Assembly (NCBI GenBank): GCA_964650515.1
Contig: CAZYUB010000012.1
Coordinates: 1,944-65,943, forward strand
Origin: an uncultured Planctomycetia bacterium
Lineage (GTDB): Bacteria > Omnitrophota > Gorgyraeia > Pluralincolimonadales > Pluralincolimonadaceae
Length of the DNA: 64,000 nucleotides
Reading direction: 5' to 3'
Notes under the pieces: generated by a model
Databases searched by the model: none
What the model was told of the DNA's origin: nothing
What the model saw: only the letters and a program-made list of their open reading frames with translations
Position numbers and translations under genes: made by a program
Shown: piece by piece, positions 1-64,000 of the stretch
Numbering within the stretch: the stretch's first letter is position 1
Layout: each line of letters starts with the position of its first letter

Positions 1-541
1 GCTCAGCTCGGAGCCCGGGACCAATTTCAACGGCTACAGCGTCTACCTGGATGCCGAACTATGGTCGGGCGTATTCACCGGCGGGACGGAGTCCCGCAGC
101 TACCTGAAGTTCAACCTTGCCGGCCTTCCCGCCGTTAATTCGGCGACGCTCTGGCTATATAACGGCGTGGACTACGGTCCGGGAAGCGGATGGCAGGCCG
201 CAGACGTAAGCGCGTATTCCGCTTCATCCGCATGGACGGAGGGTTCGCTTGCGTGGGGCAACCAGCCGGCACTGGACGCCTTCGGCAGTACGACGAATGT
301 CGGAAGCGCCATCGGATGGTATTCCTGGGATGTGACGTCGCTGGTGCAGCCGCAGGCCGGCTTTAATGCTTCGATTGCGCTTATTTCATCCGGCGACGCG
401 CATATCTTCTACGCCAGGGAGACCGAAACCGGTTATATGCCATACCTGGATGTCGACTGCACGGTGCCCGAGCCCGCCACGCTCGCGCTATTCGGCGCGC
501 TGTTGCCGATCGTTATGGCGCTGAACCGCAAAAAAGCATAG
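1..541 (+). CDS. Secreted protein with a C-terminal PEP-CTERM sorting signal and a DNRLRE-like fold; 5' partial
   Basis: The frame is open from position 2 with no stop before the M at 167, so the gene runs off the window start. The C-terminus is VPEPATLALFGALLPIVMALNRKKA, i.e. PEP motif, hydrophobic helix, then basic tail. Confidence 0.6.
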   Translation, partial: LSSEPGTNFNGYSVYLDAELWSGVFTGGTESRSYLKFNLAGLPAVNSATLWLYNGVDYGPGSGWQAADVSAYSASSAWTEGSLAWGNQPALDAFGSTTNVGSAIGWYSWDVTSLVQPQAGFNASIALISSGDAHIFYARETETGYMPYLDVDCTVPEPATLALFGALLPIVMALNRKKA

Positions 542-593
542 CCCATCCCGCGCTGTTCGTGTTATAATCTCAACAGATAATACGGAGGCCATA

Positions 594-758
594 ATGTTCA
601 ATATCGGTCCGGCGGAATGGGCTGTACTTATCGTCGTCCTGCTGCTCGTATTCGGCGCCTCGCGCCTTCCGGAGATAGCCAAATCGATCGGTAAAGCTAT
701 CCAGGAATTCAAGAAGGGCATGAAAGACGACGACTCCCAGCAGTCCAAAAAAGAGTAA
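594..758 (+). CDS. tatA: Twin-arginine translocase subunit TatA/E (54 aa; not in the ORF track)
   Basis: Translation is MFNIGPAEWAVLIVVLLLVFGASRLPEIAKSIGKAIQEFKKGMKDDDSQQSKKE. This is the canonical TatA N-terminal TM helix plus amphipathic helix. It sits directly upstream of tatC. Confidence 0.85.
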   Translation: MFNIGPAEWAVLIVVLLLVFGASRLPEIAKSIGKAIQEFKKGMKDDDSQQSKKE

Positions 759-772
759 TCCTCCTTCATAAT

Positions 773-1486
773 ATGGAACGTAAAGACCTTACCTTTGCTG
801 GGCATCTCGATGAGCTCCGGCGCAGGATCATCGTATCATTGGCCGCGGTCGCGGTATGCTCCTGCCTCGCGTTCTGGAAGATACAGGACATCCTCGCGTT
901 CCTGATGATACCTCCCGTGGACCACCTCGTATTCTTCTCGCCGGTAGAGGCGTTCATGGAATACTGCAAGCTCGCGTTCTTCACGGGCATTATAGTCGCT
1001 TCGCCCGTCGTGCTCTTCCAGCTCTGGTCGTTCGTGTCGCCGGGGCTGACCGGCAGGGAGAGGGGGGTTTTCCTGGCGGCGATGCCGTTCTCGGCCACAC
1101 TCTTCATCGGCGGCGCGGCATTCGCGTTCTTCGCGGTATTGCCGTGGGCGCTGAAATTCCTGATAAACTTCCCGGGGCCGGAAGTCATTCCGGTCATATC
1201 GATATCGAAATACCTTTCGTTCGTGATAATGCTGCTGCTCGCCTTCGGGATCGTCTTCGAGCTGCCGGTGGCGGTATTCCTGCTCTCGAAGCTCGGGATA
1301 ATATCCCCGCAGTTTTTGAGCAAAAACAGGAAATATGCTATACTGGCCATATTCGTGCTGGCGGCGGTGCTGACGCCGACGCCGGACGCGTTCACGCAGG
1401 TCATGATGGCGGTGCCGCTCATCATATTGTACGAGATATCCATCTGGATTTGCAGGTTCACATATAAAAAGGAGCATGTAAAATGA
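773..1486 (+). CDS. tatC: Twin-arginine translocase subunit TatC
   Basis: 237 aa, polytopic, with an N-terminal HLDELRRRII motif typical of TatC; located after tatA. Confidence 0.88.
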   Translation: MERKDLTFAGHLDELRRRIIVSLAAVAVCSCLAFWKIQDILAFLMIPPVDHLVFFSPVEAFMEYCKLAFFTGIIVASPVVLFQLWSFVSPGLTGRERGVFLAAMPFSATLFIGGAAFAFFAVLPWALKFLINFPGPEVIPVISISKYLSFVIMLLLAFGIVFELPVAVFLLSKLGIISPQFLSKNRKYAILAIFVLAAVLTPTPDAFTQVMMAVPLIILYEISIWICRFTYKKEHVK

Positions 1487-1938
1487 CGCTTGTAGAGAGG
1501 ATAGACGCCGACCTGAAGGAAGGCATGAAGGCGAAGGCCGAACTGAAGGTCTCAACGCTGAGGATGCTGCGCGCCGCGATGAAGAACCTCGAGATAGAGA
1601 AGAAGGCCGAGAAGCTCGAGGAGAGCGATGTGATCTCGATAATCGCGAAGCAGATCAAACAGCACAAGGATTCGATCGAGGGTTTCACGCAGGGCAACAG
1701 GCCCGACCTCGCGGACAAAGAGAAGGCCGAGCTCGCGATACTCGAGTCATACATGCCGAAGATGCTCTCGGCGGAGGAGCTTATCGTCATCGTGAAGGCC
1801 GCGATACAGAAGACCGAGGCGAAAGGCCGCGCGGACATGGGCAAGGTCATGAAGGCCGCCAAGGAGGAAGCCAAGGGCGCAGCGGATGGAAAAATGCTCA
1901 GCACGATGGTCTCCGAAGAGCTCGCGAAATTAGGTTAG
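1483..1938 (+). CDS. GatB/YqeY domain protein
   Basis: 151 aa, Lys/Glu/Ala-rich helical protein; its ATG overlaps the tatC stop (ATGA). Confidence 0.7.
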   Translation: MTLVERIDADLKEGMKAKAELKVSTLRMLRAAMKNLEIEKKAEKLEESDVISIIAKQIKQHKDSIEGFTQGNRPDLADKEKAELAILESYMPKMLSAEELIVIVKAAIQKTEAKGRADMGKVMKAAKEEAKGAADGKMLSTMVSEELAKLG

Positions 1939-1950
1939 GAGGGCCGCCTT

Positions 1951-2436
1951 ATGGAAACTAAGGTAGTCAGGATAGAAAAGCCGGAAGAGTATAATATAAT
2001 CATCGGCCAGTCGCATTTCATCAAGACCGTGGAGGATATCCACGAGGCGATGGTCGGCGCCGTGCCCGGCGTGAAGTTCGGCATGGCGTTCTGCGAATCC
2101 TCGGGCGCGTGCCTTGTCAGGTCAACCGGCACCGATGAGGGCCTCAAGAAGCTCGCGGAGAAGAACGCGCTCGCGGTCGGCGCGGGCCACAGCTTTATAA
2201 TAATAATGAAGGACTCGTATCCTATAAACGTGCTCAACGCGATAAAGAACGTGAAAGAGGTCTGCCGGATCTTCTGTGCCACCGCCAATCCCGTGGAAGT
2301 CGTGGTCGCCGAGACGGAGCAGGGCAGGGGGATACTCGGCGTCATTGACGGCTCGAAACCGAAGGGGATCGAGGACGAAGCCGGAGTTAAATGGCGCAAG
2401 GACCTGCTGAGAAAAATAGGTTATAAAATTTCTTGA
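1951..2436 (+). CDS. Small conserved protein resembling the 'adenosine-specific kinase' family (PF04008)
   Basis: 161 aa. GGAGGG ribosome-binding site 8 nt upstream. Conserved-looking IIGQSHFIKTVEDIHEA and GVKFGMAFCESSG blocks. Confidence 0.5.
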   Translation: METKVVRIEKPEEYNIIIGQSHFIKTVEDIHEAMVGAVPGVKFGMAFCESSGACLVRSTGTDEGLKKLAEKNALAVGAGHSFIIIMKDSYPINVLNAIKNVKEVCRIFCATANPVEVVVAETEQGRGILGVIDGSKPKGIEDEAGVKWRKDLLRKIGYKIS

Positions 2437-2460
2437 CAACGTCCTTTTCAGTGCTATAAT
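2433..2460 (+). promoter_or_regulatory. Sigma70-like promoter (TTGACA-N16-TATAAT) for the small membrane protein gene
   Basis: Perfect consensus hexamers at 2433-2438 and 2455-2460, overlapping the 3' end of the preceding gene. Confidence 0.45.
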
Positions 2461-2498
2461 TACTATGGTTCTTTTGAAATGATCGTTTTAGGAGGTAG

Positions 2499-2705
2499 AT
2501 GGTGAGCAAATATCTCTCTGTGGTCGGCGGGTTGGCCGCCATCATCCTCGGAGTTGCAGGCCTCGTCAATTGGTGGGAAGAATACATTGTAGGCTTCCTG
2601 AAATCCGGACTTGTCCTGGTGCTTTTGCTCGGCGGTGTGCTCGCGTTACTCGCGGGGATCGGCGAGATAAAGGACTCCTTGGAGGAAAAGAAAGAGAAGA
2701 AGTAA
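2499..2705 (+). CDS. Small two-TM membrane protein with a Glu/Lys tail (hypothetical)
   Basis: 68 aa. GGAGG ribosome-binding site; start is ATG 2499 or GTG 2502. Confidence 0.45.
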   Translation: MVSKYLSVVGGLAAIILGVAGLVNWWEEYIVGFLKSGLVLVLLLGGVLALLAGIGEIKDSLEEKKEKK

Positions 2706-2891
2706 TAAATCTCCCCGGACCTCCTTCATTGCCTTCGACTAGTATGTCGACGGTCGGACGGTTTCAAGCTGTCCGGTTTGGTGAAGTTTTGTCGGCTCAC
2801 CTCAGAGGTAATGAAGGAGGCCTTTTTTATGGGCCCGCTTCGGGAAGCTGTGCCCATATGGATGTCCCCGCAGGGACATCCGTCCACTAAT

Positions 2892-3311
2892 ATGAATAAA
2901 TCACAATATTCGGCAGGCGGCGTAGTATATAGGAAATCCGGAAACGGGTTAGAGATAGTTATATTGACTCGAGGCGGAGGTGAGGTATTCTGCCTTCCTA
3001 AAGGCAAGATAGAGAAGGGCGAGACCCCTGAGCAGGCGGCACTGCGCGAGATCAGGGAAGAGACGGGCCTGACGGGAGACATAGAAAAAGAGATAGGGAA
3101 GATAAAATATTCCTTCACGCTTGAAGGCGATAAGACGGTAGTGAAAAAGACGGTCACATTCTTCCTCGTTAAATATGTTTCAGGCGACACGAAAGACCAC
3201 GATATCGACGCGGAAGACGTCCGCTGGCTTCCCGTAAAAGAAGCGCTTAAGATAATGTCGTATCCCTCCGAGCGGCAGATAGTAGAAAAGGCAAATGAAG
3301 ATAGATTATAA
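2892..3311 (+). CDS. NUDIX hydrolase
   Basis: Nudix box GX5EX7REUXEEXGU is present: GKIEKGETPEQAALREIREETGL. The ATG at 2892 follows a 9-bp hairpin. The track's upstream start at 2778 looks spurious. Confidence 0.8.
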   Translation: MNKSQYSAGGVVYRKSGNGLEIVILTRGGGEVFCLPKGKIEKGETPEQAALREIREETGLTGDIEKEIGKIKYSFTLEGDKTVVKKTVTFFLVKYVSGDTKDHDIDAEDVRWLPVKEALKIMSYPSERQIVEKANEDRL

Positions 3312-5274
3312 GAAGGAATTAAATCCCGCCCAGTTGAAGGCCGTAGAATCCACCGAAGGGGCGTACCTTGTCATCGCTGGAGCCGGAAGCGGGAAGACGC
3401 GCACGCTCGTATACCGCGTCGCGTACCTCGTGGAGAAGGGTGTCAAGCCCGACCATATACTCCTGCTGACGTTCACGCGCAAGGCCTCCGAAGAGATGCT
3501 GCGCCGCGCCGCGAAACTGCTCGATGACCGCTGCGAGCGCGTGGCAGGCGGAACGTTCCATTCGTTCGCGAACACGGTCCTGCGGAAATACGCGAAACTC
3601 ATCGATTTCCCGAATAACTTCACGATAACCGACGAGTCCGACGCGGAAGACGCGGTCAATATAGTCCGCGAGAAGCTCGGTCTCGACCACATGGAAAAGA
3701 GGTTCCCTCGCAAGGGGGCGCTGCTCGATGTTATCTCGAAATCGGTCAACAAGTCCGAGGATATCGGCTCGGTCCTGGCGCTCGAGTACCCGCAGTTCAC
3801 CGAGTGGGAAGACGAGATAAAGAGGATAAAGGACGGGTATATAAAATACAAGCGCGAGAAGTCGCTGATGGACTACGACGACCTGCTCGTCTTCCTGAAA
3901 AAACTCCTGCATGACCATAAGGAAGTCCGCGAGAGGTTATCAGAGCAGTATAAATATATCATGGTGGACGAATACCAGGACACGAACAAGCTGCAGGCCG
4001 ATATAGTCCGCCTGCTCGCCTCCGGGCACGGAAACGTGATGGTCGTCGGGGACGATTCGCAGAGCATATACTCGTTCCGCGGCGCGAACTTCAAGAACAT
4101 CATAGATTTCCCGAAGGTCTTCAAGGGCGCGAAGGTCATCATGCTCGAGGAGAACTACCGCTCGACGCAGCCGATACTCGACCTGACGAACGAGGTCATC
4201 AGGAACGCCGAGGAGAAGTTCGAGAAGACGCTCTTCACGAAGAAAGGCGCCGGCAAGGCGCCGGTGTTCGTCGAGGCGCGCGACGAGAACGTGCAGTCGA
4301 AATACATCGTGCAGAAGATACTCGAGCTTGTCGACGACGGCGTCGCGCTCAGGGATATAGCGGTGCTCTTCCGCGCGGGCTGGCACTCGAACGACCTCGA
4401 GATCGAACTGGCCAACCACGATGTCCCGTTCCTGAAATACGGAGGGCAGAGGTTCGTCGAGGCGGCGCATATAAAGGACGTGCTCTCTTACCTGCGGATA
4501 GCGCATAACCCGCACGACCAGGTCAGCTGGCGCAGGGCCCTTATGCTGATGCGAGGAATAGGCGAGAAGACCGCCGGCAGGATAACGGGGCAGATAATAG
4601 AAAAGAAACAGGGGTTCGATATAGACGAAGAGATACTCAGGAAACATCCCGACCTTTCGGACCTGATGGAGATACTGAAGGGAGTCAAGCCGCTGGAACA
4701 CCAGCCGGGGGCGCTGATAAAAGGGTTCCTCGAATATTACGGGCCGCTTTTGAAGGCGAAATATGACGATTACCACAAGCGAGCTCCCGACCTGAACTCG
4801 CTCGAGCGCATAGCCGGAAGGTATAAGTCGCTCGAATCGTTCCTGACCGATATGGCCCTCGAGCCGCCCGAGAAGAGCATACTCGAGGCGGGGCTCAAGG
4901 GCAAGCACGACCATGCGATGACGCTCTCGACGATACATTCGGCGAAGGGACTCGAGTGGCACACCGTCTTCCTTATATATGTCGCCGAAGGGCACATGCC
5001 GTCGTACCAGGCGATCGACGACAAGGACGCTATCGAGGAGGAGAGGCGGCTCTTCTATGTCGCGGCAACGCGCGCGAAGGAGAACCTGATATTATTAAAG
5101 CCGGCGATAGACCGCTCGGCGCGCTGGATGAAAAATTACTCCGGCGGCTATGCCGGCAGTATATTCACCGAGGTTTCGCGCTTCCTGCAGGAGGGCAGTA
5201 TCCTTGAGCGTTTTATGGAGGTCGAGAAGGCCGGCGGCGATTTTGATGATGTTGAACTGGACGATGTAATATAA
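3295..5274 (+). CDS. UvrD/PcrA/Rep-family ATP-dependent DNA helicase
   Basis: 659 aa. Walker A GAGSGKTRTL, helicase motifs DEYQDTN and VGDDSQSIYSFRGA, and a C-terminal TIHSAKGLEW...VAATRA block. Confidence 0.9.
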   Translation: MKIDYKKELNPAQLKAVESTEGAYLVIAGAGSGKTRTLVYRVAYLVEKGVKPDHILLLTFTRKASEEMLRRAAKLLDDRCERVAGGTFHSFANTVLRKYAKLIDFPNNFTITDESDAEDAVNIVREKLGLDHMEKRFPRKGALLDVISKSVNKSEDIGSVLALEYPQFTEWEDEIKRIKDGYIKYKREKSLMDYDDLLVFLKKLLHDHKEVRERLSEQYKYIMVDEYQDTNKLQADIVRLLASGHGNVMVVGDDSQSIYSFRGANFKNIIDFPKVFKGAKVIMLEENYRSTQPILDLTNEVIRNAEEKFEKTLFTKKGAGKAPVFVEARDENVQSKYIVQKILELVDDGVALRDIAVLFRAGWHSNDLEIELANHDVPFLKYGGQRFVEAAHIKDVLSYLRIAHNPHDQVSWRRALMLMRGIGEKTAGRITGQIIEKKQGFDIDEEILRKHPDLSDLMEILKGVKPLEHQPGALIKGFLEYYGPLLKAKYDDYHKRAPDLNSLERIAGRYKSLESFLTDMALEPPEKSILEAGLKGKHDHAMTLSTIHSAKGLEWHTVFLIYVAEGHMPSYQAIDDKDAIEEERRLFYVAATRAKENLILLKPAIDRSARWMKNYSGGYAGSIFTEVSRFLQEGSILERFMEVEKAGGDFDDVELDDVI

Positions 5275-5300
5275 TATAATTATCTATGACAGGAGGAAAA

Positions 5301-6050
5301 ATGTATAAGATAGTATTGTTGCGCCACGGAGAGAGTACCTGGAACAAGGAGAACCGTTTTACCGGATGGACCGACGTGGACCTTTCCGAGAAGGGCCTTT
5401 CCGAGGCGAAGAAGGCCGGCGAGGTGCTCAAGAAAGAAGGATTTGTTTTTGACGTCGCGTTCACGTCCGTGCTCAAGAGGGCTATACGCACGCTCTGGAT
5501 GACGCTCGACGGGATGGACCTCATGTGGATACCCGTTTACAATTCATGGCGCCTGAACGAGAGGCACTACGGCGCCCTGCAGGGCCTGAACAAGGCCGAG
5601 ACGGCAGCGAAATACGGCGACGAGCAGGTGCTGATATGGCGCCGCAGCTATGACACCCCGCCGCAGGCGCTTGATAAGGACGACCCGCGCAGCCCGGCGA
5701 AAGACCCGCGCTACAAAGGCCTCAAGCCCAACGAGATCCCGCTGACAGAATGCCTCAAGGACACCGTCGCGCGTTTCCTGCCGTACTGGCACGAGACGAT
5801 AGCGCCGGTAGTGAAGTCGGGCAAGCGCGTAATAATCGCCGCGCACGGGAATTCGCTCCGCGCGCTCGTGAAATACCTCGATAACGTTTCCGACCAGGAT
5901 ATAGTCGGCCTGAACATACCGACCGGCATGCCACTCGTCTATGAGCTCGACGACAACCTCAAGCCCATAAAGCATTATTATCTCGGCGACCCGGAAGAGG
6001 TAAAGAAGGCGATGGAAGCCGTCGCAAACCAGGGTAAGGCCAAAAAATAG
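5301..6050 (+). CDS. gpmA: 2,3-bisphosphoglycerate-dependent phosphoglycerate mutase
   Basis: [10 protein letters not shown] catalytic His motif. AGGAGG ribosome-binding site. The track's alternative start at 5286 is less likely. Confidence 0.88.
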
Positions 6051-6060
6051 AAGGGCCGCG

Positions 6061-6489
6061 ATGCCCTACGAGTTCCTCGAACATGAAGCCGATATAGGCA
6101 TCCGCGCCTGGGACAAGACGCTTGAAAAGGCGTTCGCCCAGGGCGGGAAGGCGCTCTTCGATATCATGGTCGACATAAAGAAGGTCAAGAAAACCTCTTC
6201 GGTCGATATCTCCTGCGAGGCCCGCGATATTCCCGCGCTCTTCGTCGAATGGCTTAACAAATTGCTCACCGAATCCGATATCAGGAAGATGGCCTTTAAG
6301 GATTTCAAAATAAGGTCCATAGAGCCCTTCGGCTACGACCTGTACCGCCTTAAGGGTATAGCGTCGGGAGAGAAGCTCGACCCTAAAAGGCATATGGTAA
6401 AGACCGAAGCCAAGGCCGCCACGTATTTCGGGTTGAAATACGAGTTCAAGGACGGCAACCATTACCTGCAGTGTGTCGTGGACGTATGA
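6061..6489 (+). CDS. Archease (RtcB activator)
   Basis: 142 aa; N-terminal EHEADIGIRAW and C-terminal YLQCVVDV resemble archease. Its stop overlaps the rtcB ATG (ATGA). Confidence 0.75.
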   Translation: MPYEFLEHEADIGIRAWDKTLEKAFAQGGKALFDIMVDIKKVKKTSSVDISCEARDIPALFVEWLNKLLTESDIRKMAFKDFKIRSIEPFGYDLYRLKGIASGEKLDPKRHMVKTEAKAATYFGLKYEFKDGNHYLQCVVDV

Positions 6490-7940
6490 ACATCGAACTC
6501 AGGCAAGTCAGCGAATTCATCTGGGAGATACCGAGGTCAAGCGAGATGCTCGTGCCGGGGAGGATCTACGCCGATAAGGACCTGATAAAACATCTCGTCG
6601 ACGACGTGAACCGCGGCAAGGAATGGAACGCGTTCGTGCAGATACGCAACGTCGCGTGCCTGCCCGGCATACAGAAAGCGTCGCTTGCCATGGCGGATAT
6701 CCATCCTGGATACGGTTTCGCGATCGGGGCTGTCGGCGCGTTCGATATTGAGACCGGTGTCATATCGGTCGCTGGAGTCGGATTCGACTGTAATTGCGGA
6801 GTCAGGACCCTGAAGACCCAGCTTACCCGCGATGATATTAAAGGGAAGGAAGAAGGCCTCGCGAACGAATTATTCCGCACCGTCCCCGCAGGCATCGGCT
6901 CCGAAGGCAAGATAAAGTCGTCCCTTGCGCAGATAGACGAGATACTCGTAAAGGGGGCGAGATATGCCGTCGAGCACGGTTACGGCCGGCAGGAAGACCT
7001 CACTTTCATCGAAGAGGAGGGCTGCGTCAAAGGCGCCGACCCTAAGACGGTCAGCCGTGAGGCGAAAGAGCGCGGGTTCAACCAGGTCGGCACGCTCGGC
7101 TCAGGCAACCATTATCTTGAAGTCCAATGTGTCGAGGAGATATTCGACGAGAAAGCCGCACAGGCATTCGGGCTCTTCAAGGGCCAGTTGCTCGTATCGA
7201 TACATTGCGGCAGTCGCGCGCTCGGCCACCAGATCGGCACGGATTACCTGAAGACGCTCGAATCCGCCTCAAGGAAATACAATATACCGATACGGGAGCG
7301 CGAGCTCGTATGCGCGCCGTTCAAGAGCGAGGAGGGCCAGCGGTATTTCAGGGCGATAAATTGCGGCATCAATGCGGCGTTCGCGAACAGGCAGGCCATT
7401 GCGCACCTGGCGAGGAAGGCGTTCCGTTCGGCGCTCGGCGTAGACGAGAAAACGATCGGTACTTTTTACGATATCGGCCATAATACCGCCAAATTGGAAA
7501 AGCATAAAGTGGACGGCAAAGAAAAAGCTCTCATCGTGCACAGGAAAGGCGCGACCCGCGCGTTCGGCCCGGGGAGACCGGAAGTCCCGTCCGCCTACAG
7601 GAGCGTAGGACAGCCGGTTTTGGTTGGAGGGACGATGGGCACATGTTCTTATATACTGCACGGGACCGAAAAGGGTATGGATGAAGTGTTCGGGACATCG
7701 GTCCATGGCGCGGGGCGCGTATCATCGCGCGAGGCGGCGAAGAAGAGGTGGCGCGGAAAAGATTTAGTTGACCAATTAAAAGTCCGTGGTATAATCATCA
7801 GAGGGCACAGCTTGTCAGGCGTCGCGGAAGAGGCCCCGGGCGCATACAAAGATGTGACGCAGGTAGTCGATGTAGTCCACAATGCCGGTATAGCGAAGAA
7901 AGTCGCGATGTCGGTTCCCTTGATCTCGGTCAAGGGGTAA
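6486..7940 (+). CDS. rtcB: RNA-splicing ligase RtcB (3'-phosphate/5'-OH RNA ligase)
   Basis: About 485 aa with metal-binding blocks DCNCGVRTL, GSGNHYLEVQ and HGAGR; translationally coupled to the archease gene. Confidence 0.9.
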   Translation: MNIELRQVSEFIWEIPRSSEMLVPGRIYADKDLIKHLVDDVNRGKEWNAFVQIRNVACLPGIQKASLAMADIHPGYGFAIGAVGAFDIETGVISVAGVGFDCNCGVRTLKTQLTRDDIKGKEEGLANELFRTVPAGIGSEGKIKSSLAQIDEILVKGARYAVEHGYGRQEDLTFIEEEGCVKGADPKTVSREAKERGFNQVGTLGSGNHYLEVQCVEEIFDEKAAQAFGLFKGQLLVSIHCGSRALGHQIGTDYLKTLESASRKYNIPIRERELVCAPFKSEEGQRYFRAINCGINAAFANRQAIAHLARKAFRSALGVDEKTIGTFYDIGHNTAKLEKHKVDGKEKALIVHRKGATRAFGPGRPEVPSAYRSVGQPVLVGGTMGTCSYILHGTEKGMDEVFGTSVHGAGRVSSREAAKKRWRGKDLVDQLKVRGIIIRGHSLSGVAEEAPGAYKDVTQVVDVVHNAGIAKKVAMSVPLISVKG

Positions 7941-7955
7941 AAAAAGGAGTCGGAG

Positions 7956-8015
7956 ATGTCGTGCGGATGCTGCGGAACAAAGAAGAAGGCCAAGAAGAAA
8001 TCAAAGAAGAAGTAA
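7956..8015 (+). CDS. Candidate 19-aa Cys/Lys-rich small peptide (MSCGCCGTKKKAKKKSKKK)
   Basis: AAGGAG ribosome-binding site 7 nt upstream of the ATG. Followed by a stem-loop at 8042-8087. Not in the track. Confidence 0.3.
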   Translation: MSCGCCGTKKKAKKKSKKK

Positions 8016-8041
8016 CCTTCCCGGGAAGGGTCTAGAAAAGC

Positions 8042-8087
8042 AAAAACCCCATATACCAGTTGTATACCCACAAAATACGGGGTTTTT
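8042..8087 (+). terminator. Stem-loop with 9-bp stem AAAAACCCC/GGGGTTTTT and a large 28-nt loop, T-rich 3' side; possible terminator or structured RNA element
   Basis: Perfect complementarity between 8042-8050 and 8079-8087. The loop is unusually large for an intrinsic terminator. Confidence 0.35.
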
Positions 8088-8121
8088 GTCGACGGGGAAC
8101 ACTACATATAGTATTTTTTGC

Positions 8122-8150
8122 TTGACAAGCTACTAGGGCTTGACTATACT
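8122..8150 (+). promoter_or_regulatory. Sigma70-like promoter (TTGACA-N17-TATACT) upstream of nrdJ
   Basis: Hexamers at 8122-8127 and 8145-8150, 26 nt upstream of the nrdJ ATG. Confidence 0.45.
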
Positions 8151-8176
8151 TTGGGTTGGGAAAGGGGGATTCAGAC

Positions 8177-10528
8177 ATGGGGGATATGAGACAGCATCTG
8201 GATGGTTTGTCGGCAAATTCAAAGAAGGTCCTCGAGAAACGTTACCTGCGCAAGGATGCCGAAGGCAGGCCTATAGAGACGCCCGAGGAGCTCTTCAGGA
8301 GGGTGGCGCGCAATATAGCTTCAGCGGATTTGTACTACGATCCCGATTATAACGCTTCAAAGCTCGAAGACGAATTTTACGCAACAATATCAAGCCTGGA
8401 TTTCCTTCCAAATTCGCCGACGTTGATGAACGCCGGCCGCGAACTGCAACAGCTCGCGGCGTGTTTCGTGCTGCCTATCGAGGACTCGATGGAGTCGATA
8501 TTCGAGACAATAAAGAACACCGCGCTGATCCACCGCTCGGGCGGCGGGACCGGTTTCTCTTTCTCGCGCCTGCGCCCGGCGAACAGCATGGTAAAGACGA
8601 CCGGCGGCATCGCGAGCGGCCCGGTGTCTTTCATGAAGGTCTTCGACGCGGCGACACACGCGGTCAAGCAGGGCGGCACGCGCCGCGGAGCGAATATGGG
8701 CATCCTGCGCATCGACCATCCGGATATACTCGATTTCATAAAATGCAAGGAGACGGACAAGGATATAACGAATTTCAATATCTCGGTCGCGATAACCGAG
8801 GAGTTCATGAAGAGGGTCGAGCGCGACGAGGAATACGACCTCATATCACCGCATAACAAAAAAGTAGTCGGCAAGCTCAAAGCGCGCGAGGTCTTCGACA
8901 TGATAGTCCAGAGGGCCTGGAAGAACGGCGAGCCCGGCATAATATTCATAGACAGGATAAACAAGTCGAACCCGACGCCGCAGGTCGGCCAGATAGAATC
9001 GACGAACCCGTGCGGCGAGCAGCCGCTGCTGCCGTACGAGAGCTGCAACCTCGGCTCGATAAACCTCATAAAGATGGTCAGGGCGGATACGTCATCCCCG
9101 CAGATCGACTGGGAGAAACTGCGCGAGACGACGCGCCTCGCGGTCCATTTCCTCGACAACGTAATAGACATGAACAAGTTCCCCCTGCAGCAGATCGAGC
9201 AGATGACGAAAGCGAACCGCAAGATAGGCCTCGGCGTCATGGGCTTCGCCGAGATGCTGATAAAGCTCGGCGTCCCTTACAATTCCGACGAGGCGATAGA
9301 GCTCGCCGAGAAGGTAATGTCGTTCATCCAGGAGGAATCAAGGAGGGAGTCGCACGCGCTCGCGTTAAGGCGCGGGACTTTCCCGAATTTCCAGAACTCG
9401 ATATACTCCGACGGGCCGAGCATCAGGAACGCGACGCTGACGACGATCGCCCCGACCGGGACGCTCTCGATACTGGCCGATACTTCGAGCGGCATAGAGC
9501 CGATCTTCGCGATATCATATTACCGCGAGGTCATGGACAAGACGAAGCTTGTCGAGACGAACAAGCTTTTCGACGAGGTCGCGAGGGCACGCGGGTTCTA
9601 TTCCGAAGAGCTGATGAAGAGGATAGCCGAAAAGGGCAGCCTTCAGGATATAGAGGAAGTCCCCGAGGACGTCAAGAGGGTATTCGTCACCGCGCATGAC
9701 ATCACGCCGATATGGCATATAAGGATGCAGGCCGCCTTCCAGAAGTATACGGATAACGCGGTATCGAAGACGGTCAATTTCGCGAATAACGCTACCCCGG
9801 ACGACGTGCATGAGGTATACCTGCTCGCGTACAAGATGGGATGCAAGGGAGTTACGATATACCGCGACGGAAGCCGCCAGGAGCAGGTCCTCTATATAGC
9901 CCACTCAAAGGATAGCGCCAAGCGAAGCGAGGCGCATACCGAAACGGCCGATGCCGCGGAAGCGTCGGTTTCCCAGAAAGCGGAAGAGAAGGCGAGGACA
10001 TCGCCGAGGCCGAGGCCCGAGGTCGTAAGGGGCACGACGACAAAGATCCTCACCGGATGCGGCAACCTTTATATCACGATCAATGAGGACGAGAACGGCT
10101 TGCCGTTCGAGGTATTTACGCAGATGGGCAAGGCCGGCGGCTGCGCGTCAAGCCAGCTGGAGGCAATAGGCAGGCTCGTCTCGCTTGCGTTGCGCTGCGG
10201 ACTCGATACGCATTCCATAATAGAGCAACTCAACGGCATAAGGTGCCCGAACCCGTCATGGGAGAAGGGCGGAAGGATATTCTCCTGCGCCGACGCGCTT
10301 GCAAAGGTGATCGAGAGGCGGCTGCTGAACGTCAAAAAAGCGGCCGAGCCCGCGCCTGTTGCCGTGGCGGAAGAAGTGAAGGCCGAAGAGGCGCCCGCGG
10401 CCCCTAAAGCCAAGGGCAAGAACGCGCTCGGTAACGTCGTAGGCGTGTGCCCCGATTGCGGCGGCGCGCTGCAGCACGTCGAAGGGTGCATGGTCTGCAA
10501 GGGATGCGGTTATTCCAAGTGCGGTTAA
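8177..10528 (+). CDS. nrdJ: Class II (adenosylcobalamin-dependent) ribonucleotide reductase with a C-terminal Cys4 zinc ribbon
   Basis: Active-site region NPCGEQPL..CNLGSINL. C-terminal CPDCGG..CMVCKGCGYSKCG. AAAGGGGG ribosome-binding site 8 nt before the ATG at 8177. The track's start at 8156 is TTG. Confidence 0.9.
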   Translation: MGDMRQHLDGLSANSKKVLEKRYLRKDAEGRPIETPEELFRRVARNIASADLYYDPDYNASKLEDEFYATISSLDFLPNSPTLMNAGRELQQLAACFVLPIEDSMESIFETIKNTALIHRSGGGTGFSFSRLRPANSMVKTTGGIASGPVSFMKVFDAATHAVKQGGTRRGANMGILRIDHPDILDFIKCKETDKDITNFNISVAITEEFMKRVERDEEYDLISPHNKKVVGKLKAREVFDMIVQRAWKNGEPGIIFIDRINKSNPTPQVGQIESTNPCGEQPLLPYESCNLGSINLIKMVRADTSSPQIDWEKLRETTRLAVHFLDNVIDMNKFPLQQIEQMTKANRKIGLGVMGFAEMLIKLGVPYNSDEAIELAEKVMSFIQEESRRESHALALRRGTFPNFQNSIYSDGPSIRNATLTTIAPTGTLSILADTSSGIEPIFAISYYREVMDKTKLVETNKLFDEVARARGFYSEELMKRIAEKGSLQDIEEVPEDVKRVFVTAHDITPIWHIRMQAAFQKYTDNAVSKTVNFANNATPDDVHEVYLLAYKMGCKGVTIYRDGSRQEQVLYIAHSKDSAKRSEAHTETADAAEASVSQKAEEKARTSPRPRPEVVRGTTTKILTGCGNLYITINEDENGLPFEVFTQMGKAGGCASSQLEAIGRLVSLALRCGLDTHSIIEQLNGIRCPNPSWEKGGRIFSCADALAKVIERRLLNVKKAAEPAPVAVAEEVKAEEAPAAPKAKGKNALGNVVGVCPDCGGALQHVEGCMVCKGCGYSKCG

Positions 10529-11086
10529 ATGATTAAACCCGACCGTTGGATCAAAAAAATGGCCCTCGAGGCCAAGATGATCGAGCCGTTCCTCGACCAC
10601 CAGGTCTCGGAGGGCCATATAAGTTTCGGGCTCTCGAGCTTCGGTTACGACATACGCGTGCATGATGAATACAAGGTATTTGTCGGGACCGGCAACCCGG
10701 TAGTCGACCCGAAGAGCATCGACCCGGGCTCCTTTATCGATTTCAAGGGCAAAGAATGCGTTATCCCGCCGAACTCGTTCGTGCTCGCGCGCTCGTTCGA
10801 GTACTTCAGGATACCGGAGAAGGTCATCGCGATCTGTTTCGGAAAGTCAACGTATTGCCGCTGCGGCATACTCGTCAATATCAGCCCTCTCGAACCGACA
10901 TGGGAGGGATTCCTCACGATGGCGATATCGAACACGACCCCGCATCCCGCGAAGATATATTCGCATGAGGGGATAGCCCAGCTCCTTTTCTACGAAGGAG
11001 AAGAGGCCCCCGAAGTCACATATAAGGACAGGAAAGGCAAGTACCAGTCGCAGAAGGGCATAGTCCTGCCGAAGGTAAGCCCTTAA
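10529..11086 (+). CDS. dcd: dCTP deaminase
   Basis: 185 aa, [19 protein letters not shown]. The ATG directly abuts the nrdJ TAA stop. Confidence 0.88.
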
Positions 11087-11099
11087 GGGGCACCGTACC

Positions 11100-11942
11100 G
11101 TGAAATACATATTACCTGCCTCAGATCTCAACCTCGAACACACGCTCGAGTGCGGCCAGGCGTTCCGCTGGGAAGAAAAGGACGGCCGTTATTCCGGCGT
11201 CATCGGTAACGCGCTCTTGAAAGTATCCTACGGCGGAGGGAGGTTGCTCATCGAATCGAGCGCCCCCGTCGGGGAAGAGAAGCTCGCCGCCTATTTCGGG
11301 CTCAACGAAGACCTGACTTCCATATACAGGCATATTGGCAGGGACCCTTACATCAGAGAAGCGATAAAGAGGTTCCGCGGCCTGCGTATACTCAACCAGG
11401 ACCGCTGGGAGTGCCTCGCGTCGTTCATACTCTCTTCTTATACGAATATCCCGCGGATAAAAAAGATGATAGCCGGCCTTTCACGCAGGTTCGGGAAACG
11501 CGTCACGCTAGGCGATGACGAAAATTTTACTTTTCCCACAGCCGCCGCAATAGCGAAGGCCGATATCAGGACGCTTAAATCGCTCGGGCTGGGTTTCAGG
11601 GCAGGATATATAAAAGAGACCGCGGGCAGGATAGCCGCGAAAGGAATTGACTTGGACGCGGTCGCGGATTTAAACTATGGGCAGGCGAAGGCCTCGCTCA
11701 TCTCCCTGAAAGGGGTAGGAGAGAAAGTCGCCGATTGCGTATTGCTCTTTTCGTTCAAAAAATATGAGGCATTCCCCGTGGACGTCTGGATAAAGAGGGG
11801 GATCGAGAAACTTTATTTTAACGGAAGGACGGTAAGTCCCGCGGAAGCGGCGGATTTCGCCCGCAAACGGTTCGGGCCGTATGCGGGATACGCGCAGGAA
11901 TACTTATATCATTACTTAAGGCACGAAAGGGGGACAGGATGA
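11100..11942 (+). CDS. 8-oxoguanine DNA glycosylase / AP lyase of the OGG1 (eukaryote/archaeal-like) HhH-GPD type
   Basis: 280 aa, GTG start. N-terminal LECGQAFRW and HhH-GPD region LKGVGEKVADCVLLF..PVDVW with a catalytic-type Lys and Asp. Confidence 0.7.
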   Translation: MKYILPASDLNLEHTLECGQAFRWEEKDGRYSGVIGNALLKVSYGGGRLLIESSAPVGEEKLAAYFGLNEDLTSIYRHIGRDPYIREAIKRFRGLRILNQDRWECLASFILSSYTNIPRIKKMIAGLSRRFGKRVTLGDDENFTFPTAAAIAKADIRTLKSLGLGFRAGYIKETAGRIAAKGIDLDAVADLNYGQAKASLISLKGVGEKVADCVLLFSFKKYEAFPVDVWIKRGIEKLYFNGRTVSPAEAADFARKRFGPYAGYAQEYLYHYLRHERGTG

Positions 11943-12211
11943 TAGAGGAGTACAGGAGGAAAACCAACATCGGCATTGGTTCCGGCATAGTCGCGCAGGT
12001 CCTGGGCTATTTCCTTACTTTCTCGCAGGTCGGCATTATAATGTGGATCGGCGCGCTGCTGGCTTGGGGAGGGTTCCTGCTGGTAATGTGGGGGCTTTTT
12101 AATTACGCAAAGGGGAAGGGTTATAGCGGATTATGGGGCCTGCTCGGGCTGCTGAGCATATTCGGCCTCGCGGTCCTCGCGTTCTTTCCGGACAAGAAAA
12201 AGGGGGTTTAA
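11939..12211 (+). CDS. Small membrane protein (hypothetical, 2 TM)
   Basis: 90 aa, hydrophobic; overlaps the upstream gene by 4 nt. Confidence 0.4.
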   Translation: MIEEYRRKTNIGIGSGIVAQVLGYFLTFSQVGIIMWIGALLAWGGFLLVMWGLFNYAKGKGYSGLWGLLGLLSIFGLAVLAFFPDKKKGV

Positions 12212-12212
12212 G

Positions 12213-12767
12213 ATGCGTGATACCCGGCTCGTGGCCGTCATCGCCGCCTTATCCATCGCGTGCGGCGCGTCATGCGCGGCCGACGTGCTCGATAAGGACA
12301 TGAAGATAGGCGATACGGTATACCCGAAAGGGACGCAGGTAGGGTATTACAAATCCGGGAAACTTCACTGGGCCCAGCCGAAGAGGCCGGTCACGGTAAA
12401 CGGCCTTAAAGCCGCCGCAAATTATAACATCATCTTTTACCCGTCGGGAAAATTGAAGCAGATACGCCTCGCGACGTCAGCCGTGATCGACGGCAGGAAG
12501 TGCGCGGCGAATTACCTGACCGAATTGCATGAATCGGGCAAGATCGCCGTATGCCCGCTCGCCGAACCGACGACTATACAGGGCATCAAGCTCAATAACA
12601 GGGATTTCGCGATATTTTCAGAGGACGGCAAGCTGGCCGGAATGATGATACACCAGCCGGTGACGATAAAGGGAAAGAAATACATGCCGAACTGCGAGAT
12701 ATACCTCGACGAGAAAGGCGATGTCAAGGAAGTAAAGAAGCTGGCCGACGGGGTCCACTATTACTGA
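12213..12767 (+). CDS. Secreted protein with MORN-variant (YwqK-like) repeats
   Basis: Signal peptide MRDTRLVAVIAALSIACGASCAA. The repeated motif is Y/F-Y/F-x-S/D-G-K-L/I, e.g. YYKSGKLHW, FYPSGKLKQ, LHESGKIAV, FSEDGKLAG. Confidence 0.5.
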   Translation: MRDTRLVAVIAALSIACGASCAADVLDKDMKIGDTVYPKGTQVGYYKSGKLHWAQPKRPVTVNGLKAAANYNIIFYPSGKLKQIRLATSAVIDGRKCAANYLTELHESGKIAVCPLAEPTTIQGIKLNNRDFAIFSEDGKLAGMMIHQPVTIKGKKYMPNCEIYLDEKGDVKEVKKLADGVHYY

Positions 12768-13321
12768 AACCTTCCGGAAGCGTCCTGCAGTTTCCTGATG
12801 AAGCCCTTATATAACAGGTCCGTTTCTATCCCGAGGGCCTCCGCCTTGTGCAGGTCATCCCAGGCCTTGTCGTACTCTTCCATATCGTAGTATACCCTTG
12901 AGCGGCTGAAATAAGCGTCCTTGTATTCCGGGTCGAGCCCGATGGCGGCCGTCAGGTCCGCGACCGCCTCCTTGTACATCTCCATGTAAGCGAAAGAGAT
13001 CGCGCGGCCGTAATATGCCGCCGCGTATTTCGGGTCTATCTTCAATGTCTGCGTGAAATCCATGACAGAAAGCTCGTATTCGCCCTTGTACCTGCGGGCA
13101 AACCCCCTGATATAGTACGCTCCGGAGCACCTCGGCTCGATCGCGAGTATCTCGTTGCATTTTTCCACGGCCTTGTCGTATTCGTTATTGCAGAGGTGCC
13201 TGCTTGCCTCCGTTAAAAGCTTTACGACGTTCTTTGCCGGTGCAGGATCGGCCTGCGGGGCGCAGTTAAGGGCGGCAACGGACAACAAAACCGCTAAAAT
13301 AATCTTTAAGGTGCGTTTCAT
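12761..13321 (-). CDS. Secreted TPR-repeat protein
   Basis: 186 aa from ATG (rc 13319-13321), with signal peptide MKRTLKIILAVLLSVAALNC and three to four TPR units (AYYIRG..., AYYGRA..., AYFSRSRVYY). The track's longer 267-aa version adds a non-protein-like N-terminal extension. Confidence 0.7.
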   Translation of the reverse strand: MKRTLKIILAVLLSVAALNCAPQADPAPAKNVVKLLTEASRHLCNNEYDKAVEKCNEILAIEPRCSGAYYIRGFARRYKGEYELSVMDFTQTLKIDPKYAAAYYGRAISFAYMEMYKEAVADLTAAIGLDPEYKDAYFSRSRVYYDMEEYDKAWDDLHKAEALGIETDLLYKGFIRKLQDASGRFQ

Positions 13322-13364
13322 GCTCGTCTCCGTTTTTGTTCCGATGATTATAGCACAAAAGTGC

Positions 13365-13392
13365 TTGACAAAAGATATATTTATGTTATAAA
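13365..13392 (+). promoter_or_regulatory. Sigma70-like promoter (TTGACA-N16-TATAAA) for the 13446 gene
   Basis: Lies in the divergent intergenic region between the TPR gene (minus) and the membrane protein gene (plus). Confidence 0.4.
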
Positions 13393-13445
13393 TAGAATCA
13401 AACAGGAAAAGAAGTTGGATTGAAAAACCTGAAAGGAGGGGTAAG

Positions 13446-14141
13446 ATGGGTGATGGTGGACAGGCAGTACAGATCATACTCGATACCTGGAGCCAGGTAT
13501 GGGGTAATTTAGCATTATACCTGTCGAAGATAATCGTCGCGTTGATCGTATTCATTGTCGGCATAATAATCGCGAAGATTATCGAAAAGCTTATCGTTCA
13601 GGTCCTTAAGGTTGCGCGGTTCGACGTCTTATCTGAAAAGGCGGGGATAGCCAGCATACTCGCAAAAGGCGAGATCAAGCACACCCTGTCGGAGCTCATA
13701 GGCATTGTCTTCTATTGGCTCATGGCGTTGGTTGTTGTTATCATCACGCTGAATCTCGTTAGCCCGAGCCCGGAAGTCATGGCCGGAAGCTTCCTTGATG
13801 AAGCCGTAAAGTACGCAGGAAAAGTAATACTATCGATATTTGTCCTGGTCCTTGGCCTCTTCTTTGCCGCCCTGATAGGTTCGGTGGTAAGGACGACGGC
13901 GTCTAACGCGGGCATAGCTACCGCGAAGAACCTCGGCCAGATCGCCCAGACCGTCATCATAGTCATAACGGTCTTGACAGTGCTTCCTATGTTAGGCGTC
14001 CGCACATTCATTCTTGACATGGCTGTAGTCGTTACCCTGGCTGCAACCGGATTGGCCCTCGGCCTCGCATTCGGCCTGGGATCCAAGGAAATCGCAGGCA
14101 AGATGATGTCGGAGATCGTCGACAAATGGAAGAGGAAATAA
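13446..14141 (+). CDS. Polytopic membrane protein with 'conserved TM helix'-type repeats (MscS-associated family)
   Basis: 231 aa, about 5-6 TM. AGGAGGGG ribosome-binding site. Internal duplicated hydrophobic modules. Confidence 0.45.
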   Translation: MGDGGQAVQIILDTWSQVWGNLALYLSKIIVALIVFIVGIIIAKIIEKLIVQVLKVARFDVLSEKAGIASILAKGEIKHTLSELIGIVFYWLMALVVVIITLNLVSPSPEVMAGSFLDEAVKYAGKVILSIFVLVLGLFFAALIGSVVRTTASNAGIATAKNLGQIAQTVIIVITVLTVLPMLGVRTFILDMAVVVTLAATGLALGLAFGLGSKEIAGKMMSEIVDKWKRK

Positions 14142-14192
14142 GTCGGGAGGGACTCGTAATTAAAGTTGGATAGGTTCAACTAGCAGTATAAA

Positions 14193-14231
14193 TGAAGGGA
14201 CTTCTAAACGGGGAAGTCCCTTCATTTTTTT
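14193..14231 (+). terminator. Rho-independent terminator
   Basis: Stem TGAAGGGACTTC/GAAGTCCCTTCA (12 bp) followed by TTTTTTT. Confidence 0.75.
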
Positions 14232-14250
14232 ATACCTCGGGAAGATATTT

Positions 14251-15291
14251 ATGGCAAATATTGTGGAGAAACATGTGACGGGACACAAAGCCTCGCTTCG
14301 GCGGGACCTTGTAGTGGGCTTGACCTATGACGTCAAGCCGGACTATGTATTGAAAAAAGGCGACCCCGAAGACGCGAATGCCGAGTTCGACCACCCCGAT
14401 ACTATAGAGGTAATAAAGGACGCGATAGAGTCCGGCGGGCACAAAGTAGTAAAGATAGGCAATGTAAGGAACCTGCTCAAGAGGATAAAGGGACTCGACG
14501 TAGATATTGTCTTCAACATAGCGGAAGGCGTTACCGGGAGGAACAGGGAGTCAGAGATACCCGTCATACTCGAGATGGCGGGGATACCGTTCGTCGGAGC
14601 CGACGGCCTCACGCTCGGCCTAACGCTCGATAAGGTGATGGCAAAGAAAGTGCTCATATCGGAAGGCGTCCCGACGCCTTCCTTTTTCCAGATATCCGAT
14701 ATAAGGAACGTAGACGGGGCGGGGATAGGCTTCCCGCTCATAGTCAAGCCTAAGCAGGAGGGCTCGAGCAAGGGCATCAGCGACAAGTCGATCGTGCATA
14801 ACAGGCGCGACCTCATCAAACAGGCCGACTGGGTCATACGCACGTACAAACAACCGGCGCTCGTGGAGAGTTTCATAACCGGTTCGGAGTTCACGGTCCC
14901 GGTGGTCGGCAACGATGATCCCGAGGCATTGCCGACGGTGCAGATAAGCATAGACGGAAAGACGAACCTCGGTGACCTCTGCTATACTTTCTCGAGGATA
15001 ACTTCGAACACGCTGAACTATGTGTGCCCGGCAAGGATAACAAGGTCCCTGGACAATAAGTTAAAGGACATGGCGCTCAGGGCCTACAAGGCCGTTGAGT
15101 GCCGCGATTTCGGGAGGGTGGACTTCAGGGTAGATAAGCACGGCAATCCTTATGTGCTCGAGATCAATCCCCTGCCGTCATTGTCCACGGAAGACGTTTT
15201 CATGGTCATAACAAGGCAGATGAAGACAACGTACAACAAACTGATAAACAGGATACTCGACTACGCACTGGAAAGGTACGGTATAAGATAA
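14251..15291 (+). CDS. ATP-grasp ligase of the D-Ala-D-Ala ligase (Ddl) family, paralog 1
   Basis: 346 aa with DIVFNIAEG, PLIVKPKQEGSSKG and EINPLPSL blocks typical of Ddl-like ATP-grasp enzymes. Confidence 0.8.
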   Translation: MANIVEKHVTGHKASLRRDLVVGLTYDVKPDYVLKKGDPEDANAEFDHPDTIEVIKDAIESGGHKVVKIGNVRNLLKRIKGLDVDIVFNIAEGVTGRNRESEIPVILEMAGIPFVGADGLTLGLTLDKVMAKKVLISEGVPTPSFFQISDIRNVDGAGIGFPLIVKPKQEGSSKGISDKSIVHNRRDLIKQADWVIRTYKQPALVESFITGSEFTVPVVGNDDPEALPTVQISIDGKTNLGDLCYTFSRITSNTLNYVCPARITRSLDNKLKDMALRAYKAVECRDFGRVDFRVDKHGNPYVLEINPLPSLSTEDVFMVITRQMKTTYNKLINRILDYALERYGIR

Positions 15292-15292
15292 G

Positions 15293-16342
15293 ATGGGCCT
15301 CAAGGTGGCTTTGACATACAATTTGAAGAGGAAGATAGACGATGCCGGGCTCCCGGATGATTATTATTCCGAATTCGACAGCAAGGAGACGATAGAGGCG
15401 ATCGCCTCCGGCCTGCGTTCGGGCGGTAACGAGGTCTTCCTCGTCGAAGCGGACAAGGGGCTGCTTAACTGGTTCCAGTCGAACAAAGTGGATATAGTAT
15501 TCAACATCGCGGAAGGCATGAACGGCGAATCGAGGGAGTCGCAGGTGCCCGCGATACTGGATTTTCTCGGCATACCTTATAGCGGGTCGGGCGTGCTGGC
15601 GCTGGGCATCTCGCTGAATAAGGCGCTTACTAAGAAACTGTTCGAGCAGTCGGGCATACCGACGCCAAAATGCAGGCTTATAAGCGACCCGGCCGATATC
15701 TCGGATGCCGGGTTAAGGTATCCTCTCATAGTCAAGCCGAACAGGGAGGGTTCCGGGAAAGGCATAACGATAACAAGCGTAGTGCGCAATAAGGCGGAAT
15801 TAGAGAGGGAGGTCTCGAAGACCTTCCGAGTATACAGGCAGGAGATACTAGTCGAGGAGTTCATTGAAGGCAAGGAACTGACCGTGGGCATCCTCGGCAA
15901 CTACCCGCCGGTGACGCTGCCGATACTTGAGATAGATTTCTCCAATTGCCGCGCGTCGGGCGAATTTTTCTATACATGGAAGGTAAAGGAATTCGAGAAG
16001 GAGGTCGAAGACAGCAAGGGCCTGAGCCCGTTATGGCATTGCCCGGCGAGGATAACGGCCGCGGAGGCCGCGCTGGTCAAGGAGACCGCCATCAAGGCAT
16101 TCAACGTGCTGGGCTGCGTCGACCTGTCACGAGTGGATATAATGCTCGATAAGAAGGGCGTGCCTTACGTTCTTGAGGTCAATCCGCTGCCTGGGCTCGA
16201 CCCGGTAGATTCGAATTTTCCGTTCATCGGGAAATGCGCGGGCCTCGATTATCCCGCGCTTATGAACAGGATACTTGAAACAGCCGTGGAGAGGCATACA
16301 AAAAACGGCAACCTTGCCCTACAGGAAAGGAGCTTACGTTGA
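15293..16342 (+). CDS. ATP-grasp ligase of the D-Ala-D-Ala ligase family, paralog 2
   Basis: 349 aa, colinear with paralog 1 (DIVFNIAEG, PLIVKPNREGSGKG, EVNPLPGL); starts 1 nt after the upstream stop. Confidence 0.8.
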   Translation: MGLKVALTYNLKRKIDDAGLPDDYYSEFDSKETIEAIASGLRSGGNEVFLVEADKGLLNWFQSNKVDIVFNIAEGMNGESRESQVPAILDFLGIPYSGSGVLALGISLNKALTKKLFEQSGIPTPKCRLISDPADISDAGLRYPLIVKPNREGSGKGITITSVVRNKAELEREVSKTFRVYRQEILVEEFIEGKELTVGILGNYPPVTLPILEIDFSNCRASGEFFYTWKVKEFEKEVEDSKGLSPLWHCPARITAAEAALVKETAIKAFNVLGCVDLSRVDIMLDKKGVPYVLEVNPLPGLDPVDSNFPFIGKCAGLDYPALMNRILETAVERHTKNGNLALQERSLR

Positions 16343-17559
16343 TTACTTCCGCTGGTTCCATAGCCGAGCACTGGAAGGACGTTCCGGAGAGCGACTGGGA
16401 GGATTGGCACTGGCAGATCAAGAACAGGATAATGACCTATGATGGCCTGAAAGAAGTGCTGAAACTAATGCCGTCGGAAGAGATCGGCGTAAAGAGGAGC
16501 AAGGGAAGGCTGCTGATGGCGATAACCCCCTACTGGCTCTCGCTAATAGATACGATGAGGCCCACATGCCCGATAAGGAGGCAATGCATACCGACATCGG
16601 AAGAGTTCGAGGTCTCACAGAACGACATGGAAGACCCGTGCGGAGAGGACAAGGATTCGCCGGTGCCGGGGCTCGTGCACAGGTACCCGGACAGGGTGCT
16701 GCTGCTCGTCACGGAGAAATGCGCGATGTACTGCCGCCATTGCACGAGGCGCAGGCTCGTCGGGTCGGAAGCGCACCTGACAAGCCCGCAGAATTTCGAG
16801 AAGGCCTACGATTACATAAGGTCGAACCGCAGGATACGCGACGTGCTGATATCAGGCGGCGACCCGCTGATGCTTCCCGACGAGACGCTCGAGGAGATAC
16901 TAAGCAGCCTCAGGGCGATACCGAACGTCGAGTTCATACGCCTCGGGACGAGGATGCCTGTCACGGTCCCGATGAGGGTCACCGAGAACCTCGTATCGAT
17001 GTTCAAGAAATACGGCCCTATATGGGTCTCGCTGCATTTCAACCATCCGAAGGAGATAACGAAGCGCTGCAAGAAGGCGTGCGACATGCTCTCGGAATCC
17101 GGCATCCCGCTCGGCAGCCAATCCGTGCTGCTGAAGGGCGTCAACGATAGGCCGTCGACGATGAGGAGGCTCATGCATGAGCTGCTGAAAGTACGCGTGC
17201 GCCCGTATTACATATACCAGTGCGACCCCGCGAAGGGCATCAGCCATTTCAGGACGCCGATCGCGACAGGCATAAATATAATGGAGAAGCTACGCGGCCA
17301 TACCTCGGGCTACGCAGTCCCGACCTATGTCGTGGACGCGCCGGGAGGGGGCGGGAAGATACCCGTCGCTCCGAATTACGTGATATCGCAGCAGAAGGGC
17401 GCTTTCACGCTGAGGAATTACGAGGGGCAGATGTTCACTTATTACGAGCCCGCGGAGGATAACGAGGTCACGAGGCTCGTGCCGGCGCACGGGAAGCAGG
17501 CGCAGAAGGCAGTATCGAAGGAAGCCAAACCGTCCGAATCGAAGACGGCTGCCGCTTGA
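16339..17559 (+). CDS. kamA: Lysine 2,3-aminomutase (KamA/EpmB family radical SAM enzyme)
   Basis: Radical SAM CxxxCxxC (CAMYCRHCTRRR) and downstream ISGGDPL, with typical KamA N-terminal WQ motifs. Overlaps the upstream ATP-grasp gene by 4 nt. Confidence 0.85.
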   Translation: MITSAGSIAEHWKDVPESDWEDWHWQIKNRIMTYDGLKEVLKLMPSEEIGVKRSKGRLLMAITPYWLSLIDTMRPTCPIRRQCIPTSEEFEVSQNDMEDPCGEDKDSPVPGLVHRYPDRVLLLVTEKCAMYCRHCTRRRLVGSEAHLTSPQNFEKAYDYIRSNRRIRDVLISGGDPLMLPDETLEEILSSLRAIPNVEFIRLGTRMPVTVPMRVTENLVSMFKKYGPIWVSLHFNHPKEITKRCKKACDMLSESGIPLGSQSVLLKGVNDRPSTMRRLMHELLKVRVRPYYIYQCDPAKGISHFRTPIATGINIMEKLRGHTSGYAVPTYVVDAPGGGGKIPVAPNYVISQQKGAFTLRNYEGQMFTYYEPAEDNEVTRLVPAHGKQAQKAVSKEAKPSESKTAAA

Positions 17560-17564
17560 AATAT

Positions 17565-18137
17565 ATGCTTAAAAGGATACCGGCCTATTCGCTCGTCGCT
17601 TTCGCCGCCGCCATTCTGACGTGCGGATGCGGCCCCCGCCAGAGCACGGAAGACCTGAAGTCGGCGCTTGTGGATTTCGACCCTTCCTTCAGGGAGATCC
17701 TCGACAAAAAAACCCAGGTGGATACGCAAATAGAGACCCTCAAGGGCGAATTCAGGACGAAGCAGGGGGATATTAACTCGAGGATAATGGAACTCGAGGA
17801 GGAGCTCAAGGCCGCGAGGAAAGAGCTGTATACCAAGACGCGCGAGCTTTCGGCCCAGCTCGATCCCGAGAGGCAGAAGATAGACCTTAAGGTGGAAGAC
17901 CTTAAGATGAAGCTGGCCGGCAAGGAGGCGCGCGCGGCCTCGACGAAGAACTCGATAAAGAACCAGAAAGGCCTGCTCGATAACAAGAAACTGAACCTCT
18001 CCTCACCGGAACAGGCAGAACTCCAGAGGAATATAGAGAAAGCAAAGCAGGAACTTACCCCGTTGGAGGACGAGATAACCGCCCTCCGCCGCGAAATACA
18101 GCTCTACAGGCAGGAATCCAACCTCTTAAGATACTGA
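17565..18137 (+). CDS. Coiled-coil lipoprotein (hypothetical)
   Basis: Signal peptide plus LTCGCG lipobox, remainder heptad-rich. The track's start at 17556 is TTG; ATG 17565 is preferred. Confidence 0.5.
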   Translation: MLKRIPAYSLVAFAAAILTCGCGPRQSTEDLKSALVDFDPSFREILDKKTQVDTQIETLKGEFRTKQGDINSRIMELEEELKAARKELYTKTRELSAQLDPERQKIDLKVEDLKMKLAGKEARAASTKNSIKNQKGLLDNKKLNLSSPEQAELQRNIEKAKQELTPLEDEITALRREIQLYRQESNLLRY

Positions 18138-18216
18138 CATTTCCTCGGCATTTCCTTGTTTTAAACCCTCCTATTTGGTAAAATACAGTTAAATTCACCC
18201 CTACTGGAGGATGCAG

Positions 18217-19785
18217 ATGGCCAAGATCAAGAGTGCTCTCATAAGTGTCTCTGATAAAAAAGGCATAGTGGAATTCGCCAAAGGCCTCGAGAAGCTCGGT
18301 ATCGAAATAATATCGACCGGCGGGACGGCCAAGGCCCTTAAAGAAGGCAGGGTAAAGATTAAAGCGATATCCGACGTTACGGGTTTTCCCGAGATGCTCA
18401 GCGGGCGGGTCAAGACGCTGCACCCGAAGATCCACGGCGGCATACTCGCGATACGCGGCGACCGCGGGCATATGGAGCAGGTCAAGAAGCATAAGATAGG
18501 CCTTATAGACATGGTCGTCGTGAACCTCTACCCGTTCGAGGACACGGTACGCGACCCGAAAGTCAAGCTACAGGACGCTATAGAGATGATAGATATCGGC
18601 GGCCCCGCGATGGTACGGTCCGCCGCGAAGAACTACCGCGATGTCGCGATAATCTGCAACCCCGACAGGTACCTTAAGGTCCTGATGGAACTGCAGCAGA
18701 AGGGCTGCTCGTTGTCCGAAGAGACGCTCGAGGCGCTGGCCGTCGAGGCGTTCGGGCATACCGCGAAATACGACGCGGCCATATATACGTTCCTCAGCGC
18801 GAAGTTCGCGAGGACGAAAGAGAAGTTCCCCGAGATACTGCACCTCGTATTCGAGAGGATGCAGGGCCTGCGTTACGGCGAGAATCCCCACCAGAAGGCG
18901 GCCTTCTACGCGGATTCGGTGAAGCCGAGGTTCGGTTTCGGGAACATGAAGCAGCTGCACGGGAAGGAGCTCTCCTTCAACAACCTGCTCGACCTGCAGG
19001 GGGCGATGCAGATAGCGAAGGATTTTTCCGCGCCTACGGCGTGCGTGGTCAAGCATAACTCGCCGTGCGGCGTCGCGTCAGCGCCTAAGCTCGAGCAGGC
19101 GTATAAGGACGCGTTCGCGTGCGATACGCTCTCAGCCTTCGGCGGCATAATAGGGCTGAACAGGAAGGTGGACGCTAAGACGGCGAAGGCGATATCCGAT
19201 TCCGGGTTCATGGAATGCGTGATCGCGCCGGCCTTCGATGAGGGCGCGCTCGCGATACTTAAGGAGAAGAAGAACATCAGGCTTATAGAATATAAGGACG
19301 CAGGCGCAAGGCCCGCGGAGAACGTATACGCGTGCGATGTGAAGAAAGTGGAAGGCGGCCTGCTGCTCCAGGAGCAGGATTCGATCGATGCCTCCGCCGA
19401 AGACCTGAAATCCGTCACTAAGAAGAAGGCGAACGCCGAACAGCTCAGGTCGCTTGTCTTCGCGTGGAAGGTAGCGAAGCACGTCAAGTCCAACGCGATC
19501 GTGATCGCGAAGGGCACGAGGACCGTAGGTATCGGCGGCGGGCAGCCGAGCAGGGTCGACTCGATGAGGATAGCTATAAGGAAGGCGGGTAAGGAAGCCA
19601 GGGGCGCGTGCGCCGCGACCGACGGTTTCTTCCCGAAGCCCGACTCGGTCCAGCTGGCCGGCAAGGCAAAGGTCGCCGCCATAATACAGCCGGGTGGCTC
19701 GATAAAGGACGAGGATTCGTTCAGGGCCGCGGAGAAGGCCGGCATGGCGATGGTCGTTACCGGGATACGCCATTTCAGGCACTGA
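18217..19785 (+). CDS. purH: Bifunctional AICAR transformylase / IMP cyclohydrolase
   Basis: MGS-like N-terminus (ALISVSDKKG...STGGTAK) and AICARFT domain. GGAGG ribosome-binding site; the alternative ATG at 18211 is too close to it. Confidence 0.9.
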   Translation: MAKIKSALISVSDKKGIVEFAKGLEKLGIEIISTGGTAKALKEGRVKIKAISDVTGFPEMLSGRVKTLHPKIHGGILAIRGDRGHMEQVKKHKIGLIDMVVVNLYPFEDTVRDPKVKLQDAIEMIDIGGPAMVRSAAKNYRDVAIICNPDRYLKVLMELQQKGCSLSEETLEALAVEAFGHTAKYDAAIYTFLSAKFARTKEKFPEILHLVFERMQGLRYGENPHQKAAFYADSVKPRFGFGNMKQLHGKELSFNNLLDLQGAMQIAKDFSAPTACVVKHNSPCGVASAPKLEQAYKDAFACDTLSAFGGIIGLNRKVDAKTAKAISDSGFMECVIAPAFDEGALAILKEKKNIRLIEYKDAGARPAENVYACDVKKVEGGLLLQEQDSIDASAEDLKSVTKKKANAEQLRSLVFAWKVAKHVKSNAIVIAKGTRTVGIGGGQPSRVDSMRIAIRKAGKEARGACAATDGFFPKPDSVQLAGKAKVAAIIQPGGSIKDEDSFRAAEKAGMAMVVTGIRHFRH

Positions 19786-19788
19786 TAC

Positions 19789-21141
19789 ATGAATTACCGG
19801 GAAGCGATAAGATACCTCGAATCCTTCATAGATTACGAAAAGCGCAACGATTTCAATTACGCCAGCGCCATAAAACTGGCCAGGGTCCGCGCACTGCTCG
19901 ACGGGCTCGGCAACCCGCAGAAGAATTTCAGGTCCGTCCATATAGCCGGGACGAAGGGGAAGGGCTCGATCTGCGCTTTCGTCTATTCTATGCTGAAGGA
20001 CGGCGGGATAAAAGCAGGCCTTTATACGTCGCCGCACCTGATAGATTTCAAGGAACGCATAAGGATATCCTTCCCGAAGGACAGGACCATAGATGAGGCG
20101 GAGATCGCCGCACTCGTCGCAAGGATAAAGATCTTCCTCGATAATTTCTCGAAGTCATCAAAGTTCGGCCCGCCTTCGTTCTTCGAGGTATACACCGCGC
20201 TCGCGTTCCTTTTCTTCAGCATCAAGAAAACGGACATAGCCGTGATAGAGACGGGGATGGGCGGCAGGCTGGACGCCACGAACGTCATCGACCCGCTCGC
20301 CGTAGGGCTTGCGCCGATAAGCTACGACCATACCGATAAGCTCGGCAAGACGCTGGAATCGATAGCGAAGGAGAAGTGCGGCATAATAAAGGAAGGCGCT
20401 GTTGTCGTTACGACCGAGCAGGACCCGCGCGTGATGGCCGGCATAAAAAAGGCGGCGGCCGACAAGAAAGCCGCGCTCTACGCCGTCGGCAGGGACATAA
20501 CCTGCGAGACGATAGCGGCCGATACGCAGGGGCAGTCGTTCAACGTGCGCGGGCTCCATGCGGAATACGCGCTGCTGAGGACGCCGCTGCTGGGGAAACC
20601 CCAGGCGGCGAACGCCGCCGCGGCGATAGGTATTGTCGAATCGCTGAGGCCGCACGGCATAACGGTCTCCCGGCATAGCATAACGAGCGGTATACGGAAC
20701 GTGAACTGGCCCGGGCGCCTGCAGGTCCTCGGCAGGGAGCCGTGGATCGTCCTCGACGGCGCGCAGAATGAGGCATCAGCCAGGGCGCTCAAAGACGCGG
20801 TCGCTGAGCTTTTCAATTATAAAAAACTTTACCTCGTCTTCGGGGTCTCGTCGGGAAAGGATATCAAAGGGATCGCGGCGAACCTGTTCCCGCAGGCCGA
20901 CAGGATCTTCCTGACGCGGGCCGCGACGCCGCGCGCTATCCTCCCGGAGACGGTAAAGAAAGGCCTGCCGGAATACGAAAAGAAATATACCGCGACGTTG
21001 AATGTCAGGGAAGCGGTGGAACTCGCGCGCAGGGAGGCGACGCCGGGCGATATGGTCCTCGTGACCGGTTCGCTGTTCGTCGTAGGGGAGGCGTTGCAGT
21101 ACCTTGAAAAGAAGGCGGTAAGGATTGAGCAGAAGGGGTAA
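19789..21141 (+). CDS. folC: Folylpolyglutamate synthase / dihydrofolate synthase
   Basis: P-loop HIAGTKGKGS and Mur-ligase family architecture. Confidence 0.85.
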   Translation: MNYREAIRYLESFIDYEKRNDFNYASAIKLARVRALLDGLGNPQKNFRSVHIAGTKGKGSICAFVYSMLKDGGIKAGLYTSPHLIDFKERIRISFPKDRTIDEAEIAALVARIKIFLDNFSKSSKFGPPSFFEVYTALAFLFFSIKKTDIAVIETGMGGRLDATNVIDPLAVGLAPISYDHTDKLGKTLESIAKEKCGIIKEGAVVVTTEQDPRVMAGIKKAAADKKAALYAVGRDITCETIAADTQGQSFNVRGLHAEYALLRTPLLGKPQAANAAAAIGIVESLRPHGITVSRHSITSGIRNVNWPGRLQVLGREPWIVLDGAQNEASARALKDAVAELFNYKKLYLVFGVSSGKDIKGIAANLFPQADRIFLTRAATPRAILPETVKKGLPEYEKKYTATLNVREAVELARREATPGDMVLVTGSLFVVGEALQYLEKKAVRIEQKG

Positions 21142-22516
21142 TATAGGCGCGGAAGACACAATCGCGGCGATATCGACGCCGCCGGGCGAGGGCGCGATAG
21201 GCATAGTGCGCCTCAGCGGCCCCGGCTCCCTGCGGATAACCGATAAGGTCTTCAAGTCCTCGGGAAAAAAACTCCCCTCGGGCTCAGGGCATTTTACAGT
21301 CCGTTACGGGCACATAATTGACGCGTCTGCCGGTATCGTAGATGAGGCGTTGCTGACGGTCATGCGCGCGCCGAAAAGCTACACGAAAGAGGATGTGGCC
21401 GAGATAAGCTGCCACGGCGGGATGGTACCGCTCAGGAAGACGCTGGCGCTCGCGCTTGCCGCGGGGGCGAGATTGGCGGAGCCGGGGGAGTTCACGAAAC
21501 GCGCCTTCCTGAACGGCAGGATAGACCTCGCCCAGGCCGAAGCCGTGCTCGACGTCATAAGGTCCAAGACCGACGAGTCGCTCGCGCTGGCGCTCGGGCA
21601 GCTCGACGGACGGCTCTCATCCGCAATGAAAGAGATAAAGGAGGGCCTCGTATCGGTATCGGCGGGCGTAGAAGCGTCGATAGATTTCCCGGAAGAGGAC
21701 AGCGAGATAATATCCGAAGCCGGGGCGAAAGGCCGCCTTGAGGCGATCGCCGCTCGCCTCGAGTCCCTGGCAGGGACTGCCGACAGGGGGATAATAATGA
21801 GGGAGGGCATATCCTGCGTGATATGCGGCAGGCCGAACGTCGGCAAATCGAGCCTGCTGAACGCGCTCCTACGGAATGACAGGGCCATAGTTACGCACAT
21901 CCCCGGCACGACGAGGGACATCATAGAGGAGTATGCCGATATAGGCGGCATACCGTTCCGCCTCATCGATACGGCGGGAATAACCCCGACCGAGGATATC
22001 GTCGAGAGGGAAGGGGTGCTCCGGAGCCGCGCGCGCATGGAAAGCTCAGGCCTCATACTGCTCGTGATCGACGGCAGCGAGGCGGTCTCGGCGGAAGACA
22101 GGATACTGATAGATGAGACGGAAGGCCGCGCGCGCATAATAGTCATAAACAAGTCGGACCTGCCCAGGAAGCATGGCGCATCGGGATTCCCGGGTAAGGT
22201 TGCCGTAGAGATATCAGCGAAGGAAGGGAAAGGCCTGGACAGCCTGAGGGACGCCATGGCGGGCGCCGTCCTAGGCGGAAAGGTAACGGCCCGGGCTGAG
22301 CCGGCCGCCGTAACGAACCTGCGGCAGAAGGAAGCCGTGAAGGCGGCGCTGGCGTCAGTGAAAGCGGCTATAAAGGCCGTGGACGCAAAACTGCCGCCCG
22401 AGCTCATAGCGGTGGAGATAAACGATTCACTAAGCCATATCGGGGAGATAGTCGGCGAGACCGTTACCGACGAGGTCCTCGACAGGATATTCTCGAAGTT
22501 CTGCATCGGAAAATAA
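21125..22516 (+). CDS. mnmE: tRNA modification GTPase MnmE (TrmE)
   Basis: G-domain GRPNVGKSSLLN and TRD, with the C-terminal CIGK motif. The only in-frame start is TTG 21125, overlapping folC by 17 nt. Confidence 0.85.
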   Translation: MSRRGNIGAEDTIAAISTPPGEGAIGIVRLSGPGSLRITDKVFKSSGKKLPSGSGHFTVRYGHIIDASAGIVDEALLTVMRAPKSYTKEDVAEISCHGGMVPLRKTLALALAAGARLAEPGEFTKRAFLNGRIDLAQAEAVLDVIRSKTDESLALALGQLDGRLSSAMKEIKEGLVSVSAGVEASIDFPEEDSEIISEAGAKGRLEAIAARLESLAGTADRGIIMREGISCVICGRPNVGKSSLLNALLRNDRAIVTHIPGTTRDIIEEYADIGGIPFRLIDTAGITPTEDIVEREGVLRSRARMESSGLILLVIDGSEAVSAEDRILIDETEGRARIIVINKSDLPRKHGASGFPGKVAVEISAKEGKGLDSLRDAMAGAVLGGKVTARAEPAAVTNLRQKEAVKAALASVKAAIKAVDAKLPPELIAVEINDSLSHIGEIVGETVTDEVLDRIFSKFCIGK

Positions 22517-22528
22517 AGGAGATACCGG

Positions 22529-23089
22529 ATGGACAGGAATAAGATAATGAAGGCGGTCACGATGATACTCGAGGCGATCGGCGAGGACCCGAAACGCAGG
22601 GACCTGCTCGAGACCCCGCGCCGCGTCGCCGAGATGTACGAGGAGATCTTTTCCGGGGTAAAATCTGACCCGGCGAAGGAACTTGAGGTCGTCCTCGACC
22701 AGAAACACGAGGAGATAATACTGCTGAAGGGCATACCGCTCTACTCGGTCTGCGAGCACCACCTGCTGCCGTTCCTCGGAAAGGCGCATATCGCCTACAT
22801 ACCCAAAGAAGGCAGGGTCACGGGCTTAAGCAAGCTCGGCAGGGCGATAGATATCCTCGCGAAGAGGCCGCAGATCCAGGAGAGGCTGACCACACAGATC
22901 GCCGAGGTCATAATGAAGGAGCTCAAGCCGCGCGGCTGCATGGTAGTAATAGAGGCCGAACACCTCTGCATGTCTATGAGGGGGCTCAAGAAGCCGGGGA
23001 TCTCGACGGTAACGAGCGCGGTCAGGGGTGTCTTCCGCACGAACGAGAAGACCCGCGCCGAGACGCTCGCGCTGATCAGGCCGTCCTAA
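22529..23089 (+). CDS. folE: GTP cyclohydrolase I
   Basis: 186 aa, [10 protein letters not shown] active-site block. Confidence 0.9.
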
Positions 23090-23134
23090 AAAGTAATATC
23101 CAATAGGCGTAAAATATAGTATAATAACCGCAAA

Positions 23135-23584
23135 ATGGAAAACTCACTATTCGCGGTATTCCAGAACAAGGTCTTCATAGCGACGGTCCTTAGCTGGGTG
23201 ACCGCGCAGTCCCTTAAGATAATAATCAATACCGTAAAAGAGAAGAGGTTCAACTTCAGGTGGTTCGTGGGCACCGGCGGCATGCCGAGCGCCCATTCCG
23301 CCGGGGCGATGGCCCTGGCCACGTCCGTCGGCATCCAGGAGGGCTTCGGCTCGACGATATTCATCGCTACGCTCGTATTCGCGATGGTCATAGCGTTTGA
23401 CGCGCAGGGCGTAAGGCGCTCGACGGGCCAGCAGGCCGAGATCCTCAACAAGATAATGGATGACATATACTGGGGAAGGAAGATACGGGAAGACAGGCTG
23501 AAGGAACTCATCGGGCATACGCCGTTCCAGGTCTTCGTCGGGTCGTTCCTCGGGATAATAATCGCTACGCTTGTCATGGTATAA
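23135..23584 (+). CDS. Divergent PAP2-family membrane protein (DUF212-like)
   Basis: 149 aa with a GMPSAHSA motif. Confidence 0.55.
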   Translation: MENSLFAVFQNKVFIATVLSWVTAQSLKIIINTVKEKRFNFRWFVGTGGMPSAHSAGAMALATSVGIQEGFGSTIFIATLVFAMVIAFDAQGVRRSTGQQAEILNKIMDDIYWGRKIREDRLKELIGHTPFQVFVGSFLGIIIATLVMV

Positions 23585-23603
23585 AAGGGGAGATACGCAA
23601 AAG

Positions 23604-24506
23604 ATGAAATACAGGGCATATGTTCCGGTAATATTGGCGGTCATCGCGGTAGCGGCGCTCGCGGCCTTCGTGCTGCCTAAGCTGTCGCTCGGGTCGAAGG
23701 AAGGCGCGATGGTCGGCGCCGCAAGGTCCCTCGACAAGGAAGGCAAGACCGAAGAGGCGATAAAGGAACTCGAGAAGGCAGTCGCGGAATATCCGGAGAG
23801 CAGGCAGGCCGGCGAAGCGCTGGTGCTGATGGGCTCTTTCTACGAGAAGCAGGGAAAGCTCGTCGAGGCGCGCGATTCGTTCAGGAAGGCATACGAGACA
23901 TATCCCGAAGCGAATATAGTCAGGGAGGCGAAACCGAAGGCCGAGGAGCTGAACATGAGGATACTCTTCTCGCCTTACCTCGACAGCTACAGCAAGGAAT
24001 ACACCGTGCAGGCGGGTGACTCGCTCGCGAAGATCGCGAAGGTCTTCGGGACGACCGTCGACCTGCTCAGGAAGTCGAACAACATCAGCGGCAACACGAT
24101 AAGGCAGGGGCAGCGGCTGAAGGTAGTCACGGTGAAGTTCAGCGTCGTCGTCGACAAATCCCAGAACCTGCTGATGCTTAAACAGAACGACGATGTCATA
24201 AAAGCATATAAGGTGTCTACCGGCACCAATAACTGCACGCCTGTAGGTACGTTCAAGATAACGACGAAACTGGTCGATCCCGTGTGGTATAAGGATGGCG
24301 CCGCCGTCCCGCCCGGCAGCCCCGAGAATATCCTCGGAACGCGCTGGATGGGCCTTAGCAAGGAAGGTTACGGCATACACGGCACGACCGAACCCGGGTC
24401 TCTCGGGAAGCAGGCCACGGCGGGCTGCGTAAGGATGCTTAACGCGGAAGTCGAGGAGCTTTACGGCATCCTCCCGGAAGGCACCGAAGTCACGATAATA
24501 GACTGA
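23604..24506 (+). CDS. LysM-domain L,D-transpeptidase (YkuD family)
   Basis: Signal/TM anchor, LysM ([14 protein letters not shown]...) and catalytic [20 protein letters not shown] with Cys. The track's start at 23571 is TTG. Confidence 0.8.
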
Positions 24507-24516
24507 TGCCAAGAAT

Positions 24517-25476
24517 ATGAACGGAACCGGACTGGATTTCGAAAAACCCATCCTTGAGCTCGAGCGCAAGATCGAAGAGCTCAAGAAATTCACTTCTTCG
24601 GAGAACATCGACCTGTCCTCCGAGATCAAGAAGCTCGAGGACAAGCTCGATAAGGTCAAGCGCGAGGTCTTCGAGTCACTGAGCCCGTGGCAGAGGGTCC
24701 AGATCGCGCGCCATCCGAAGAGGCCCTACACGCTCGATTACATTAACCTCATGATGACGGATTTCTGCGAGGTGCACGGCGACAGGGTCTTCGGCGATGA
24801 CAAGGCGCTTATCTGCGGGTTCGCGAAGATCGACGGGCAGAAGGTCGTCGTGATGGGGCACCAGAAGGGCCGCGACACCAAAGAGAACCTTATGAGGAAT
24901 TTCGGTTCGGCGCATCCCGAGGGATACAGGAAGGCGATGCGCGTGATGTATATGGGAGAGAAGTTCAAGCTCCCGATAGTGGTATTCATAGACACTCCCG
25001 GGGCGTATCCCGGGATTGGCGCCGAGGAGAGGGGGCAGGCGGAGGCGATCGCGTTGAACCTGATGGAGATGGCCAGGCTCAAGGTGCCGATCGTCTGCTA
25101 TATAATAGGTGAGGGCGGTTCCGGCGGTGCCTTGGGGGTGGGCATCGGCGACAGGATCTGCGTCCTCGAGAACGCCTATTACTCCGTCATTTCCCCGGAG
25201 GGCTGCGCCGCGATACTCTGGAAGGACAGGACGCGCGCTCCCGACGCCGCGAAAGCTCTGAAGCTCACCGCGCAGGACCTTTTTGACCTTGGGCTTATAG
25301 ACGAGGTCGTGCGTGAGCCGCTTGGCGGCGCGCACCGCGACCCGGCCAGGATAGCCGAGACGATCAAGGAATCTGTAAAAAAGCACCTTAAGGAGCTTTT
25401 TGCCATGCAGCCCGCGGACCTTGTAGAGGCGAGATACGAGAAGTACAGGAAAATAGGAGCGTTCTCAACGGAATGA
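24517..25476 (+). CDS. accA: Acetyl-CoA carboxylase carboxyltransferase alpha subunit
   Basis: 319 aa, [21 protein letters not shown], typical AccA. Confidence 0.9.
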
Positions 25477-25913
25477 ACGACCTCGAATTCGATATACCAA
25501 GCGACCCCAAACACATAAAGGATGCATCCGCTAAAGTACTTGGCCACCTCAAAGGGCTTAAGCTCGCGAAGGAGATGGTCTTCGACATAAGGCTCTGCCT
25601 CGAGGAGGCGGTCATAAACGCTATCAAATACGGGAACAAGCTCGAAAAGGCGGTCCCGGTCACCATAGGTTTGCGTTATTCCGGAGGTAAACTCGAGATA
25701 ACGGTGAAGGATTACGGCAAAGGATTCGAGTATTGCGAGATACCCGACCCGCGTTCCGAGAAGAACATACTGAAACACGGCGGAAGGGGCCTTTTCCTTA
25801 TTAGGAACCTCATGGACGAAGTCAAATTTAATGATAGCGGAAACGAGATAAAAATGATAAAATTCATTAGCGGAGGGAAATCCCATGGTGGTAAAAGAGA
25901 AGAATGTAGGTGA
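25473..25913 (+). CDS. Anti-sigma regulatory factor / Ser protein kinase (RsbW/SpoIIAB-like HATPase)
   Basis: 146 aa; E..NAIKYGN N-box and [15 protein letters not shown]-box; ATGA overlap with accA. Confidence 0.7.
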
Positions 25914-26217
25914 CGCCGTAGTCCTCGTCGTCGACGGGGAGATAAATTTCAACTCGTCGCCGGATTTCAGGAAAGCGTTCCTGAAAGTGCTAGAGGCGAA
26001 GTCGGCAAAGGTGGTGGTCAACCTTGCCAACGTCGCGTATGTGGATTCATCCGGCCTCGCGACGCTCGTGGAAGCCCACCAGAAGGTCAAAAGCTCCGGC
26101 GGAAGGTTAAAGCTCGCGAACCTGTCGGCGAAGGTAAAGAGCCTTTTCGAGATAACGAAGCTGGAAAAACTTTTCGATATACAACCGACCGAAGAAGAAG
26201 CGGTAAAGTCGTTCTAA
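25885..26217 (+). CDS. Anti-sigma factor antagonist (STAS domain, RsbV/SpoIIAA-like)
   Basis: 110 aa with the conserved phosphorylatable DSSGLATLV block. GGAGGG ribosome-binding site. Overlaps the kinase gene by 29 nt. Confidence 0.75.
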   Translation: MVVKEKNVGDAVVLVVDGEINFNSSPDFRKAFLKVLEAKSAKVVVNLANVAYVDSSGLATLVEAHQKVKSSGGRLKLANLSAKVKSLFEITKLEKLFDIQPTEEEAVKSF

Positions 26218-26233
26218 CACAACAGAGGCGGGT

Positions 26234-27028
26234 ATGAATATATTTCAGGCCATAGGCAGGACAACCCTCAACGCGGGCGCGGCCATCTGGGACGTGTTCG
26301 CGTTGTTCTTTAGGACGCTGTACTGGCTCTTCTACGCTCCGATAAGGGGCAAGTTCATCGGAAGGCATTATATATTCGCGCAGATGGTCTTTGCGGGAGT
26401 CCAATCGCTGCTGATCGTCTTCTTCGTGGCGTTATTCATAGGAATGGTCCTCGCGATGCAGGGCGCCTACCAGCTCGACCAGCTCGGAGCGGTCAGGTTC
26501 GTCGCGGCGCTCATAAGCGTTTCGATGTGCCGCGAGATCGGGCCGGTCCTCATAGCGCTCGTCGTCGCGGGAAGGGTCGGTTCGGCGATAGCCGCGGAGC
26601 TCGGCACTATGAAGGTCACCGAGCAGATAGAGGCGCTCGAGACGATGGCGCTGAACCCTATAAGGTTTTTAGTCGTGCCGAGGTTCCTTGCGCTGATAGT
26701 GATGCTGCCGGCGCTTACGATAATGGGAGACCTCGTCGGCATGTTCGGCGGTTATCTCGTAGGCGTCTATAACCTCGACATCACCCCCGGGCTGTATATC
26801 AAGACGAATTTCGATTTTCTCGTCCTTAAGGACGTAATGACGGGCCTTTTGAAGAGTTTTGTATTCGGCATGATAATAGCGATGATAGGATGCTATATGG
26901 GGCTCAATACCAAGGGCGGCGCGGAAGGCGTCGGGCGCTCTACGACGATGAGCGTGGTCGTGAGCTTCATACTTATAATACTGTCGGACGCGATATTAAC
27001 CGGAATATTCTATTTCTCGAATGTCTAA
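26234..27028 (+). CDS. mlaE: Mla/Ttg2 ABC transporter permease
   Basis: 264 aa, about 5 TM. Confidence 0.85.
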   Translation: MNIFQAIGRTTLNAGAAIWDVFALFFRTLYWLFYAPIRGKFIGRHYIFAQMVFAGVQSLLIVFFVALFIGMVLAMQGAYQLDQLGAVRFVAALISVSMCREIGPVLIALVVAGRVGSAIAAELGTMKVTEQIEALETMALNPIRFLVVPRFLALIVMLPALTIMGDLVGMFGGYLVGVYNLDITPGLYIKTNFDFLVLKDVMTGLLKSFVFGMIIAMIGCYMGLNTKGGAEGVGRSTTMSVVVSFILIILSDAILTGIFYFSNV

Positions 27029-27836
27029 AACAATGGAAGAAAAAAAAGAAGCCGTAATAAAGATCGAGAACCTCGAGAAACAGTTCGGGGGCCGCAAGGT
27101 CCTCGACGGGATAAACCTCGACGTCTATAAGAGCGAGACGCTCGTTATCGTCGGCGGCTCCGGTTGCGGCAAGTCCACGCTGCTGCGCCACATAATCGGG
27201 CAGCTTAAGCCGGATAAGGGCAGGGTGTCCATTTTCGGCAAGGATATCACGAAGGCGAACGAGGAAGAGATGGACAGCATAAAGAAGAGGTTCGGGATGC
27301 TCTTCCAGTCCGCGGCCCTCTTTGATTCCCTTACGGTGGAGGAGAATATAGCGCTCCCGATGAGGGAACATACGAAACTCGACGACCATATCATAAAGAT
27401 CATGGTCAAGATGAAATTGAACCAGGTCGGCCTGCGCGGTTTCGGCCACCTGAGCACTTCGCAACTTTCCGGAGGCATGAAGAAGCGTGTCGGCCTCGCG
27501 CGCGCTATCGCGCTGGACCCGGAGATAATATTCTATGACGAGCCATCCGCGGGGCTTGACCCGGTAGTGACCGCAGTCGTGGATAAGCTGATACTCGACC
27601 TGTCTTCGGCGCTCTCGATAACATCGGTCGTAGTAACACATGACATGAATTCGGTCTTCAGGATAGCCGACAGGATAGTCATGTTATATAAGGGGAAGGT
27701 CCTGCAGATAGGGACAAAGGACGAGATAAGGAACTCAAAGAACGAATACATACAGCAGTTCATAAACGGCTCTATCGAAGGGCCGATGCAGTTCTTCGCG
27801 CCTGACGAGGGTTACCTCGAAGAGCTGACAAAATAA
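27021..27836 (+). CDS. mlaF: Mla ABC transporter ATP-binding protein
   Basis: Walker A GGSGCGKST and signature LSGGMKKRVGLARA. Confidence 0.85.
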   Translation: MSKTMEEKKEAVIKIENLEKQFGGRKVLDGINLDVYKSETLVIVGGSGCGKSTLLRHIIGQLKPDKGRVSIFGKDITKANEEEMDSIKKRFGMLFQSAALFDSLTVEENIALPMREHTKLDDHIIKIMVKMKLNQVGLRGFGHLSTSQLSGGMKKRVGLARAIALDPEIIFYDEPSAGLDPVVTAVVDKLILDLSSALSITSVVVTHDMNSVFRIADRIVMLYKGKVLQIGTKDEIRNSKNEYIQQFINGSIEGPMQFFAPDEGYLEELTK

Positions 27837-27849
27837 AAGGAGTCATGGC

Positions 27850-28518
27850 ATGCTAAAGATCAATAATGAGATAAAGACAGGGGTCGTCGTCGTGGCCGCA
27901 GCGCTCGTGTTCCTTTATATCTTCACGGCTATGGGCGCCGGCGGGAAGAAAGGGCCCAACGATTACAAACTGCAGGTTGTTTTCAATTATGTCAGCGGCC
28001 TCGAGGATAAGTCACCCGTAAAGCTTGCCGGCGTCGAAGTCGGCGAAGTGGAGAAGGTCGTCCACTCGTATGCCGACGACCAGACGAAAGTCATGGTCAC
28101 GCTGAACCTGCGCGGCGACGCAAAGGTACGCGAGGATTCGAAAGTCAAGATCAGTACCACGGGCCTTATCGGTGAAAAATATATCGAGATAACCGGCGGA
28201 TCCAAGGGTTCGCCCTTCGTAGCCAAAGGGTCCACGCTCGAAGGCGTGGACCTCTACGAGATGGATGAACTCATAGCCAGGGTGGATTCGACCATGCGTG
28301 ACCTCCAGAAGCTCATGGGCCATGCCGATGACCTGCTGGTTGACAACAAAGATGATATCAGGGCGACGATAATGAACCTGAAGGATTCCTCGGAGAACCT
28401 CAAGGAGTTCAGCGACGACGTCAAGCGCAACCCGTGGAAACTGCTGATGAAGGGCAAAGATACCCCGAAGGACGCCCCGAAGGACGGCGCCGTAAAGGGG
28501 AAGAAGACAAATTTTTAG
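27850..28518 (+). CDS. mlaD: MCE-family periplasmic substrate-binding protein
   Basis: N-terminal TM anchor followed by an MCE domain (VKLAGVEVGEV...). Confidence 0.8.
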   Translation: MLKINNEIKTGVVVVAAALVFLYIFTAMGAGGKKGPNDYKLQVVFNYVSGLEDKSPVKLAGVEVGEVEKVVHSYADDQTKVMVTLNLRGDAKVREDSKVKISTTGLIGEKYIEITGGSKGSPFVAKGSTLEGVDLYEMDELIARVDSTMRDLQKLMGHADDLLVDNKDDIRATIMNLKDSSENLKEFSDDVKRNPWKLLMKGKDTPKDAPKDGAVKGKKTNF

Positions 28519-28548
28519 CGCGCCGCCAAAGGAAAACAGGAGCGAAAG

Positions 28549-29421
28549 ATGAAAAGATACCTTATCATGGTGATCATTGCAGCGGCTTTCGGCATGTTTA
28601 TAGCGCCCGCGGCATTCGTGCCGCAAGCATTCGCGGCGAAAGAGGCCGTAAGGACGGCTAAGGTGTTTCTCGTTCAAGGGGACGTAAAGGTCCAGAAGTC
28701 GGGCAAGACCGCATGGGACCAGGCAAAGCCGGGGCTCGTGCTTGCCGACGGGGACACTATCAAGACATCGAAATCCTCGGCGATCGAGATATCTTTCGAC
28801 AAGGACAATAAGAACCTTGTCCGGCTCGAGGAGAACTCGACAGCGATATTGCGCGGTAAGGCGCTTAACAGGATAGAGTTGCCCGAAGGCAGGATACGCT
28901 CCCTCGTCAAGAACCTCAAGAAAGAGTCGTCTTTCGATATCAAGACGCCTACGGTGGTCGCCGGCGCGCGGGGCAGCGGATGGGACGTGATCGCCTCGGG
29001 CAAAAGGGATAACGTAAAGGCCTTCGAGGATGAGATATTCGTCCAGTCCTACGACCAGCAGGGAAAGCTCATAAAGGAGATATTCGTAAGGGAGGGCTGG
29101 GAAGTCCTCATCGACAGGTTCCAGTCGCCGGGCGAACTCGTAGAGCTGACCGACAAGGACAGGAACGACTGGAATTCATGGCGCGATGACCTCGGCGGGC
29201 GCCTCGGCGCCGTAGGCGGCGGAGGCAATGACAGGCCAGCCCAGTTCAATAATATCCAGAACCTGCAGGACAAGATGGACCAGCAGGAGAGTTTCAAGGA
29301 GCAGGTCTTCGAGACGGAGGATATCAGGAAAGTCGAGGACAGGGTCGAGGACAGCAACAGGATGGAAGAGAAGCCGGGCGGCTGCACGCCTTATGACCCG
29401 GGGCATTACACAAGCCCGTAA
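28549..29421 (+). CDS. Secreted FecR-domain protein
   Basis: Signal peptide plus a FecR-like core (AILRGKA..FDIKTPTVVAGARGSGW). Confidence 0.6.
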   Translation: MKRYLIMVIIAAAFGMFIAPAAFVPQAFAAKEAVRTAKVFLVQGDVKVQKSGKTAWDQAKPGLVLADGDTIKTSKSSAIEISFDKDNKNLVRLEENSTAILRGKALNRIELPEGRIRSLVKNLKKESSFDIKTPTVVAGARGSGWDVIASGKRDNVKAFEDEIFVQSYDQQGKLIKEIFVREGWEVLIDRFQSPGELVELTDKDRNDWNSWRDDLGGRLGAVGGGGNDRPAQFNNIQNLQDKMDQQESFKEQVFETEDIRKVEDRVEDSNRMEEKPGGCTPYDPGHYTSP

Positions 29422-29445
29422 CGCGATAATACAGGCCGGTAAAAC

Positions 29446-30474
29446 ATGAAAAAACTCATATTCAGCTGCATCGCCGTATCCGTTCTCCTATGCAACGGGC
29501 CTTTTTCCGCCGCCGCGGACGTGAACGAAGAAGAGACGACGGAGAAGTTCATAGGCAAGGCGGAGGAGAAGGCATACAAAAAGGTCGAGACGCTACGCGA
29601 ACATAAGAGATATAAGACAAAACTGCTGTTATCCGCGTCGCAGGGCTATGATAATAACGTCTTCCTCGATCCCCAGAGGAGGCATGACACGTTCTCGGAG
29701 TTCATTATAGACGGCAGCATATCGTACCCGATGAACGGCAGGTGGGATTTCTACTTCGAAGCGTCGGCCCACGATGTCACCTACTGGGAAGCCACGCAGG
29801 CGAACCTGATCGATACAGACCTGATAATGGGTTTTGAGGGCAGGTTGCCGTGGGGCATTACGGCCAAGGCCTATAACGACATCGAGCTCATGGAATACCA
29901 GAATAACGACGACGGCGAATACGTCGGGGATAAGGCCGGGCTGCTGCTGAAACAGAAGCTCCCGAACAATTTCTTCCATTCGTTCCAATACGAGTATTTT
30001 TACAAGAACTATTCGGACAGGAAGGCCTTCAACGGCTGGGGAGGGCTGTCGGATAGCGATAGGGTCGACCACAGGAATACTGTGGATTACAGCGTGGGGT
30101 TATACATGAAGAAGGCGATGGTCAAGGCCTTCGGCGAGTACTTCCTTAACAGGTCCAACGACAGCTTCCTTGATTATTACGATTACGAGTCGATAAAGCT
30201 CGGGTCATCGGCCATATACCTGCTGACTGACAAGCTGAGCGCTTACGCGTCGTTCTATAAGCAGTACAGGCATTATTCGGGCAGGACGATACCCGACGAC
30301 GATACGACAAAAGAGAAGGACAGGGGTTGGGTTGCGGCCGCGTCCTTTTATTATGACATCACTAAGAGCGCTACACTCGGCCTTAACTACTCCTACAGGC
30401 AGAACAAGTCGAATAACCCTTCACAGAAATATTCCGGATCACTGACCTCGATGGGCTTTTATTACAGGTTTTAG
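29446..30474 (+). CDS. Putative outer-membrane beta-barrel protein
   Basis: Signal peptide, alternating aromatic/hydrophilic beta-strand pattern, C-terminal ...GFYYRF. Confidence 0.5.
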   Translation: MKKLIFSCIAVSVLLCNGPFSAAADVNEEETTEKFIGKAEEKAYKKVETLREHKRYKTKLLLSASQGYDNNVFLDPQRRHDTFSEFIIDGSISYPMNGRWDFYFEASAHDVTYWEATQANLIDTDLIMGFEGRLPWGITAKAYNDIELMEYQNNDDGEYVGDKAGLLLKQKLPNNFFHSFQYEYFYKNYSDRKAFNGWGGLSDSDRVDHRNTVDYSVGLYMKKAMVKAFGEYFLNRSNDSFLDYYDYESIKLGSSAIYLLTDKLSAYASFYKQYRHYSGRTIPDDDTTKEKDRGWVAAASFYYDITKSATLGLNYSYRQNKSNNPSQKYSGSLTSMGFYYRF

Positions 30475-30477
30475 GCC

Positions 30478-32370
30478 ATGCCAAAGGACAACGACAGCCT
30501 GCTGAAGATCCGCGCGGCTTTCGTGCTCCTGGCTGCGATACCCCTCTTCTTCTCCGTTTTCAGGACCTTCGAGACATATGAACTGCAGACGCTCGACCTC
30601 CGGTTCAACATTAGGCCTCCCGTAAAAGTCAGCCCCGATATAGTCATCATAGAGATTGCAGAGGACACGATAAAGGACCTCGGGCGTTGGCCGTTCGACC
30701 GCGCGTTCCATGCCGACCTGATAAATTTCCTCGGCCAGCTCGGGGCGAAGGCGATCGTATTCGATATACAATTCGCCGAAGAGAGCCCTTCAGACAAATA
30801 CCTGGTCGAGGAGACCAGGAACGCCCGCTGCAACGTATACTATCCTTTAGTCCTGGAATATAAGGGCGCAAGCAGGAACGGGCTCCCGTACGCGCCGAAG
30901 GTCGAAGTCCCGATAATGGGGACTCTCGCGGAGGCGGCAAAGGGCACGGGATTCATCAACGTGATACCCGACGCGGACGGCAAGGTCAGGAAGGTGCCGC
31001 TGAAGATAGAGTGCGGCGGCAGGGAATACCTCCAGCTTGCCTATATGGTGGCAAAAGATAATTACGACCTCAGGGGCAGGAAGATACCGGTTGACGATGA
31101 AGGCATGTTCCTGATCAATTATCCCGGCAAATGGGCAAAGACGTTCAAGCATTATTCCTTTTCCGATATACTCGTGTCGTTCGAGAGCAAAGTCAACGGG
31201 GAAGAGGGAAGGATCAGCTTGGACGGGTTCCACGGGAAGGTGTGTTTCGTCGGCCTGACGGAGACCGGCGGCGTTGACGCGAGGGCCAATCCCTACGAGA
31301 CGGCATATCCTATGGTTGGCGCGCACGCGAGCGTGCTGAACTCCATAATAGAGGGTAAGTACCTTGTCAGGGCAGGCAGGCCCGTGAACCTGGCGCTGCT
31401 GCTGGTCCTGTGCCTGCCGATAGCGTTCTTCGCCCACAGGGCAAAGCCGCTCTCCGCGCTCAAATTCTTCATTTCGGCCCTGGCATCGTTCATCCTTGCC
31501 GGGTTCATCCTGTTTATCGCGTTCGGCCTATGGATAGACATGTTCTATCCGGTTGCGCTCGCCGTGGCGGTCTATCTCGGCACGACGGTGTATAAATACC
31601 TTATTGAGCGCAGGAACCGGCTGCTGCTGGACAAGGAGCTCTCGATCGCGAAGAAGATACAGATGGATTTCCTGCCCCAATCGGTCCCGCAGTTCGAGGA
31701 GATAGATATGGCGGCCTCGATAGATACCGCAAAGGCGGTCGGCGGCGACCTTTATGATTTCGCCGATTTCGCGAACATAAAACTCGTCGCGCAGAAGAAG
31801 CTCGGGATTATGATCGGCGACGTATCCGGCAAGGGGGTGCCGGCCGCGCTCTTCATGGCGAGGGCCATAGCGGATTTCAGGCATTATTCCGGGAACAGCA
31901 CGAAGCCGTCGGAGGTCCTCGGCGAGCTGAACAGGCAGATAACCCTTAACTACAAGGCAGGGCTGTTCATCACGATGTTCTATATGATATTCGACGCCTC
32001 GGACCGCGGGCTCGTGTTCTCGAACGCGGGGCATCTTCCGGCAATACGGGTAAAAGCGTCCGGCGGGCTCGAACTGCTGAAGACCGAGGGGACCCCGCTC
32101 GGGCTCATAGAAGACGAAACCTATCTCGATGACGGAATAAAGCTTGAGCCGGGCGATTCGGTAGTGCTTTATACCGACGGTATTACCGAAGCGCGAAATG
32201 CCGCAAAAGAGGAATTCGGAGAAGAGCGGCTTAAAGGCGTTATATCAAAAAACCACTATGCCTCGCCGCTGCCGATGGTCAACGCGATCAAGACCGAGCT
32301 CTCCAGGTTTGTGGGCAACGAACCGCAGCATGACGACTGCACCCTGATCGTCCTCAAGGTAAAAGATTGA
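30478..32370 (+). CDS. CHASE2 sensor domain membrane protein fused to a PP2C/SpoIIE-type Ser phosphatase (RsbU-like)
   Basis: N-terminal TM, periplasmic CHASE2, 3 TM, then a PP2C domain (GGDLYDF...IGDVSGKGVPAALFMA...YTDGITEA). Confidence 0.8.
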   Translation: MPKDNDSLLKIRAAFVLLAAIPLFFSVFRTFETYELQTLDLRFNIRPPVKVSPDIVIIEIAEDTIKDLGRWPFDRAFHADLINFLGQLGAKAIVFDIQFAEESPSDKYLVEETRNARCNVYYPLVLEYKGASRNGLPYAPKVEVPIMGTLAEAAKGTGFINVIPDADGKVRKVPLKIECGGREYLQLAYMVAKDNYDLRGRKIPVDDEGMFLINYPGKWAKTFKHYSFSDILVSFESKVNGEEGRISLDGFHGKVCFVGLTETGGVDARANPYETAYPMVGAHASVLNSIIEGKYLVRAGRPVNLALLLVLCLPIAFFAHRAKPLSALKFFISALASFILAGFILFIAFGLWIDMFYPVALAVAVYLGTTVYKYLIERRNRLLLDKELSIAKKIQMDFLPQSVPQFEEIDMAASIDTAKAVGGDLYDFADFANIKLVAQKKLGIMIGDVSGKGVPAALFMARAIADFRHYSGNSTKPSEVLGELNRQITLNYKAGLFITMFYMIFDASDRGLVFSNAGHLPAIRVKASGGLELLKTEGTPLGLIEDETYLDDGIKLEPGDSVVLYTDGITEARNAAKEEFGEERLKGVISKNHYASPLPMVNAIKTELSRFVGNEPQHDDCTLIVLKVKD

Positions 32371-33875
32371 AAGCGTTTTTATCGGCGTTGCTTATAGCGG
32401 CCGCCGGCATCGCCGTATATGCCAACTCGGCCGGCGGGAAATTCCTGTGGGATGACGAGCTTCTCGTCAGCGGGAATCCGGTGATCAGGGAATGGTCAAA
32501 CGCGCCGGGGGTATTCCTTGGCAGGCAGACGGCGCCGCAGGACGCGCAGCCGTACATCTACCGCCCGCTGCAGTTCATAAGCTATATGGCCGACCACTCC
32601 GTATGGGGCCTTGACTCGCGCGGCTATCACCTGACAAATATCGCGATACATATCCTTGCCGCATTATGCGCCTGTTGGTTCGCATACCTTATCTCAAATA
32701 ACCTGCTGTTGGCTTCCATCACGGGTTTGTTGTTCGTCGTAAACCCGCTTAATACCGAGGCGGTCTCGTATATCTCGGGGCGCGCAGACCCGTTGTCGGC
32801 TTTATTTATCTTCCTCGGGATGGCCTTTTACGTGAGGTCGGAGGAGGCGGGGAAGAAGCGGTATTATTACCTGGTGCTGCTGTGCTGGATAGCGTCCGTA
32901 TTATCCCGCGAGAGCGGCCTTATATTCCCGCTGCTTCTTCTAGTGTATCACGTATCGTTCAGGAAGAAGCCGGACTGGAGATACCTCTCGCCTTTATTCG
33001 CGGCCGTCCTGCTCTATGCGGCAATAGTACCGAACGCGCGTAATATCTATTCGGCCTGCACGGCCTCGATAGCCGAACGGCTCCCGGGATTTTTCGCGTC
33101 CATAACAGGTTATATGAAGCTCCTGTTGGCCCCAGTGGGGCTGCATATGGAATACGGGAACAGGCTGTTTGCGTGGTCCGACCCGGCGGCCATGCTCGGG
33201 ATAGCAATAACCGTATCGTTAATAGCGCTTGCTTTTGCCCGCAGGAATGCCCGCGCCGATGACGGTATCTTCTGTTTCTCTGTATTATGGTTCTTCGCGG
33301 CGCTGCTTCCTTATTCCGGCATCATCCCGATGAACGCCTATATGGCCGAGCATTGGCTTTATGTGCCTGCGTTCGGGTTCTTCCTGGTTGCGGCGAAGTG
33401 GTTCAGCGCACTTATGGCGGGCAGGTTCCGCAGGATAGCGGCTCCCGCGGCCATATGCGTTGTGCTGGCTTATTCCGCGCTGACGGTAGCCCAGAACCGG
33501 TACTGGAGCGATCCGATCAGGTTCTACGAGACGACGCTGCGTTATGCGCCGGAAAGCCACCGGCTTTATTATAACCTCGGCATTCAGTACAAGGTATCCT
33601 CAAGGGTCCGCGACGCGATATCCTGCTACAGCAAGGCGATAGAGCTGGACCCGGACAACCCTTCCTATTATAACAATCGCGCGAATGCGTTCGCGCAGCA
33701 GGGGGAGTTTGGCAAGGCGATATCCGATTACACGAAAGCGATAGATCTCGATCCTCGCCATGTAAATGCCTACCTTAACAGGGCTAGGGCCTATCAGGAA
33801 TCAGGCCGGCCCGACATGGCAGCAAAAGACCTCGAAAAGGCAGAAGCCCTCATACATCCCGCCACTCAAAAATAA
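32367..33875 (+). CDS. TMTC/PMT_2-like multi-pass membrane protein with C-terminal TPR repeats (putative protein O-mannosyltransferase family)
   Basis: Hallmark FLWDDELLV...NP motif, about 10 TM, C-terminal TPRs. TTG start overlaps the upstream stop (TTGA). Confidence 0.65.
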   Translation: MKAFLSALLIAAAGIAVYANSAGGKFLWDDELLVSGNPVIREWSNAPGVFLGRQTAPQDAQPYIYRPLQFISYMADHSVWGLDSRGYHLTNIAIHILAALCACWFAYLISNNLLLASITGLLFVVNPLNTEAVSYISGRADPLSALFIFLGMAFYVRSEEAGKKRYYYLVLLCWIASVLSRESGLIFPLLLLVYHVSFRKKPDWRYLSPLFAAVLLYAAIVPNARNIYSACTASIAERLPGFFASITGYMKLLLAPVGLHMEYGNRLFAWSDPAAMLGIAITVSLIALAFARRNARADDGIFCFSVLWFFAALLPYSGIIPMNAYMAEHWLYVPAFGFFLVAAKWFSALMAGRFRRIAAPAAICVVLAYSALTVAQNRYWSDPIRFYETTLRYAPESHRLYYNLGIQYKVSSRVRDAISCYSKAIELDPDNPSYYNNRANAFAQQGEFGKAISDYTKAIDLDPRHVNAYLNRARAYQESGRPDMAAKDLEKAEALIHPATQK

Positions 33876-33949
33876 TTGAAAGAAAATCAGGGCGCTTTAC
33901 GTCTACTCCTTAGGCCGCATGGCGCGGCCGGGAAAGGAGGGGCATTCAT

Positions 33950-34216
33950 ATGCTCATATTTCACGTGAAGAGGCTGTACAGGTTCGACGGCGAGGGGCCG
34001 TTGAGGGCGATAGCGGACGTCTCCATCGGGGAGGAGTTCCTTGTCAAGGGGTTCCGCATTGTGGAGGGCAAGAACGGCATATTCGTCTCGGGCCCGCAAC
34101 AGGCGGGCAACGACGGCAAATGGTACCCGACCGCATACCCGCTCGGAGAAGAGGTCAAGAAGGAGCTGGACAGCGTAATACTTAAGGCGTTCGGCGACTC
34201 CGATAACAATGCGTAA
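33950..34216 (+). CDS. spoVG: SpoVG-family regulator
   Basis: FLVKGFRIVEGKNGIFVSGP matches the conserved SpoVG core. AAGGAGG ribosome-binding site; GGCCGC/GCGGCC hairpin upstream. Confidence 0.72.
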   Translation: MLIFHVKRLYRFDGEGPLRAIADVSIGEEFLVKGFRIVEGKNGIFVSGPQQAGNDGKWYPTAYPLGEEVKKELDSVILKAFGDSDNNA

Positions 34217-34571
34217 AAAGGAACTTGGGGACCTCGGCGAGGACCTTGCTGCGAGATATCTTACGGCGCACGGATATATCATCCTTGCGAGGAAGTACAG
34301 GTGCAGGTCCGGGGAGATCGATATCATCGCGCTCGATAAGGAAGTCCTTGTCTTCGTCGAGGTCCGTTCCCGTTCGGATGAGGAGCACGGCATGCCCTAC
34401 GAGACGGTCAACAGCAAAAAGAGGCGGCATATACGCAGGGTCGCGCTGGCATACCAGGCCAGGCACGGCCTGCTTGAGCGCGATTCGAGGTTTGATTGCG
34501 TTTCGGTGGTTTTTATAGATGAAGATAACGTAAAGAGCATAGAACTCATAAAAGATGCATTCTGGAGCTGA
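34209..34571 (+). CDS. yraN: YraN-family (UPF0102) endonuclease
   Basis: 120 aa, GEIDIIA...VFVEVRSR block. Confidence 0.72.
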   Translation: MRKKELGDLGEDLAARYLTAHGYIILARKYRCRSGEIDIIALDKEVLVFVEVRSRSDEEHGMPYETVNSKKRRHIRRVALAYQARHGLLERDSRFDCVSVVFIDEDNVKSIELIKDAFWS

Positions 34572-34573
34572 CG

Positions 34574-36106
34574 ATGCTTGCAAAAGTGGAGAGCAGGAGC
34601 GTACTCGGTATAGAGTCGAGGAAGGTCGACGTCGAGGTTGACATAGCGGGCGGGCTGCCTTCCTTTACCATAGTGGGACTTGCGGACACGGCCGTCAAGG
34701 AGAGCAGGGACAGGGTCATATCGGCGATAAAGAATTCCGGGTTCAAATTCCCTCCGAAGAGGATAACCATAAACCTCGCGCCGGCGGACCTAAGGAAAGA
34801 GGGTGCCAGCTATGACCTCGCCATCGCCCTCGGGATACTATCGGCTAACGGAGATCTCGGGCAGGGCTTGACCGAGGGCATGGTCTTTTGCGGTGAGCTT
34901 TCACTCGACGGCAGGGTAAGGCCGATAAACGGCGTGCTCCCGATCGCGATGGGGTTACCCGCCGGCGGCTGTAAGGGCCTTGTAATACCTGAAGGGAATT
35001 CCGGGGAGGCCGGCATTGTCGGAGGGCTTCCGGTATACCCGGTCGGCAGCCTCAAAGAAGCCGCGGGGTTCCTGAACGGGTCAGTAAAGGTCAGCCCGGT
35101 AAAGGCCTCCGGGCATTGCGGGGATATATCCGTTCAAAACCCCGATATCGACTTCAGCGATGTAAAGGGGCAATGGCACGTGAAGAGGGGGCTCGAGGTC
35201 GCCGCGGCGGGAGGGCACAATGTGCTTATGATCGGGCCGCCGGGTTCCGGGAAGACGATGCTCGCGCAGAGGCTTATAACGATATTGCCCGTCCTGTCGG
35301 CGGGTGAGATGCTCGAGACGACGAAGATACACAGCATATCCGGCTTGCTGAACGGCGGGAATTACCTTGTCTCGCTGAGGCCTTTCAGGATGCCGCACCA
35401 TACGGTGTCTTATGCAGGCCTCGTAGGGGGAGGGAACAGGCTCAAGCCCGGGGAGATAAGTTTGGCGCATAATGGCGTGCTGTTCCTCGATGAGCTTCCG
35501 GAATTCAGGAGGGACGCGCTTGAGGCGCTTCGCCAGCCCCTCGAAGGAGGTGAGGTCGTCATCTCGAGGGCCGAGCTAAGCCTCAAATATCCGGCGAAAT
35601 TCATGCTGGTAGCGGCGATGAACCCGTGCCCGTGCGGTTATTTTACGGACCCGAAGAAAGAATGCCATTGCACGCCGCCGGTCATACAGAGGTACCTGTC
35701 AAAAGTGTCGGGACCGCTTCTCGACAGGATAGACATACACCTCGAGGTGCCTTCGCTGAAATACAAGGAACTCTCGGGCAGGAGCCGCGGAGAAAGTTCC
35801 GAGGCCATAAGGGCAAGGGTCAATAAGGCAAGGGCGGCCCAGAAAAAGCGCTATGATGGCCTTTCGATATACTGCAACGCGCACCTGGGCTCAAAAGATA
35901 CCGAAAGGTTTTGTTGTATAGACAAGGAGGCCTCGGAGCTTCTTAAACTTGCCATCCTGGAGCTGGGTTTGAGCGCGAGGGGATACGATAAGGTCTTGAA
36001 GATAGCGAGGACGATAGCCGACCTTGCGGGTTCAGGGATGATATCAGCCGAGCACATATCGGAAGCGATAAACTACAGGAGCTTAGACAGGGATCTGGGG
36101 TTCTGA
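34574..36106 (+). CDS. comM: Mg-chelatase-like AAA+ ATPase YifB/ComM
   Basis: Lon-like N-terminus, Walker A GPPGSGKTM, and the C-terminal ChlI region. Confidence 0.9.
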   Translation: MLAKVESRSVLGIESRKVDVEVDIAGGLPSFTIVGLADTAVKESRDRVISAIKNSGFKFPPKRITINLAPADLRKEGASYDLAIALGILSANGDLGQGLTEGMVFCGELSLDGRVRPINGVLPIAMGLPAGGCKGLVIPEGNSGEAGIVGGLPVYPVGSLKEAAGFLNGSVKVSPVKASGHCGDISVQNPDIDFSDVKGQWHVKRGLEVAAAGGHNVLMIGPPGSGKTMLAQRLITILPVLSAGEMLETTKIHSISGLLNGGNYLVSLRPFRMPHHTVSYAGLVGGGNRLKPGEISLAHNGVLFLDELPEFRRDALEALRQPLEGGEVVISRAELSLKYPAKFMLVAAMNPCPCGYFTDPKKECHCTPPVIQRYLSKVSGPLLDRIDIHLEVPSLKYKELSGRSRGESSEAIRARVNKARAAQKKRYDGLSIYCNAHLGSKDTERFCCIDKEASELLKLAILELGLSARGYDKVLKIARTIADLAGSGMISAEHISEAINYRSLDRDLGF

Positions 36107-39100
36107 AGGGCGCGTGCTCCGCGACAGTCCGAGCACAGCCCTTTTTATCGCGAAGACCAGGCGTGACAGGGCCATCGCGGCCAGTATTCCCGCTAATATG
36201 ATCGATGTCAGGAAGAGGGAGTCCCTGTTATGGGAGCGCCTGAAAAGCATCAGCAGGGTCTCCGCCTCTTCGGCTTTTGATATGAGCACTTCCGGGGCAA
36301 GCCGAAGCTCCTCGAGGTCCTGTTTCGCCTTCACGGATATCTTCTCGAGGTCAGCGTAGTAACGCCTTCCGGACTTCAACCCGGCTATCTCGGCATCGAG
36401 GCGGGAAATATACCTCTTCAATGCGGCTATCCTTGCGTTATATTCGTCGTTGCCGGAATATATGGGCATGAACAATCCGATCCTCCTGACGGAGCCGTTG
36501 GCGGCCAGGTCCGCTACGATGTCCTTCAGGACAAAATTCCGCGGGTTTTTCAGCTTCTCCCTGTCGAACCATACCTGCATATTCTTGAGCAGTTTGCGGC
36601 TCATCCTTTCGGTCTCGTCGAGGTTCTCGTTGAACAGCCTCTTATACGCCATCTTTATGATATAGTTCGTCCACCACGACGACTGGGCCCTCTGGTAGTT
36701 GGTCTTCTGCCTCATGAGGAATTTCCCGTACCTGCCCGTCAGGTAGACGTTGACCGCCTCATTGAACTCGACCGCGGAATCCTTCTCGGGCTGCAGGCCG
36801 ATTATCTCTCGGTATGATGACGATACGTAATCCATATGCGATACGATATCCGCCATGACGGAAGGGGGGATGTTCTCGAAGGTCATCAACAGCGGCCACA
36901 GGAATTCAAGGGAGTCCGCGACCTTTTCGTCGTGCGACCTTATCTCGGCCATCCTTGAAGCTATAATGGCGTCGTTCTTGACTACGCGGCTGTTCGAGAG
37001 GAATTTGTGCAGGAAATCATCCGCGGACCGGGACCCTTTGAACGCTCGCGGGTTCCGGTAAATGCTCAACAGCCTGAAAGTGACGGAATCCATCTTTTCC
37101 TGCCATTTCTGCAGGTCATCGAAGGTCTTTGCGGCCATGAGGCCGCCGAGGTCATTGTCCTTTACTGACTTCAATATCCTGAAGAAGGCGCCAAGGTCTT
37201 TCTCGGGCAGGCCGAGGTCGTACGCCCTCTGCAGGTGGTACCATATGATGTTGACGATAATATCATTGTCGCTCACCTTCGGCACCGCGGCGAAACCGCT
37301 GTCCTTGAGGCCGTAGATATCCGTTATGACGCCGATGTCGTTAGCGTTCACGCCTTTTATCTTCCCGGACATCATCTCGAGCTCCTTCGGGAAATAGGCG
37401 CCGGCCGCGTATTTATAGATATCCTGTATCGGCTTCAGGTACCCGTGCCGCAGCTCATAGAACGTGAGCTTCTTCTTCATGGCGAAGACCGCCATCCATT
37501 CGGCGTTGCCCTGCTTCAGCAGCTCGAGGTCGGGATATTCCCGCGCCGCGGACCTTATAGAACGCCTCAGCTGCATCGCCCTTATGATATCCGGCTCCGT
37601 GACCGCGACCCCGAGGTTGCTAAGTATGCTTATGCCCGTCTGCAGCGTCGTATAATGCAGGACCCTGCCGTCGGTTATGCGTATGCCGGTCTTCTCCTCG
37701 ACCTCGTCCCTGATGCCGGATTCGATGCCTTCGGGTATCCTGGCAGGCCAGAACTCGTTTATCTGGGCGAGGAAAGCGGCCTTTTCAACGTCTCGGTGGT
37801 CCTTGAAGGCGAGGGAGTTAATCGCTATCTTTTCTGTTATGCCGGGCACGAAGAACGGGAGGTTCGGGTAATTCACGGGAAGCTCTTTCCAGAAATCCTT
37901 GAGCACCGACGCGAGCCTTTGCAGCTCCTCCGCGCCGAGCTCACGCCCGAAATCGAGCTTGAAATCCTCCCTGAGCCGGGCGAGGGTCATATAGGCGTTG
38001 AACCTCTTTATGGCCGGTGCCTCATTCTCGACGGTGTCCACGATGACCCTCAGCACGCGCCCGCCGTCTTTTTCGGTCCTCGGGTCGCGGCTCAGTTTTC
38101 GTTTGAGTATCTGTAGACGGAACGCGTTCTCGTATTCGAAGCCGGCGGGGAGGGGGAGGTCCTCGTTGAACCAGCCGTTTATCGCGGCGAATACCGGCGA
38201 GTAGTATTTGAAGTAGCCGCCGATCCCGTCCCAGCCCATGGACGCCCTGTTCTTTTCATATTCGAGCATCAGGTAGCCGCTTATGTTCCACCATGGTATC
38301 CTGCCGTATCCCGATGACATTCCAGCGCCGTAGAATTCCATGAATTCGGAAGCGAGGGCTTTCGGGCCGGCTTTTATGGAGTTCGCCTCAGCCTCGATAA
38401 CGAGTTTTGCGAGGAATTCGTAGGCGATGTCGAGCTTCATCTTTTCAGGGGTCTGGTCCGCGAGTATGCGGACCTGGCTTTCGGCATATCCCATATCGCG
38501 GTAAGTGGCCTCTACAACGCCCGATACGAACCCGGCCGGAAGCTCGAGTTTTTGTTTGTGCCAGGCCTCAGACATCCTGAATTCGTCATCGAAATAATCG
38601 AACAGCTCGGCTATGCCGCTGAAACCGGCCTTGTAATATATCAGCGTAAGGTAGCCGCTCTTTTCCCACCACGGCTTCTCGCTCATTCCCGAGGAGACGC
38701 CCGTCTCGTATATCTGCATGAACTTCGAGGCGAACTCGGCCGGGTCTACATCTATGCGGTTTGCCTTCGCCTCAAGCATGAGGGAGGAGAGCCAGATGTA
38801 GCCGGTCATCTCTTTTCCCGCTTCCGATTGTTTCTCGATGCGCTTTTCAATCCTCGAGATAATGCCCGCGTTCTCGCGGGGGGAGAGGCGGGGGTCCTCG
38901 AATATGCCCTTTTGCCTGAGCTCGTTGTTGAACATTATCTCGTTTATGATCTTCTCGTCCAGGATTACGCCCTGCTTCTTCAGCCCGTCGGCCTCCTCAA
39001 GCTGTGGGCCGAGGTAATCCATGTAATCGTCCATGTTCCAGCCGTATCTTTCGGCCATGACGTAATAGGACACCGCGAGGTATTCGCCGATGCCTTTGGC

Positions 39101-42100
39101 CCTGATGCCGTCCTTGAGGCCGGGATATTTGTCGCCGACCCTTTCCCATATCCCGACAAGGTAGCCCCTGAGCTTATCGGCGGTCTCTTTTATCACGTAG
39201 TTCGAGGGCTTGCCTTCGTTACCGAGTGTCTGCCATGTGTCGAGCGCCATGCGGTAATCCGACATGATGCATATGAGCTTGATGTCGCTCCTTTCGTATT
39301 CGACCTTCTTGACACCTTTCTTCCTGTAATCATAGAGGAACCTGTCCCTGTTTACCTTATACATCTCGTTCGGGACGGAGGTCTTATACCACGCGTAATT
39401 CACATAATCGAAACCGAGGTATTCCATTACCTCTTCCGTGGACATGTTGTTCTTCATGCCGGTCACTATAAGGTATTCGAGTTTTCCCTGCTTGCCCGCG
39501 ACAACGGTCTCGACGATGCCGAGGATCGTGCCGTATGGGATCTGGGTGGCCGGGATTATCTTCAGCACCGGGATGTAGAAGGTGACCGTGCCGAGCAGCT
39601 GGAAAGCGTTCTTAGCGGGTTCCGGCACGAGCTGGAACGGCTTCAGCGGGACGGACGGGTATTTTTTGCGGAACTGCGGCATCTTGTCGTATTCGGCGAA
39701 GAACTTCCTGAGGTTCTCCTCGTTCACGTCAAGCCCGGAATAATACAGCGAGAGGATGCCCCTTTGGAGGTATTCGTAGCGCTTCCAGATGCCCCGTTTC
39801 CTGGCGAAATCCGCGTTCCAGTATTTCTTCGTCTCTTCCCACTTGAAGACCTCCGCGATATCCTTCATCGACATCCCCGTCTCGCGGCTCGTCTCGAACC
39901 AGAACTGCCCGGTAAGCGGGTCAAGCACGTTGAACCACGGGTATTCCTTGCCGTAACGCGCTATCATCCCGAGCCCTTCGGCCCTGTCGAGCGCCATTAT
40001 AGCCATTCCCGCTATGTTGAACTTCAGGGAAAGCGCGATCTTGGCCCCCGCGAGCGCGGTTGAGGCGAGCAGGCGCCGTTTTCCCATCTTGTCCGACGCG
40101 TCGAAAAAATTCCTGAAAGCGGTAAGGTCCCCGAGCTCCGGCTCCTCGAGAGGGGATACGGCCTCACGCACGACAGGGGGAACCGCGTCCACGGCCGAGG
40201 GCTTCAATATCGGTATTGCCACCGAAAGCTTCTCCTGCACCGGAAGCACTTCGGCAAGCAGTTTCGTCTTTCCCTCGCGCGACTTCAACACCGGGGCCAG
40301 CCTGCTGTCTACGACCTTATCCGGTATGTAAAACTCTATCTTCTTGAGGTCGGCGCGCATCTTGTCTAGCAGGACCTCTTCCTGCGCGGAATAGCTGAAC
40401 TTATCTCTTGATTCCGGCAGGACGAGTTTTATCATGTCGTGCTTGTTCTGGCTCGGAAGCCCCCTAAGGGCGGAGAACATTATGACAAGCAGAAGGGAAG
40501 CGGAAACTATTATATAGGCCTTTTTCAGCTTTTCGCGGGGCGTGAGGCTGCGCGGGTCCAGGTCCCTGACCTTGCCGATGGCCGCGATGGCATAGCGGCC
40601 GAACATCAGCGAGCCCGCCCACGGCAGGATCCCGAATATCCCGAACACGGTCATCGGCGCTATCCCCGTAATGATATAAATGGCCGCTATGGACGATATT
40701 ATCAAGCCCATCTTTTGGGCTTCCTCGATCTTTATGTCCCTGAACTCGTTTTTAGTTATCCTGCCTTCGAGCTCCATCAAGGAGAGGGTGCTCGAGGTCT
40801 TCCATTCGGGGACTTTGTTGGCCTTCTCGGATTTATATATCGAGTATGAAAGCAGGGGTTTTATGACGGTCAACTGCAGGGACGATACGGTCGTCTCTAT
40901 CGTCTGCAGGACACTGTCGAAGAACTGGTCCACGAGCTCTATAGCGAAGGCCCCCGGGCGGATCGGGCGCCCTTCGGCTCGGGACCTGCGGAATATGTAC
41001 CTTACGGGGTCTATGAACCTGTGCACGAATATGATCCCGAAGAACGAGAGCGCCAATGTCAGGATATAAGCGTTTGAATTGGTCGGCACTATCAGGATAA
41101 AGGGAAATATCCAAAGCATGCACATCAGCATGATAAAGCAGAACAGCATCGGGTCGGAAAGCAGCCTTCCGATCGCCCAGCTCAGGTGCCACTGGTGGTA
41201 ATATGTCAGCAGTTTCCTGTAGGAGATCAGCGTCCTGATCGCCTGGAAATCTCCGATAAGCCACCTGACGTCGCGTATGATGTATGTGACGAAATGGAGC
41301 TGGTCGCGTTCGCCGACCGCGACGGAGTTATTATAGAAATTCGCCGTATATTTTACTATTTCGTCCATCCCCGTTTCTTTCAGGTGATGGAATTTCCTGG
41401 CGAAGCGGTACTCGCCGGTGTTGATATCGAAATGGTGCAGCCATACATCCCCGGCCGCGTCCTTCTCCAGTTTTATGAACCTTGTCGTATCGGCAAGGTC
41501 TATGCGCAGCACGACGGCGCCGAACTTCTCGAGGACCCTGCTTACGATATACCTCCTCGCGCCGAGCAACCCCTCGCAGTTCCTGCTGAATATCGATTCC
41601 TGCCAGTCGTGCGAAAGGACTTTAGCGGGTGAAAGCGTCTCCGGCTTGAAGACCCTTTCGTAGTATACCTTTGTCCTCGTGAAGCCCTTCCCGAAGAAAG
41701 CGCGCTCCTTGCCGTAGATGCCCGAGACGACCTTCATGTTTATCTCGTTCTCTATGTCGCGCTCGTTCTTCATTATCTTCCAGTAGACGCTCTCCTTGGC
41801 CGCGCCGCCGAGGTAGGGGGGAGTTATGACGATGTGCGGCTGCGCTATGACTATATGGCTGTTGTCGGGATGCATCATTATGGCGAGCGCCTTCTCGAGC
41901 TCGCCAGGATAGAGCTCGTTCTTATCGTCCATGATGACGCAGAACTCCGAGATCCTCTCCTGGTCGATCTCGACATCTTCGCCGCGCAGTATTCGTTCCG
42001 CGGCCTCGTCAGGGGTATATTGTTTTATGCCGAGGGCCTTCACGAGGTCCGTCGACCATATCCTGCAAAGCAGCGGTTTGTTCCTGTTTTGCGTGAACTC

Positions 42101-43609
42101 AAAACCCTCATCGGTGAACAGGTACGGCTTCGCCTGCCCGGTGTTCATGAAATGCATCAGGTTGCCTATGCCGCCGACCTTTCCGGCGAACCCGCCGGCT
42201 TTTATCATGCCGAGTTTCGTGTTGTCGAACCATTCGCTCTTCGACCTGTTCATGTAAAGGAAATCGAGGTTAGGGTAGGAATATTCCGACGAGAATTCCC
42301 GCAGACGCTTGACCTCGTATTCTATTATCTTGTCGTTCTTCGTGTCGGACCAGAACGTCATCACGAGCAGGATGCGGTTGCCGAACGTCTCGAGGGTAGG
42401 CCTCAGCGCGTCTATCGTCTTCCTGAAATAAAATATAGCTATCTCTGCGTCGGATTCGTTGTCGCTCCTCTTGGCCGTTATATAGGATATCTTCAGGGGT
42501 TTCTCTTCGGTGTAGTTCGCGTTTATGTATTCTCCGAGCTCGGGCAGCATCTTGTGGCCAGGCACGCTGACCATAAGGCTTACTATGAACAGGGATATCT
42601 TATGCGAGGGCTGCCAGGATATGTAATAGGTGATGCCGAAGCAGAGGGCTATCCAGATGAAAGTGATGGGAGGCATGTGCGGCAGGCCCGGGAAGCCGTA
42701 GACGGTAAGCGTCGGGACAACGGCGACGAGCGAAGCAAAGAAAAGCCTGAAGGAACGCGTGAGGCCTTCATAGAGGCGCGCCTCGGGCCCTTTGACGAAC
42801 GGGGGAGGGATCAGCGTGTCCTTGTTCTTGCGCAGCTGGTCCATCAGCAGGACCGCTTTGCGGTAACGGCCAAAATCCCTCAGGTTCTTTACGGCGTCCT
42901 TATATTCGGGATAGTTATCGAGCTCCCTCGTGAATTTTCCGAGCAGGCTCAGCTCGTGGTCCCCGAGCCGGTGGCCTATGATCCTGCGGTAGAGCAGCTC
43001 CGGGGGCACGACAAGTTTTTCGGCAAGCGCGGTAACGGCCTCCTTGATCTTTGCCCCGTCGTTTGCCCTGACCGCTTCCTTGAGATCGGAGAAGATCTGC
43101 GAGTAATCGGTAAAATCGCTTATGCTGCTGGCTTTCCTTATGTCTTCCTCGAAGACGGACATGAAATCGTGCAGCAGTTTCGACTGCATCTCAAGGCGTT
43201 TCTGCCTGAGCGTAGAGCCGAGGGCGGCCTTGCGTTTTTCGAGGGAAGAGATCTCGCGAAGCACGGCGGCGTCCGTATTCCTGTCATCGGACTGGTCGTT
43301 TTCCACGGACCTGTAGAGGCGCTCGAGCCTCTTATCTATAGAGCGCGTCTCCCGCCCGTAGCTTCTGGCGAGCCATTTCGTATCGCGGTATATGATCCCG
43401 GCGAGGGCCTTCTTGACGATTATCTCGGACATCACGAAATTATGCTGTCCGGGGGTCGCGTACCTGAACCTGCCCCTCCTGAGGTGCCCGAACCTTTCGA
43501 GCAGGCGGGTAATGGAAAAAGGCCAGAGGTACCCGGGGCGCGGCAGCTCCTGCAGGAAATCCGTCAGCTGCTTCGATATCCTGGAGAGTTCGCTCCGGTC
43601 GTTCGGCAT
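36083..43609 (-). CDS. Giant (2508 aa) multi-pass membrane protein with an OpgH/MdoH-like GT2 glucosyltransferase domain and a ~1400-aa C-terminal soluble region with internal repeats
   Basis: Uninterrupted 7.5-kb ORF. TM clusters at aa ~290-350, 820-865, 965-1047 and 2462-2482. The GT2-like core at aa ~380-800 has a VIMDDKNE putative DxD and an OpgH-like block VLSHDWQESIF (cf. E. coli OpgH ILSHDFVEA; recalled, not aligned). The ATG abuts the ybaK-like TAA. Confidence 0.8.
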   Translation of the reverse strand: MPNDRSELSRISKQLTDFLQELPRPGYLWPFSITRLLERFGHLRRGRFRYATPGQHNFVMSEIIVKKALAGIIYRDTKWLARSYGRETRSIDKRLERLYRSVENDQSDDRNTDAAVLREISSLEKRKAALGSTLRQKRLEMQSKLLHDFMSVFEEDIRKASSISDFTDYSQIFSDLKEAVRANDGAKIKEAVTALAEKLVVPPELLYRRIIGHRLGDHELSLLGKFTRELDNYPEYKDAVKNLRDFGRYRKAVLLMDQLRKNKDTLIPPPFVKGPEARLYEGLTRSFRLFFASLVAVVPTLTVYGFPGLPHMPPITFIWIALCFGITYYISWQPSHKISLFIVSLMVSVPGHKMLPELGEYINANYTEEKPLKISYITAKRSDNESDAEIAIFYFRKTIDALRPTLETFGNRILLVMTFWSDTKNDKIIEYEVKRLREFSSEYSYPNLDFLYMNRSKSEWFDNTKLGMIKAGGFAGKVGGIGNLMHFMNTGQAKPYLFTDEGFEFTQNRNKPLLCRIWSTDLVKALGIKQYTPDEAAERILRGEDVEIDQERISEFCVIMDDKNELYPGELEKALAIMMHPDNSHIVIAQPHIVITPPYLGGAAKESVYWKIMKNERDIENEINMKVVSGIYGKERAFFGKGFTRTKVYYERVFKPETLSPAKVLSHDWQESIFSRNCEGLLGARRYIVSRVLEKFGAVVLRIDLADTTRFIKLEKDAAGDVWLHHFDINTGEYRFARKFHHLKETGMDEIVKYTANFYNNSVAVGERDQLHFVTYIIRDVRWLIGDFQAIRTLISYRKLLTYYHQWHLSWAIGRLLSDPMLFCFIMLMCMLWIFPFILIVPTNSNAYILTLALSFFGIIFVHRFIDPVRYIFRRSRAEGRPIRPGAFAIELVDQFFDSVLQTIETTVSSLQLTVIKPLLSYSIYKSEKANKVPEWKTSSTLSLMELEGRITKNEFRDIKIEEAQKMGLIISSIAAIYIITGIAPMTVFGIFGILPWAGSLMFGRYAIAAIGKVRDLDPRSLTPREKLKKAYIIVSASLLLVIMFSALRGLPSQNKHDMIKLVLPESRDKFSYSAQEEVLLDKMRADLKKIEFYIPDKVVDSRLAPVLKSREGKTKLLAEVLPVQEKLSVAIPILKPSAVDAVPPVVREAVSPLEEPELGDLTAFRNFFDASDKMGKRRLLASTALAGAKIALSLKFNIAGMAIMALDRAEGLGMIARYGKEYPWFNVLDPLTGQFWFETSRETGMSMKDIAEVFKWEETKKYWNADFARKRGIWKRYEYLQRGILSLYYSGLDVNEENLRKFFAEYDKMPQFRKKYPSVPLKPFQLVPEPAKNAFQLLGTVTFYIPVLKIIPATQIPYGTILGIVETVVAGKQGKLEYLIVTGMKNNMSTEEVMEYLGFDYVNYAWYKTSVPNEMYKVNRDRFLYDYRKKGVKKVEYERSDIKLICIMSDYRMALDTWQTLGNEGKPSNYVIKETADKLRGYLVGIWERVGDKYPGLKDGIRAKGIGEYLAVSYYVMAERYGWNMDDYMDYLGPQLEEADGLKKQGVILDEKIINEIMFNNELRQKGIFEDPRLSPRENAGIISRIEKRIEKQSEAGKEMTGYIWLSSLMLEAKANRIDVDPAEFASKFMQIYETGVSSGMSEKPWWEKSGYLTLIYYKAGFSGIAELFDYFDDEFRMSEAWHKQKLELPAGFVSGVVEATYRDMGYAESQVRILADQTPEKMKLDIAYEFLAKLVIEAEANSIKAGPKALASEFMEFYGAGMSSGYGRIPWWNISGYLMLEYEKNRASMGWDGIGGYFKYYSPVFAAINGWFNEDLPLPAGFEYENAFRLQILKRKLSRDPRTEKDGGRVLRVIVDTVENEAPAIKRFNAYMTLARLREDFKLDFGRELGAEELQRLASVLKDFWKELPVNYPNLPFFVPGITEKIAINSLAFKDHRDVEKAAFLAQINEFWPARIPEGIESGIRDEVEEKTGIRITDGRVLHYTTLQTGISILSNLGVAVTEPDIIRAMQLRRSIRSAAREYPDLELLKQGNAEWMAVFAMKKKLTFYELRHGYLKPIQDIYKYAAGAYFPKELEMMSGKIKGVNANDIGVITDIYGLKDSGFAAVPKVSDNDIIVNIIWYHLQRAYDLGLPEKDLGAFFRILKSVKDNDLGGLMAAKTFDDLQKWQEKMDSVTFRLLSIYRNPRAFKGSRSADDFLHKFLSNSRVVKNDAIIASRMAEIRSHDEKVADSLEFLWPLLMTFENIPPSVMADIVSHMDYVSSSYREIIGLQPEKDSAVEFNEAVNVYLTGRYGKFLMRQKTNYQRAQSSWWTNYIIKMAYKRLFNENLDETERMSRKLLKNMQVWFDREKLKNPRNFVLKDIVADLAANGSVRRIGLFMPIYSGNDEYNARIAALKRYISRLDAEIAGLKSGRRYYADLEKISVKAKQDLEELRLAPEVLISKAEEAETLLMLFRRSHNRDSLFLTSIILAGILAAMALSRLVFAIKRAVLGLSRSTRPSEPQIPV

Positions 43610-44080
43610 TTAGATATGCTTACCGATATCGGCTATCTTAGGTTTCGCGAGTTTCTCGAAATCGGAGTACTTCATCTTTACGGTGTCGGTATGTGTGCCG
43701 CCGTTGAAGACGATCTCGACGTCTTCCCTGAGTATCTTGTCGGAGACCGTCTCGAGGCCGAAGAGCTCGCCGAAAGGAGGCATCGCGCCCGGCTTGTAAT
43801 CGGGAACGGCCTTCTCAATGTCCTTTTCGGTGGCTATCTTGACCGACTTGCACTTCAGGGCTGATTTCAGTTTCTTGAGGTCTATAAGATGGATCGCCGG
43901 AAGGACAGCGAGCGCGAAACCCTTATCCGTCTTTACGAGGACAGATTTAATTACTTGCTTGCCCGGGACCTCCTGGGCGGCCGCTATCTCCTGCGCGGTA
44001 TACGCGAGCTTGTGTTTCAGGGCCTTGTACTTGACCTTGTTCGAGTCAAGGTACTTCTTGAGCTTTGTGGGAATCGCCAT
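43610..44080 (-). CDS. YbaK/ProX-type aminoacyl-tRNA deacylase domain protein
   Basis: 156 aa with KSVLVKTDKGFALAVLP and GAMPPFG motifs characteristic of the tRNA_edit domain. Confidence 0.65.
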   Translation of the reverse strand: MAIPTKLKKYLDSNKVKYKALKHKLAYTAQEIAAAQEVPGKQVIKSVLVKTDKGFALAVLPAIHLIDLKKLKSALKCKSVKIATEKDIEKAVPDYKPGAMPPFGELFGLETVSDKILREDVEIVFNGGTHTDTVKMKYSDFEKLAKPKIADIGKHI

Positions 44081-44108
44081 GCCGGGACCTCCTTTGTGCG
44101 TGTTAGGT

Positions 44109-44195
44109 TGGTGCCGAAGGAGAGATTTGAACTCTCAAGACCTTGCGGTCACTGCGCCCTGAACGCAGCGCGTATGCCAGTTCCGCCACTTCGGC
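44109..44195 (-). tRNA. tRNA-Leu (anticodon CAG), type II with long variable arm, CCA encoded
   Basis: The reverse complement folds as acceptor GCCGAAG/CTTCGGC, anticodon stem CTGCG/CGCAG with loop TTCAGGG, a 15-nt variable arm, and T-arm GAGAG-TTCAAAT-CTCTC. Closely resembles E. coli tRNA-Leu(CAG). Confidence 0.85.
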
Positions 44196-44199
44196 AAAT

Positions 44200-46227
44200 C
44201 TATTCCTTTACGAACCACATCTTGTCACGGTATTCCTGGACCATCCTGCAGGTGTTGAAATAATGGCTTTGTTTGATACAGTTTATCATAATATCGATCC
44301 ATTTTGAACCGGTATTAAGTTTCCCGTCCATATTTGTCTCGTAGTAGAGTTTTACCATCTTTTCCAGCGCCGCGTAAAGCTGCGCCGAGTCTGAATCGAG
44401 CCGCAGGTCGAGCTCGCTTCCTATCGGGTCCCCGGTGTTATGCCTGTAGCCGAATATCTCGCCTATGTTCGCGTCTGGATTCTCTACCGTGTCGGCGGCC
44501 TCGACGACCCAGCCGTCGAGCGTCGAGAGCTGCAGGACGCCGTTAAGGATCGCTTTCATTCCGCTCGTGCCGGACGCCTCGAACGGGGGAAGGGGGTTGT
44601 TGAGCCAGACATCTACCGAGTTCGTAAGCAGCTTGCCGAAGAAGATATCGTAATTTTCAAGCATTATTACACGCAGGCTTGAACCCTGAGTGCCGAGGGA
44701 ATCTATCGTGTTCATTATGCTGTTTATGTAGGTGCCGACCAAACTATCGTTCGGGTGGGCTTTTCCCGCGATAATTATCTGGACCGGCCCGTATTTCTCC
44801 GCGATATCGAGGAGTTTCCGCGGGTCCTGGAAGAGCAGGCTCGGCCTCTTATACGCTGCGATCCTCCTGGCCCAGCAGAGAGTGAAGCAGTTCTCCTTAA
44901 TGTCCCAGTTCGAGAATACCGACGAAAGTCTGCGCTTGTTCGCCTGGTGCGCGTCCCAGAGGTCGGCCCTGAACTGCGCGTCATCCCTGAGCCGCTCAAG
45001 GTCCATTAATTCGGAATGGCCCGATGTGCAGGGCTTGGCCTCGTTCCTGTATTTAATAAGGAGATTGGCGATATCATCCGAGATCCACGTCGGTATATGT
45101 ATGCCGTTCGTTATTGACCTTATCTTGCCGGCATGCTGCGGGAACTGCATGCGGGTGACTTCGCCGTGTTTCTTCGCGACAGCGTTCACGCTCCTGCAGC
45201 AATTCAGCAGCAGCACCGTAAGGTTCGCGCTGCTGTCCTCGGAACCGTTCTTCTTTATGAAATCCATGTTCTCGTCCGGCAGGATCTTCTCGAGCTCCTT
45301 CAGCGGGAAGCGGTCGTGGCCCGCCGCGACGGGGGTATGGCACGTGTAGACGAAATTCCGCTCGAGCGTGGCGAGGGCGTCCTTATCGAGCGCGTCGGCC
45401 ATCTCTACGAGCGCCATAGCGGCGTGCCCCTCGTTGAGGTGGTACCTTTTTATGTTATACCCGAGCGCCTCGAACGCCTTGATCCCGCCTATGCCGAGTA
45501 TCACGCGCTGCATTATCTTAATATAGGAATTGTCGCTCCTGTATAGCTGGTCGGTAAGCCTCCTGAGCTCCGGGCTGTTGCCGTCGACATCGGAGTCGAG
45601 CAGTATCAGCGGGACCGCGTGTTCCTTGTTGAAGCTGTAGACGTAATATTTCCAGAGACGCAGGGAGAGCTCACCGCCCCTGAGGGGTATCTTTATCACC
45701 GTATCGAGGGGGATAAGGCCCGGGTATGAGTAGGGGTCCCAGTTCGTCTCCTCGGGGACCTGGCCGTCCTTGAACCAGAAGTTCTGCTTGAAGTAGCCCT
45801 TCCTCCAGAGTATGCCTACAGCCGCCAGCGATATGTTAAGGTCGGCCGACGATTTTAAACTGTCGCCCGCGAGCACTCCGAGGCCGCCGCTGTATATCGG
45901 CAAATCCATTATCCTCCGGTCCATCTTGAACTGGAAGTAATAGTCCCTTATGCGCATGTTAGAGAAGATGTTCTGCTTCGGGAGTATGTTCGATTCCGAG
46001 ACGGGGGAGGAAGAACTGAAGCTGTTGTATACGCTCGTAGCCAACCCGTATTCCATGGAGAAATACCCCACGGACTGCTCTTCCGGGGAGGAGAGCCGTT
46101 TTTCGGCCTGGACTATGCTCTTCAGCGGGAAGCCGAAGTATAGGCCGTCCGTTATATCTCTTGAGTATTTTTCCTCGAACCGGCTGACTTTTACCAGCGA
46201 AAGGAATTCTTTAAGGGTGTCTTCCAT
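44200..46227 (-). CDS. glgP: Alpha-glucan (glycogen/maltodextrin) phosphorylase, GT35 family
   Basis: 675 aa with the PLP-site block EASGTSGMKAILNG, GGLGVLAGD and EGHAAMALVE motifs. Confidence 0.88.
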   Translation of the reverse strand: MEDTLKEFLSLVKVSRFEEKYSRDITDGLYFGFPLKSIVQAEKRLSSPEEQSVGYFSMEYGLATSVYNSFSSSSPVSESNILPKQNIFSNMRIRDYYFQFKMDRRIMDLPIYSGGLGVLAGDSLKSSADLNISLAAVGILWRKGYFKQNFWFKDGQVPEETNWDPYSYPGLIPLDTVIKIPLRGGELSLRLWKYYVYSFNKEHAVPLILLDSDVDGNSPELRRLTDQLYRSDNSYIKIMQRVILGIGGIKAFEALGYNIKRYHLNEGHAAMALVEMADALDKDALATLERNFVYTCHTPVAAGHDRFPLKELEKILPDENMDFIKKNGSEDSSANLTVLLLNCCRSVNAVAKKHGEVTRMQFPQHAGKIRSITNGIHIPTWISDDIANLLIKYRNEAKPCTSGHSELMDLERLRDDAQFRADLWDAHQANKRRLSSVFSNWDIKENCFTLCWARRIAAYKRPSLLFQDPRKLLDIAEKYGPVQIIIAGKAHPNDSLVGTYINSIMNTIDSLGTQGSSLRVIMLENYDIFFGKLLTNSVDVWLNNPLPPFEASGTSGMKAILNGVLQLSTLDGWVVEAADTVENPDANIGEIFGYRHNTGDPIGSELDLRLDSDSAQLYAALEKMVKLYYETNMDGKLNTGSKWIDIMINCIKQSHYFNTCRMVQEYRDKMWFVKE

Positions 46228-46307
46228 ATGGGTATCCGGAACTCAACTGATTATACCGATTATCTTCGATTTTTTCAATGAAATATGTTATATTATTGAT
46301 ACCTAAA

Positions 46308-46760
46308 ATGGCGGATGAAACGGTCGCGACAAACAGGGAGGCCCGGCACAATTATCACATCCTCGAGTCCTTTGAGGCGGGCATCGCCCTGCAGGGGGCG
46401 GAGGTCAAGTCCTTGCGGGACAAGAAGGCCAACTTGAACGACAGTTTCGCCAGGATAGACGAAGGCGAATTGTTCATATTTAACATGCATATATCTCCGT
46501 ATCCCCAGGCGGGCAGGTTCGCTCCCGAGCCTAAGAGAAAACGGAAACTGCTGGTGCACAAGGCCGAGATAAGGAAGATAGAAGGCCGCCTGGCACAGAA
46601 GGGCTTGACGCTTATCCCCCTTAAGGTCTATTTCACGAGGGGGCGCGCGAAGGTCGAAGTGGCGCTCGCGCAGGGCAAGAAGCTTTACGACAAACGCGAG
46701 GATATCAAACGCCGCGATTCCGACAGGGAACTGCGGCGCGAGATTCGCGGGAAAGAATAG
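46308..46760 (+). CDS. smpB: SsrA-binding protein SmpB
   Basis: The canonical start is MADETVATNREARHNYHILE. The upstream ATG at 46278 lies in the AT-rich promoter region. Followed immediately by tmRNA. Confidence 0.88.
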   Translation: MADETVATNREARHNYHILESFEAGIALQGAEVKSLRDKKANLNDSFARIDEGELFIFNMHISPYPQAGRFAPEPKRKRKLLVHKAEIRKIEGRLAQKGLTLIPLKVYFTRGRAKVEVALAQGKKLYDKREDIKRRDSDRELRREIRGKE

Positions 46761-47111
46761 GGGGGCGAAAGGCTTCGACTTAAGAAGCGAGTTAAGGGTT
46801 GCATGCCGAGGGTGTCAGGTGGCCTCGTTAAAACCTGGCAAAAAAAGTTAAACGCGAACGAACTCGCGCTAGCCGCTTAATTGCGGCACGTCACCCGGTT
46901 TTGCCTGCGAAGCCGGATGTGACGCCGCAGCAGGCTGGTTCCGTTCCTTTCGCCTTTGGGGGGCGGGACGAGATAAATTAAAGGCTAGTCGTTGCGGTAG
47001 CGGGCCTGCTTACGCGCCCGCATCGGCGAAACGACAAATTGCAGGAAACGCATGTAGGAGCTCTTAGCAAGTGACTTAAGGACCGGGGTTCGAATCCCCG
47101 CGCCTCCACCA
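46761..47111 (+). ncRNA. ssrA: tmRNA (SsrA), 351 nt
   Basis: 5' GGGGGCGAAAGGCTTCGAC, and a 3' tRNA-like end GGTTCGAATCCCCGCGCCTCCACCA pairing with the 5' end. Internal tag reading frame GCG AAC GAA CTC GCG CTA GCC GCT TAA (ANELALAA) at 46854-46880. Confidence 0.85.
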
Positions 47112-47129
47112 TAACAGGGGAGAGACAAG

Positions 47130-48236
47130 ATCAGGAAGATCCTGCTGCTCGTTATAGTTGCGTGCCTGTTGATCACTTCCGGCTGCGCTACGGTACCGCG
47201 GCGCGCTTCGTTGAGGGGCGCCCTGGCTTCGCAGACGGTAAGGATAGGCGGCACGGATTATATTCCCCTCGCGCTGATAGCCGGCTATTACAAGGCCGGG
47301 TGCGAGTGGGACACGATAGCGAGGAAAGCGGACCTCGTAAAAGAGAACAGGTCTTTCTCCTTTTATGTAGGCATGGAATACGCGGTGGTGAACGGCCGGC
47401 CCGAGAAGATGAGTGCTCCCGCGGTATTCCACGAGGGGGCGGTCGCGATACCGGCTGATTTCGCCATAGAGAGGATAGGAAAGATACTCGGCCCGCCGCA
47501 GATAGCGAAAGGGCCGCAGCCCCCGGTAACGCAAAAATATATGATAAGGAAGATCGTCCTTGATCCCGGGCACGGCGGCGATGATCCCGGGGCCATCGGA
47601 AGGACGGGCCTGAAGGAGAAGGACCTCGTGCTTGATATCTCGAAACGGGTAAAAGAGAAACTGGTCGAGAACGGCGTGGATTGCATCATGACGCGCGATA
47701 GGGACAAGTTCATCCCGCTGGCCAAAAGGTCGCAGATAGCGAACGAGAGCGACGCGGACTTTTTCGTGAGCATACACGCCAACGCGGCAAGATTGAAAGG
47801 CGCCCGGGGTTTCGAGGTATATTACCTCTCGAACGCGGTGGACGATAACGCGAGGGCCGTGCAGGCCGCCGAGGACTCCTTCCTTAAATTCGACGATTCC
47901 TCATTCCTGCACCGGAACACGGACCTTGAAGCGACGGTATGGGACCTTGTCTATACCGAGAACCGCGAGGAGTCCGTTGAGCTCGCGAAATATATAACGA
48001 AAGCCGTCGACGACTCGACTTCACTGAAGTGCCGCGGGGTAAAGAGCGCGAGGTTCGCCGTGCTCAAGGGCACGCAGATCCCCTCGGTCCTGGTCGAGGT
48101 CGGTTTCATATCCAATGCAGCAGAGGAGAAGAACCTTAAGACATCCGCGTACCGAGAGGCGGTCGCCTGCGCGATAGCCAGGGGCATATTGAACTATAAG
48201 AAGATATACGAATCTACGGACGGGTTCACGCAATGA
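47130..48236 (+). CDS. N-acetylmuramoyl-L-alanine amidase (Amidase_3, AmiC-like) lipoprotein
   Basis: Amidase_3 core (LDPGHGGDDPGA..., SIHANAA...). An upstream in-frame extension encodes a lipoprotein-type signal (KILLLVIVACLLITSGC) but no ATG/GTG; candidate starts are ATC 47130/47139, CTG 47142, or the track's TTG 47169. Confidence 0.75.
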   Translation: MRKILLLVIVACLLITSGCATVPRRASLRGALASQTVRIGGTDYIPLALIAGYYKAGCEWDTIARKADLVKENRSFSFYVGMEYAVVNGRPEKMSAPAVFHEGAVAIPADFAIERIGKILGPPQIAKGPQPPVTQKYMIRKIVLDPGHGGDDPGAIGRTGLKEKDLVLDISKRVKEKLVENGVDCIMTRDRDKFIPLAKRSQIANESDADFFVSIHANAARLKGARGFEVYYLSNAVDDNARAVQAAEDSFLKFDDSSFLHRNTDLEATVWDLVYTENREESVELAKYITKAVDDSTSLKCRGVKSARFAVLKGTQIPSVLVEVGFISNAAEEKNLKTSAYREAVACAIARGILNYKKIYESTDGFTQ

Positions 48237-49033
48237 AAGACAGGCCGATAGGGGTTTTTGACTCGGGCGTCGGCGGGTTGACCGTCGTAAAACAGCTCAT
48301 GAAGGAGATGCCGAACGAGGATATCGTCTATTTCGGGGATACCGCGCGTGTCCCGTACGGGACGAAATCCGCGTCGACGATAAGGAAGTTCTCTATAGAG
48401 AACGTGCTTTTCCTGCTGAATTTCGACGTCAAGCTCGTAGTGATAGCGTGCAATACCTCGTCCGCGATAGGCCTGCCTTTCCTCGGGAAATATTTCAGTG
48501 TCCCGATAATCGGCGTCATCAAGCCGGGCGCGAAAGCCGCGGTGCGTTCGACGAAAAACGGCAGGATAGGCGTCATTGGCACAAGAGCTACGATAACCAG
48601 CGGGGCGTACGAGGATGAGGTCAGGTCGCTCAATCCTAAGGCCAGGGTATTCAGCAGGAGCTGCCCGTTATTCGTTCCGTTGGCCGAGGAAGGATGGGCG
48701 AATGACGGCATAGCAGCCGCTGCGGCGAAGAAATACCTTGCTGGGCTGAAGCAGACGGGCATAGATACTGCCATACTCGGATGCACTCACTACCCGCTGT
48801 TGAGGAAAGCGATAAGCGGCGCGCTCGGGAAGGGAGTAGAGCTTGTGGATTCTGCGGAAGAGACCGCCAAAGAGGCGAAGGACCTGCTCGAGGAATGCGG
48901 GATGAAGTACCGCGGGAAGAGGGCGGGCAGCGCGAAATTTTATGTAAGCGACGCGCCGGAGAAGTTCCTTGAGGTCGCGAGGAAGTTCCTCGGCAGGGAA
49001 GTCAAAAAAGCGGAACAGGTAAAAGATGTTTGA
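48233..49033 (+). CDS. murI: Glutamate racemase
   Basis: VFDSGVGGLTV and CNTSS/GCTHYP catalytic Cys motifs. Confidence 0.9.
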   Translation: MKDRPIGVFDSGVGGLTVVKQLMKEMPNEDIVYFGDTARVPYGTKSASTIRKFSIENVLFLLNFDVKLVVIACNTSSAIGLPFLGKYFSVPIIGVIKPGAKAAVRSTKNGRIGVIGTRATITSGAYEDEVRSLNPKARVFSRSCPLFVPLAEEGWANDGIAAAAAKKYLAGLKQTGIDTAILGCTHYPLLRKAISGALGKGVELVDSAEETAKEAKDLLEECGMKYRGKRAGSAKFYVSDAPEKFLEVARKFLGREVKKAEQVKDV

Positions 49034-49400
49034 GATATCGGTAAAATCGAGTTTCAGCGGCGCGCACCGGCTCAAGGGCTATAAGGGCAAGTGCGAATCC
49101 CTGCACGGGCATAACTGGGACGTCGAGGCGTTCGTCGGGACCAGGAAGCTCGACGCCGGCGGCCTTTCGATGGATTTCAAGGACCTGAAGAAGAAACTGA
49201 ACGAGGCGCTCGAAACTCTCGACCACCGCGACCTTAACGGGATCGCGTTCTTCAAGAGATCGAACCCTTCCGCGGAGAATATCGCGAAATACATATACGA
49301 TTACCTGAAGAAGGCGCTTAAGGGAAATCCGCGGAAAGTCACGCTCAGGAAGGTGAGCGTCTGGGAAACAAAAGATTCCCGCGCCACGTATTTTGAATGA
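49026..49400 (+). CDS. queD: 6-carboxy-5,6,7,8-tetrahydropterin synthase
   Basis: 124 aa with CESLHGHNW. Confidence 0.85.
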   Translation: MFEISVKSSFSGAHRLKGYKGKCESLHGHNWDVEAFVGTRKLDAGGLSMDFKDLKKKLNEALETLDHRDLNGIAFFKRSNPSAENIAKYIYDYLKKALKGNPRKVTLRKVSVWETKDSRATYFE

Positions 49401-50080
49401 AAAATCCCGCGCGAGGGAAAGGCAAAGCGGTCGTATTGCTCTCCGGAGGGCTTGATTCCGCGGTGACGCTGTATTACGCCGTGGGCAAAGGGTATAAATG
49501 CGAATGCCTGGTCTTTGATTACGGGCAGAGGCACAAAAAAGAAGTGTCTGCCGCGAAGAAGATAGCAGCGTCATGCGGCGCGCCGTCCAGTGTAGTGAGG
49601 TTCCGGATGCCCTGGAAAGGCAGCGCGCTGCTCGACAGGCACATCGCTGTCCCGAAGGGCAGGCATATCGGCGGTAGCATTCCCGCGACTTATGTCCCGT
49701 CGAGGAACACGATCTTCCTGAGCTTCGGCGCGTCGTTCGCCGAGGCGACAGGCGCTTCCGCCGTCTTCATAGGGGCGAATGCCGTGGATTACAGCGGTTA
49801 TCCCGATTGCAGGCCGCGGTATTTCAGGATATTCAATGAACTCGTAAAGGCCGGGACTAAGGCGGGTGTCGAAGGGAAGAAGATCGGGATAAAGGCCCCG
49901 CTCGTCGGGATGGGCAAGGCGGATATCGTAAAGCTCGGGATAAAGTTAGGTGTGCCGTTCCGGCACACATGGTCGTGTTATTCGGGCGGGAAGCGCCCGT
50001 GCAATAAATGCGATTCATGCGTTATAAGGGCGAAAGGATTCAAAGAGGCGAAGGCCGAGGACCCGTTGACAACCATATGA
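49397..50080 (+). CDS. queC: 7-cyano-7-deazaguanine synthase
   Basis: P-loop-like SGGLDS and C-terminal zinc Cys cluster CNKCDSC. Confidence 0.88.
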   Translation: MKNPARGKGKAVVLLSGGLDSAVTLYYAVGKGYKCECLVFDYGQRHKKEVSAAKKIAASCGAPSSVVRFRMPWKGSALLDRHIAVPKGRHIGGSIPATYVPSRNTIFLSFGASFAEATGASAVFIGANAVDYSGYPDCRPRYFRIFNELVKAGTKAGVEGKKIGIKAPLVGMGKADIVKLGIKLGVPFRHTWSCYSGGKRPCNKCDSCVIRAKGFKEAKAEDPLTTI

Positions 50081-50787
50081 AAGTAGTATTCAAGCAGCCT
50101 ACGGCAAAAGTAACGGAAGTGTTCCTGTCGGTCCAGGGCGAGGGGGTTTACGCCGGGGACCGGCAGATATTCGTGCGTTTCCACGGGTGCAATATGCGCT
50201 GCGCGTTCTGCGATACCCCGCAGCCGGACGCTCCCGAGGAATCCTCGATAAGGTCGGTGGTCGACAGGATCATCGATGCGGACGCGGACAGGCAGGTAAA
50301 AGTAATAACGATAACGGGAGGCGAGCCGCTGCTGCACTCGCATTTCCTCAGGTGCCTGCTGCCGCCGTTAAGGGATAAGGGATATAAGATACACCTCGAT
50401 ACGAACGGGACGATGCCCGACAAGCTAAACGACGTCATCGGTCTCGTCGATATTGTCGCGATGGACATAAAACTGCCTTCGTCGACGAAGGACAGGCATT
50501 TCTGGGAAGAGCATCTCGCGTTCCTGGAGGCGGCAAAAGCAAGAGGGGTTTTCGTAAAGATGGTAATAACGAACGAGACCCATGAACAGGATATAGATAA
50601 GGCGGTCGGGCTCATCGAGGGCGTGGACAACAGCATACCGCTCATACTGCAGCCGGCCTCGGAGTTTGGCGAATTCAGGGGCAAGCCCGACAATGCCAGG
50701 GTGATGGAATGGCAGAAGAGGGCGCAGGCAAAACTTAAGGACGTAAGGGTAATACCGCAGCTGCACAGGATAAAAGGCATAAGATGA
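50077..50787 (+). CDS. queE: 7-carboxy-7-deazaguanine synthase (radical SAM)
   Basis: CNMRCAFCDT cluster; ATGA overlap with queC. The track's longer start at 50008 is in-frame but upstream of the queC stop. Confidence 0.85.
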   Translation: MKVVFKQPTAKVTEVFLSVQGEGVYAGDRQIFVRFHGCNMRCAFCDTPQPDAPEESSIRSVVDRIIDADADRQVKVITITGGEPLLHSHFLRCLLPPLRDKGYKIHLDTNGTMPDKLNDVIGLVDIVAMDIKLPSSTKDRHFWEEHLAFLEAAKARGVFVKMVITNETHEQDIDKAVGLIEGVDNSIPLILQPASEFGEFRGKPDNARVMEWQKRAQAKLKDVRVIPQLHRIKGIR

Positions 50788-51626
50788 GGAAGATAAGCTC
50801 GGATAAGATAAGCTCCGCCGTTGCCGAACTCTCGATGGAGGCGAATTTCACGCTGCGCAAGGACATACTTGGCGCGCTGCGCAGGGCGTGGGCGTCCGAA
50901 AAGGCCGGGAAGGCAAAGAAGGTCCTCGGCATCCTTGTAGAGAACGCGGCTATCGCGCGGCGCTCGAAGACGGCCATATGCCAGGATACCGGGATGGCCG
51001 AGGTCTTCATCGATATCGGCCAGCGCGTTGCCGTCACCGGAGGCGGCCTTGAAGACGCCGTCAACGAAGGCATCCGGCGCGGATACAGGAAGGGCTACCT
51101 GCGCAAGTCCGTCGTATCGGACCCGCTGCTCAGGAAGAACACGAATGATAACACGCCCGCGGTCATCCACACGAGGATAGTCCCCGGAGACAAAATAAAG
51201 ATCACGGTCATGCCGAAAGGGTTTGGCAGCGAGAACAAGACGCGCATCAAGATGTTCAACCCGACCCAGGGCGCGCCCGATATAGCCGGGTTCGTGGTCG
51301 AAGCGGTCAGGAAGGCCGCCGCCGACGCGTGCCCGCCCTATATAATAGGCGTAGGGATAGGCGGCACGATAGACAAGGCATGCATACTCGCCAAGGAAGC
51401 GCTGCTGCGCCCGATAGGCAAGCGCAGCCGGAAAGCGCATATCGCGTCGCTCGAGAAAAGATTGAAGAAAGACCTGAACGCGTTAAGGATAGGCCCTATG
51501 GGTTTCGGCGGGGCCGCTACCTGCCTCGCGGTGAATATCGAGGCCTTCCCGACGCATATCGCAGGGCTGCCGGTCTGCGTAAGCATATCCTGCCACGCGA
51601 CGAGGAGCGCGACAAAGACGATATGA
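50784..51626 (+). CDS. Class I (Fe-S) fumarate/tartrate hydro-lyase, alpha (N-terminal-domain) subunit
   Basis: 280 aa with Cys ligands in CQDTG and the later Cys-containing blocks typical of FumA/TtdA N-terminal domains. Confidence 0.72.
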   Translation: MRKISSDKISSAVAELSMEANFTLRKDILGALRRAWASEKAGKAKKVLGILVENAAIARRSKTAICQDTGMAEVFIDIGQRVAVTGGGLEDAVNEGIRRGYRKGYLRKSVVSDPLLRKNTNDNTPAVIHTRIVPGDKIKITVMPKGFGSENKTRIKMFNPTQGAPDIAGFVVEAVRKAAADACPPYIIGVGIGGTIDKACILAKEALLRPIGKRSRKAHIASLEKRLKKDLNALRIGPMGFGGAATCLAVNIEAFPTHIAGLPVCVSISCHATRSATKTI

Positions 51627-52141
51627 TGCCGCGCGCTATCCATTTGCCGCTTTCAACGGAAACGATAAGGTCCCTTAAGGCGGGCGACGAGGTCCTGCTC
51701 AACGGTTATGTATATACCGCGCGCGACCAGGCGCATTTCAGGTTCGTTAAGGCGATCTCTGAGAAGAGGGCGCCGGCGATCATAAAGGGGCAAACAGTAT
51801 ATTACGCGGGGCCGACGCCGGCATGCCCGGGAAAAGTAATAGGCGCATGCGGCCCGACGACATCGGCCAGGATGGATTTTTTCACATCGCACCTGCTTGA
51901 GGCGGGGCTAAAGGGCATGATAGGAAAGGGCTCGCGCTCGGCGGATGTCAAACGGGCCATAAAAAAATATAAGGCGGTGTATTTCATAACGATAGCCGGC
52001 GCCGGCGCGTACCTGTCGGAGAAGATAACCGAAGCCAGGCCGGTCATGTACAAGGACCTCGGCGCGGAAGCTGTCTACCGGCTCAAGCTGAAGGATTTTC
52101 CCGCCATTGTCGGGATAGACCAAAACGGAAAGGAAATATAG
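51623..52141 (+). CDS. Class I fumarate/tartrate hydro-lyase, beta (C-terminal-domain) subunit
   Basis: 172 aa, MMPRAIHLPL...; ATGA overlap with the alpha subunit. The track's 51329 start is an in-frame extension overlapping the alpha gene. Confidence 0.72.
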   Translation: MMPRAIHLPLSTETIRSLKAGDEVLLNGYVYTARDQAHFRFVKAISEKRAPAIIKGQTVYYAGPTPACPGKVIGACGPTTSARMDFFTSHLLEAGLKGMIGKGSRSADVKRAIKKYKAVYFITIAGAGAYLSEKITEARPVMYKDLGAEAVYRLKLKDFPAIVGIDQNGKEI

Positions 52142-52864
52142 ATGATCAGGAGGACTGACGGCAGGGGAGCCGAGATATTGCGCAAGGTGAACGTAACGCG
52201 CGGTTACCTGAAATACGCGGAAGGGTCGTGCCTTATCGAGCTCGGCGACACGAAGGTCCTGTGCTCGGCGTCGGTCGATGAGGGAGTGCCGCAGTTCCTT
52301 AAGGGCAGGGGCACCGGATGGGTCACGTCCGAATACGGGATGCTTCCGCGCTCGTGCCAGCAGAGGGTCCAGAGGGAAGCGGTCAAGGGCACGATAGGCG
52401 GCAGGACGCACGAGATACAGAGGCTGGTCGGCCGTTCGCTGCGGGCCGTTACCGACCTTACCTCGCTCGGCGAGAGGACAGTATGGATAGATTGTGATGT
52501 CATACAGGCCGACGGCGGGACGCGCTGCGCGTCTATAACGGGCAGTTTTATCGCGCTTGCCGACGCGCTTTCATTCCTAAAGAAGAAAGGCGCCATAAGC
52601 AAGCTTCCGGTGCTCGATTACGTTGCCGCGACAAGCGTCGGGCTCATAAAAGGCGAACCCGTGCTAGACCTAGCATTCGACGAGGACTCGAAAGCAGACG
52701 TAGACATGAACATCGTGATGACCGGAAAGGGCAAGTTCATCGAGGTACAGGGCACGGCGGAAGGCGAGCCGTTCGACGGGGAGCAGCTGCATAAACTGCT
52801 TGAGTTGGCCAAGAAGGGCATCACGCAGCTGGTCGGCATCCAGAAAAACCTTTTGGGCATATAA
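52142..52864 (+). CDS. rph: Ribonuclease PH
   Basis: 240 aa, RTDGR..., typical RNase PH. Confidence 0.9.
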
Positions 52865-53473
52865 GTGTTAGAGCTGGTCATATCATCCCGCAATAAAGAG
52901 AAGAAACGCGAGTTGAAGTCCCTGCTAATGGGCCTGAAAGTCCGCGTGCTCGACCTTAATGATCTTCCTTCGGCCCCCCGTGTAAAAGAGACGGGCAGGA
53001 CCTTCGAAGCGAACGCGAAGCAGAAAGCCCTGAAGATAGCCAGGTACACGAAGAAGCTTACCATTGCCGACGACTCCGGGCTCGCGGTCGACGCGCTGAA
53101 AGGCAAGCCCGGCGTGAGGTCCGCGAGGTTCGCGGGAGAAAAGGCGTCGTACGAGGACAATAATACCAGGCTGCTGCGCCTGCTTGAAGGCGTTCCTGCC
53201 GGAAAGAGGAACGCGAAGTTCGTCTCGGTAGTCGCTATCGCGGCCCCCCGGGGAATACTTGCGACGGTAAGGGGGGAGTGCGGGGGCAGGATAACATTCG
53301 AGCCGAAGGGCAGAAAAGGGTTCGGGTACGACCCGGTATTTTATTCCCCGAAGTTCGGCAAGACGTTCGCGCAGGTATCCGCATCGCAGAAGAATTCCGT
53401 AAGCCACCGCGGCAGGGCTCTTAAAAAAGCGCGCGCGGTCATTTCCCGTCTCCTCCGAAAAGGCCTTTCCTGA
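52865..53473 (+). CDS. rdgB: Non-canonical purine NTP pyrophosphatase (RdgB/HAM1)
   Basis: GTG start; SRNKEKKRE..., FGYDPVF motif. Confidence 0.85.
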   Translation: MLELVISSRNKEKKRELKSLLMGLKVRVLDLNDLPSAPRVKETGRTFEANAKQKALKIARYTKKLTIADDSGLAVDALKGKPGVRSARFAGEKASYEDNNTRLLRLLEGVPAGKRNAKFVSVVAIAAPRGILATVRGECGGRITFEPKGRKGFGYDPVFYSPKFGKTFAQVSASQKNSVSHRGRALKKARAVISRLLRKGLS

Positions 53474-56393
53474 TATTATCGAAGACCTTGTTATTCATGA
53501 TATTATTGAGCGGCGAGCCGACCTTGTACTTCGGGTCTTTCGTGGTGCCGTTGACTTTTATATCTCCGAGGTAATTCCCGTCCTTATCTATGAAGAAGTC
53601 CCTTATAGGCCCTAAGGACGAAGGCACATCGAGCAGTCCCTTGTCAAATTTTGCCGTGACCTGGAAATCGAGGTTCCCTTCGAAATCGACGTCCCCGATG
53701 CCCGTGAGCTTCATCTGCTCGGAACTCATCTCGATGTCCTCGGTATGAACGTTCTTATCGGCTATCATGAAGGAACCCTGGGCCTGGCCGAAGGCGATCT
53801 TGCTGACCCCCGGTATATAGAGGATGTTCGCGAGCCCGGAGAATACCGGCAGTTCCCAGAATTTCCCGTCAACGATCTGGAACCTGCCGTTGCCCTTCAG
53901 GGTGCCGATATCGTTCACGAAGCCGCCGATATCCGCGTTCGCCGAGAAACGCCCGCTTAATTTCTTGTCCTTCATGTCAGTGTCTTGTTTCCACCTGGAT
54001 ATATCCACGTCGCGCACGCCTATCTGGATGACATATTGGGGGTCTTTCTTATTAAAGTCAATGACCGCGTTCGCGGCCAATGTGCCGCCGTATGGTTCTG
54101 CGGAAAGGCGTGAGACGGTTATATACCTGTCCCTGAGCTTGCCTTCGATGCGGCACGAATTGAATTTCAGTTTCTTGACCTCTACCGACGGGGAATCCGC
54201 CACGAGGTCGGCCTGCCAGGAAGCGAAGTCCTTCTGTTTTCCCCTGAAGACGAACTTCGCCGTCATTTTTTCCGCGACGATCCCGTTCTTCTCGATGACC
54301 GCCGCCTGTTCCTTCGAAAGGAATTTCACAAGACCGCCGGCGCTCGTATTGAAACTGCCTCTTATGTCGACAGACGGGTCCTTAAGGTCGTTTATCGTGC
54401 CGGCCAGCAGCATATCTTCGTCATCCGACTTCGCGTTGAACCTGTCGAGCGTAATGCGCCAGGTATTTTGGTCTTTTGTCTTTCCGCTGAACTTGAATGC
54501 CGCGGTGACCGAGGTGTGCGGATCGAGCTTGTCGAGGAGTTCGCGGTTCTCCTTGGGGAAATATGAAGCCAATTCCGACATCCTGGTATTAAACGTCCCC
54601 CTGATATCCAGCGCCGGGTCCTTGAAATCGGAATAGGAGCCGGACAGGTTGAAGACACTGTCCCTGTATTTGCCGTCGAACTTGTTGAAGACAAGCGAAT
54701 CCTCAAGGGATTTGAAGACCGTCTTAAGCTTTAGCTCGTCGGACGAGACGGAGAGGTCGCAGGAGGGCGTCTTGAAGCCGGAGATATCGCCGCTCAACAG
54801 GTATTTCTTGTTGTCAAAGAAGCCCGATATGTTCCTTAACGCTATAGAGTCCTGCTTTATGGTCAAGGTGCCGTTTATGGACCCTATCGGCTTGTCGAGG
54901 AAATCGGGTTTAACGGAGCAATCGAGCAGTTCCGACGAAACGGTATAAGCGAGGGGTATCTTAGGCTGTTCCTTAAGCAGGCCGTTAACGTTCAGCGATA
55001 CCTTGCTTATTCCGCTGAGCGCGTAGCCCTTAAGCTTGTCCCCGTCCTCCGGCGGAAGCAGGTCCCCGAGTTTCGCGATATCGAGGTCGGTCTTCGCCGT
55101 AAGAGAGAGGTAGGGGTTCTTGTAATCTTTTATGCTGCCCGAGAAGACGCAGTCGAACCCTTTCGCGAGGCCTTTCAGCAGGTCCGTCCAGAGTTTCGTC
55201 TCGTCGAAATATATCTTCCCGTTTATCCTTTCTATTGAGCCGAAGGACGGGACGCCGGATATCTTCGTATCGCGCAGCAGCGTATCGGCGGTATATTTCA
55301 TCGGGACGGCCTTGTCCTTCAGGTCGAAGATGAACTTGCCGTTCGCGTCCACGGCGCCTTTGACCGCGAAGTCCTTCGAGACGAGGTCGAGCTTGCCCAT
55401 CTTGGCCGACGCCGTGACTACGCAAGGCATCTTAAGGTTTGACTTGTCCTTGAGGTCTACGGCCATCTTGCCGCTGAGGTCTATTCCTCCCTTTGCGGTA
55501 AAATCGTCGCGCTTAAGGTCGAGAGCGGTTACCGAGGCCATTGTCGCGACCGTTAAACTGTTCCCGTAGGAGAAAGCCGCGCTTATGTTGCCGCTTAGGT
55601 TGCCCGAAAGCGACTTGAACGGCATGCCGTCATAATAGGGGCTGAACTCCGCGAGCGGGATGTTTTTTAGTTTCAGGTTCAGCGTCGCGTTCTTGCTTGC
55701 CGGTATGAACTCGCCGTCCGCCGTCATCGAGTTCTTCTGCGGTATCCCGAGTTCCGTGCCAAGCCTATACCGCACCTTCAGCGGGTAGGAGAGCGACGCG
55801 GAGAAACCGATATCATTCAATTCCTTCCTGAAATCAGGTTCCGTGGCGAGGTCCTCGAAGACGCACTTTCCGCCCGTTATGGATACGCTGTTGACGAGGA
55901 CGTCCGGCCGACCGTCGGGTCTCATATCCTTCAGGAACAGCAATGACCCGAAATTCCATTCGTTCTTGTCGTCGACGGTGATGAATATGACCGGGGACTC
56001 CACCCTTACCGAGGAGACGACCAGTTTCTTCTCGCGCAGGAGGGGAAGATAGAGGATGTTCAAGTAGAGCTTCTTTACTTCGAGGAACCTGCGGTTGTAT
56101 TTAGGGTCGTCCGAGACCGTAAGGTCCCTGAGTATTATGCCGCGAAGCGGGTTATAGTATATGCTGCCGAGTGTTATCTCGCGGCCCGTCGCCTTGACGA
56201 GGTACTCGAGTATGAGCGACCTGCCCTTTGTGGGCATGACATACTCATTTACATACCAGAGCCCTATTGAGCCGGCTATTACCAGCAATATCGATACGAA
56301 TAGTATCTTCTGTAAGAAGGGGGCGCCCTTCGGCTTGGCCTGTTCCTGCATGCGATATATTCTATTAGAATAACGCCTGCATTGCAACCCCAT
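53439..56393 (-). CDS. AsmA-family (AsmA/TamB-like) large periplasmic protein with N-terminal membrane anchor
   Basis: 984 aa, N-terminal TM then a long beta-rich repetitive body; convergent 35-nt overlap with rdgB. Alternative start at the second Met (rc 56351). Confidence 0.75.
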   Translation of the reverse strand: MGLQCRRYSNRIYRMQEQAKPKGAPFLQKILFVSILLVIAGSIGLWYVNEYVMPTKGRSLILEYLVKATGREITLGSIYYNPLRGIILRDLTVSDDPKYNRRFLEVKKLYLNILYLPLLREKKLVVSSVRVESPVIFITVDDKNEWNFGSLLFLKDMRPDGRPDVLVNSVSITGGKCVFEDLATEPDFRKELNDIGFSASLSYPLKVRYRLGTELGIPQKNSMTADGEFIPASKNATLNLKLKNIPLAEFSPYYDGMPFKSLSGNLSGNISAAFSYGNSLTVATMASVTALDLKRDDFTAKGGIDLSGKMAVDLKDKSNLKMPCVVTASAKMGKLDLVSKDFAVKGAVDANGKFIFDLKDKAVPMKYTADTLLRDTKISGVPSFGSIERINGKIYFDETKLWTDLLKGLAKGFDCVFSGSIKDYKNPYLSLTAKTDLDIAKLGDLLPPEDGDKLKGYALSGISKVSLNVNGLLKEQPKIPLAYTVSSELLDCSVKPDFLDKPIGSINGTLTIKQDSIALRNISGFFDNKKYLLSGDISGFKTPSCDLSVSSDELKLKTVFKSLEDSLVFNKFDGKYRDSVFNLSGSYSDFKDPALDIRGTFNTRMSELASYFPKENRELLDKLDPHTSVTAAFKFSGKTKDQNTWRITLDRFNAKSDDEDMLLAGTINDLKDPSVDIRGSFNTSAGGLVKFLSKEQAAVIEKNGIVAEKMTAKFVFRGKQKDFASWQADLVADSPSVEVKKLKFNSCRIEGKLRDRYITVSRLSAEPYGGTLAANAVIDFNKKDPQYVIQIGVRDVDISRWKQDTDMKDKKLSGRFSANADIGGFVNDIGTLKGNGRFQIVDGKFWELPVFSGLANILYIPGVSKIAFGQAQGSFMIADKNVHTEDIEMSSEQMKLTGIGDVDFEGNLDFQVTAKFDKGLLDVPSSLGPIRDFFIDKDGNYLGDIKVNGTTKDPKYKVGSPLNNIMNNKVFDNIRKGLFGGDGK

Positions 56394-56401
56394 AAAAGCG
56401 T

Positions 56402-56430
56402 TTGACTTTGCGGGGGTGAATTGGTAGAAT
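56402..56430 (+). promoter_or_regulatory. Sigma70-like promoter TTGACT-N17-TAGAAT upstream of the tRNA cluster
   Basis: Near-consensus hexamers with 17-nt spacing. Confidence 0.45.
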
Positions 56431-56449
56431 TTACCTGCGGAACCGTGTT

Positions 56450-56478
56450 CGCTCCCCGACGATTGGGAGCGATTTTTT
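56450..56478 (+). terminator. Hairpin CGCTCCC-N8-GGGAGCG followed by ATTTTTT; terminator-like element between the putative promoter and tRNA-Pro
   Basis: 7-bp GC-rich stem plus a T-run on the plus strand only. Confidence 0.35.
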
Positions 56479-56516
56479 AATCCTGGAGCGCTGGATCATA
56501 CAGGCACAAATATATC

Positions 56517-56594
56517 CGGGGCGTAGCGCAGTTTGGCTAGCGCGTCTGCTTTGGGAGCAGAAGGTCCTCGGTTCAAGTCCGAGCGCCCCGACCA
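56517..56594 (+). tRNA. tRNA-Pro (anticodon TGG)
   Basis: Acceptor CGGGGCG/CGCCCCG, anticodon loop TTTGGGA, T-loop TTCAAGT, ACCA 3' end. Confidence 0.85.
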
Positions 56595-56625
56595 TAAATT
56601 CCCGCTATCGGTGTTTATGAATTAT

Positions 56626-56702
56626 GCGCCTGTAGCTCAGTTGGATAGAGCAGCTGCCTTCTAAGCAGCGGGCCGGGCGTTCGAGTCGCCCCAGGCGCGC
56701 CA
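56626..56702 (+). tRNA. tRNA-Arg (anticodon TCT)
   Basis: Acceptor GCGCCTG/CAGGCGC, anticodon loop CTTCTAA, T-loop TTCGAGT, GCCA 3' end. Confidence 0.85.
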
Positions 56703-56821
56703 TAAATTCCCCTATACAGGGGTAGCGAATTTAGTCCGAGCTCAGCTGAGCGGAATATCGTAGAGATTCCGCCAGCGTATTGAGCGAGGAAAAAGTAGTT
56801 GTTATAGGTATAGATTTCAAC

Positions 56822-56899
56822 GGTGGGTGTAGCTCAGCTGGTTAGAGCACGGGACTGTGGCTCCCGTTGTCGCGGGTTCGATCCCCGTCACCCACCCCA
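56822..56899 (+). tRNA. tRNA-His (anticodon GTG) with G-1
   Basis: Extra 5' G pairing with discriminator C; acceptor GTGGGTG/CACCCAC; anticodon loop CTGTGGC. Confidence 0.85.
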
Positions 56900-56924
56900 G
56901 TAATTCCGTTCTCTCTGGATAATG

Positions 56925-56960
56925 GGAGAATTCAAAGCCTATGATCGGTATCTCTGGTCA
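56925..56960 (+). terminator. Rho-independent terminator after the tRNA cluster
   Basis: AAGCCTATGA-N13-TCATAGGCTT followed by TTT. Confidence 0.7.
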
Positions 56961-57186
56961 TAGGCTTTTTATCTGTCGCTGTGTCAAAGACTTAGAGTAT
57001 TGCAGTAATTGGCACAGTTATGCGTCATTCTCATCGGATATCTGTAAAGAATCCCTCCCTGTTTTGCGCCAATAAATCGCCAAAATCGGCCGATTCCTCT
57101 CTTAGTTTATAGTCGATAGTTTATGGCCTGATTCAGCCATTATTTTGTTATAATATGGCTATAAACTAAGAAGAGAGGAATAACGC

Positions 57187-58353
57187 ATGAAGGTTGGTCG
57201 CAACGATCCGTGCCCCTGTGGAAGCGGGAAAAAATATAAGAAATGCTGTCTAATCAAGGATACAATGATTGTGAGCGATTTAAAGAATATCAGATTAGAA
57301 GAAGTAAAGGATCCAAAGGAAATCGAACGGATTAAAAAGGAGATTGAGATAAAACAAGGCCCAGAACCGCATATAAATTTAGTGCCCAGCATTATTTGGA
57401 AAGGCTACAGATGGCGCTCTATTTATAGTACATTACATGCGCGGAATTTACATGAAACATTTGATGAATTTATTCTTGTCAGGCTAAAAAGTCACTTTGG
57501 ACCAGAATGGAAGGCCGAGCAAGACAAGCTGCCACCGGAGAAGCAGCATATATTATTGAAATGGCTCCGGGCCTTAAATAAATTATCTGTTTCAAAAAAC
57601 GTCGTAAAGCATGGAGAGCATTTGTGGTCAGTTGAAGCCACAGGACCTGTAAGGGCGCTTAATCAGTTTGCCTACGATGTTTATTGCCTTGAATCGCAAA
57701 AGAAGCTCCCTGAATTTTTAATTAAAAAAATAAAGAATTATAACGAATTTCAAGGTGCTAGATATGAAATTGCAACAGCCGCAATAATGCTAAGGGCTGG
57801 TTATGAAATCGAATTTTTAGACGATAAACATTTGCAGGAAAAACATTGCGAATTTATAGCCAAGCACCGCATTAGCGGTATTTCATATGGCGTAGAAGCT
57901 AAAAGTCGCCGACGTAAAGGGGTAATGCATGAAGAGGGCGAATTCGATCCCTCTAGAGATGTGAAGGGAGATGTCCAGAATTTATTAAAAAAGGCAATTG
58001 CGCAGCGCCCCAAAGGAATGCCATTTATAATTTTCATTGATCTGAATCTCCCGCCTGAACCAAATGTTAAAATTGAGAATAGAAGATGGTTTGCCGACGT
58101 TAAGAATATTTTAGATGAGAGAGGCAAGTCCTCAGATATTAATCCCGACCCATTTAATGCGTTAATACTGACGAATTTTTCATATTATTATCAAGGAGAT
58201 GATGAAGTTGCCAGCGGTGGAGAATATCTTCAGATAATAGGTTTTTATCCAGAGAATAAAGTGTATAAAAATTATCCTGTGCAAGATATTCAGCCCCTCG
58301 AAGATATTAGAGGTTGTCTAGATAGATATAGCTATATACCTAAAGAAGTCTGA
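57187..58353 (+). CDS. SEC-C motif (zinc-binding) domain protein with a C-terminal region showing a PD-(D/E)XK-like signature (putative nuclease)
   Basis: 388 aa, AT-rich gene (visibly lower GC than the flanks). N-terminal GRNDPCPCGSGKKYKKCC. Candidate D...(E)xK: FLDD ... GVEAKSRR. GAGAGGAA ribosome-binding site. Confidence 0.65.
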   Translation: MKVGRNDPCPCGSGKKYKKCCLIKDTMIVSDLKNIRLEEVKDPKEIERIKKEIEIKQGPEPHINLVPSIIWKGYRWRSIYSTLHARNLHETFDEFILVRLKSHFGPEWKAEQDKLPPEKQHILLKWLRALNKLSVSKNVVKHGEHLWSVEATGPVRALNQFAYDVYCLESQKKLPEFLIKKIKNYNEFQGARYEIATAAIMLRAGYEIEFLDDKHLQEKHCEFIAKHRISGISYGVEAKSRRRKGVMHEEGEFDPSRDVKGDVQNLLKKAIAQRPKGMPFIIFIDLNLPPEPNVKIENRRWFADVKNILDERGKSSDINPDPFNALILTNFSYYYQGDDEVASGGEYLQIIGFYPENKVYKNYPVQDIQPLEDIRGCLDRYSYIPKEV

Positions 58354-58767
58354 TCATTGTTGGGAGGGGAGCCTTAGGTCGATTTCAACTCTTGCCACAT
58401 TATGAGCATTTTTGCTAGCCTGCCCCCCCATTAGTTGTACCACTTCTTAAGAGAGTCTAGCAGATACCCTCAAGAGCAAAGAAACGCCTCTTAAATCCCG
58501 CACTAGCCGTAAACAAAGAGGCTATCCCCTTGCGCCTTATTACTGGCGGTCGTGACGAGAGTCACCTCTCAAATCTATCAAGTTCAAAATAATACTTCTT
58601 TTCTAATAAAATATATCTTGACAAAACTAAATGCCAGCGCTAATCTATGAAAAGTAGTCGAAACGTTTCGAGCTTATCCAGTCGAAGTAACTAAACAATG
58701 GCTAACCTCTGGAAGTCCAAAGATGGCGTCGACTCATTCAAGCCTTAAAGAAAAAATCACAATCTAA

Positions 58768-58794
58768 AACGGCAATGATCATTGCCGTTTTTTG
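58768..58794. terminator. Perfectly palindromic hairpin AACGGCAATGATCATTGCCGTT flanked by A-run/T-run (bidirectional terminator-like)
   Basis: 11-bp perfect stem, then TTTTTT on the plus strand and TTTT on the minus strand. Confidence 0.65.
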
Positions 58795-60471
58795 TTCTTA
58801 TTACAGTTCACAAAAGTCAAATCAAGGTTCTTCCACTTGAAAAAAGATCCCCTGCTTTATCAAGTCGTAGCCTTCTTTTGGATATGCGCCATACTATATT
58901 TTAACCCCCGCATATTCGCGTTGCTCGTAGGCCCTGAAAATATTGCCGCAAAATTGACAATAGTATTTTTTGCGATCCTTCTTAATCTGTTCTGGTTTTA
59001 CGCATTTTATCATCTGGTAATAATAGTATTCTCCTACCTAAGAAATTCCAACCTGTATCGCGCGTCAAACATAGCTAACGCAACAGATAGTTCTCGCGTC
59101 GCTCTTTTATATGCGACATGCAACGACTTTAAGGAAGATGCGGTCTTATCTTGCCTCAGCCAGGATTATCCAAATGTCCATACGTTCATTCTGGATGACG
59201 GCGATGATGAAGCTTTCAAAATGAGAATAGATGAGTTTTGCCGTCACCATAAAGGCGAAGTAACTGTAATGCGCCGTGCTGGCAGGCAAGGCTTCAAGGC
59301 CGGCAACCTTAATAATTGCCTTAATGAAATAGACGGTTTCAAATACATCAGCGTTTCCGACGCGGACACCATATTGCCCGGGGATTACGTATCAAAGCTT
59401 CTGCCATATTTCTGTGACCCGAGGACAGCATTCGTCCAATCGAGGCAGGAGTTTAATCCGGCCCAGAGCTCTTCTTTTGCGCAGGGCCTCGGCTACCAGA
59501 TAGAGCTTCATTGCGACCATTATCTGAAGACGAAGAATCAATACGGATTTGTCATGTTCTACGGGCATGGCGCTTTGATGCGGACGGACGTATTAAAGGA
59601 AATAGGCGGTTTCCCCGAAGTGGCGACGGAGGACCTGGCATATTCAATGGAAATAAGGCGAAAGGGATATCACGGCGTTTACGCGCAGGATGTTACGTGC
59701 CTCGAGGAATTCCCGCCGACATTCCGGCAGTATCGCAAACGAAACGATAAATGGATAAAGGGTACGGCGGAGTGCCTGTTAAAGTATTTCCCGTCTTTTC
59801 TTAAGTGCAGTGGTATCAGCCGTGTCGAGAAGTTTGATGTATTCGTGTCCGCGCTAAGCCTTCTTCTAAGCCTTCCCTTTGTACTGCTTCTGCTATTGGT
59901 GGGTATCATGCTTCCATATTATTACTCGCATTTCCAGTTCCAGGGGCCGATGTTCAAGATGCCGCTTTCTTATAATGGGACTTTCCTTGGCGCCTTGACG
60001 GGGATCTCGAGCAACCTCTTTTGGAGATGGGACTTTTTCCTGATGTTGCTGTTGACGCTCGCCGCGCCCGTTTTACCCGCTATATTGCAGGCAATCCGCG
60101 ACCCGGTCAAAAAGATCCGCTTCATAATAATGTATACATTCATATTTTACGCTACGCAGGTAAGCTCGGCGTGGGCGCTCGTCGCGTACCTGATAAGCAA
60201 GAAGGCCGAATTTCCGGTTACGGGGGATGCTTCCGAATGGCGCGGAGTTAACAAGCCTGTTTTTATCGTCGAATGCGCGGGCGCTGCGCTATTTTTGTCG
60301 ATAAGTCTTATTTCGAGGAATATATGGTTCTTGTCATTCGCCGCGGGTATTGCAGCAGGAGTATTGATTCTAAAACGCGGCTTCGAAAATAAATTGGCAA
60401 GGATATCCGCAGTTATTCCCATAATAATCCTGGCGGTAATAGTGGTTTTTATCGGCAGGAAGCTCCAATAA
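58792..60471 (+). CDS. Family-2 glycosyltransferase, membrane-integrated (2 N-terminal + C-terminal TM; cellulose-synthase/OpgH-like processive type)
   Basis: DDGDD and DADT Asp motifs and a QYRKRNDKW (QxxRW-like) block. No in-frame ATG near the 5' end; start is TTG 58792 (inside the hairpin) or TTG 58846. Confidence 0.75.
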   Translation: MFLLQFTKVKSRFFHLKKDPLLYQVVAFFWICAILYFNPRIFALLVGPENIAAKLTIVFFAILLNLFWFYAFYHLVIIVFSYLRNSNLYRASNIANATDSSRVALLYATCNDFKEDAVLSCLSQDYPNVHTFILDDGDDEAFKMRIDEFCRHHKGEVTVMRRAGRQGFKAGNLNNCLNEIDGFKYISVSDADTILPGDYVSKLLPYFCDPRTAFVQSRQEFNPAQSSSFAQGLGYQIELHCDHYLKTKNQYGFVMFYGHGALMRTDVLKEIGGFPEVATEDLAYSMEIRRKGYHGVYAQDVTCLEEFPPTFRQYRKRNDKWIKGTAECLLKYFPSFLKCSGISRVEKFDVFVSALSLLLSLPFVLLLLLVGIMLPYYYSHFQFQGPMFKMPLSYNGTFLGALTGISSNLFWRWDFFLMLLLTLAAPVLPAILQAIRDPVKKIRFIIMYTFIFYATQVSSAWALVAYLISKKAEFPVTGDASEWRGVNKPVFIVECAGAALFLSISLISRNIWFLSFAAGIAAGVLILKRGFENKLARISAVIPIIILAVIVVFIGRKLQ

Positions 60472-60487
60472 CAAAAGGGAGGCTGAA

Positions 60488-63400
60488 GTGAAAAGGAAGA
60501 TACTGATAGTCGCCGCGATGTTAATGATGACGACCGCGTTCCTGGCGGGTTTCGAATTGACCGATGAAGTTATTGCTTTCCGCGCTCTCGAGGAAGGCAA
60601 CTATCAGGGCGCGCTCGAGATATATATCAAGAATAATAATAATTCCGGGGCAGGTATGGCGTACCTCGGTTTGAAACGTTTCGATGACGCTAAGGAAAAA
60701 TTTGAAAAGGCGGGCGATCTGTCCGGCATCGGCCTTGCCTATTGCGGAAAACACCTTTATGACGAAGCTATAAGGAACTTCGAACAGAAGAGGGATAACT
60801 CCGGCATCGGCCTTGCCTATTGCGGCAAGAGGGATTTTAACGCCGCAAGGGGGTATTTTAGGCAGGCGAACGACTATTCCGGCATGGGTCTGGCGGCTCT
60901 CGGAGAAAATAAAACGGATGAAGCGAGGGAATGGTTTACCAAAGTAGGGGATAAGGGCGGCCTCGGGCTTGTTCTTTTGGCCGAGAAGAAATATGATGAA
61001 GCCCTGAAGAGCTTTACCGCCATAAAAGACAACTCCGGCGCAGGACACGCATATTGCGGAAAGAAAGATTACAGCTCGGCCTTGACATATTTTAAGAAAG
61101 CCAACGACCTTTCCGGCCTTAGCCTCGCCTATTCAGGCAAGAATATGTATACCGAGGCGATAAGATACGCTGTCGAGGCGAACGATTATTCCGCGCTCGG
61201 ACATGCCTATCTGGGCAAGCACGACTATAAGGAAGCGCTGGATAGCTTCACGAAGGCCAATGACCTTTCCGGTATCGGTTTTGTCTATTGCAAACAAAAG
61301 GACTTCGCCAAGGCAGCCCAATACGCGAAAGCCGCAAACGACCTTTCTTTGCAGGGGCAGATATATCTTGGGGCAGGCGACTATAAATCAGCGGAAGACT
61401 GTTTTACGGCAGCTAACGACCTTTCCGGCCTCGGTTTGGTCAACTTAAAGAGCAAAAAATACGATAAAGCGAAGGAATATTTCCAAAAGGCCAACGACAT
61501 GTCCGGCCTCGGTTTTCTTTACGGCGAGATAGGCGATTACTCCAAATCGGAAGAGTGCTTTACCAAAGCCAACGACATGGCCGGTCTCGGTAGGATGGCG
61601 CTTAAAAGAAAGCAGTTCAACGAAGCGATCGCGTATTTCAAGAAGTCCAACGACCTCGATGGCCTCGGCGACCTTTATTGGCAGTTGAGGAGTTTCGATA
61701 AGTCGATAGAGTGTTTCAAGGCGGTAGGCGATGACATCAAGGTCGTCCAGGCCTTGCGCGAGAAGAAGAGAAGGGATCCCATAACAAACAAGGTCAGCTA
61801 TTACGGATCCGAGGATGCCATCGCATACGCGAAAGCCAAGATAGAAGAAGGAAAATTCGTCGCGCCTTTGCATATCGAGATCGGGCACATATACAGCTCG
61901 CGTAACGACTTTGAGAACGCCTTGAAGGAGTACGAAGCCGCCTTGAACAGCGATACTTACTATGCGGCCGACGCGCTTTTTTGGATAGGCAAAACCCGCT
62001 ATCAACAGAAAAACTATCAGCTCGCGAAAGAAGTTTTCAGCAACCTCGTCGCGAAATACCCCTATCATCGCCTATCGTATGAGGCGCGCGGCGCTGTAAA
62101 ATATTTGGAAAGGTCTGGTAAAGCATCGGCTGGTTTACCAGCGAATAATATATGCGGACCTTATGCCTTAAAACTGCTTCTCTGTAACTACGGGATAGAA
62201 GCCGCGACAGATGAGATCGCGAAAGCCGCCGGGACGGATAAAGAAGGCACTACCATGCTCGGTCTCATCCAAGCCGCGAAGCTGAGCGGTTTGGAGATAT
62301 CGGCATTCAAAACGGATTCCGGCAAACTCAGGGGGTACGCCGGCAAGGCTGTCCTGTTCATCAATAATTCCCACTACGTGTTTTTGAAAGAGGTTAGAGC
62401 GGCGGGAGTGCTGGTTACCGATAACATAGCTGACTCGTACATGACTTTCAGCGCCCTGGACATGTGCTGGCAGGGACAGATCATCGCCATAAAGACAGAC
62501 CCAGGCATAAAGGAGTTCGCTTACGACGAGCTGGCGAGCATTAAAGGAGGAAACCGCAGGGCTTCGGAGGGCGGTACCACTAAGAACGATCCTGGCTTAT
62601 ATCCGAACGGGTCATTAACACTTGATTACGGTAAAATAGGCCCGATCGTACCGGGCGATTATTTGATGATGAATAATCTTTCGGATTCGGGAACCGGGCA
62701 CAATCCCCAGCCTGATGGCGGGATGGGGATGACGCGTATGGGTACCGGCGAGAACGCGCTCGGAGGACAGCAATGTGATGCCGTATTTGACCCAATAGCA
62801 ATAACGGGCGGCCAGGTTATCATACCAAAGGAAGACATATTTATCCCTTGCAGGGGCCGGAAACACGGCATAAACCTGAGCCTTAAAAGGACCTATTCAT
62901 CAAGCAGCGAAGTGGACGGGAAGATAGGTTTTGGCTGGGCGCTTGCGCACGATGTTAAACTGCGGGTTATACCGGCGGAAGGCGACGACCCGCAGCATGT
63001 TATCGTGACGACTCCCGACGGGACTATATTCAGCTATGAGTATGACGGAGAAGGCTTTTACTATATGCCTGAATGCGACGGCTCATACGTCAAAAAAAAT
63101 GAGGATGGATCATATTATTGGATGCGCCAGACCGTAATGTATGGATTACAAAAGTATTATTTTGAAGTATATGTAACGGAGACCACAACTCATCGTATCA
63201 AAAAAATAGAAGATCTTAACAGTAATTACCTTATTTATATATATGCGGGGGCTAATCTCACTAAGATATATGATAACTACAGCAGGTTTTTAAGTTTTAC
63301 GTATCTCGACGGAAGGATAGATACCGTAACCGGCGGGAAAAGCACAGTCACGGTGACATATAGCTACGATTACGACGAGAACGGCAACCTTACCCTGGTT

Positions 63401-64000
63401 AACGGTCCTGAAAATTATTCGGAAAGATACGAATACGAAGACGCAAATAATATACACAATGTCACTGCATATGTTGACGCCGAATACAACAGGACGGAAT
63501 ACACCTATGAGCAGGACCCATCAGGCTTAAGTGATGTCTGCGTTGAAGTAAGGGACGCGCTAGATAATCCCGCTACTTACGACTACTTGTTCGAGATAGG
63601 TGTCACGACGGTTGTGGATGCGCGCGGACGTACCAGCGTTTATGAATACGAAAAGGGCAAAATTAACAAAATCACCAACTCGAACGGCGGCATAACATAC
63701 TATTCGTTTGACGACACTTATATGCGCAATTCGATAACCGATGAGCATAACAGAGGATGCGGGTGGTTGAATAAATATCATTATGGCTTGGTGGAAACAT
63801 TGGACAACGAAGAAGGCTATAGCGCATATTTCGGTTATAATTCATTCGCTTACATAGAATGGATATCCGACGTTAAGAACAGGGCCTGGACATACGAATA
63901 CGATGATAACGGTAATTTAAGATACAGACGCGCGCCCGCTCCTAACAACCAGGGAACGTCGACGGTTGAAAAGCAGTACGGTTTAGGCGGTTGTCTTACG
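60488..64000 (+). CDS. Large secreted protein, 3' partial (>1171 aa): signal peptide, ~14 tandem 26-aa repeats, TPR-like region, C39-like papain-fold Cys peptidase domain, YD/RHS repeats
   Basis: I translated the frame codon by codon from GTG 60488 (GGGAGG ribosome-binding site 7 nt upstream) to 64000 with no stop. It is absent from the track because there is no stop in the window. Signal peptide MKRKILIVAAMLMMTTAFLAG. Peptidase motifs CGPYAL (Cys556) and NSHYVFL (His629). YD repeats such as VTYSYDYDENGNLTLV and WTYEYDDNGNLRYRR. Confidence 0.8.
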   Translation, partial: MKRKILIVAAMLMMTTAFLAGFELTDEVIAFRALEEGNYQGALEIYIKNNNNSGAGMAYLGLKRFDDAKEKFEKAGDLSGIGLAYCGKHLYDEAIRNFEQKRDNSGIGLAYCGKRDFNAARGYFRQANDYSGMGLAALGENKTDEAREWFTKVGDKGGLGLVLLAEKKYDEALKSFTAIKDNSGAGHAYCGKKDYSSALTYFKKANDLSGLSLAYSGKNMYTEAIRYAVEANDYSALGHAYLGKHDYKEALDSFTKANDLSGIGFVYCKQKDFAKAAQYAKAANDLSLQGQIYLGAGDYKSAEDCFTAANDLSGLGLVNLKSKKYDKAKEYFQKANDMSGLGFLYGEIGDYSKSEECFTKANDMAGLGRMALKRKQFNEAIAYFKKSNDLDGLGDLYWQLRSFDKSIECFKAVGDDIKVVQALREKKRRDPITNKVSYYGSEDAIAYAKAKIEEGKFVAPLHIEIGHIYSSRNDFENALKEYEAALNSDTYYAADALFWIGKTRYQQKNYQLAKEVFSNLVAKYPYHRLSYEARGAVKYLERSGKASAGLPANNICGPYALKLLLCNYGIEAATDEIAKAAGTDKEGTTMLGLIQAAKLSGLEISAFKTDSGKLRGYAGKAVLFINNSHYVFLKEVRAAGVLVTDNIADSYMTFSALDMCWQGQIIAIKTDPGIKEFAYDELASIKGGNRRASEGGTTKNDPGLYPNGSLTLDYGKIGPIVPGDYLMMNNLSDSGTGHNPQPDGGMGMTRMGTGENALGGQQCDAVFDPIAITGGQVIIPKEDIFIPCRGRKHGINLSLKRTYSSSSEVDGKIGFGWALAHDVKLRVIPAEGDDPQHVIVTTPDGTIFSYEYDGEGFYYMPECDGSYVKKNEDGSYYWMRQTVMYGLQKYYFEVYVTETTTHRIKKIEDLNSNYLIYIYAGANLTKIYDNYSRFLSFTYLDGRIDTVTGGKSTVTVTYSYDYDENGNLTLVNGPENYSERYEYEDANNIHNVTAYVDAEYNRTEYTYEQDPSGLSDVCVEVRDALDNPATYDYLFEIGVTTVVDARGRTSVYEYEKGKINKITNSNGGITYYSFDDTYMRNSITDEHNRGCGWLNKYHYGLVETLDNEEGYSAYFGYNSFAYIEWISDVKNRAWTYEYDDNGNLRYRRAPAPNNQGTSTVEKQYGLGGCLT
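60590..61730 (+). repeat. Tandem in-frame 78-bp (26-aa) repeat array, ~14 units, consensus ANDLSGLGLAYxGKxDYxEAxxxFxK
   Basis: Regular 26-residue periodicity in the translated protein. DNA-level near-identical copies, e.g. TCCGGCATCGGCCTTGCCTATTGCGG at 60722 and 60800, 78 nt apart. Confidence 0.75.

Follow-up and report, generated by a model that had tools for sequence, protein, structure and literature searches.

Rugutis (pUCCL633_059) is the closest described system by architecture to the gene characterized here and has been the subject of studies by Grafakou et al. 2024 (PMC11381338) and Mosterd et al. 2025 (PMC12184496). Encoded by one gene on a Lactococcus lactis plasmid, it is 359 aa long, bears a SEC-C motif within its first ∼20 residues and has thousands of homologs outside Lactococcus, including ‘Clostridiales bacterium’ (PMC11381338; PMC13064643). 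Phage mutants that escape it are altered in the ATPase domain of TerL, and expression of TerL is toxic in Rugutis-carrying cells; mutated TerL is still toxic (PMC12184496). We compared the two by published description: both are single genes (359 aa versus 388 aa here) with the SEC-C motif at the extreme N-terminus, the rest of both proteins yields a high-confidence AlphaFold (AF2) model with no significant PDB match, and both have many homologs in Bacillota and beyond and are carried on mobile DNA. However, the anti-phage activity and the TerL link of Rugutis are experimental, whereas the family described here is known from sequence and prediction, and published accounts of Rugutis report no nuclease fold.

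A solitary gene in which an N-terminal domain precedes a C-terminal PD-(D/E)XK domain is the usual layout of type IV enzymes, Mrr and MspJI. The present gene likewise stands alone without a methylase and encodes a non-catalytic N-terminal domain followed by a predicted C-terminal PD-(D/E)XK core; relatives lie beside type I restriction-modification (R-M) operons, as mrr does in the immigration control region of E. coli, one homolog directly adjoins a Mrr_cat gene and MspJI is among the fold matches. In contrast to type IV enzymes, it matched neither Mrr_cat nor any other type IV model significantly (Pfam, PADLOC, hhalign), its N-terminal domain is not a known modified-base reader and the SEC-C knuckle is foreign to that class. 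The Holliday-junction resolvases Hjc and RecU (archaeal/bacterial), minimal PD-(D/E)XK enzymes, are the best-supported matches of the core, with Foldseek probabilities of 0.77–0.90 and non-significant E-values, and in Hjc the catalytic residues are arranged analogously, as E...D...ExK; the protein described here is three times as large, has additional elements at both its N- and its C-terminus and is not a conserved housekeeping gene product. With the C-terminal metal-binding domain of SecA, YecA and YchJ it has the same C-x-C-x8-C-[CH] zinc knuckle in common, but only these ∼20 residues, the remainder being unrelated. The PADLOC candidate PDC-S12 and CBASS E2/E1-E2 (Cap2-like) proteins also show a SEC-C motif in a defence context; here the motif alone matches, in those proteins it lies at the C-terminus, and the rest is dissimilar.

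The gene is located in a stretch of 64,000 nucleotides, the whole of which is referred to as the window. The features of the locus, all on the forward strand, are:

56517–56899 (+): cluster of tRNA-Pro(tgg), tRNA-Arg(tct) and tRNA-His(gtg, 56823–56899); synteny with sister strains stops at the tRNA-His 3′ end
56934–56968 (+): terminator-like hairpin, 15-bp stem and T-run, directly 3′ of tRNA-His
57071–58419 (+): cassette in common with an unrelated metagenome contig (L096), 1.35 kb, 92% nucleotide identity
57100–57171 (+): 13-bp inverted repeat, TCTTAGTTTATAG / CTATAAACTAAGA, with the −10 element between its arms and its last base 1 nt ahead of the ribosome-binding site
57146–57154 (+): putative extended −10 element TGtTATAAT (TG at 57146–47, TATAAT at 57149–54), read from the sequence
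57187–58353 (+): coding sequence, 388 aa; SEC-C zinc knuckle, conserved N-terminal domain and PD-(D/E)XK-like nuclease core
58766–58791 (+): terminator-like hairpin, 11-bp stem and T-run, 412 nt past the stop codon

An ORF check of the window returned an ATG-initiated reading frame of 388 aa at 57187–58353, exactly as given in the preliminary description. Judged by its relatives this is clearly a real gene: its full-length homologs number over 1,300, and the core domain by itself matches 1,417 representative clusters. A good ribosome-binding site, AGAGAGGA (57172–57179), is read from the sequence. A consensus promoter scan did not report the −10 element, since it has no matching −35. The inverted repeat around it (predicted RNA fold −24.6 kcal/mol, z −3.4) differs from that of the metagenome contig by one compensatory and one disruptive change (n = 2); it is possibly an operator or an RBS-proximal hairpin. 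The gene had been called strongly AT-rich, and its GC content is indeed 0.384, compared with 0.555 for positions 1–56000 and 0.543 for the whole window: it lies 17 points under the core genome (∼0.55). It had further been placed between two strong terminators. Both hairpins are present, but the downstream one does not stand directly behind the gene; the upstream one directly follows tRNA-His and is therefore most simply taken as the terminator of the tRNA cluster. The 440-nt gap beyond the gene holds no ORF of ≥40 aa and no Rfam match, and among the RNA elements sought in the flanks of the gene tRNAs alone were detected. Its neighbours in the window are these tRNAs and a GT2 glycosyltransferase gene, with no defence genes and with no recombinase, antitoxin or conserved partner alongside.

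Sister Omnitrophota strains match the window with ∼88% nucleotide identity up to tRNA-His, where synteny stops exactly, and do not carry the gene. On the metagenome contig a convergent large serine recombinase gene lies beyond the position equivalent to 58419. A search for island boundaries in the window found no direct repeat of the tRNA 3′ end and no integrase. The spacer between tRNA-His and GT2 in the sister strains has nothing in common with the flanks in the window and so gives no exact ends for the insertion. By sequence comparison, the gene is best read as a horizontally acquired, self-contained mobile cassette.

The encoded protein is made up of the following parts (coordinates in the window):

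57199–57249 (+): SEC-C motif, aa 5–21, with Cys9, Cys11, Cys20 and Cys21 in the pattern C-x-C-x8-C-C
57250–57363 (+): low-confidence, poorly conserved linker, aa 22–59; pLDDT <50 for aa 22–38, length variable in the alignment
57364–57741 (+): conserved N-terminal alpha/beta domain, aa 60–185, with an ETF[H/D]EF motif, H121, G153 and D164; pLDDT ∼87–97
57742–58350 (+): PD-(D/E)XK-like nuclease core, aa 186–388, from DSSP on the AF2 models and Foldseek match lists
57766–57768 (+): codon of E194, helix alpha1, predicted active-site acid, conserved in 241/241 sequences
57850–57852 (+): codon of E222, at the start of beta2, predicted to correspond to the ‘D’ of PD; 236 E and 5 D in 241
57895–57903 (+): codons of E237-A238-K239, beta3, (D/E)xK motif; E237 and K239 conserved in 241/241
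58039–58047 (+): codons of D285-L286-N287, end of beta4; D285 and N287 each in 239/241

The SecA-type zinc motif that had been proposed at the N-terminus, with the string CPCGSGKKYKKCC at aa 9–21, is a significant match to Pfam PF02810 (E 3.5e-10, 40 bits against a cut-off of 20.4) and also matches the zinc-knuckle chains of SecA and YchJ in the PDB. It is found in ∼78% of 241 family members; as about a fifth are without it, the knuckle is not essential to the function of the core. Conservation in the adjoining N-terminal domain is high among the same sequences: D164 is present in 100%, G153 in 98%, T91, F92 and F95 in 95–97% and H121 in 95%, while the residue at D93 of the window protein is H in 228 of 241 relatives. 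This domain (aa 60–185) yielded no Pfam and no PDB sequence match, and in Pfam searches with the window protein and 41 members it matched no known modified-base reader or DNA-binding family.

A restriction-endonuclease-like fold had been suggested further along the protein, and structure prediction agrees with it. The full-length AF2 model (pLDDT 87.5, pTM 0.84) and a core-only model (pLDDT 83) both show the canonical alpha1-beta1-beta2-beta3-alpha2-beta4 order of the PD-(D/E)XK fold: DSSP assigns helices at 188–203 and 263–271 and strands at 206–210, 223–227, 233–240 and 280–285 in the core, followed by C-terminal elements. In a Foldseek search of the PDB with the core, PD-(D/E)XK nucleases account for 42 of the 50 top matches, among them the DREN domain of SPARDA (probability 0.93) and, besides the resolvases, BstEII, SfsA, PspGI, HindIII, DdmD, LmuA, FokI, MspJI, MunI and HincII. 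The full-length model gives a similar list, in which tRNA splicing endonuclease also appears. No single PDB match is significant (best E 0.035, TM-scores 0.2–0.4). Profile searches behave alike: Pfam applied to 41 full-length members and 27 core sequences returned SEC-C or non-significant matches only, with PDDEXK_11 at E ≥0.02 in 4/41 full-length members and Mrr_cat at E 0.16 in 1/27 core sequences; hhalign of the core against a Mrr_cat protein (probability 0.4) and against the PDDEXK_5 protein of the sister strains was non-significant, and a profile of the family alignment found SEC-C matches only among PDB sequences. Since no single fold or profile match is significant, the fold call is based on topology, motif and enrichment.

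The active-site pattern was partly as first described. EIEFLDD (aa 207–213) and GVEAKSRR (aa 235–242) are spaced as reported at ∼25 aa, with 24 residues from D213 to E237, and the ExK reading (E237-x-K239) is right. The ‘DD’, however, is not the conserved acid: D212 is found in 82% and D213 in 41% of the 241 sequences, and it is E222 that is conserved. From the models and the alignment we infer that the C-terminal half is a nuclease core of the PD-(D/E)XK type with predicted activity.

Clustered at 50% identity, the family comprises ∼1,000–1,400 groups and ranges from Patescibacteria to Bacillota, occurs also in Omnitrophota, Acidobacteriota and on rhizobial plasmids and is unusually common in Patescibacteria/CPR. 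Sequence identity across phyla is 35–55%, the distribution is patchy and gene contexts are unrelated. Plasmid-borne copies were seen in Rhizobiaceae and Caballeronia; in viral contigs the family is very rare (4 in 2.9 million), and in deposited phage genomes it was not found. Unusually long members were searched for fused domains and contained none. Pfam, NCBIfam, PADLOC and PHROG have no model for the family beyond the SEC-C motif. All PADLOC-DB v2 matches fall within aa 2–44 of the protein. The preliminary description could not place the gene in a named system; one with this unusual architecture, Rugutis, has been validated by experiment (PMC11381338) and is similar by published description. 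The single PHROG match at E ≤0.001 is on the SEC-C motif, and phrog_37612 against aa 229–255 is non-significant (E 0.2). Some sources label homologs ‘YecA family’, ‘YchJ’ or ‘SEC-C domain-containing’. Membership of the YecA/YchJ family was rejected, as the NCBIfam models score 10–34 bits, on aa 1–22 only, against cut-offs of 120–158 bits. The database labels ‘YecA family’ and ‘SEC-C domain-containing’ are mislabels of the family. ‘SEC-C’ proteins of Enterococcus and Clostridium plasmids were likewise dismissed as relatives: they are unrelated and have the motif in common only, with the knuckle C-terminal.

The genomic neighbourhoods of homologs, whose comparison had been proposed at the outset, proved to be not housekeeping but varied, with many genes of R-M, defence and mobile elements; some relatives' contexts look housekeeping. 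The gene is inside or beside a type I R-M operon in six loci or more, which come from several phyla and a plasmid. A WOR-3 relative sits between hsdS and hsdM; an Omnitrophota locus reads hsdM-hsdS-hsdR-ygjP-[gene]-Mrr_cat-AAA/nSTAND3, a Planctomycetota locus hsdS-hsdM-ORF6N-Fic-hsdS-AAA_21-[gene]-Schlafen/AlbA_2-x-hsdR and the Caballeronia plasmid locus integrase-[gene]-hsdS/M/R. One relative adjoins a Vsr/EcoO109I/methylase type II system, and others adjoin HEPN_AbiU2, HicAB, TIR/AbiTii, Mrr, Schlafen, Fic, AbiEii-like ATPase or recombinase genes. In a conservative local search of 88 loci, type I R-M subunits occurred within ∼6 kb in 10 (6 of them with ≥2 subunits) and a Ser/Tyr recombinase nearby in 13, while ∼75% were without a recognisable defence or R-M marker; a single-query N6_N4 phmmer search at E ≤1e-8 was positive in 3 of the 88. 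The 150 immediate neighbours match 89 different Pfam families. The resolvase/recombinase families are the most frequent (4/150), and AAA_21, Methylase_S, N6_N4_Mtase, KAP NTPase and Schlafen are also among the most frequent; GmrSD_N, ApeA and HEPN are each matched by single neighbours. A conserved partner gene, which would indicate a multi-gene system, was considered and rejected: the largest neighbour cluster, a small HTH protein, occupies 10 positions, only 3 of them immediately upstream.

The gene had been put forward as an anti-phage defence candidate, and fold and neighbourhoods support this reading: its product is probably some sort of defence nuclease, and most likely one that stands alone and is directed against phages or plasmids. 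DNA as substrate is inferred, as is what the N-terminal domain and the SEC-C knuckle do. In the C-terminal core, E194, E222, E237 and K239 would coordinate divalent metal for the cleavage of DNA phosphodiester bonds, with D285 and N287 near these proposed catalytic residues. The N-terminal alpha/beta domain (aa 60–185) may supply target recognition or gating, and the SEC-C knuckle would be a flexible accessory module that most likely binds nucleic acid or a protein partner. As to the sub-mechanism, we tentatively favour direct restriction by a stand-alone mobile defence endonuclease, following a restriction-like logic as in type IV enzymes, Mrr and MspJI: the N-terminal module would recognise some feature of the incoming foreign DNA, which the nuclease linked to it would then cut directly, with no need for a methyltransferase or partner gene. 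Counting against this reading are the non-significance of every single structural or profile match, the N-terminal domain that matches no modified-base reader or DNA-binding family, the ∼75% of loci in which the conservative search saw no defence or R-M marker, the housekeeping look of some contexts, the tRNA and glycosyltransferase neighbours in the window and the deviating D93.

Instead of restricting the invader selectively, the protein could act as an abortive-infection nuclease of the Rugutis type, in which indiscriminate DNA degradation kills or arrests the infected cell and the SEC-C motif and/or the N-terminal domain serves as sensor or latch. This is possible, if somewhat doubtful. 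The window protein matches the description of Rugutis as a single gene with an N-terminal SEC-C motif, a model of high pLDDT and no significant PDB match; Bacillota members, at 365–380 aa, come near its length, and the family has Abi-type neighbours (AAA_21/AbiEii, HEPN_AbiU2, TIR/AbiTii). The TerL escape mutants and TerL toxicity would fit such an effector, but toxicity of mutated TerL leaves the trigger model unsettled (PMC12184496). Against it, the homologs listed (top 120 per list, including lists from Bacillaceae and Oscillospiraceae seeds) contain no Lactococcus or Pontibacillus entry, and tblastn of PLSDB with three family queries, one of them stripped of the SEC-C motif and run at E ≤10, gave no Lactococcus plasmid match. 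A more specific proposal appears unlikely on present evidence, namely that the cross-phylum family is a superfamily including Rugutis, that its invariant E...E...ExK PD-(D/E)XK site is the Rugutis effector, a DNase licensed by the phage packaging machinery, either the TerL ATPase or the DNA ends that it makes, and that the flexibly tethered SEC-C zinc-or-iron knuckle is the sensor or latch.

The association with recombinases raises the question of a selfish role, with the gene as cargo of a serine-recombinase element and its product a homing or exclusion nuclease or part of an addiction module, not host defence. The recombinase gene beside the cassette on the metagenome contig, the rank of resolvase/recombinase among the neighbours, the recombinases near 13 of the 88 loci, the plasmid copies and the low GC and tRNA-adjacent position of the window copy are all consistent with it. 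Nevertheless we regard it as improbable: neither the window nor most loci offer a recombinase, an antitoxin or a conserved partner, the family is nearly absent from viral contigs and absent from deposited phage genomes, and a position within type I R-M operons is characteristic of defence cargo. It also overlaps with the main reading of a stand-alone defence nuclease, as defence genes usually ride mobile elements.

For a classical type II restriction endonuclease with its methyltransferase encoded elsewhere one could cite HindIII, BstEII, PspGI, MunI and HincII among the fold matches and an N6_N4-type methylase at most three genes away in six loci, two of them divergently adjacent. However, a methylase next to the gene is missing from over 85% of loci, the window among them. 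Type II enzymes diverge with specificity, and 35–55% identity across phyla together with an invariant N-terminal domain would be unusual, which makes this explanation very unlikely. Equally low is the probability of a ribosome- or SecB-tethered RNase, or another translation-linked effector, in which SEC-C would dock as in SecA and the core would cut RNA. SecA-type metal-binding domains bind SecB and ribosomes, according to a preprint (bioRxiv 10.1101/613315), and the PD-(D/E)XK fold includes RNA cutters such as the tRNA splicing endonuclease found by Foldseek, but a fifth of the members dispense with the knuckle, an N-terminal SEC-C knuckle is also present in the DNA-binding regulator YchJ (PMC13377102), and the best fold matches are DNA enzymes. 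Hardly credible, finally, is a housekeeping role as a Hjc/RecU-like nuclease of DNA repair or recombination or as a ‘YecA/YchJ family’ protein, as Hjc and RecU among the best fold matches and the database labels might suggest, given that sister strains of the same species-level group lack the gene, its GC content is far below the core genome, its distribution is patchy with unrelated contexts, the NCBIfam models of the YecA/YchJ type match a ∼20-residue motif only and Hjc is a third as large as the protein.

Nuclease effectors that stand alone in defence islands, as proposed for this gene, are an already known kind. The family is particularly frequent in Patescibacteria/CPR, a group with a poorly known immune repertoire, and its repeated insertions inside type I R-M operons of several phyla would be another example of such operons as landing pads for defence cargo. 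The predicted PD-(D/E)XK site with four invariant residues makes point mutants directly testable. If Rugutis were a member of the family, the nuclease site would provide the first mechanistic hypothesis for a validated system that has been described with a PDB-unlike fold, and a SEC-C sensor or latch would, if true, put to a new use a motif otherwise associated with the docking of SecA to ribosomes and SecB.

The ORF at window positions 57187-58353 (+) encodes a 388-aa product that contains every string named in the preliminary description: CPCGSGKKYKKCC (aa 9-21), EIEFLDD (aa 207-213) and GVEAKSRR (aa 235-242). Its AT-richness was likewise borne out (GC 0.384 versus 0.555 in the window's first 56 kb). 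The N-terminal SEC-C motif described there matched PF02810 (E 3.5e-10, aa 5-21) and aligned with PDB peptides from the zinc knuckles of SecA and YchJ; the protein belongs to the SEC-C motif family and does not class with the YecA/YchJ family. Outside this ~20-residue motif no significant match was found in Pfam, NCBIfam, PADLOC or PHROGs, and the protein fits no PADLOC model.

The full-length AlphaFold2 model, built with a 41-sequence alignment, was confident (pLDDT 87.5, pTM 0.84) and comprised the following parts:
aa 1-21, zinc knuckle
aa 22-38, disordered linker (pLDDT < 50)
aa ~60-185, well-predicted alpha/beta domain
C-terminal domain, helix 188-203, strands 206-210, 223-227 and 233-240, helix 263-271, strand 280-285
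In this predicted model the C-terminal order alpha-beta-beta-beta-alpha-beta is that of the PD-(D/E)XK fold; the proposed nuclease-fold topology was thus obtained with the motif residues at the expected places, and topology and motif are both those of the superfamily. Across 241 family sequences E194 (alpha1), E237 and K239 (beta3) were 100% conserved, S240 was kept in 240, and E222 at the start of beta2 was E in 98% and D in the remainder; D285 and N287 at the end of beta4 reached 99%. Of the nuclease motif as first described, the ExK of GVEAKSRR (E237, K239) therefore stands, whereas the ‘DD’ of EIEFLDD does not (D212 82%, D213 41%): on this conservation, E222 is the canonical acidic partner of ExK. 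The N-terminal domain has a near-invariant set of its own (T91, F92, H93, F95, H121, G153 and D164, the last 100% conserved). At codon 93 (57463-57465), within the ETF-H-EF motif, the window gene specifies Asp; His stands there in 228 of the 241 members.

Fold matches of the core (Foldseek against the PDB) were strikingly one-sided, with PD-(D/E)XK nucleases accounting for 42 of the 50 best chains. Among them were the SPARDA DREN domain (prob 0.93) and Hjc of two archaea (prob 0.77-0.90); others were BstEII, SfsA, HerA-DUF4297, PspGI, HindIII, DdmD, RecU and LmuA, and further ones FokI, MspJI, R2 endonuclease, MunI, AF1548, HincII and XisH. Sequence-level ties to nuclease families are only hints: PDDEXK_11 matched weakly in 4 of 41 members (E of at least 0.02), Mrr_cat in one (E 0.16), and an hhalign comparison with an Mrr_cat protein reached prob 0.4. 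Although no single match is significant, the predicted topology, the rightly placed invariant motif and the enriched fold matches together make a nuclease fold in the C-terminal domain likely.

The window protein is part of a large full-length family, with more than 1,300 matches to the full-length protein. At 50% identity, an exhaustive search with a core-only profile counted 1,417 representative clusters for E <= 1e-3, 1,060 for 1e-10 and 442 for 1e-30. Members share a uniform ~320-400-aa architecture, showed no informative fusions and are labelled solely ‘SEC-C domain-containing’, ‘YecA family’ or ‘hypothetical’. They occur in Patescibacteria, Acidobacteriota, Omnitrophota, WOR-3, Planctomycetota, Desulfobacterota, Actinomycetes and Bacillota, and on rhizobial and Burkholderiaceae plasmids. 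Viruses hardly carry the family: the 2.9 million contigs of IMG/VR yielded 4 relatives, and deposited phage genomes yielded none.

In the window, which its housekeeping proteins assign to Candidatus Omnitrophota, the gene is a recent acquisition. Sister Omnitrophota strains share the amidase to RNase PH-Ham1-AsmA block at ~87-90% nt identity, and synteny ends at the tRNA cluster. There the sisters carry tRNA-Pro, a 137-aa PDDEXK_5 gene, tRNA-His, a 390-nt spacer and a GT2 glycosyltransferase gene, with no SEC-C gene; their spacer has nothing in common with the window flanks. An unrelated metagenome contig carries window 57071-58419 again (92% nt identity), and there a large serine recombinase gene in convergent orientation comes next. 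The insertion in the window is bounded neither by an integrase nor by a direct repeat derived from a tRNA. The sisters' PDDEXK_5 gene (PF11645; sister strain L097 13940-14353, also L100, L101 and L102), between tRNA-Pro and tRNA-His, corresponds to window ~56661, where the window has tRNA-Arg(tct); as a candidate relative of the SEC-C family core its protein proved unrelated (hhalign prob 0.3). With this gene in the sisters and the SEC-C gene in the window, the tRNA cluster hosts differing small nuclease genes by strain.

The window features around the gene are:
36083-43609, -, 2,508-aa ORF in the conserved part, also in a sister strain
46761-47111, +, tmRNA gene in the conserved part, tag ANELALAA
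56823-56899, tRNA-His
56934-56968, terminator-like hairpin with a 15-bp stem, directly after tRNA-His
57100-57171, 13-bp inverted repeat TCTTAGTTTATAG / CTATAAACTAAGA, bracketing the -10 element and ending 1 nt before the RBS
57146-57154, the gene's own extended -10 TGtTATAAT, read from sequence
57172-57179, RBS, read from sequence
58766-58791, nearest downstream terminator-like hairpin
58792-60471, +, membrane GT2 glycosyltransferase gene, its first ~450 nt with the cassette region's low GC
60488-64000, +, TPR-Peptidase_C39-DUF6531-RHS ORF (>1,171 aa), running past the window end
Of the two flanking terminators described earlier, the upstream one holds, whereas the downstream one lies 412 nt beyond the stop codon, across a gap with no ORF of at least 40 aa and no Rfam family. 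The inverted repeat, accompanied around the -10 element by a direct repeat TAGTTTATRG, has an RNA-fold z of -3.4; set against the 92%-identical cassette, it shows one change that is compensatory and one that is disruptive. Its role may be that of an operator or of a hairpin next to the RBS. A 15-billion-protein collection lacks the exact 388-aa sequence, although it contains RNase PH and Ham1 of apparently the same contig; in the deposited record the gene perhaps has a different call or none. DNA to the right of the gene is also variable or conflict-type: the GT2 is only 38% identical to the sister gene at the same position, against ~88% at the DNA level for upstream core genes, and the last ORF, with TPR repeats of ~26 aa (78 nt), a Peptidase_C39 domain, DUF6531 and RHS repeats, is polymorphic-toxin-like in a strain-variable region.

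Clustering of neighbours at 85 loci (up to three genes each side) revealed no conserved neighbour gene; the largest cluster, a small HTH protein, had 10 members and stood immediately upstream in only 3 loci. As the 150 immediate neighbours moreover match 89 different Pfam families, the gene is a self-contained unit. A selfish mobile-element function is unlikely. Homolog loci lay repeatedly in defence or mobile DNA and not consistently in housekeeping contexts, for example:
WOR-3, hsdR-radC-DUF4062/HATPase-x-hsdS-(gene)-hsdM-Fic
Omnitrophota, hsdM-hsdS-hsdR-ygjP-(gene)-Mrr_cat-AAA/nSTAND3-peptidase S8
Planctomycetota, hsdS-hsdM-ORF6N-Fic-hsdS-AAA_21-(gene)-Schlafen/AlbA_2-x-hsdR-ygjP
Caballeronia, 20-kb plasmid, integrase-(gene)-hsdS-hsdM-hsdR
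In conservative local phmmer searches of 88 loci, 10 had type I R-M subunits no more than ~6 kb away (6 of them at least two) and 13 had a Ser/Tyr recombinase; a random gene would lie so near a type I system in ~1% of cases, a rough estimate rather than a measured background. In the type I operons in which family members sit, a YgjP-like metallopeptidase gene (PF01863) directly follows hsdR (DNA records L094 7110-7808, L095 13756-14502 and L066). Other loci held N6_N4 methylases, resolvases, SNase, HEPN_AbiU2, HicAB, TIR/AbiTii or NACHT, and one a prophage end with integrase/terminase/ClpP. The aggregate scan of immediate neighbours counted resolvase/recombinase 4 times, AAA_21 and PARIS AriA-like 3, and Methylase_S, N6_N4_Mtase, KAP NTPase and Schlafen 2 each, besides GmrSD_N, ApeA, HEPN_LA2681 and MADS components. 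A 57%-identical homolog has ORF6N and a Vsr/EcoO109I/C5-methylase system nearby. Some immediate neighbours are plainly housekeeping (Hsp70, MreB, LexA). The protein did not class as type II R-M when tested, and a type II enzyme whose methylase is unlinked is an unlikely reading. A housekeeping resolvase or YecA-like protein is improbable too.

The finding is real, and the earlier interpretation is supported with corrections: we consider a defence function of this widespread, mobile and uncharacterised family of predicted nucleases fairly likely. The product would be a stand-alone defence endonuclease in which E194, E222, E237 and K239, as placed in the model, may make up the active site of a metal-dependent phosphodiesterase; gating or targeting the nuclease would fall to the conserved N-terminal domain, and the SEC-C knuckle on its flexible tether would be an accessory binding module. 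The knuckle is missing in roughly a fifth of members, including the WOR-3 copy, which truly lacks it and starts 53 nt after hsdS. SEC-C knuckles are described as binding zinc or iron and docking SecA on SecB and ribosomes (bioRxiv 10.1101/613315), and the DNA-binding regulator YchJ also has an N-terminal one (PMC13377102). A ribosome-linked RNase is an unlikely reading of the protein. Of two defence logics, we slightly and tentatively prefer a direct attack on foreign DNA resembling type IV restriction, because an N-terminal domain precedes the PD-(D/E)XK core, the gene is solitary and relatives lie, like mrr, beside type I R-M operons. When tested, the protein did not class with Mrr/type IV enzymes. 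The alternative, an abortive mechanism like that of Rugutis, a single-gene lactococcal plasmid anti-phage system (pUCCL633_059), seems somewhat less likely. Compared by the description of Rugutis, the two architectures are closely alike, yet neither PLSDB tblastn nor the homolog matches listed contained a lactococcal relative; that Rugutis belongs to the family is somewhat unlikely. The family is moderately interesting: it is unsurprising in principle, but precise, cheap experiments follow. If Rugutis were homologous, the nuclease might supply the effector mechanism for a system that has been validated but is so far unexplained.

Follow-up and report, generated by a model that had tools for sequence, protein, structure and literature searches.

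The last 3.5 kb of the window, by which we mean the whole 64,000-nucleotide stretch of DNA analysed here, encodes the beginning of a protein in which a helical repeat array, a C39 cysteine peptidase and RHS repeats follow one another, and the question that this locus raises is what such a protein is and what its peptidase would act upon. The initial annotation had set the start of the reading frame at GTG 60488, behind the sequence GGGAGG, and had counted 1171 open codons; retranslation of 60488-64000 on the forward strand found zero stops in these codons up to the window end, and relatives start at the equivalent place, with (M/V)K(R/K)K and then a hydrophobic stretch. GTG 60488 is the first possible start 3' of an in-frame TAG at 60440-60442. 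The frame is not a chance one because a near-identical architecture recurs in independent assemblies at 89, 84, 54 and 37 % identity, and it is a real gene of an Omnitrophota-type bacterium. Full-length relatives comprise ~2,050-2,500 aa. The features of the locus are collected in Table 1.

Table 1. Features of the GT2 and TPR-C39-RHS genes at the end of the window
Feature	Position	Strand	Basis
Terminator-like hairpin, 11-bp stem and T-run; closes upstream gene, suggested start of GT2-RHS unit	58766..58791	+	
GT2 glycosyltransferase of processive-synthase type, with membrane segments; start approximate	58792..60471	+	Pfam
Shine-Dalgarno sequence GGGAGG	60477..60482	+	5 nt upstream of GTG 60488
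TPR-C39-RHS gene, putative toxin, 5' 3.5 kb (1171 codons), open at window end	60488..64000	+	Translation, relatives
Sec-type N terminus, MKRK then ILIVAAMLMMTTAFLAG; signal peptide or signal anchor	60488..60559	+	Sequence reading
Fourteen 26-aa shortened-TPR repeats, aa 51-414; putative alpha-solenoid stalk	60638..61729	+	In-register units, TPR_2 matches, AF2
Canonical TPR helices linking stalk to peptidase, aa ~441-535	61808..62092	+	Pfam, AF2
Peptidase C39 domain, aa 545-670	62120..62497	+	Pfam, fold, catalytic residues
Catalytic residues C556, H629 and D645	62153-62155, 62372-62374, 62420-62422	+	C39 domain
Leader-like double-glycine motif IKEFAYDELASIKGG, aa 674-688	62507..62551	+	Recognition-rule match, conservation, AF2
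Predicted scissile bond G688/N689	between 62551 and 62552	+	Motif position
Linker, aa 689-767, with clade-invariant block EGGxTKxDPGxxPNG; predicted disordered	62552..62788	+	Alignment, AF2
DUF6531, aa 768-848, preceding RHS repeats	62789..63031	+	Pfam PF20148
First RHS/YD repeats of cage, aa ~849-1171, cut by window end	63032..64000	+	PF05593, TIGR01643

The N terminus and helical repeats

Judged by its sequence the N terminus is of Sec type, either a signal peptide or a signal anchor, and the MKRK n-region and the 17-residue hydrophobic stretch are kept in all relatives. Behind it the initial annotation had read about fourteen 26-aa repeats together with TPR-like helices, a description that was confirmed and could be refined: the fourteen units are exactly in register (consensus DxSGLGxAYLGxxxYxxAxxxFxKAN), and they are shortened TPRs, not a separate type of repeat. 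The Pfam TPR models (TPR_2) cover them only at model positions 4-27 of 34, the 26-aa units fall short of the 34-residue helix-turn-helix unit that defines a TPR, and Tandem Repeats Finder detected no DNA-level tandem array. In the AF2 model of the array (pLDDT 86-94) each unit has two helices of 10-11 residues and folds as a TPR-like helical hairpin, the fold matches being long TPR superhelices. Canonical 34-aa TPRs follow (Pfam matches to TPR_8, TPR_12, TPR_16 and TPR_6 at aa 461-527), with longer AF2 helices than those of the 26-aa array. The model NF033920 (PA2778-family C39 peptidase) matched only the TPR-like aa 274-337, at 23.9 bits against a full-length cut-off of 150, so that the protein does not belong to that family. 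The catalytic Cys stands at different offsets in the relatives, which implies ~14 to 32 repeats and hence an array of variable length, which would serve as a stalk or tether.

The RHS cage, its variable tips and the neighbouring GT2 gene

The YD/RHS repeats that had been read from aa ~845 onwards were recovered in the HMM search, which matched both the C39 peptidase and the RHS/YD repeats: matches to RHS_repeat (35 bits, cut-off 22) and TIGR01643 (28 bits, cut-off 15.8) extend from aa ~848 up to the end of the window, and YD motifs stand at aa 848, 960, 981 and 1134. By analogy with RhsA, the preceding DUF6531 (E 8e-9; 36 bits, cut-off 24) probably plugs the cage on its N-terminal side or forms its entry. 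Further downstream the initial annotation had expected an RHS core, then a variable toxin with its immunity gene, and the complete relatives (P0002/L001/L003, L008 and L049) bear this out with a core, a divergent putative toxin tip and a candidate immunity gene, the C terminus of the protein studied here lying beyond the window. Relatives have 7-12 Pfam-detected RHS repeats and a TEN_YD-shell match. In P0002/L001/L003 the core (RFITPDPLGM...DFYGL) is followed by a tip of ~150 aa, a 125-aa ORF overlaps the stop and there are orphan core-plus-tip cassettes; L008 and L049 have the same layout with different tips, and in L008 transposases adjoin the locus. The core, which has the form PDPLGM...YGL in full-length relatives, is present in relatives of falling similarity, namely P0002/L003 (84 %), L049 (partner GT2 65 %), L008 (37 %, junction segment) and L052 (partner GT2 44 %). 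At least six unrelated tips stand behind the same core (those of P0002, L008 and L049, an L008 orphan, a Tlde1-like orphan and an HExxH orphan), the small ORF after each tip in the relatives is a candidate immunity gene, and the orphan cassettes keep a core remnant of ~130 aa. The core, the divergent tips, the small downstream ORFs and the orphan cassettes of the relatives therefore identify the protein, on sequence grounds, as an RHS polymorphic toxin, with core and tip seen in relatives and falling beyond the window end here. The cage of the full-length relatives would end in the RHS core autoprotease and enclose the variable toxin tip.

The GT2 gene, the product of which matches Pfam Glyco_tranf_2_3 and Glyco_trans_2_3, ends 16 nt before the RHS start, with no terminator-like site between the two. 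As a boundary of the unit the upstream hairpin is only suggestive, because the count of terminator-like sites in the region is at chance level; nucleotide homology to L002 starts at 58595. A GT2 gene lies directly upstream of the TPR-C39-RHS gene in six relatives (L002, L003, L008, L049, L050 and L052; GT2 identity 84 % to 44 %), and throughout the Omnitrophota-type clade a processive-type GT2 always precedes the RHS gene as a conserved operon partner; the other neighbours examined are housekeeping or envelope genes. The protein might alternatively be a surface scaffold or adhesin for polysaccharide production and not primarily a toxin, the TPR solenoid working with the co-transcribed GT2 synthase and the RHS shell being structural or adhesive as in teneurins, whose YD shells are non-toxic. 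The TPR parts of BcsC, PgaA and PelB work with polysaccharide synthases, and generic TPR matches of the present protein include BcsC and PrsT; furthermore, the GT2 gene is better conserved than the RHS gene, and its best NCBIfam matches, all far under their cut-offs, are CelA, PgaC and MdoH. We nevertheless consider a scaffold very unlikely, given that the core autoprotease motif, hypervariable tips, small ORFs and orphans (one of them Tlde1-like) are hallmarks of polymorphic toxins and that Hydrogenedentota-type relatives have the same C39-GG-RHS logic without a GT2 gene. A role as a glycan tether would in any case be compatible with a polymorphic toxin and not an alternative to it.

The C39 peptidase and its adjoining double-glycine motif

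The papain-fold C39 peptidase of the initial annotation, with its Cys in CGPYAL (C556) and its His in SHYVFL (H629), was upheld both by Pfam (Peptidase_C39, PF03412, aa 554-670, E 7e-19, 68.4 bits against a gathering cut-off of 22) and by AF2 and Foldseek. The best PDB sequence matches of the domain are ComA PEP, PCAT1 and LahT. Its AF2 model (pLDDT >90) is papain-like, the top Foldseek match being 6mpz, that is, LahT with leader peptide, and the top matches LahT, PCAT1 and ComA having TM-scores (target-length normalised) of 0.69-0.76. Across 20 sequences, most of them only 23-31 % identical to that of the window, Cys and His do not vary and Asp is kept in at least 90 %. With Cys, His and Asp conserved and genuine double-glycine proteases as the nearest solved relatives, sequence and model indicate that the peptidase is catalytically intact.

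A candidate substrate lies close at hand, as the motif FAYDELASIKGG sits 18 residues past the C39 domain and reads F(-12)xxxE(-8)L(-7)xxI(-4)KGG (F677, E681, L682, I685, G687 and G688). The published rule for C39 leaders is L(-12)xxxE(-8)L(-7)...GG, with groove contacts V-4/L-7/L-12, and the motif of the window obeys the published rules at -12, -8, -7, -4, -2 and -1. Conservation was again counted over sequences mostly 23-31 % identical to that of the window: position -1 is G/A and -2 is G in 20/20, -12 is L/F/M/I in 20/20, -7 is L/M/I in 18/20 and -3 is K/R in 17/20. The strict motif was present in 13 of 21 RHS-linked C39 clusters as against 7 of 54 others (Fisher p = 5e-5; background 8 % per sequence window), and 11 of the 13 motif-bearing clusters have a spacing of 17-20 residues between the end of the C39 domain and the end of the GG. 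It counts against a cis substrate that the GG site is replaced by LxGKYxCGN in one subfamily (P0011, P0045, P0093, P0127 and P0148) and by IIAG in L052. In the AF2 model the segment is docked confidently as a leader-like helix, helical from -10 to -5 and extended at -3/-2 with a pLDDT of ~90 that drops to ~35-50 past the GG, and this predicted conformation, helix then extended, is the same as that of the LahT-bound leader.

The explanation that we favour, and hold to be reasonably probable on the strength of sequence and models, is that the protein is a Sec-exported RHS polymorphic toxin whose own C39 domain frees the cage from the stalk by a cut after G688. After export the hydrophobic groove of the C39 domain would take up the amphipathic helix of the adjoining motif, and the peptidase would cut after G688 either in cis or between neighbouring molecules, whereby a plug, cage and toxin particle of ~1,360 aa would be freed from a stalk and protease of ~670 aa. 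We infer the occurrence, site and timing of this cleavage, as well as an antibacterial target; the timing may be redox-gated, as in the C39 toxin StbD.

It could be argued that the domain holds its partner without cutting it. C39-like domains that bind without cleavage are known; like those of RTX transporters, the C39 domain of the window might be a clamp or chaperone that holds the linker helix and so joins stalk and cage until delivery. The 3zua and HlyB structures are indeed among the fold matches of the model, the confidence of AF2 speaks for docking and not for chemistry, and the canonical position of the oxyanion Gln is not obviously kept: no Gln is evident at the usual spacing of ~6 residues ahead of the Cys, and at -2 from the catalytic Cys all five sequences of the junction alignment have Asn (N554), where distant relatives commonly have Q. 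We find such a binding module quite unlikely in view of the retention of Cys, His and Asp over the divergence described above, whereas C39-like domains lack the catalytic Cys, and in view of the small residues at -1 and -2, which the narrow active site needs and the invariable retention of which is hard to explain unless a bond is cut there.

The choice of substrate is a separate matter. Polymorphic toxins have C39 toxin domains (Tox-PL-C39; StbD/Cpe1), StbD cleaves itself and also cuts targets, and Foldseek matched the model to structures of StbD and Cpe1 as well (8ssk and 9l5u, E 2e-6 to 6e-6). The C39 domain could thus be the effector itself, or a processor of other substrates such as target-cell proteins or separate GG-leader peptides, in which case the adjoining motif would be at most a secondary self-release site or an auto-inhibitory pseudo-substrate. 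This we regard as unlikely: the domain is placed outside the cage, on its N-terminal side, and not at the toxin-tip position, no immunity-like ORF stands beside it, the GT2 gene ending just before the RHS start, and a search of the window found no second C39 domain. Moreover, its likeness to the leader peptidases PCAT, ComA and LahT is closer than that to C39 toxins, and the simplest reading of a conserved leader-like helix that keeps a fixed spacing is that it is the substrate.

Relation to known systems

Self-release by a cut after G688 can be set against several known systems. Bacillus subtilis WapA is a Sec-dependent RHS toxin (Koskiniemi et al., 2013, as reviewed in PMC4436062) and, in that review's account, starts with a signal peptide and not with a T6SS adaptor, to which the Sec-type N terminus of the present protein would correspond; an N-terminal surface-association module and RHS repeats follow, and its variable C-terminal toxin and adjoining immunity gene are matched by the tips and candidate immunity genes of the relatives. 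WapA has neither a C39 peptidase nor a 26-aa TPR-like array and belongs to a monoderm, whereas the family described here is known from sequences in MAGs of Omnitrophota and Hydrogenedentota. The T6SS Rhs effectors (P. protegens RhsA, P. laumondii Rhs1, Tse5 and Tse15) have an RHS cage that is closed by a plug at the N terminus and by an aspartyl autoprotease core at the C terminus, DUF6531 before the repeats and an encapsulated tip, and a cut parts their N-terminal delivery module from plug and cage. Assignment to this group was rejected, as the 1171 aa gave no Pfam match to PAAR, prePAAR or a VgrG-binding module; likewise, no T6SS or TPS feature that might point to a route across the outer membrane was found, which counts against the favoured explanation, and T6SS genes were not among the neighbours examined. 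The N-terminal cut of RhsA is cage-intrinsic and its mechanism 'as yet unknown', whereas here that place is taken by a separate, recognisable C39 domain with its canonical GG site; the proposed cut would mirror that of the T6SS effectors but would be made by a dedicated protease.

The PCAT/AMS peptidases (ComA PEP, PCAT1 and LahT150) provide the best sequence and fold matches and the same Cys/His/Asp triad, and the adjoining motif fits their leader rules (GG; hydrophobic -4, -7 and -12; Glu -8). Identity as a PCAT/AMS transporter was rejected, there being no ABC transmembrane or nucleotide-binding domains fused to the C39 domain; NCBIfam transporter models match the peptidase segment only (17-30 bits against cut-offs of 524-853). 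Here the domain lies behind a Sec signal and is therefore predicted to be extracytoplasmic, and protease and presumed substrate belong to one polypeptide, the substrate on the C-terminal side, so that the 'cargo' would be a protein of ~1,360 aa and not a peptide. A cysteine protease may be inactive in an oxidising periplasm, a consideration that counts against cleavage.

The C39 domain of StbD-CT cleaves itself in cis after a linker Gly-Gly, C183A or GG-to-S blocking the reaction, and the C39 toxins StbD and Cpe1 cut GyrB/ParE at Gly-Gly (Nhan et al., 2026, bioRxiv 10.64898/2026.05.07.723447). In both cases a C39 domain is part of a polymorphic toxin, and the redox-dependent linker cut of StbD/Cpe1 releases a module from its tether; theirs, however, is a C-terminal toxin with its own immunity protein, whereas here the domain is internal and N-proximal and stands ahead of an RHS cage, the toxin of which would be a different one. 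The position of the GG, N-terminal to the protease in StbD and C-terminal to it here, counts against the parallel. Zhang et al. (2012; PMC3482391) list HINT, ZU5, caspase-like, PrsW, papain-like and OTU domains as releasing peptidases of polymorphic toxins, and record C39 with RHS repeats only in the role of toxin tip at the C terminus (Tox-PL-C39). The concept of a built-in peptidase that releases the toxin module is the same, whereas C39 as a releasing peptidase ahead of RHS and a cis double-glycine site are not described there. The Tox-PL-C39 class was itself rejected, the C39 domain lying upstream of DUF6531/RHS and the tips of the relatives being unrelated to C39. In the parts of their account concerned with giant proteins of Omnitrophota, West-Roberts et al. 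(2023, bioRxiv 10.1101/2023.11.21.568195) suggest that an N-terminal C39 domain may cleave its own polypeptide, and compare a predicted beta-helix tubule with RHS structures. The phylum is the same, and there too the C39 domain of a very large secreted protein lies close to the signal sequence; the proteins treated in those parts are 'Archaeovorin' and dockerin-type, not RHS toxins, and no cleavage motif is mentioned there.

The initial annotation had taken the architecture to be undescribed, and for the literature searched this stands, since no paper linking a double-glycine site to RHS was found and Zhang et al. (2012) have C39 on RHS proteins only as a toxin tip; yet the architecture is not unique to this sequence, recurring in ~23 other 50 %-identity protein clusters. 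It is widespread in metagenomes, with family members from Omnitrophota and Hydrogenedentota MAGs, and such proteins bear the NCBI name 'cysteine peptidase family C39 domain-containing protein'. What is new in this family is a C39 peptidase with what would be its own recognition motif directly downstream, ahead of an RHS cage.

Reading frame and modular organization of the window protein

The initial annotation had claimed an open frame that was missing from the ORF track because it has no stop within the window, and translation of 60488-64000 (+) indeed gave 1171 codons with no stop. The GTG at 60488 is the first start codon possible past an in-frame TAG (60440-60442); a ribosome-binding GGGAGG at 60477-60482 lies 5 nt before it, and the preceding glycosyltransferase gene (GT2) ends at 60471, 16 bases before it. 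In independent relatives the protein opens at this point too, with (M/V)K(R/K)K plus a hydrophobic segment. The ORF, its GTG start and the reason for its absence from the track are confirmed. The features of the product are listed in the table. A lipoprotein was rejected, as the window protein has no lipobox. An assembly chimera was likewise rejected, since the identical domain order was found in more than 10 independent assemblies. No further RHS or C39 pieces occur elsewhere in the window.

Features of the protein encoded by 60488-64000, with residue numbers and the basis of each assignment
Feature	Residues	Strand	Evidence or sequence
Sec-type N-terminus, cleaved signal or anchor	1-24	+	MKRK then ILIVAAMLMMTTAFLAG
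Fourteen 26-residue repeats, exactly in register	51-414	+	consensus DxSGLGxAYLGxxxYxxAxxxFxKAN
Canonical, longer TPR helices	about 441-535	+	Pfam, AlphaFold2
Peptidase_C39	545-670	+	Pfam E 7e-19
Leader-like motif	674-688	+	IKEFAYDELASIKGG
Linker with clade-invariant block EGGxTKxDPGxxPNG	689-767	+	
DUF6531	768-848	+	Pfam
RHS/YD repeats	849 to window end	+	Pfam/NCBIfam matches

The domains named by the initial annotation are correct, with the refinement that the 26-residue repeats and the TPR-like helices, which it had described separately, form one continuous TPR-type solenoid, the first 14 units of which are a shortened TPR variant. The 26-residue repeats gave strong Pfam TPR matches, yet these cover only positions 4-27 of the 34 in the model. 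AlphaFold2 predicted the array as an unbroken solenoid (pLDDT 86-94) with two helices of 10-11 residues per unit, the nearest folds being long TPR superhelices such as those of Ctr9, Ski3 and OGT. Tandem Repeats Finder detected no DNA-level tandem repeat in the region encoding the array, which argues that the array is old and diverged and has not undergone recent expansion. The catalytic cysteine lies at position 556 in the window protein and at 608, 738, 999, 1007 and 1030 in relatives; counted in 26-residue units, the first three are shifted by 2, 7 and 17 units (the 17-unit case plus 1 residue), 1007 by 17 units plus 9 residues and 1030 by 18 units plus 6 residues. To judge from these offsets, the repeats act as a spacer of variable length, and the family contributes a compact 26-residue TPR variant whose copy number shifts by whole units.

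The C39 peptidase and its adjoining double-glycine motif

The closest solved relatives of the C39 domain by sequence are the leader-cleaving domains of ComA, PCAT1 and LahT. In our main structure model, built on a 20-sequence alignment, the domain was predicted with pLDDT >90 and its best fold match was 6MPZ, the LahT protease crystallized with a leader peptide; in a shallow model built on four sequences this part was of low confidence. All 20 sequences share C556 and H629, and D645 is kept in at least 90 % of them. As most of these sequences are only 23-31 % identical to the window protein, such conservation argues against a degenerate ‘C39-like’ binding domain.

At 18 residues past the end of the C39 domain, the window protein carries the segment F677-AYD-E681-L682-AS-I685-K-G687-G688. 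The published ComA recognition rule is Leu(-12)-X3-Glu(-8)-Leu(-7) ahead of GG, GA or GS, and in the LahT complex the leader is extended at -1 to -3 and helical, over two turns, from -4 to -11, so that -4, -7 and -12 come to lie in a hydrophobic groove. The window motif fits every position of these rules. Among the 20 sequences, position -1 is G in 18 and A in two, -2 is always G, -3 is K or R in 17, -4 is aliphatic in 13, -7 is L, M or I in 18, and -12 is L, F, M or I in all. AlphaFold predicted the motif (pLDDT ~90) as a helix from -10 to -5 with -3 and -2 extended, and pLDDT falls to about 35-50 right after the GG. Residue conservation and spacing thus show, at the level of sequence, an apparently intact leader peptidase adjoining a conserved, correctly spaced leader-like site, both of them between the presumed tether module and the RHS cage. 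Outside the cytoplasm, redox conditions may govern whether a cysteine protease is active.

Leader-like GG motifs also occur soon after the N-terminal hydrophobic segment of a few more distant relatives, such as P0006 (aa 97-103, MRQIHGG) and P0020 (aa 73-79, LRSLKGG), hinting at a second C39 cut near the N-terminus. Such an N-terminal motif is absent from the window protein and is not general in the wider family.

Relatives, toxin tips and the glycosyltransferase partner

A word-indexed protein search returned four proteins with the same domain order (89, 84, 54 and 37 % identity), their source names, where given, being Candidatus Omnitrophota or Omnitrophica. The 84 % identical relative, P0002, is 2,051 aa long when correctly started (locus L003), and its long RHS array is followed by the RHS core RFITPDPLGMADGPNLYLYVRNDPVNRTDFYGL and a roughly 150-residue tip; the stop codon of the gene is overlapped by an ORF of 125 aa. 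Downstream of the same gene in locus L001 lie two cassettes, each opening with the same roughly 130-residue core remnant (VEYIYDGLTPLIERD...PDPLGQ...YGL) and each followed by its own small ORF, with one tip resembling Tlde1/L,D-transpeptidases and the other HExxH metallopeptidases; a third copy starts near position 9360. Locus L008, which is 37 % identical over the junction segment, holds a complete gene of 2,452 aa with a hydrophobic tip, then a 130-aa membrane ORF and, further downstream, an orphan core and tip with a 147-aa ORF, followed by IS200- and IS110-type transposases. Locus L049 has another, different tip with a 113-aa membrane ORF. Pfam and NCBIfam scans, which covered the P0002, L008 and L008-orphan tips and the small downstream ORFs tested, returned no family. 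In its predicted gene content, this arrangement matches the usual make-up of rhs polymorphic-toxin loci.

The tips of P0002 and of the distantly related C39-RHS protein P0069 share a terminal motif, HYH...HRPWQGG (BLASTP E 2e-4 for the pair). With no family match for the P0002 tip or for any of the other tips scanned, this suggests a shared tip family not previously described.

Genes of this TPR-C39-RHS type are found at contig ends unusually often (the window end, L002, L004, L005, L050 and L051): in four relatives the gene is truncated there, and the L051 contig stops right after GT2. A probable cause is that assemblies break at repeated rhs core and orphan sequences. The last 48 bases of the window had no exact match in the genome and metagenome contigs scanned. 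At L049, the toxin locus is flanked by a Transglut_core and TPR protein of >1,100 aa (17754-19632), another combination of papain fold and TPR, and on its other side by a 2,406-aa CarboxypepD_reg/glycoside-hydrolase protein (1538-8758).

The gene immediately before the toxin gene encodes a membrane-embedded GT2, both in the window and in L002, L003, L008, L049, L050 and L052, with GT2 identities from 100 % down to 44 % and differing surrounding genes. The best matches of GT2 are CelA, PgaC and MdoH, all well under family cut-offs. Between L008 and the window, GT2 is better conserved than the toxin (56 versus 37 % identity), and nucleotide homology between the window and L002 begins at the GT2 gene. 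A strong hairpin with an 11-bp stem and a T-run (58766-58791) precedes GT2, and there is no terminator-like site between GT2 and the toxin gene. No GT2 partner was found beside the C39-RHS genes of Hydrogenedentota-type relatives. The pairing might provide the solenoid with a glycan tether, serve to glycosylate the toxin, or act in self-protection.

GC content is 0.52-0.59 across the window and drops to 0.44-0.48 over its last 8 kb. In-frame third-position GC declines only from about 0.53-0.71 to about 0.40-0.55 in the RHS part, and we do not take this to mean that the gene is mosaic. The low-GC stretch (56-64 kb) may be an acquired island. A gene for a SEC-C-motif protein before the hairpin (57187-58353, +) has a GC content of 0.38, versus 0.52-0.59 for the window. 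The window encodes a second giant protein, a 2,508-aa ORF (36083-43609, -) with several hydrophobic segments and an ‘LSHDWQES’ stretch, for which there was no Pfam match at E<=1e-5. Some bins seem to carry doubtful taxonomic labels, such as ‘Planctomycetia’ or, for a contig of 2.9 kb, ‘Woesebacteria’.

An exhaustive profile search with the C39-to-DUF6531 segment against 1.84 billion cluster representatives gave 2,957 matches, only one of which covered the whole junction. About 23 of the best 150 of these matches are long proteins of the same layout, i.e. a Sec-type N-terminus, helical region, C39, GG motif and Gly/Pro/Cys-rich linker followed by a DUF6531-like start, RHS repeats, the core DPLGMxDGPN and variable tips. 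Where named, their sources are Candidatus Hydrogenedentota or ‘bacterium’, and their database labels are ‘cysteine peptidase family C39 domain-containing protein’ or ‘RHS repeat-associated protein’. A strict motif, [LIVMFAT]xx[LIVMFAT]xGG after the C39 domain, was present in 13 of 21 RHS-linked clusters versus seven of 54 others (Fisher's exact p 5e-5), against a background of 8 % per stretch of that length; the seven include two truncated RHS-type proteins and two archaeal-looking surface proteins. The GG ends 17-20 residues past the C39 domain in 11 of the 13 motif-bearing RHS-linked clusters. Exceptions are one subfamily with LxGKYxCGN in place of the GG site and L052, which has IIAG and retains the -4/-7/-12 pattern.

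Six archaeal-looking beta-helix surface proteins (P0055, P0060, P0099, P0063, P0015 and P0038) run from C39 through a leader-like motif to a C-terminal hydrophobic tail, and motifs among proteins of this kind include DEMKNLVGG and EEMQSIKG. In the Hydrogenedentota-type locus L047, the C39-RHS gene sits between two pieces of an LPG_synthase_TM gene (8674-9564 and 16760-17278), as if inserted into it; another large RHS-like gene lies just upstream, as does a YD-shell fragment.

A proposed release mechanism and comparison with known systems

We infer that C39 would cut after G688, in cis or between neighbouring molecules, and that this would free a particle of plug, cage and toxin, ~1,360 residues long if the 2,051-aa relative is taken as a guide, leaving a stalk and protease of ~670 residues. 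Three precedents make self-release plausible. In the CdiA-like toxin StbD, C39 cuts its own linker in cis after Gly157-Gly158, under reducing conditions only, and the cut is blocked by C183A or Gly-to-Ser substitutions (bioRxiv 10.64898/2026.05.07.723447). T6SS Rhs effectors are cut between delivery module and plug, by a mechanism described as unknown by the authors concerned. Giant Omnitrophota proteins carry a C39 domain near the signal peptide, for which cleavage of its own polypeptide has been proposed (bioRxiv 10.1101/2023.11.21.568195).

Were the protein a delivery device, the solenoid could hold the toxin particle on the producer surface or on a self-made glycan, and release could follow only once the cysteine protease switches on, as it might on contact or where the micro-environment is reducing. 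C39 with its own leader-like GG may be a widespread, unrecognized self-release switch of surface proteins in bacteria and archaea. In ultra-small, possibly host-dependent Omnitrophota, such a device could serve to attack host or prey cells. We consider it unlikely that all of this holds together, namely that GT2, solenoid, C39 with its cis GG site and RHS cage form one delivery device, that the C39-GG pair is a general release switch, and that hosts or prey are attacked.

By its testable features the window protein is both an RHS-repeat protein and a C39 peptidase, and is not a PCAT transporter. Three further assignments were rejected: a T6SS Rhs effector, as there is no PAAR in the window protein; Tox-PL-C39, in which C39 is the tip, unlike here; and the PA2778 family, for which the score was far under the cut-off. 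The closest way of working is that of WapA-type Sec-dependent RHS toxins, combined here with a putative releasing peptidase inside the protein, as Zhang et al. 2012 use the term (PMC3482391). No paper in the literature searched (subscription journals lay outside it) ties a double-glycine site or an N-proximal C39 to RHS proteins; the parts are familiar, but that literature describes neither their arrangement nor the cis site, the 26-residue TPR variant or the GT2 pairing.

Few containers of bacterial toxins are as common as RHS cages. How non-T6SS cages are detached and delivered from the producer is poorly understood, and even in T6SS Rhs effectors the chemistry behind the N-terminal cut has yet to be worked out. 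At the position of that cut, this family has a defined protease (C556) and site (G687-G688), both open to mutation, so that the release step lends itself to direct tests in vitro. The family also reveals the strict conservation of a gene pair, glycosyltransferase and toxin, in a phylum for which there is little but metagenomic data, and would widen the role of C39 double-glycine peptidases from the leaders of small peptides at ABC transporters to a 2,000-residue protein with a predicted cis cut outside the cytoplasm.
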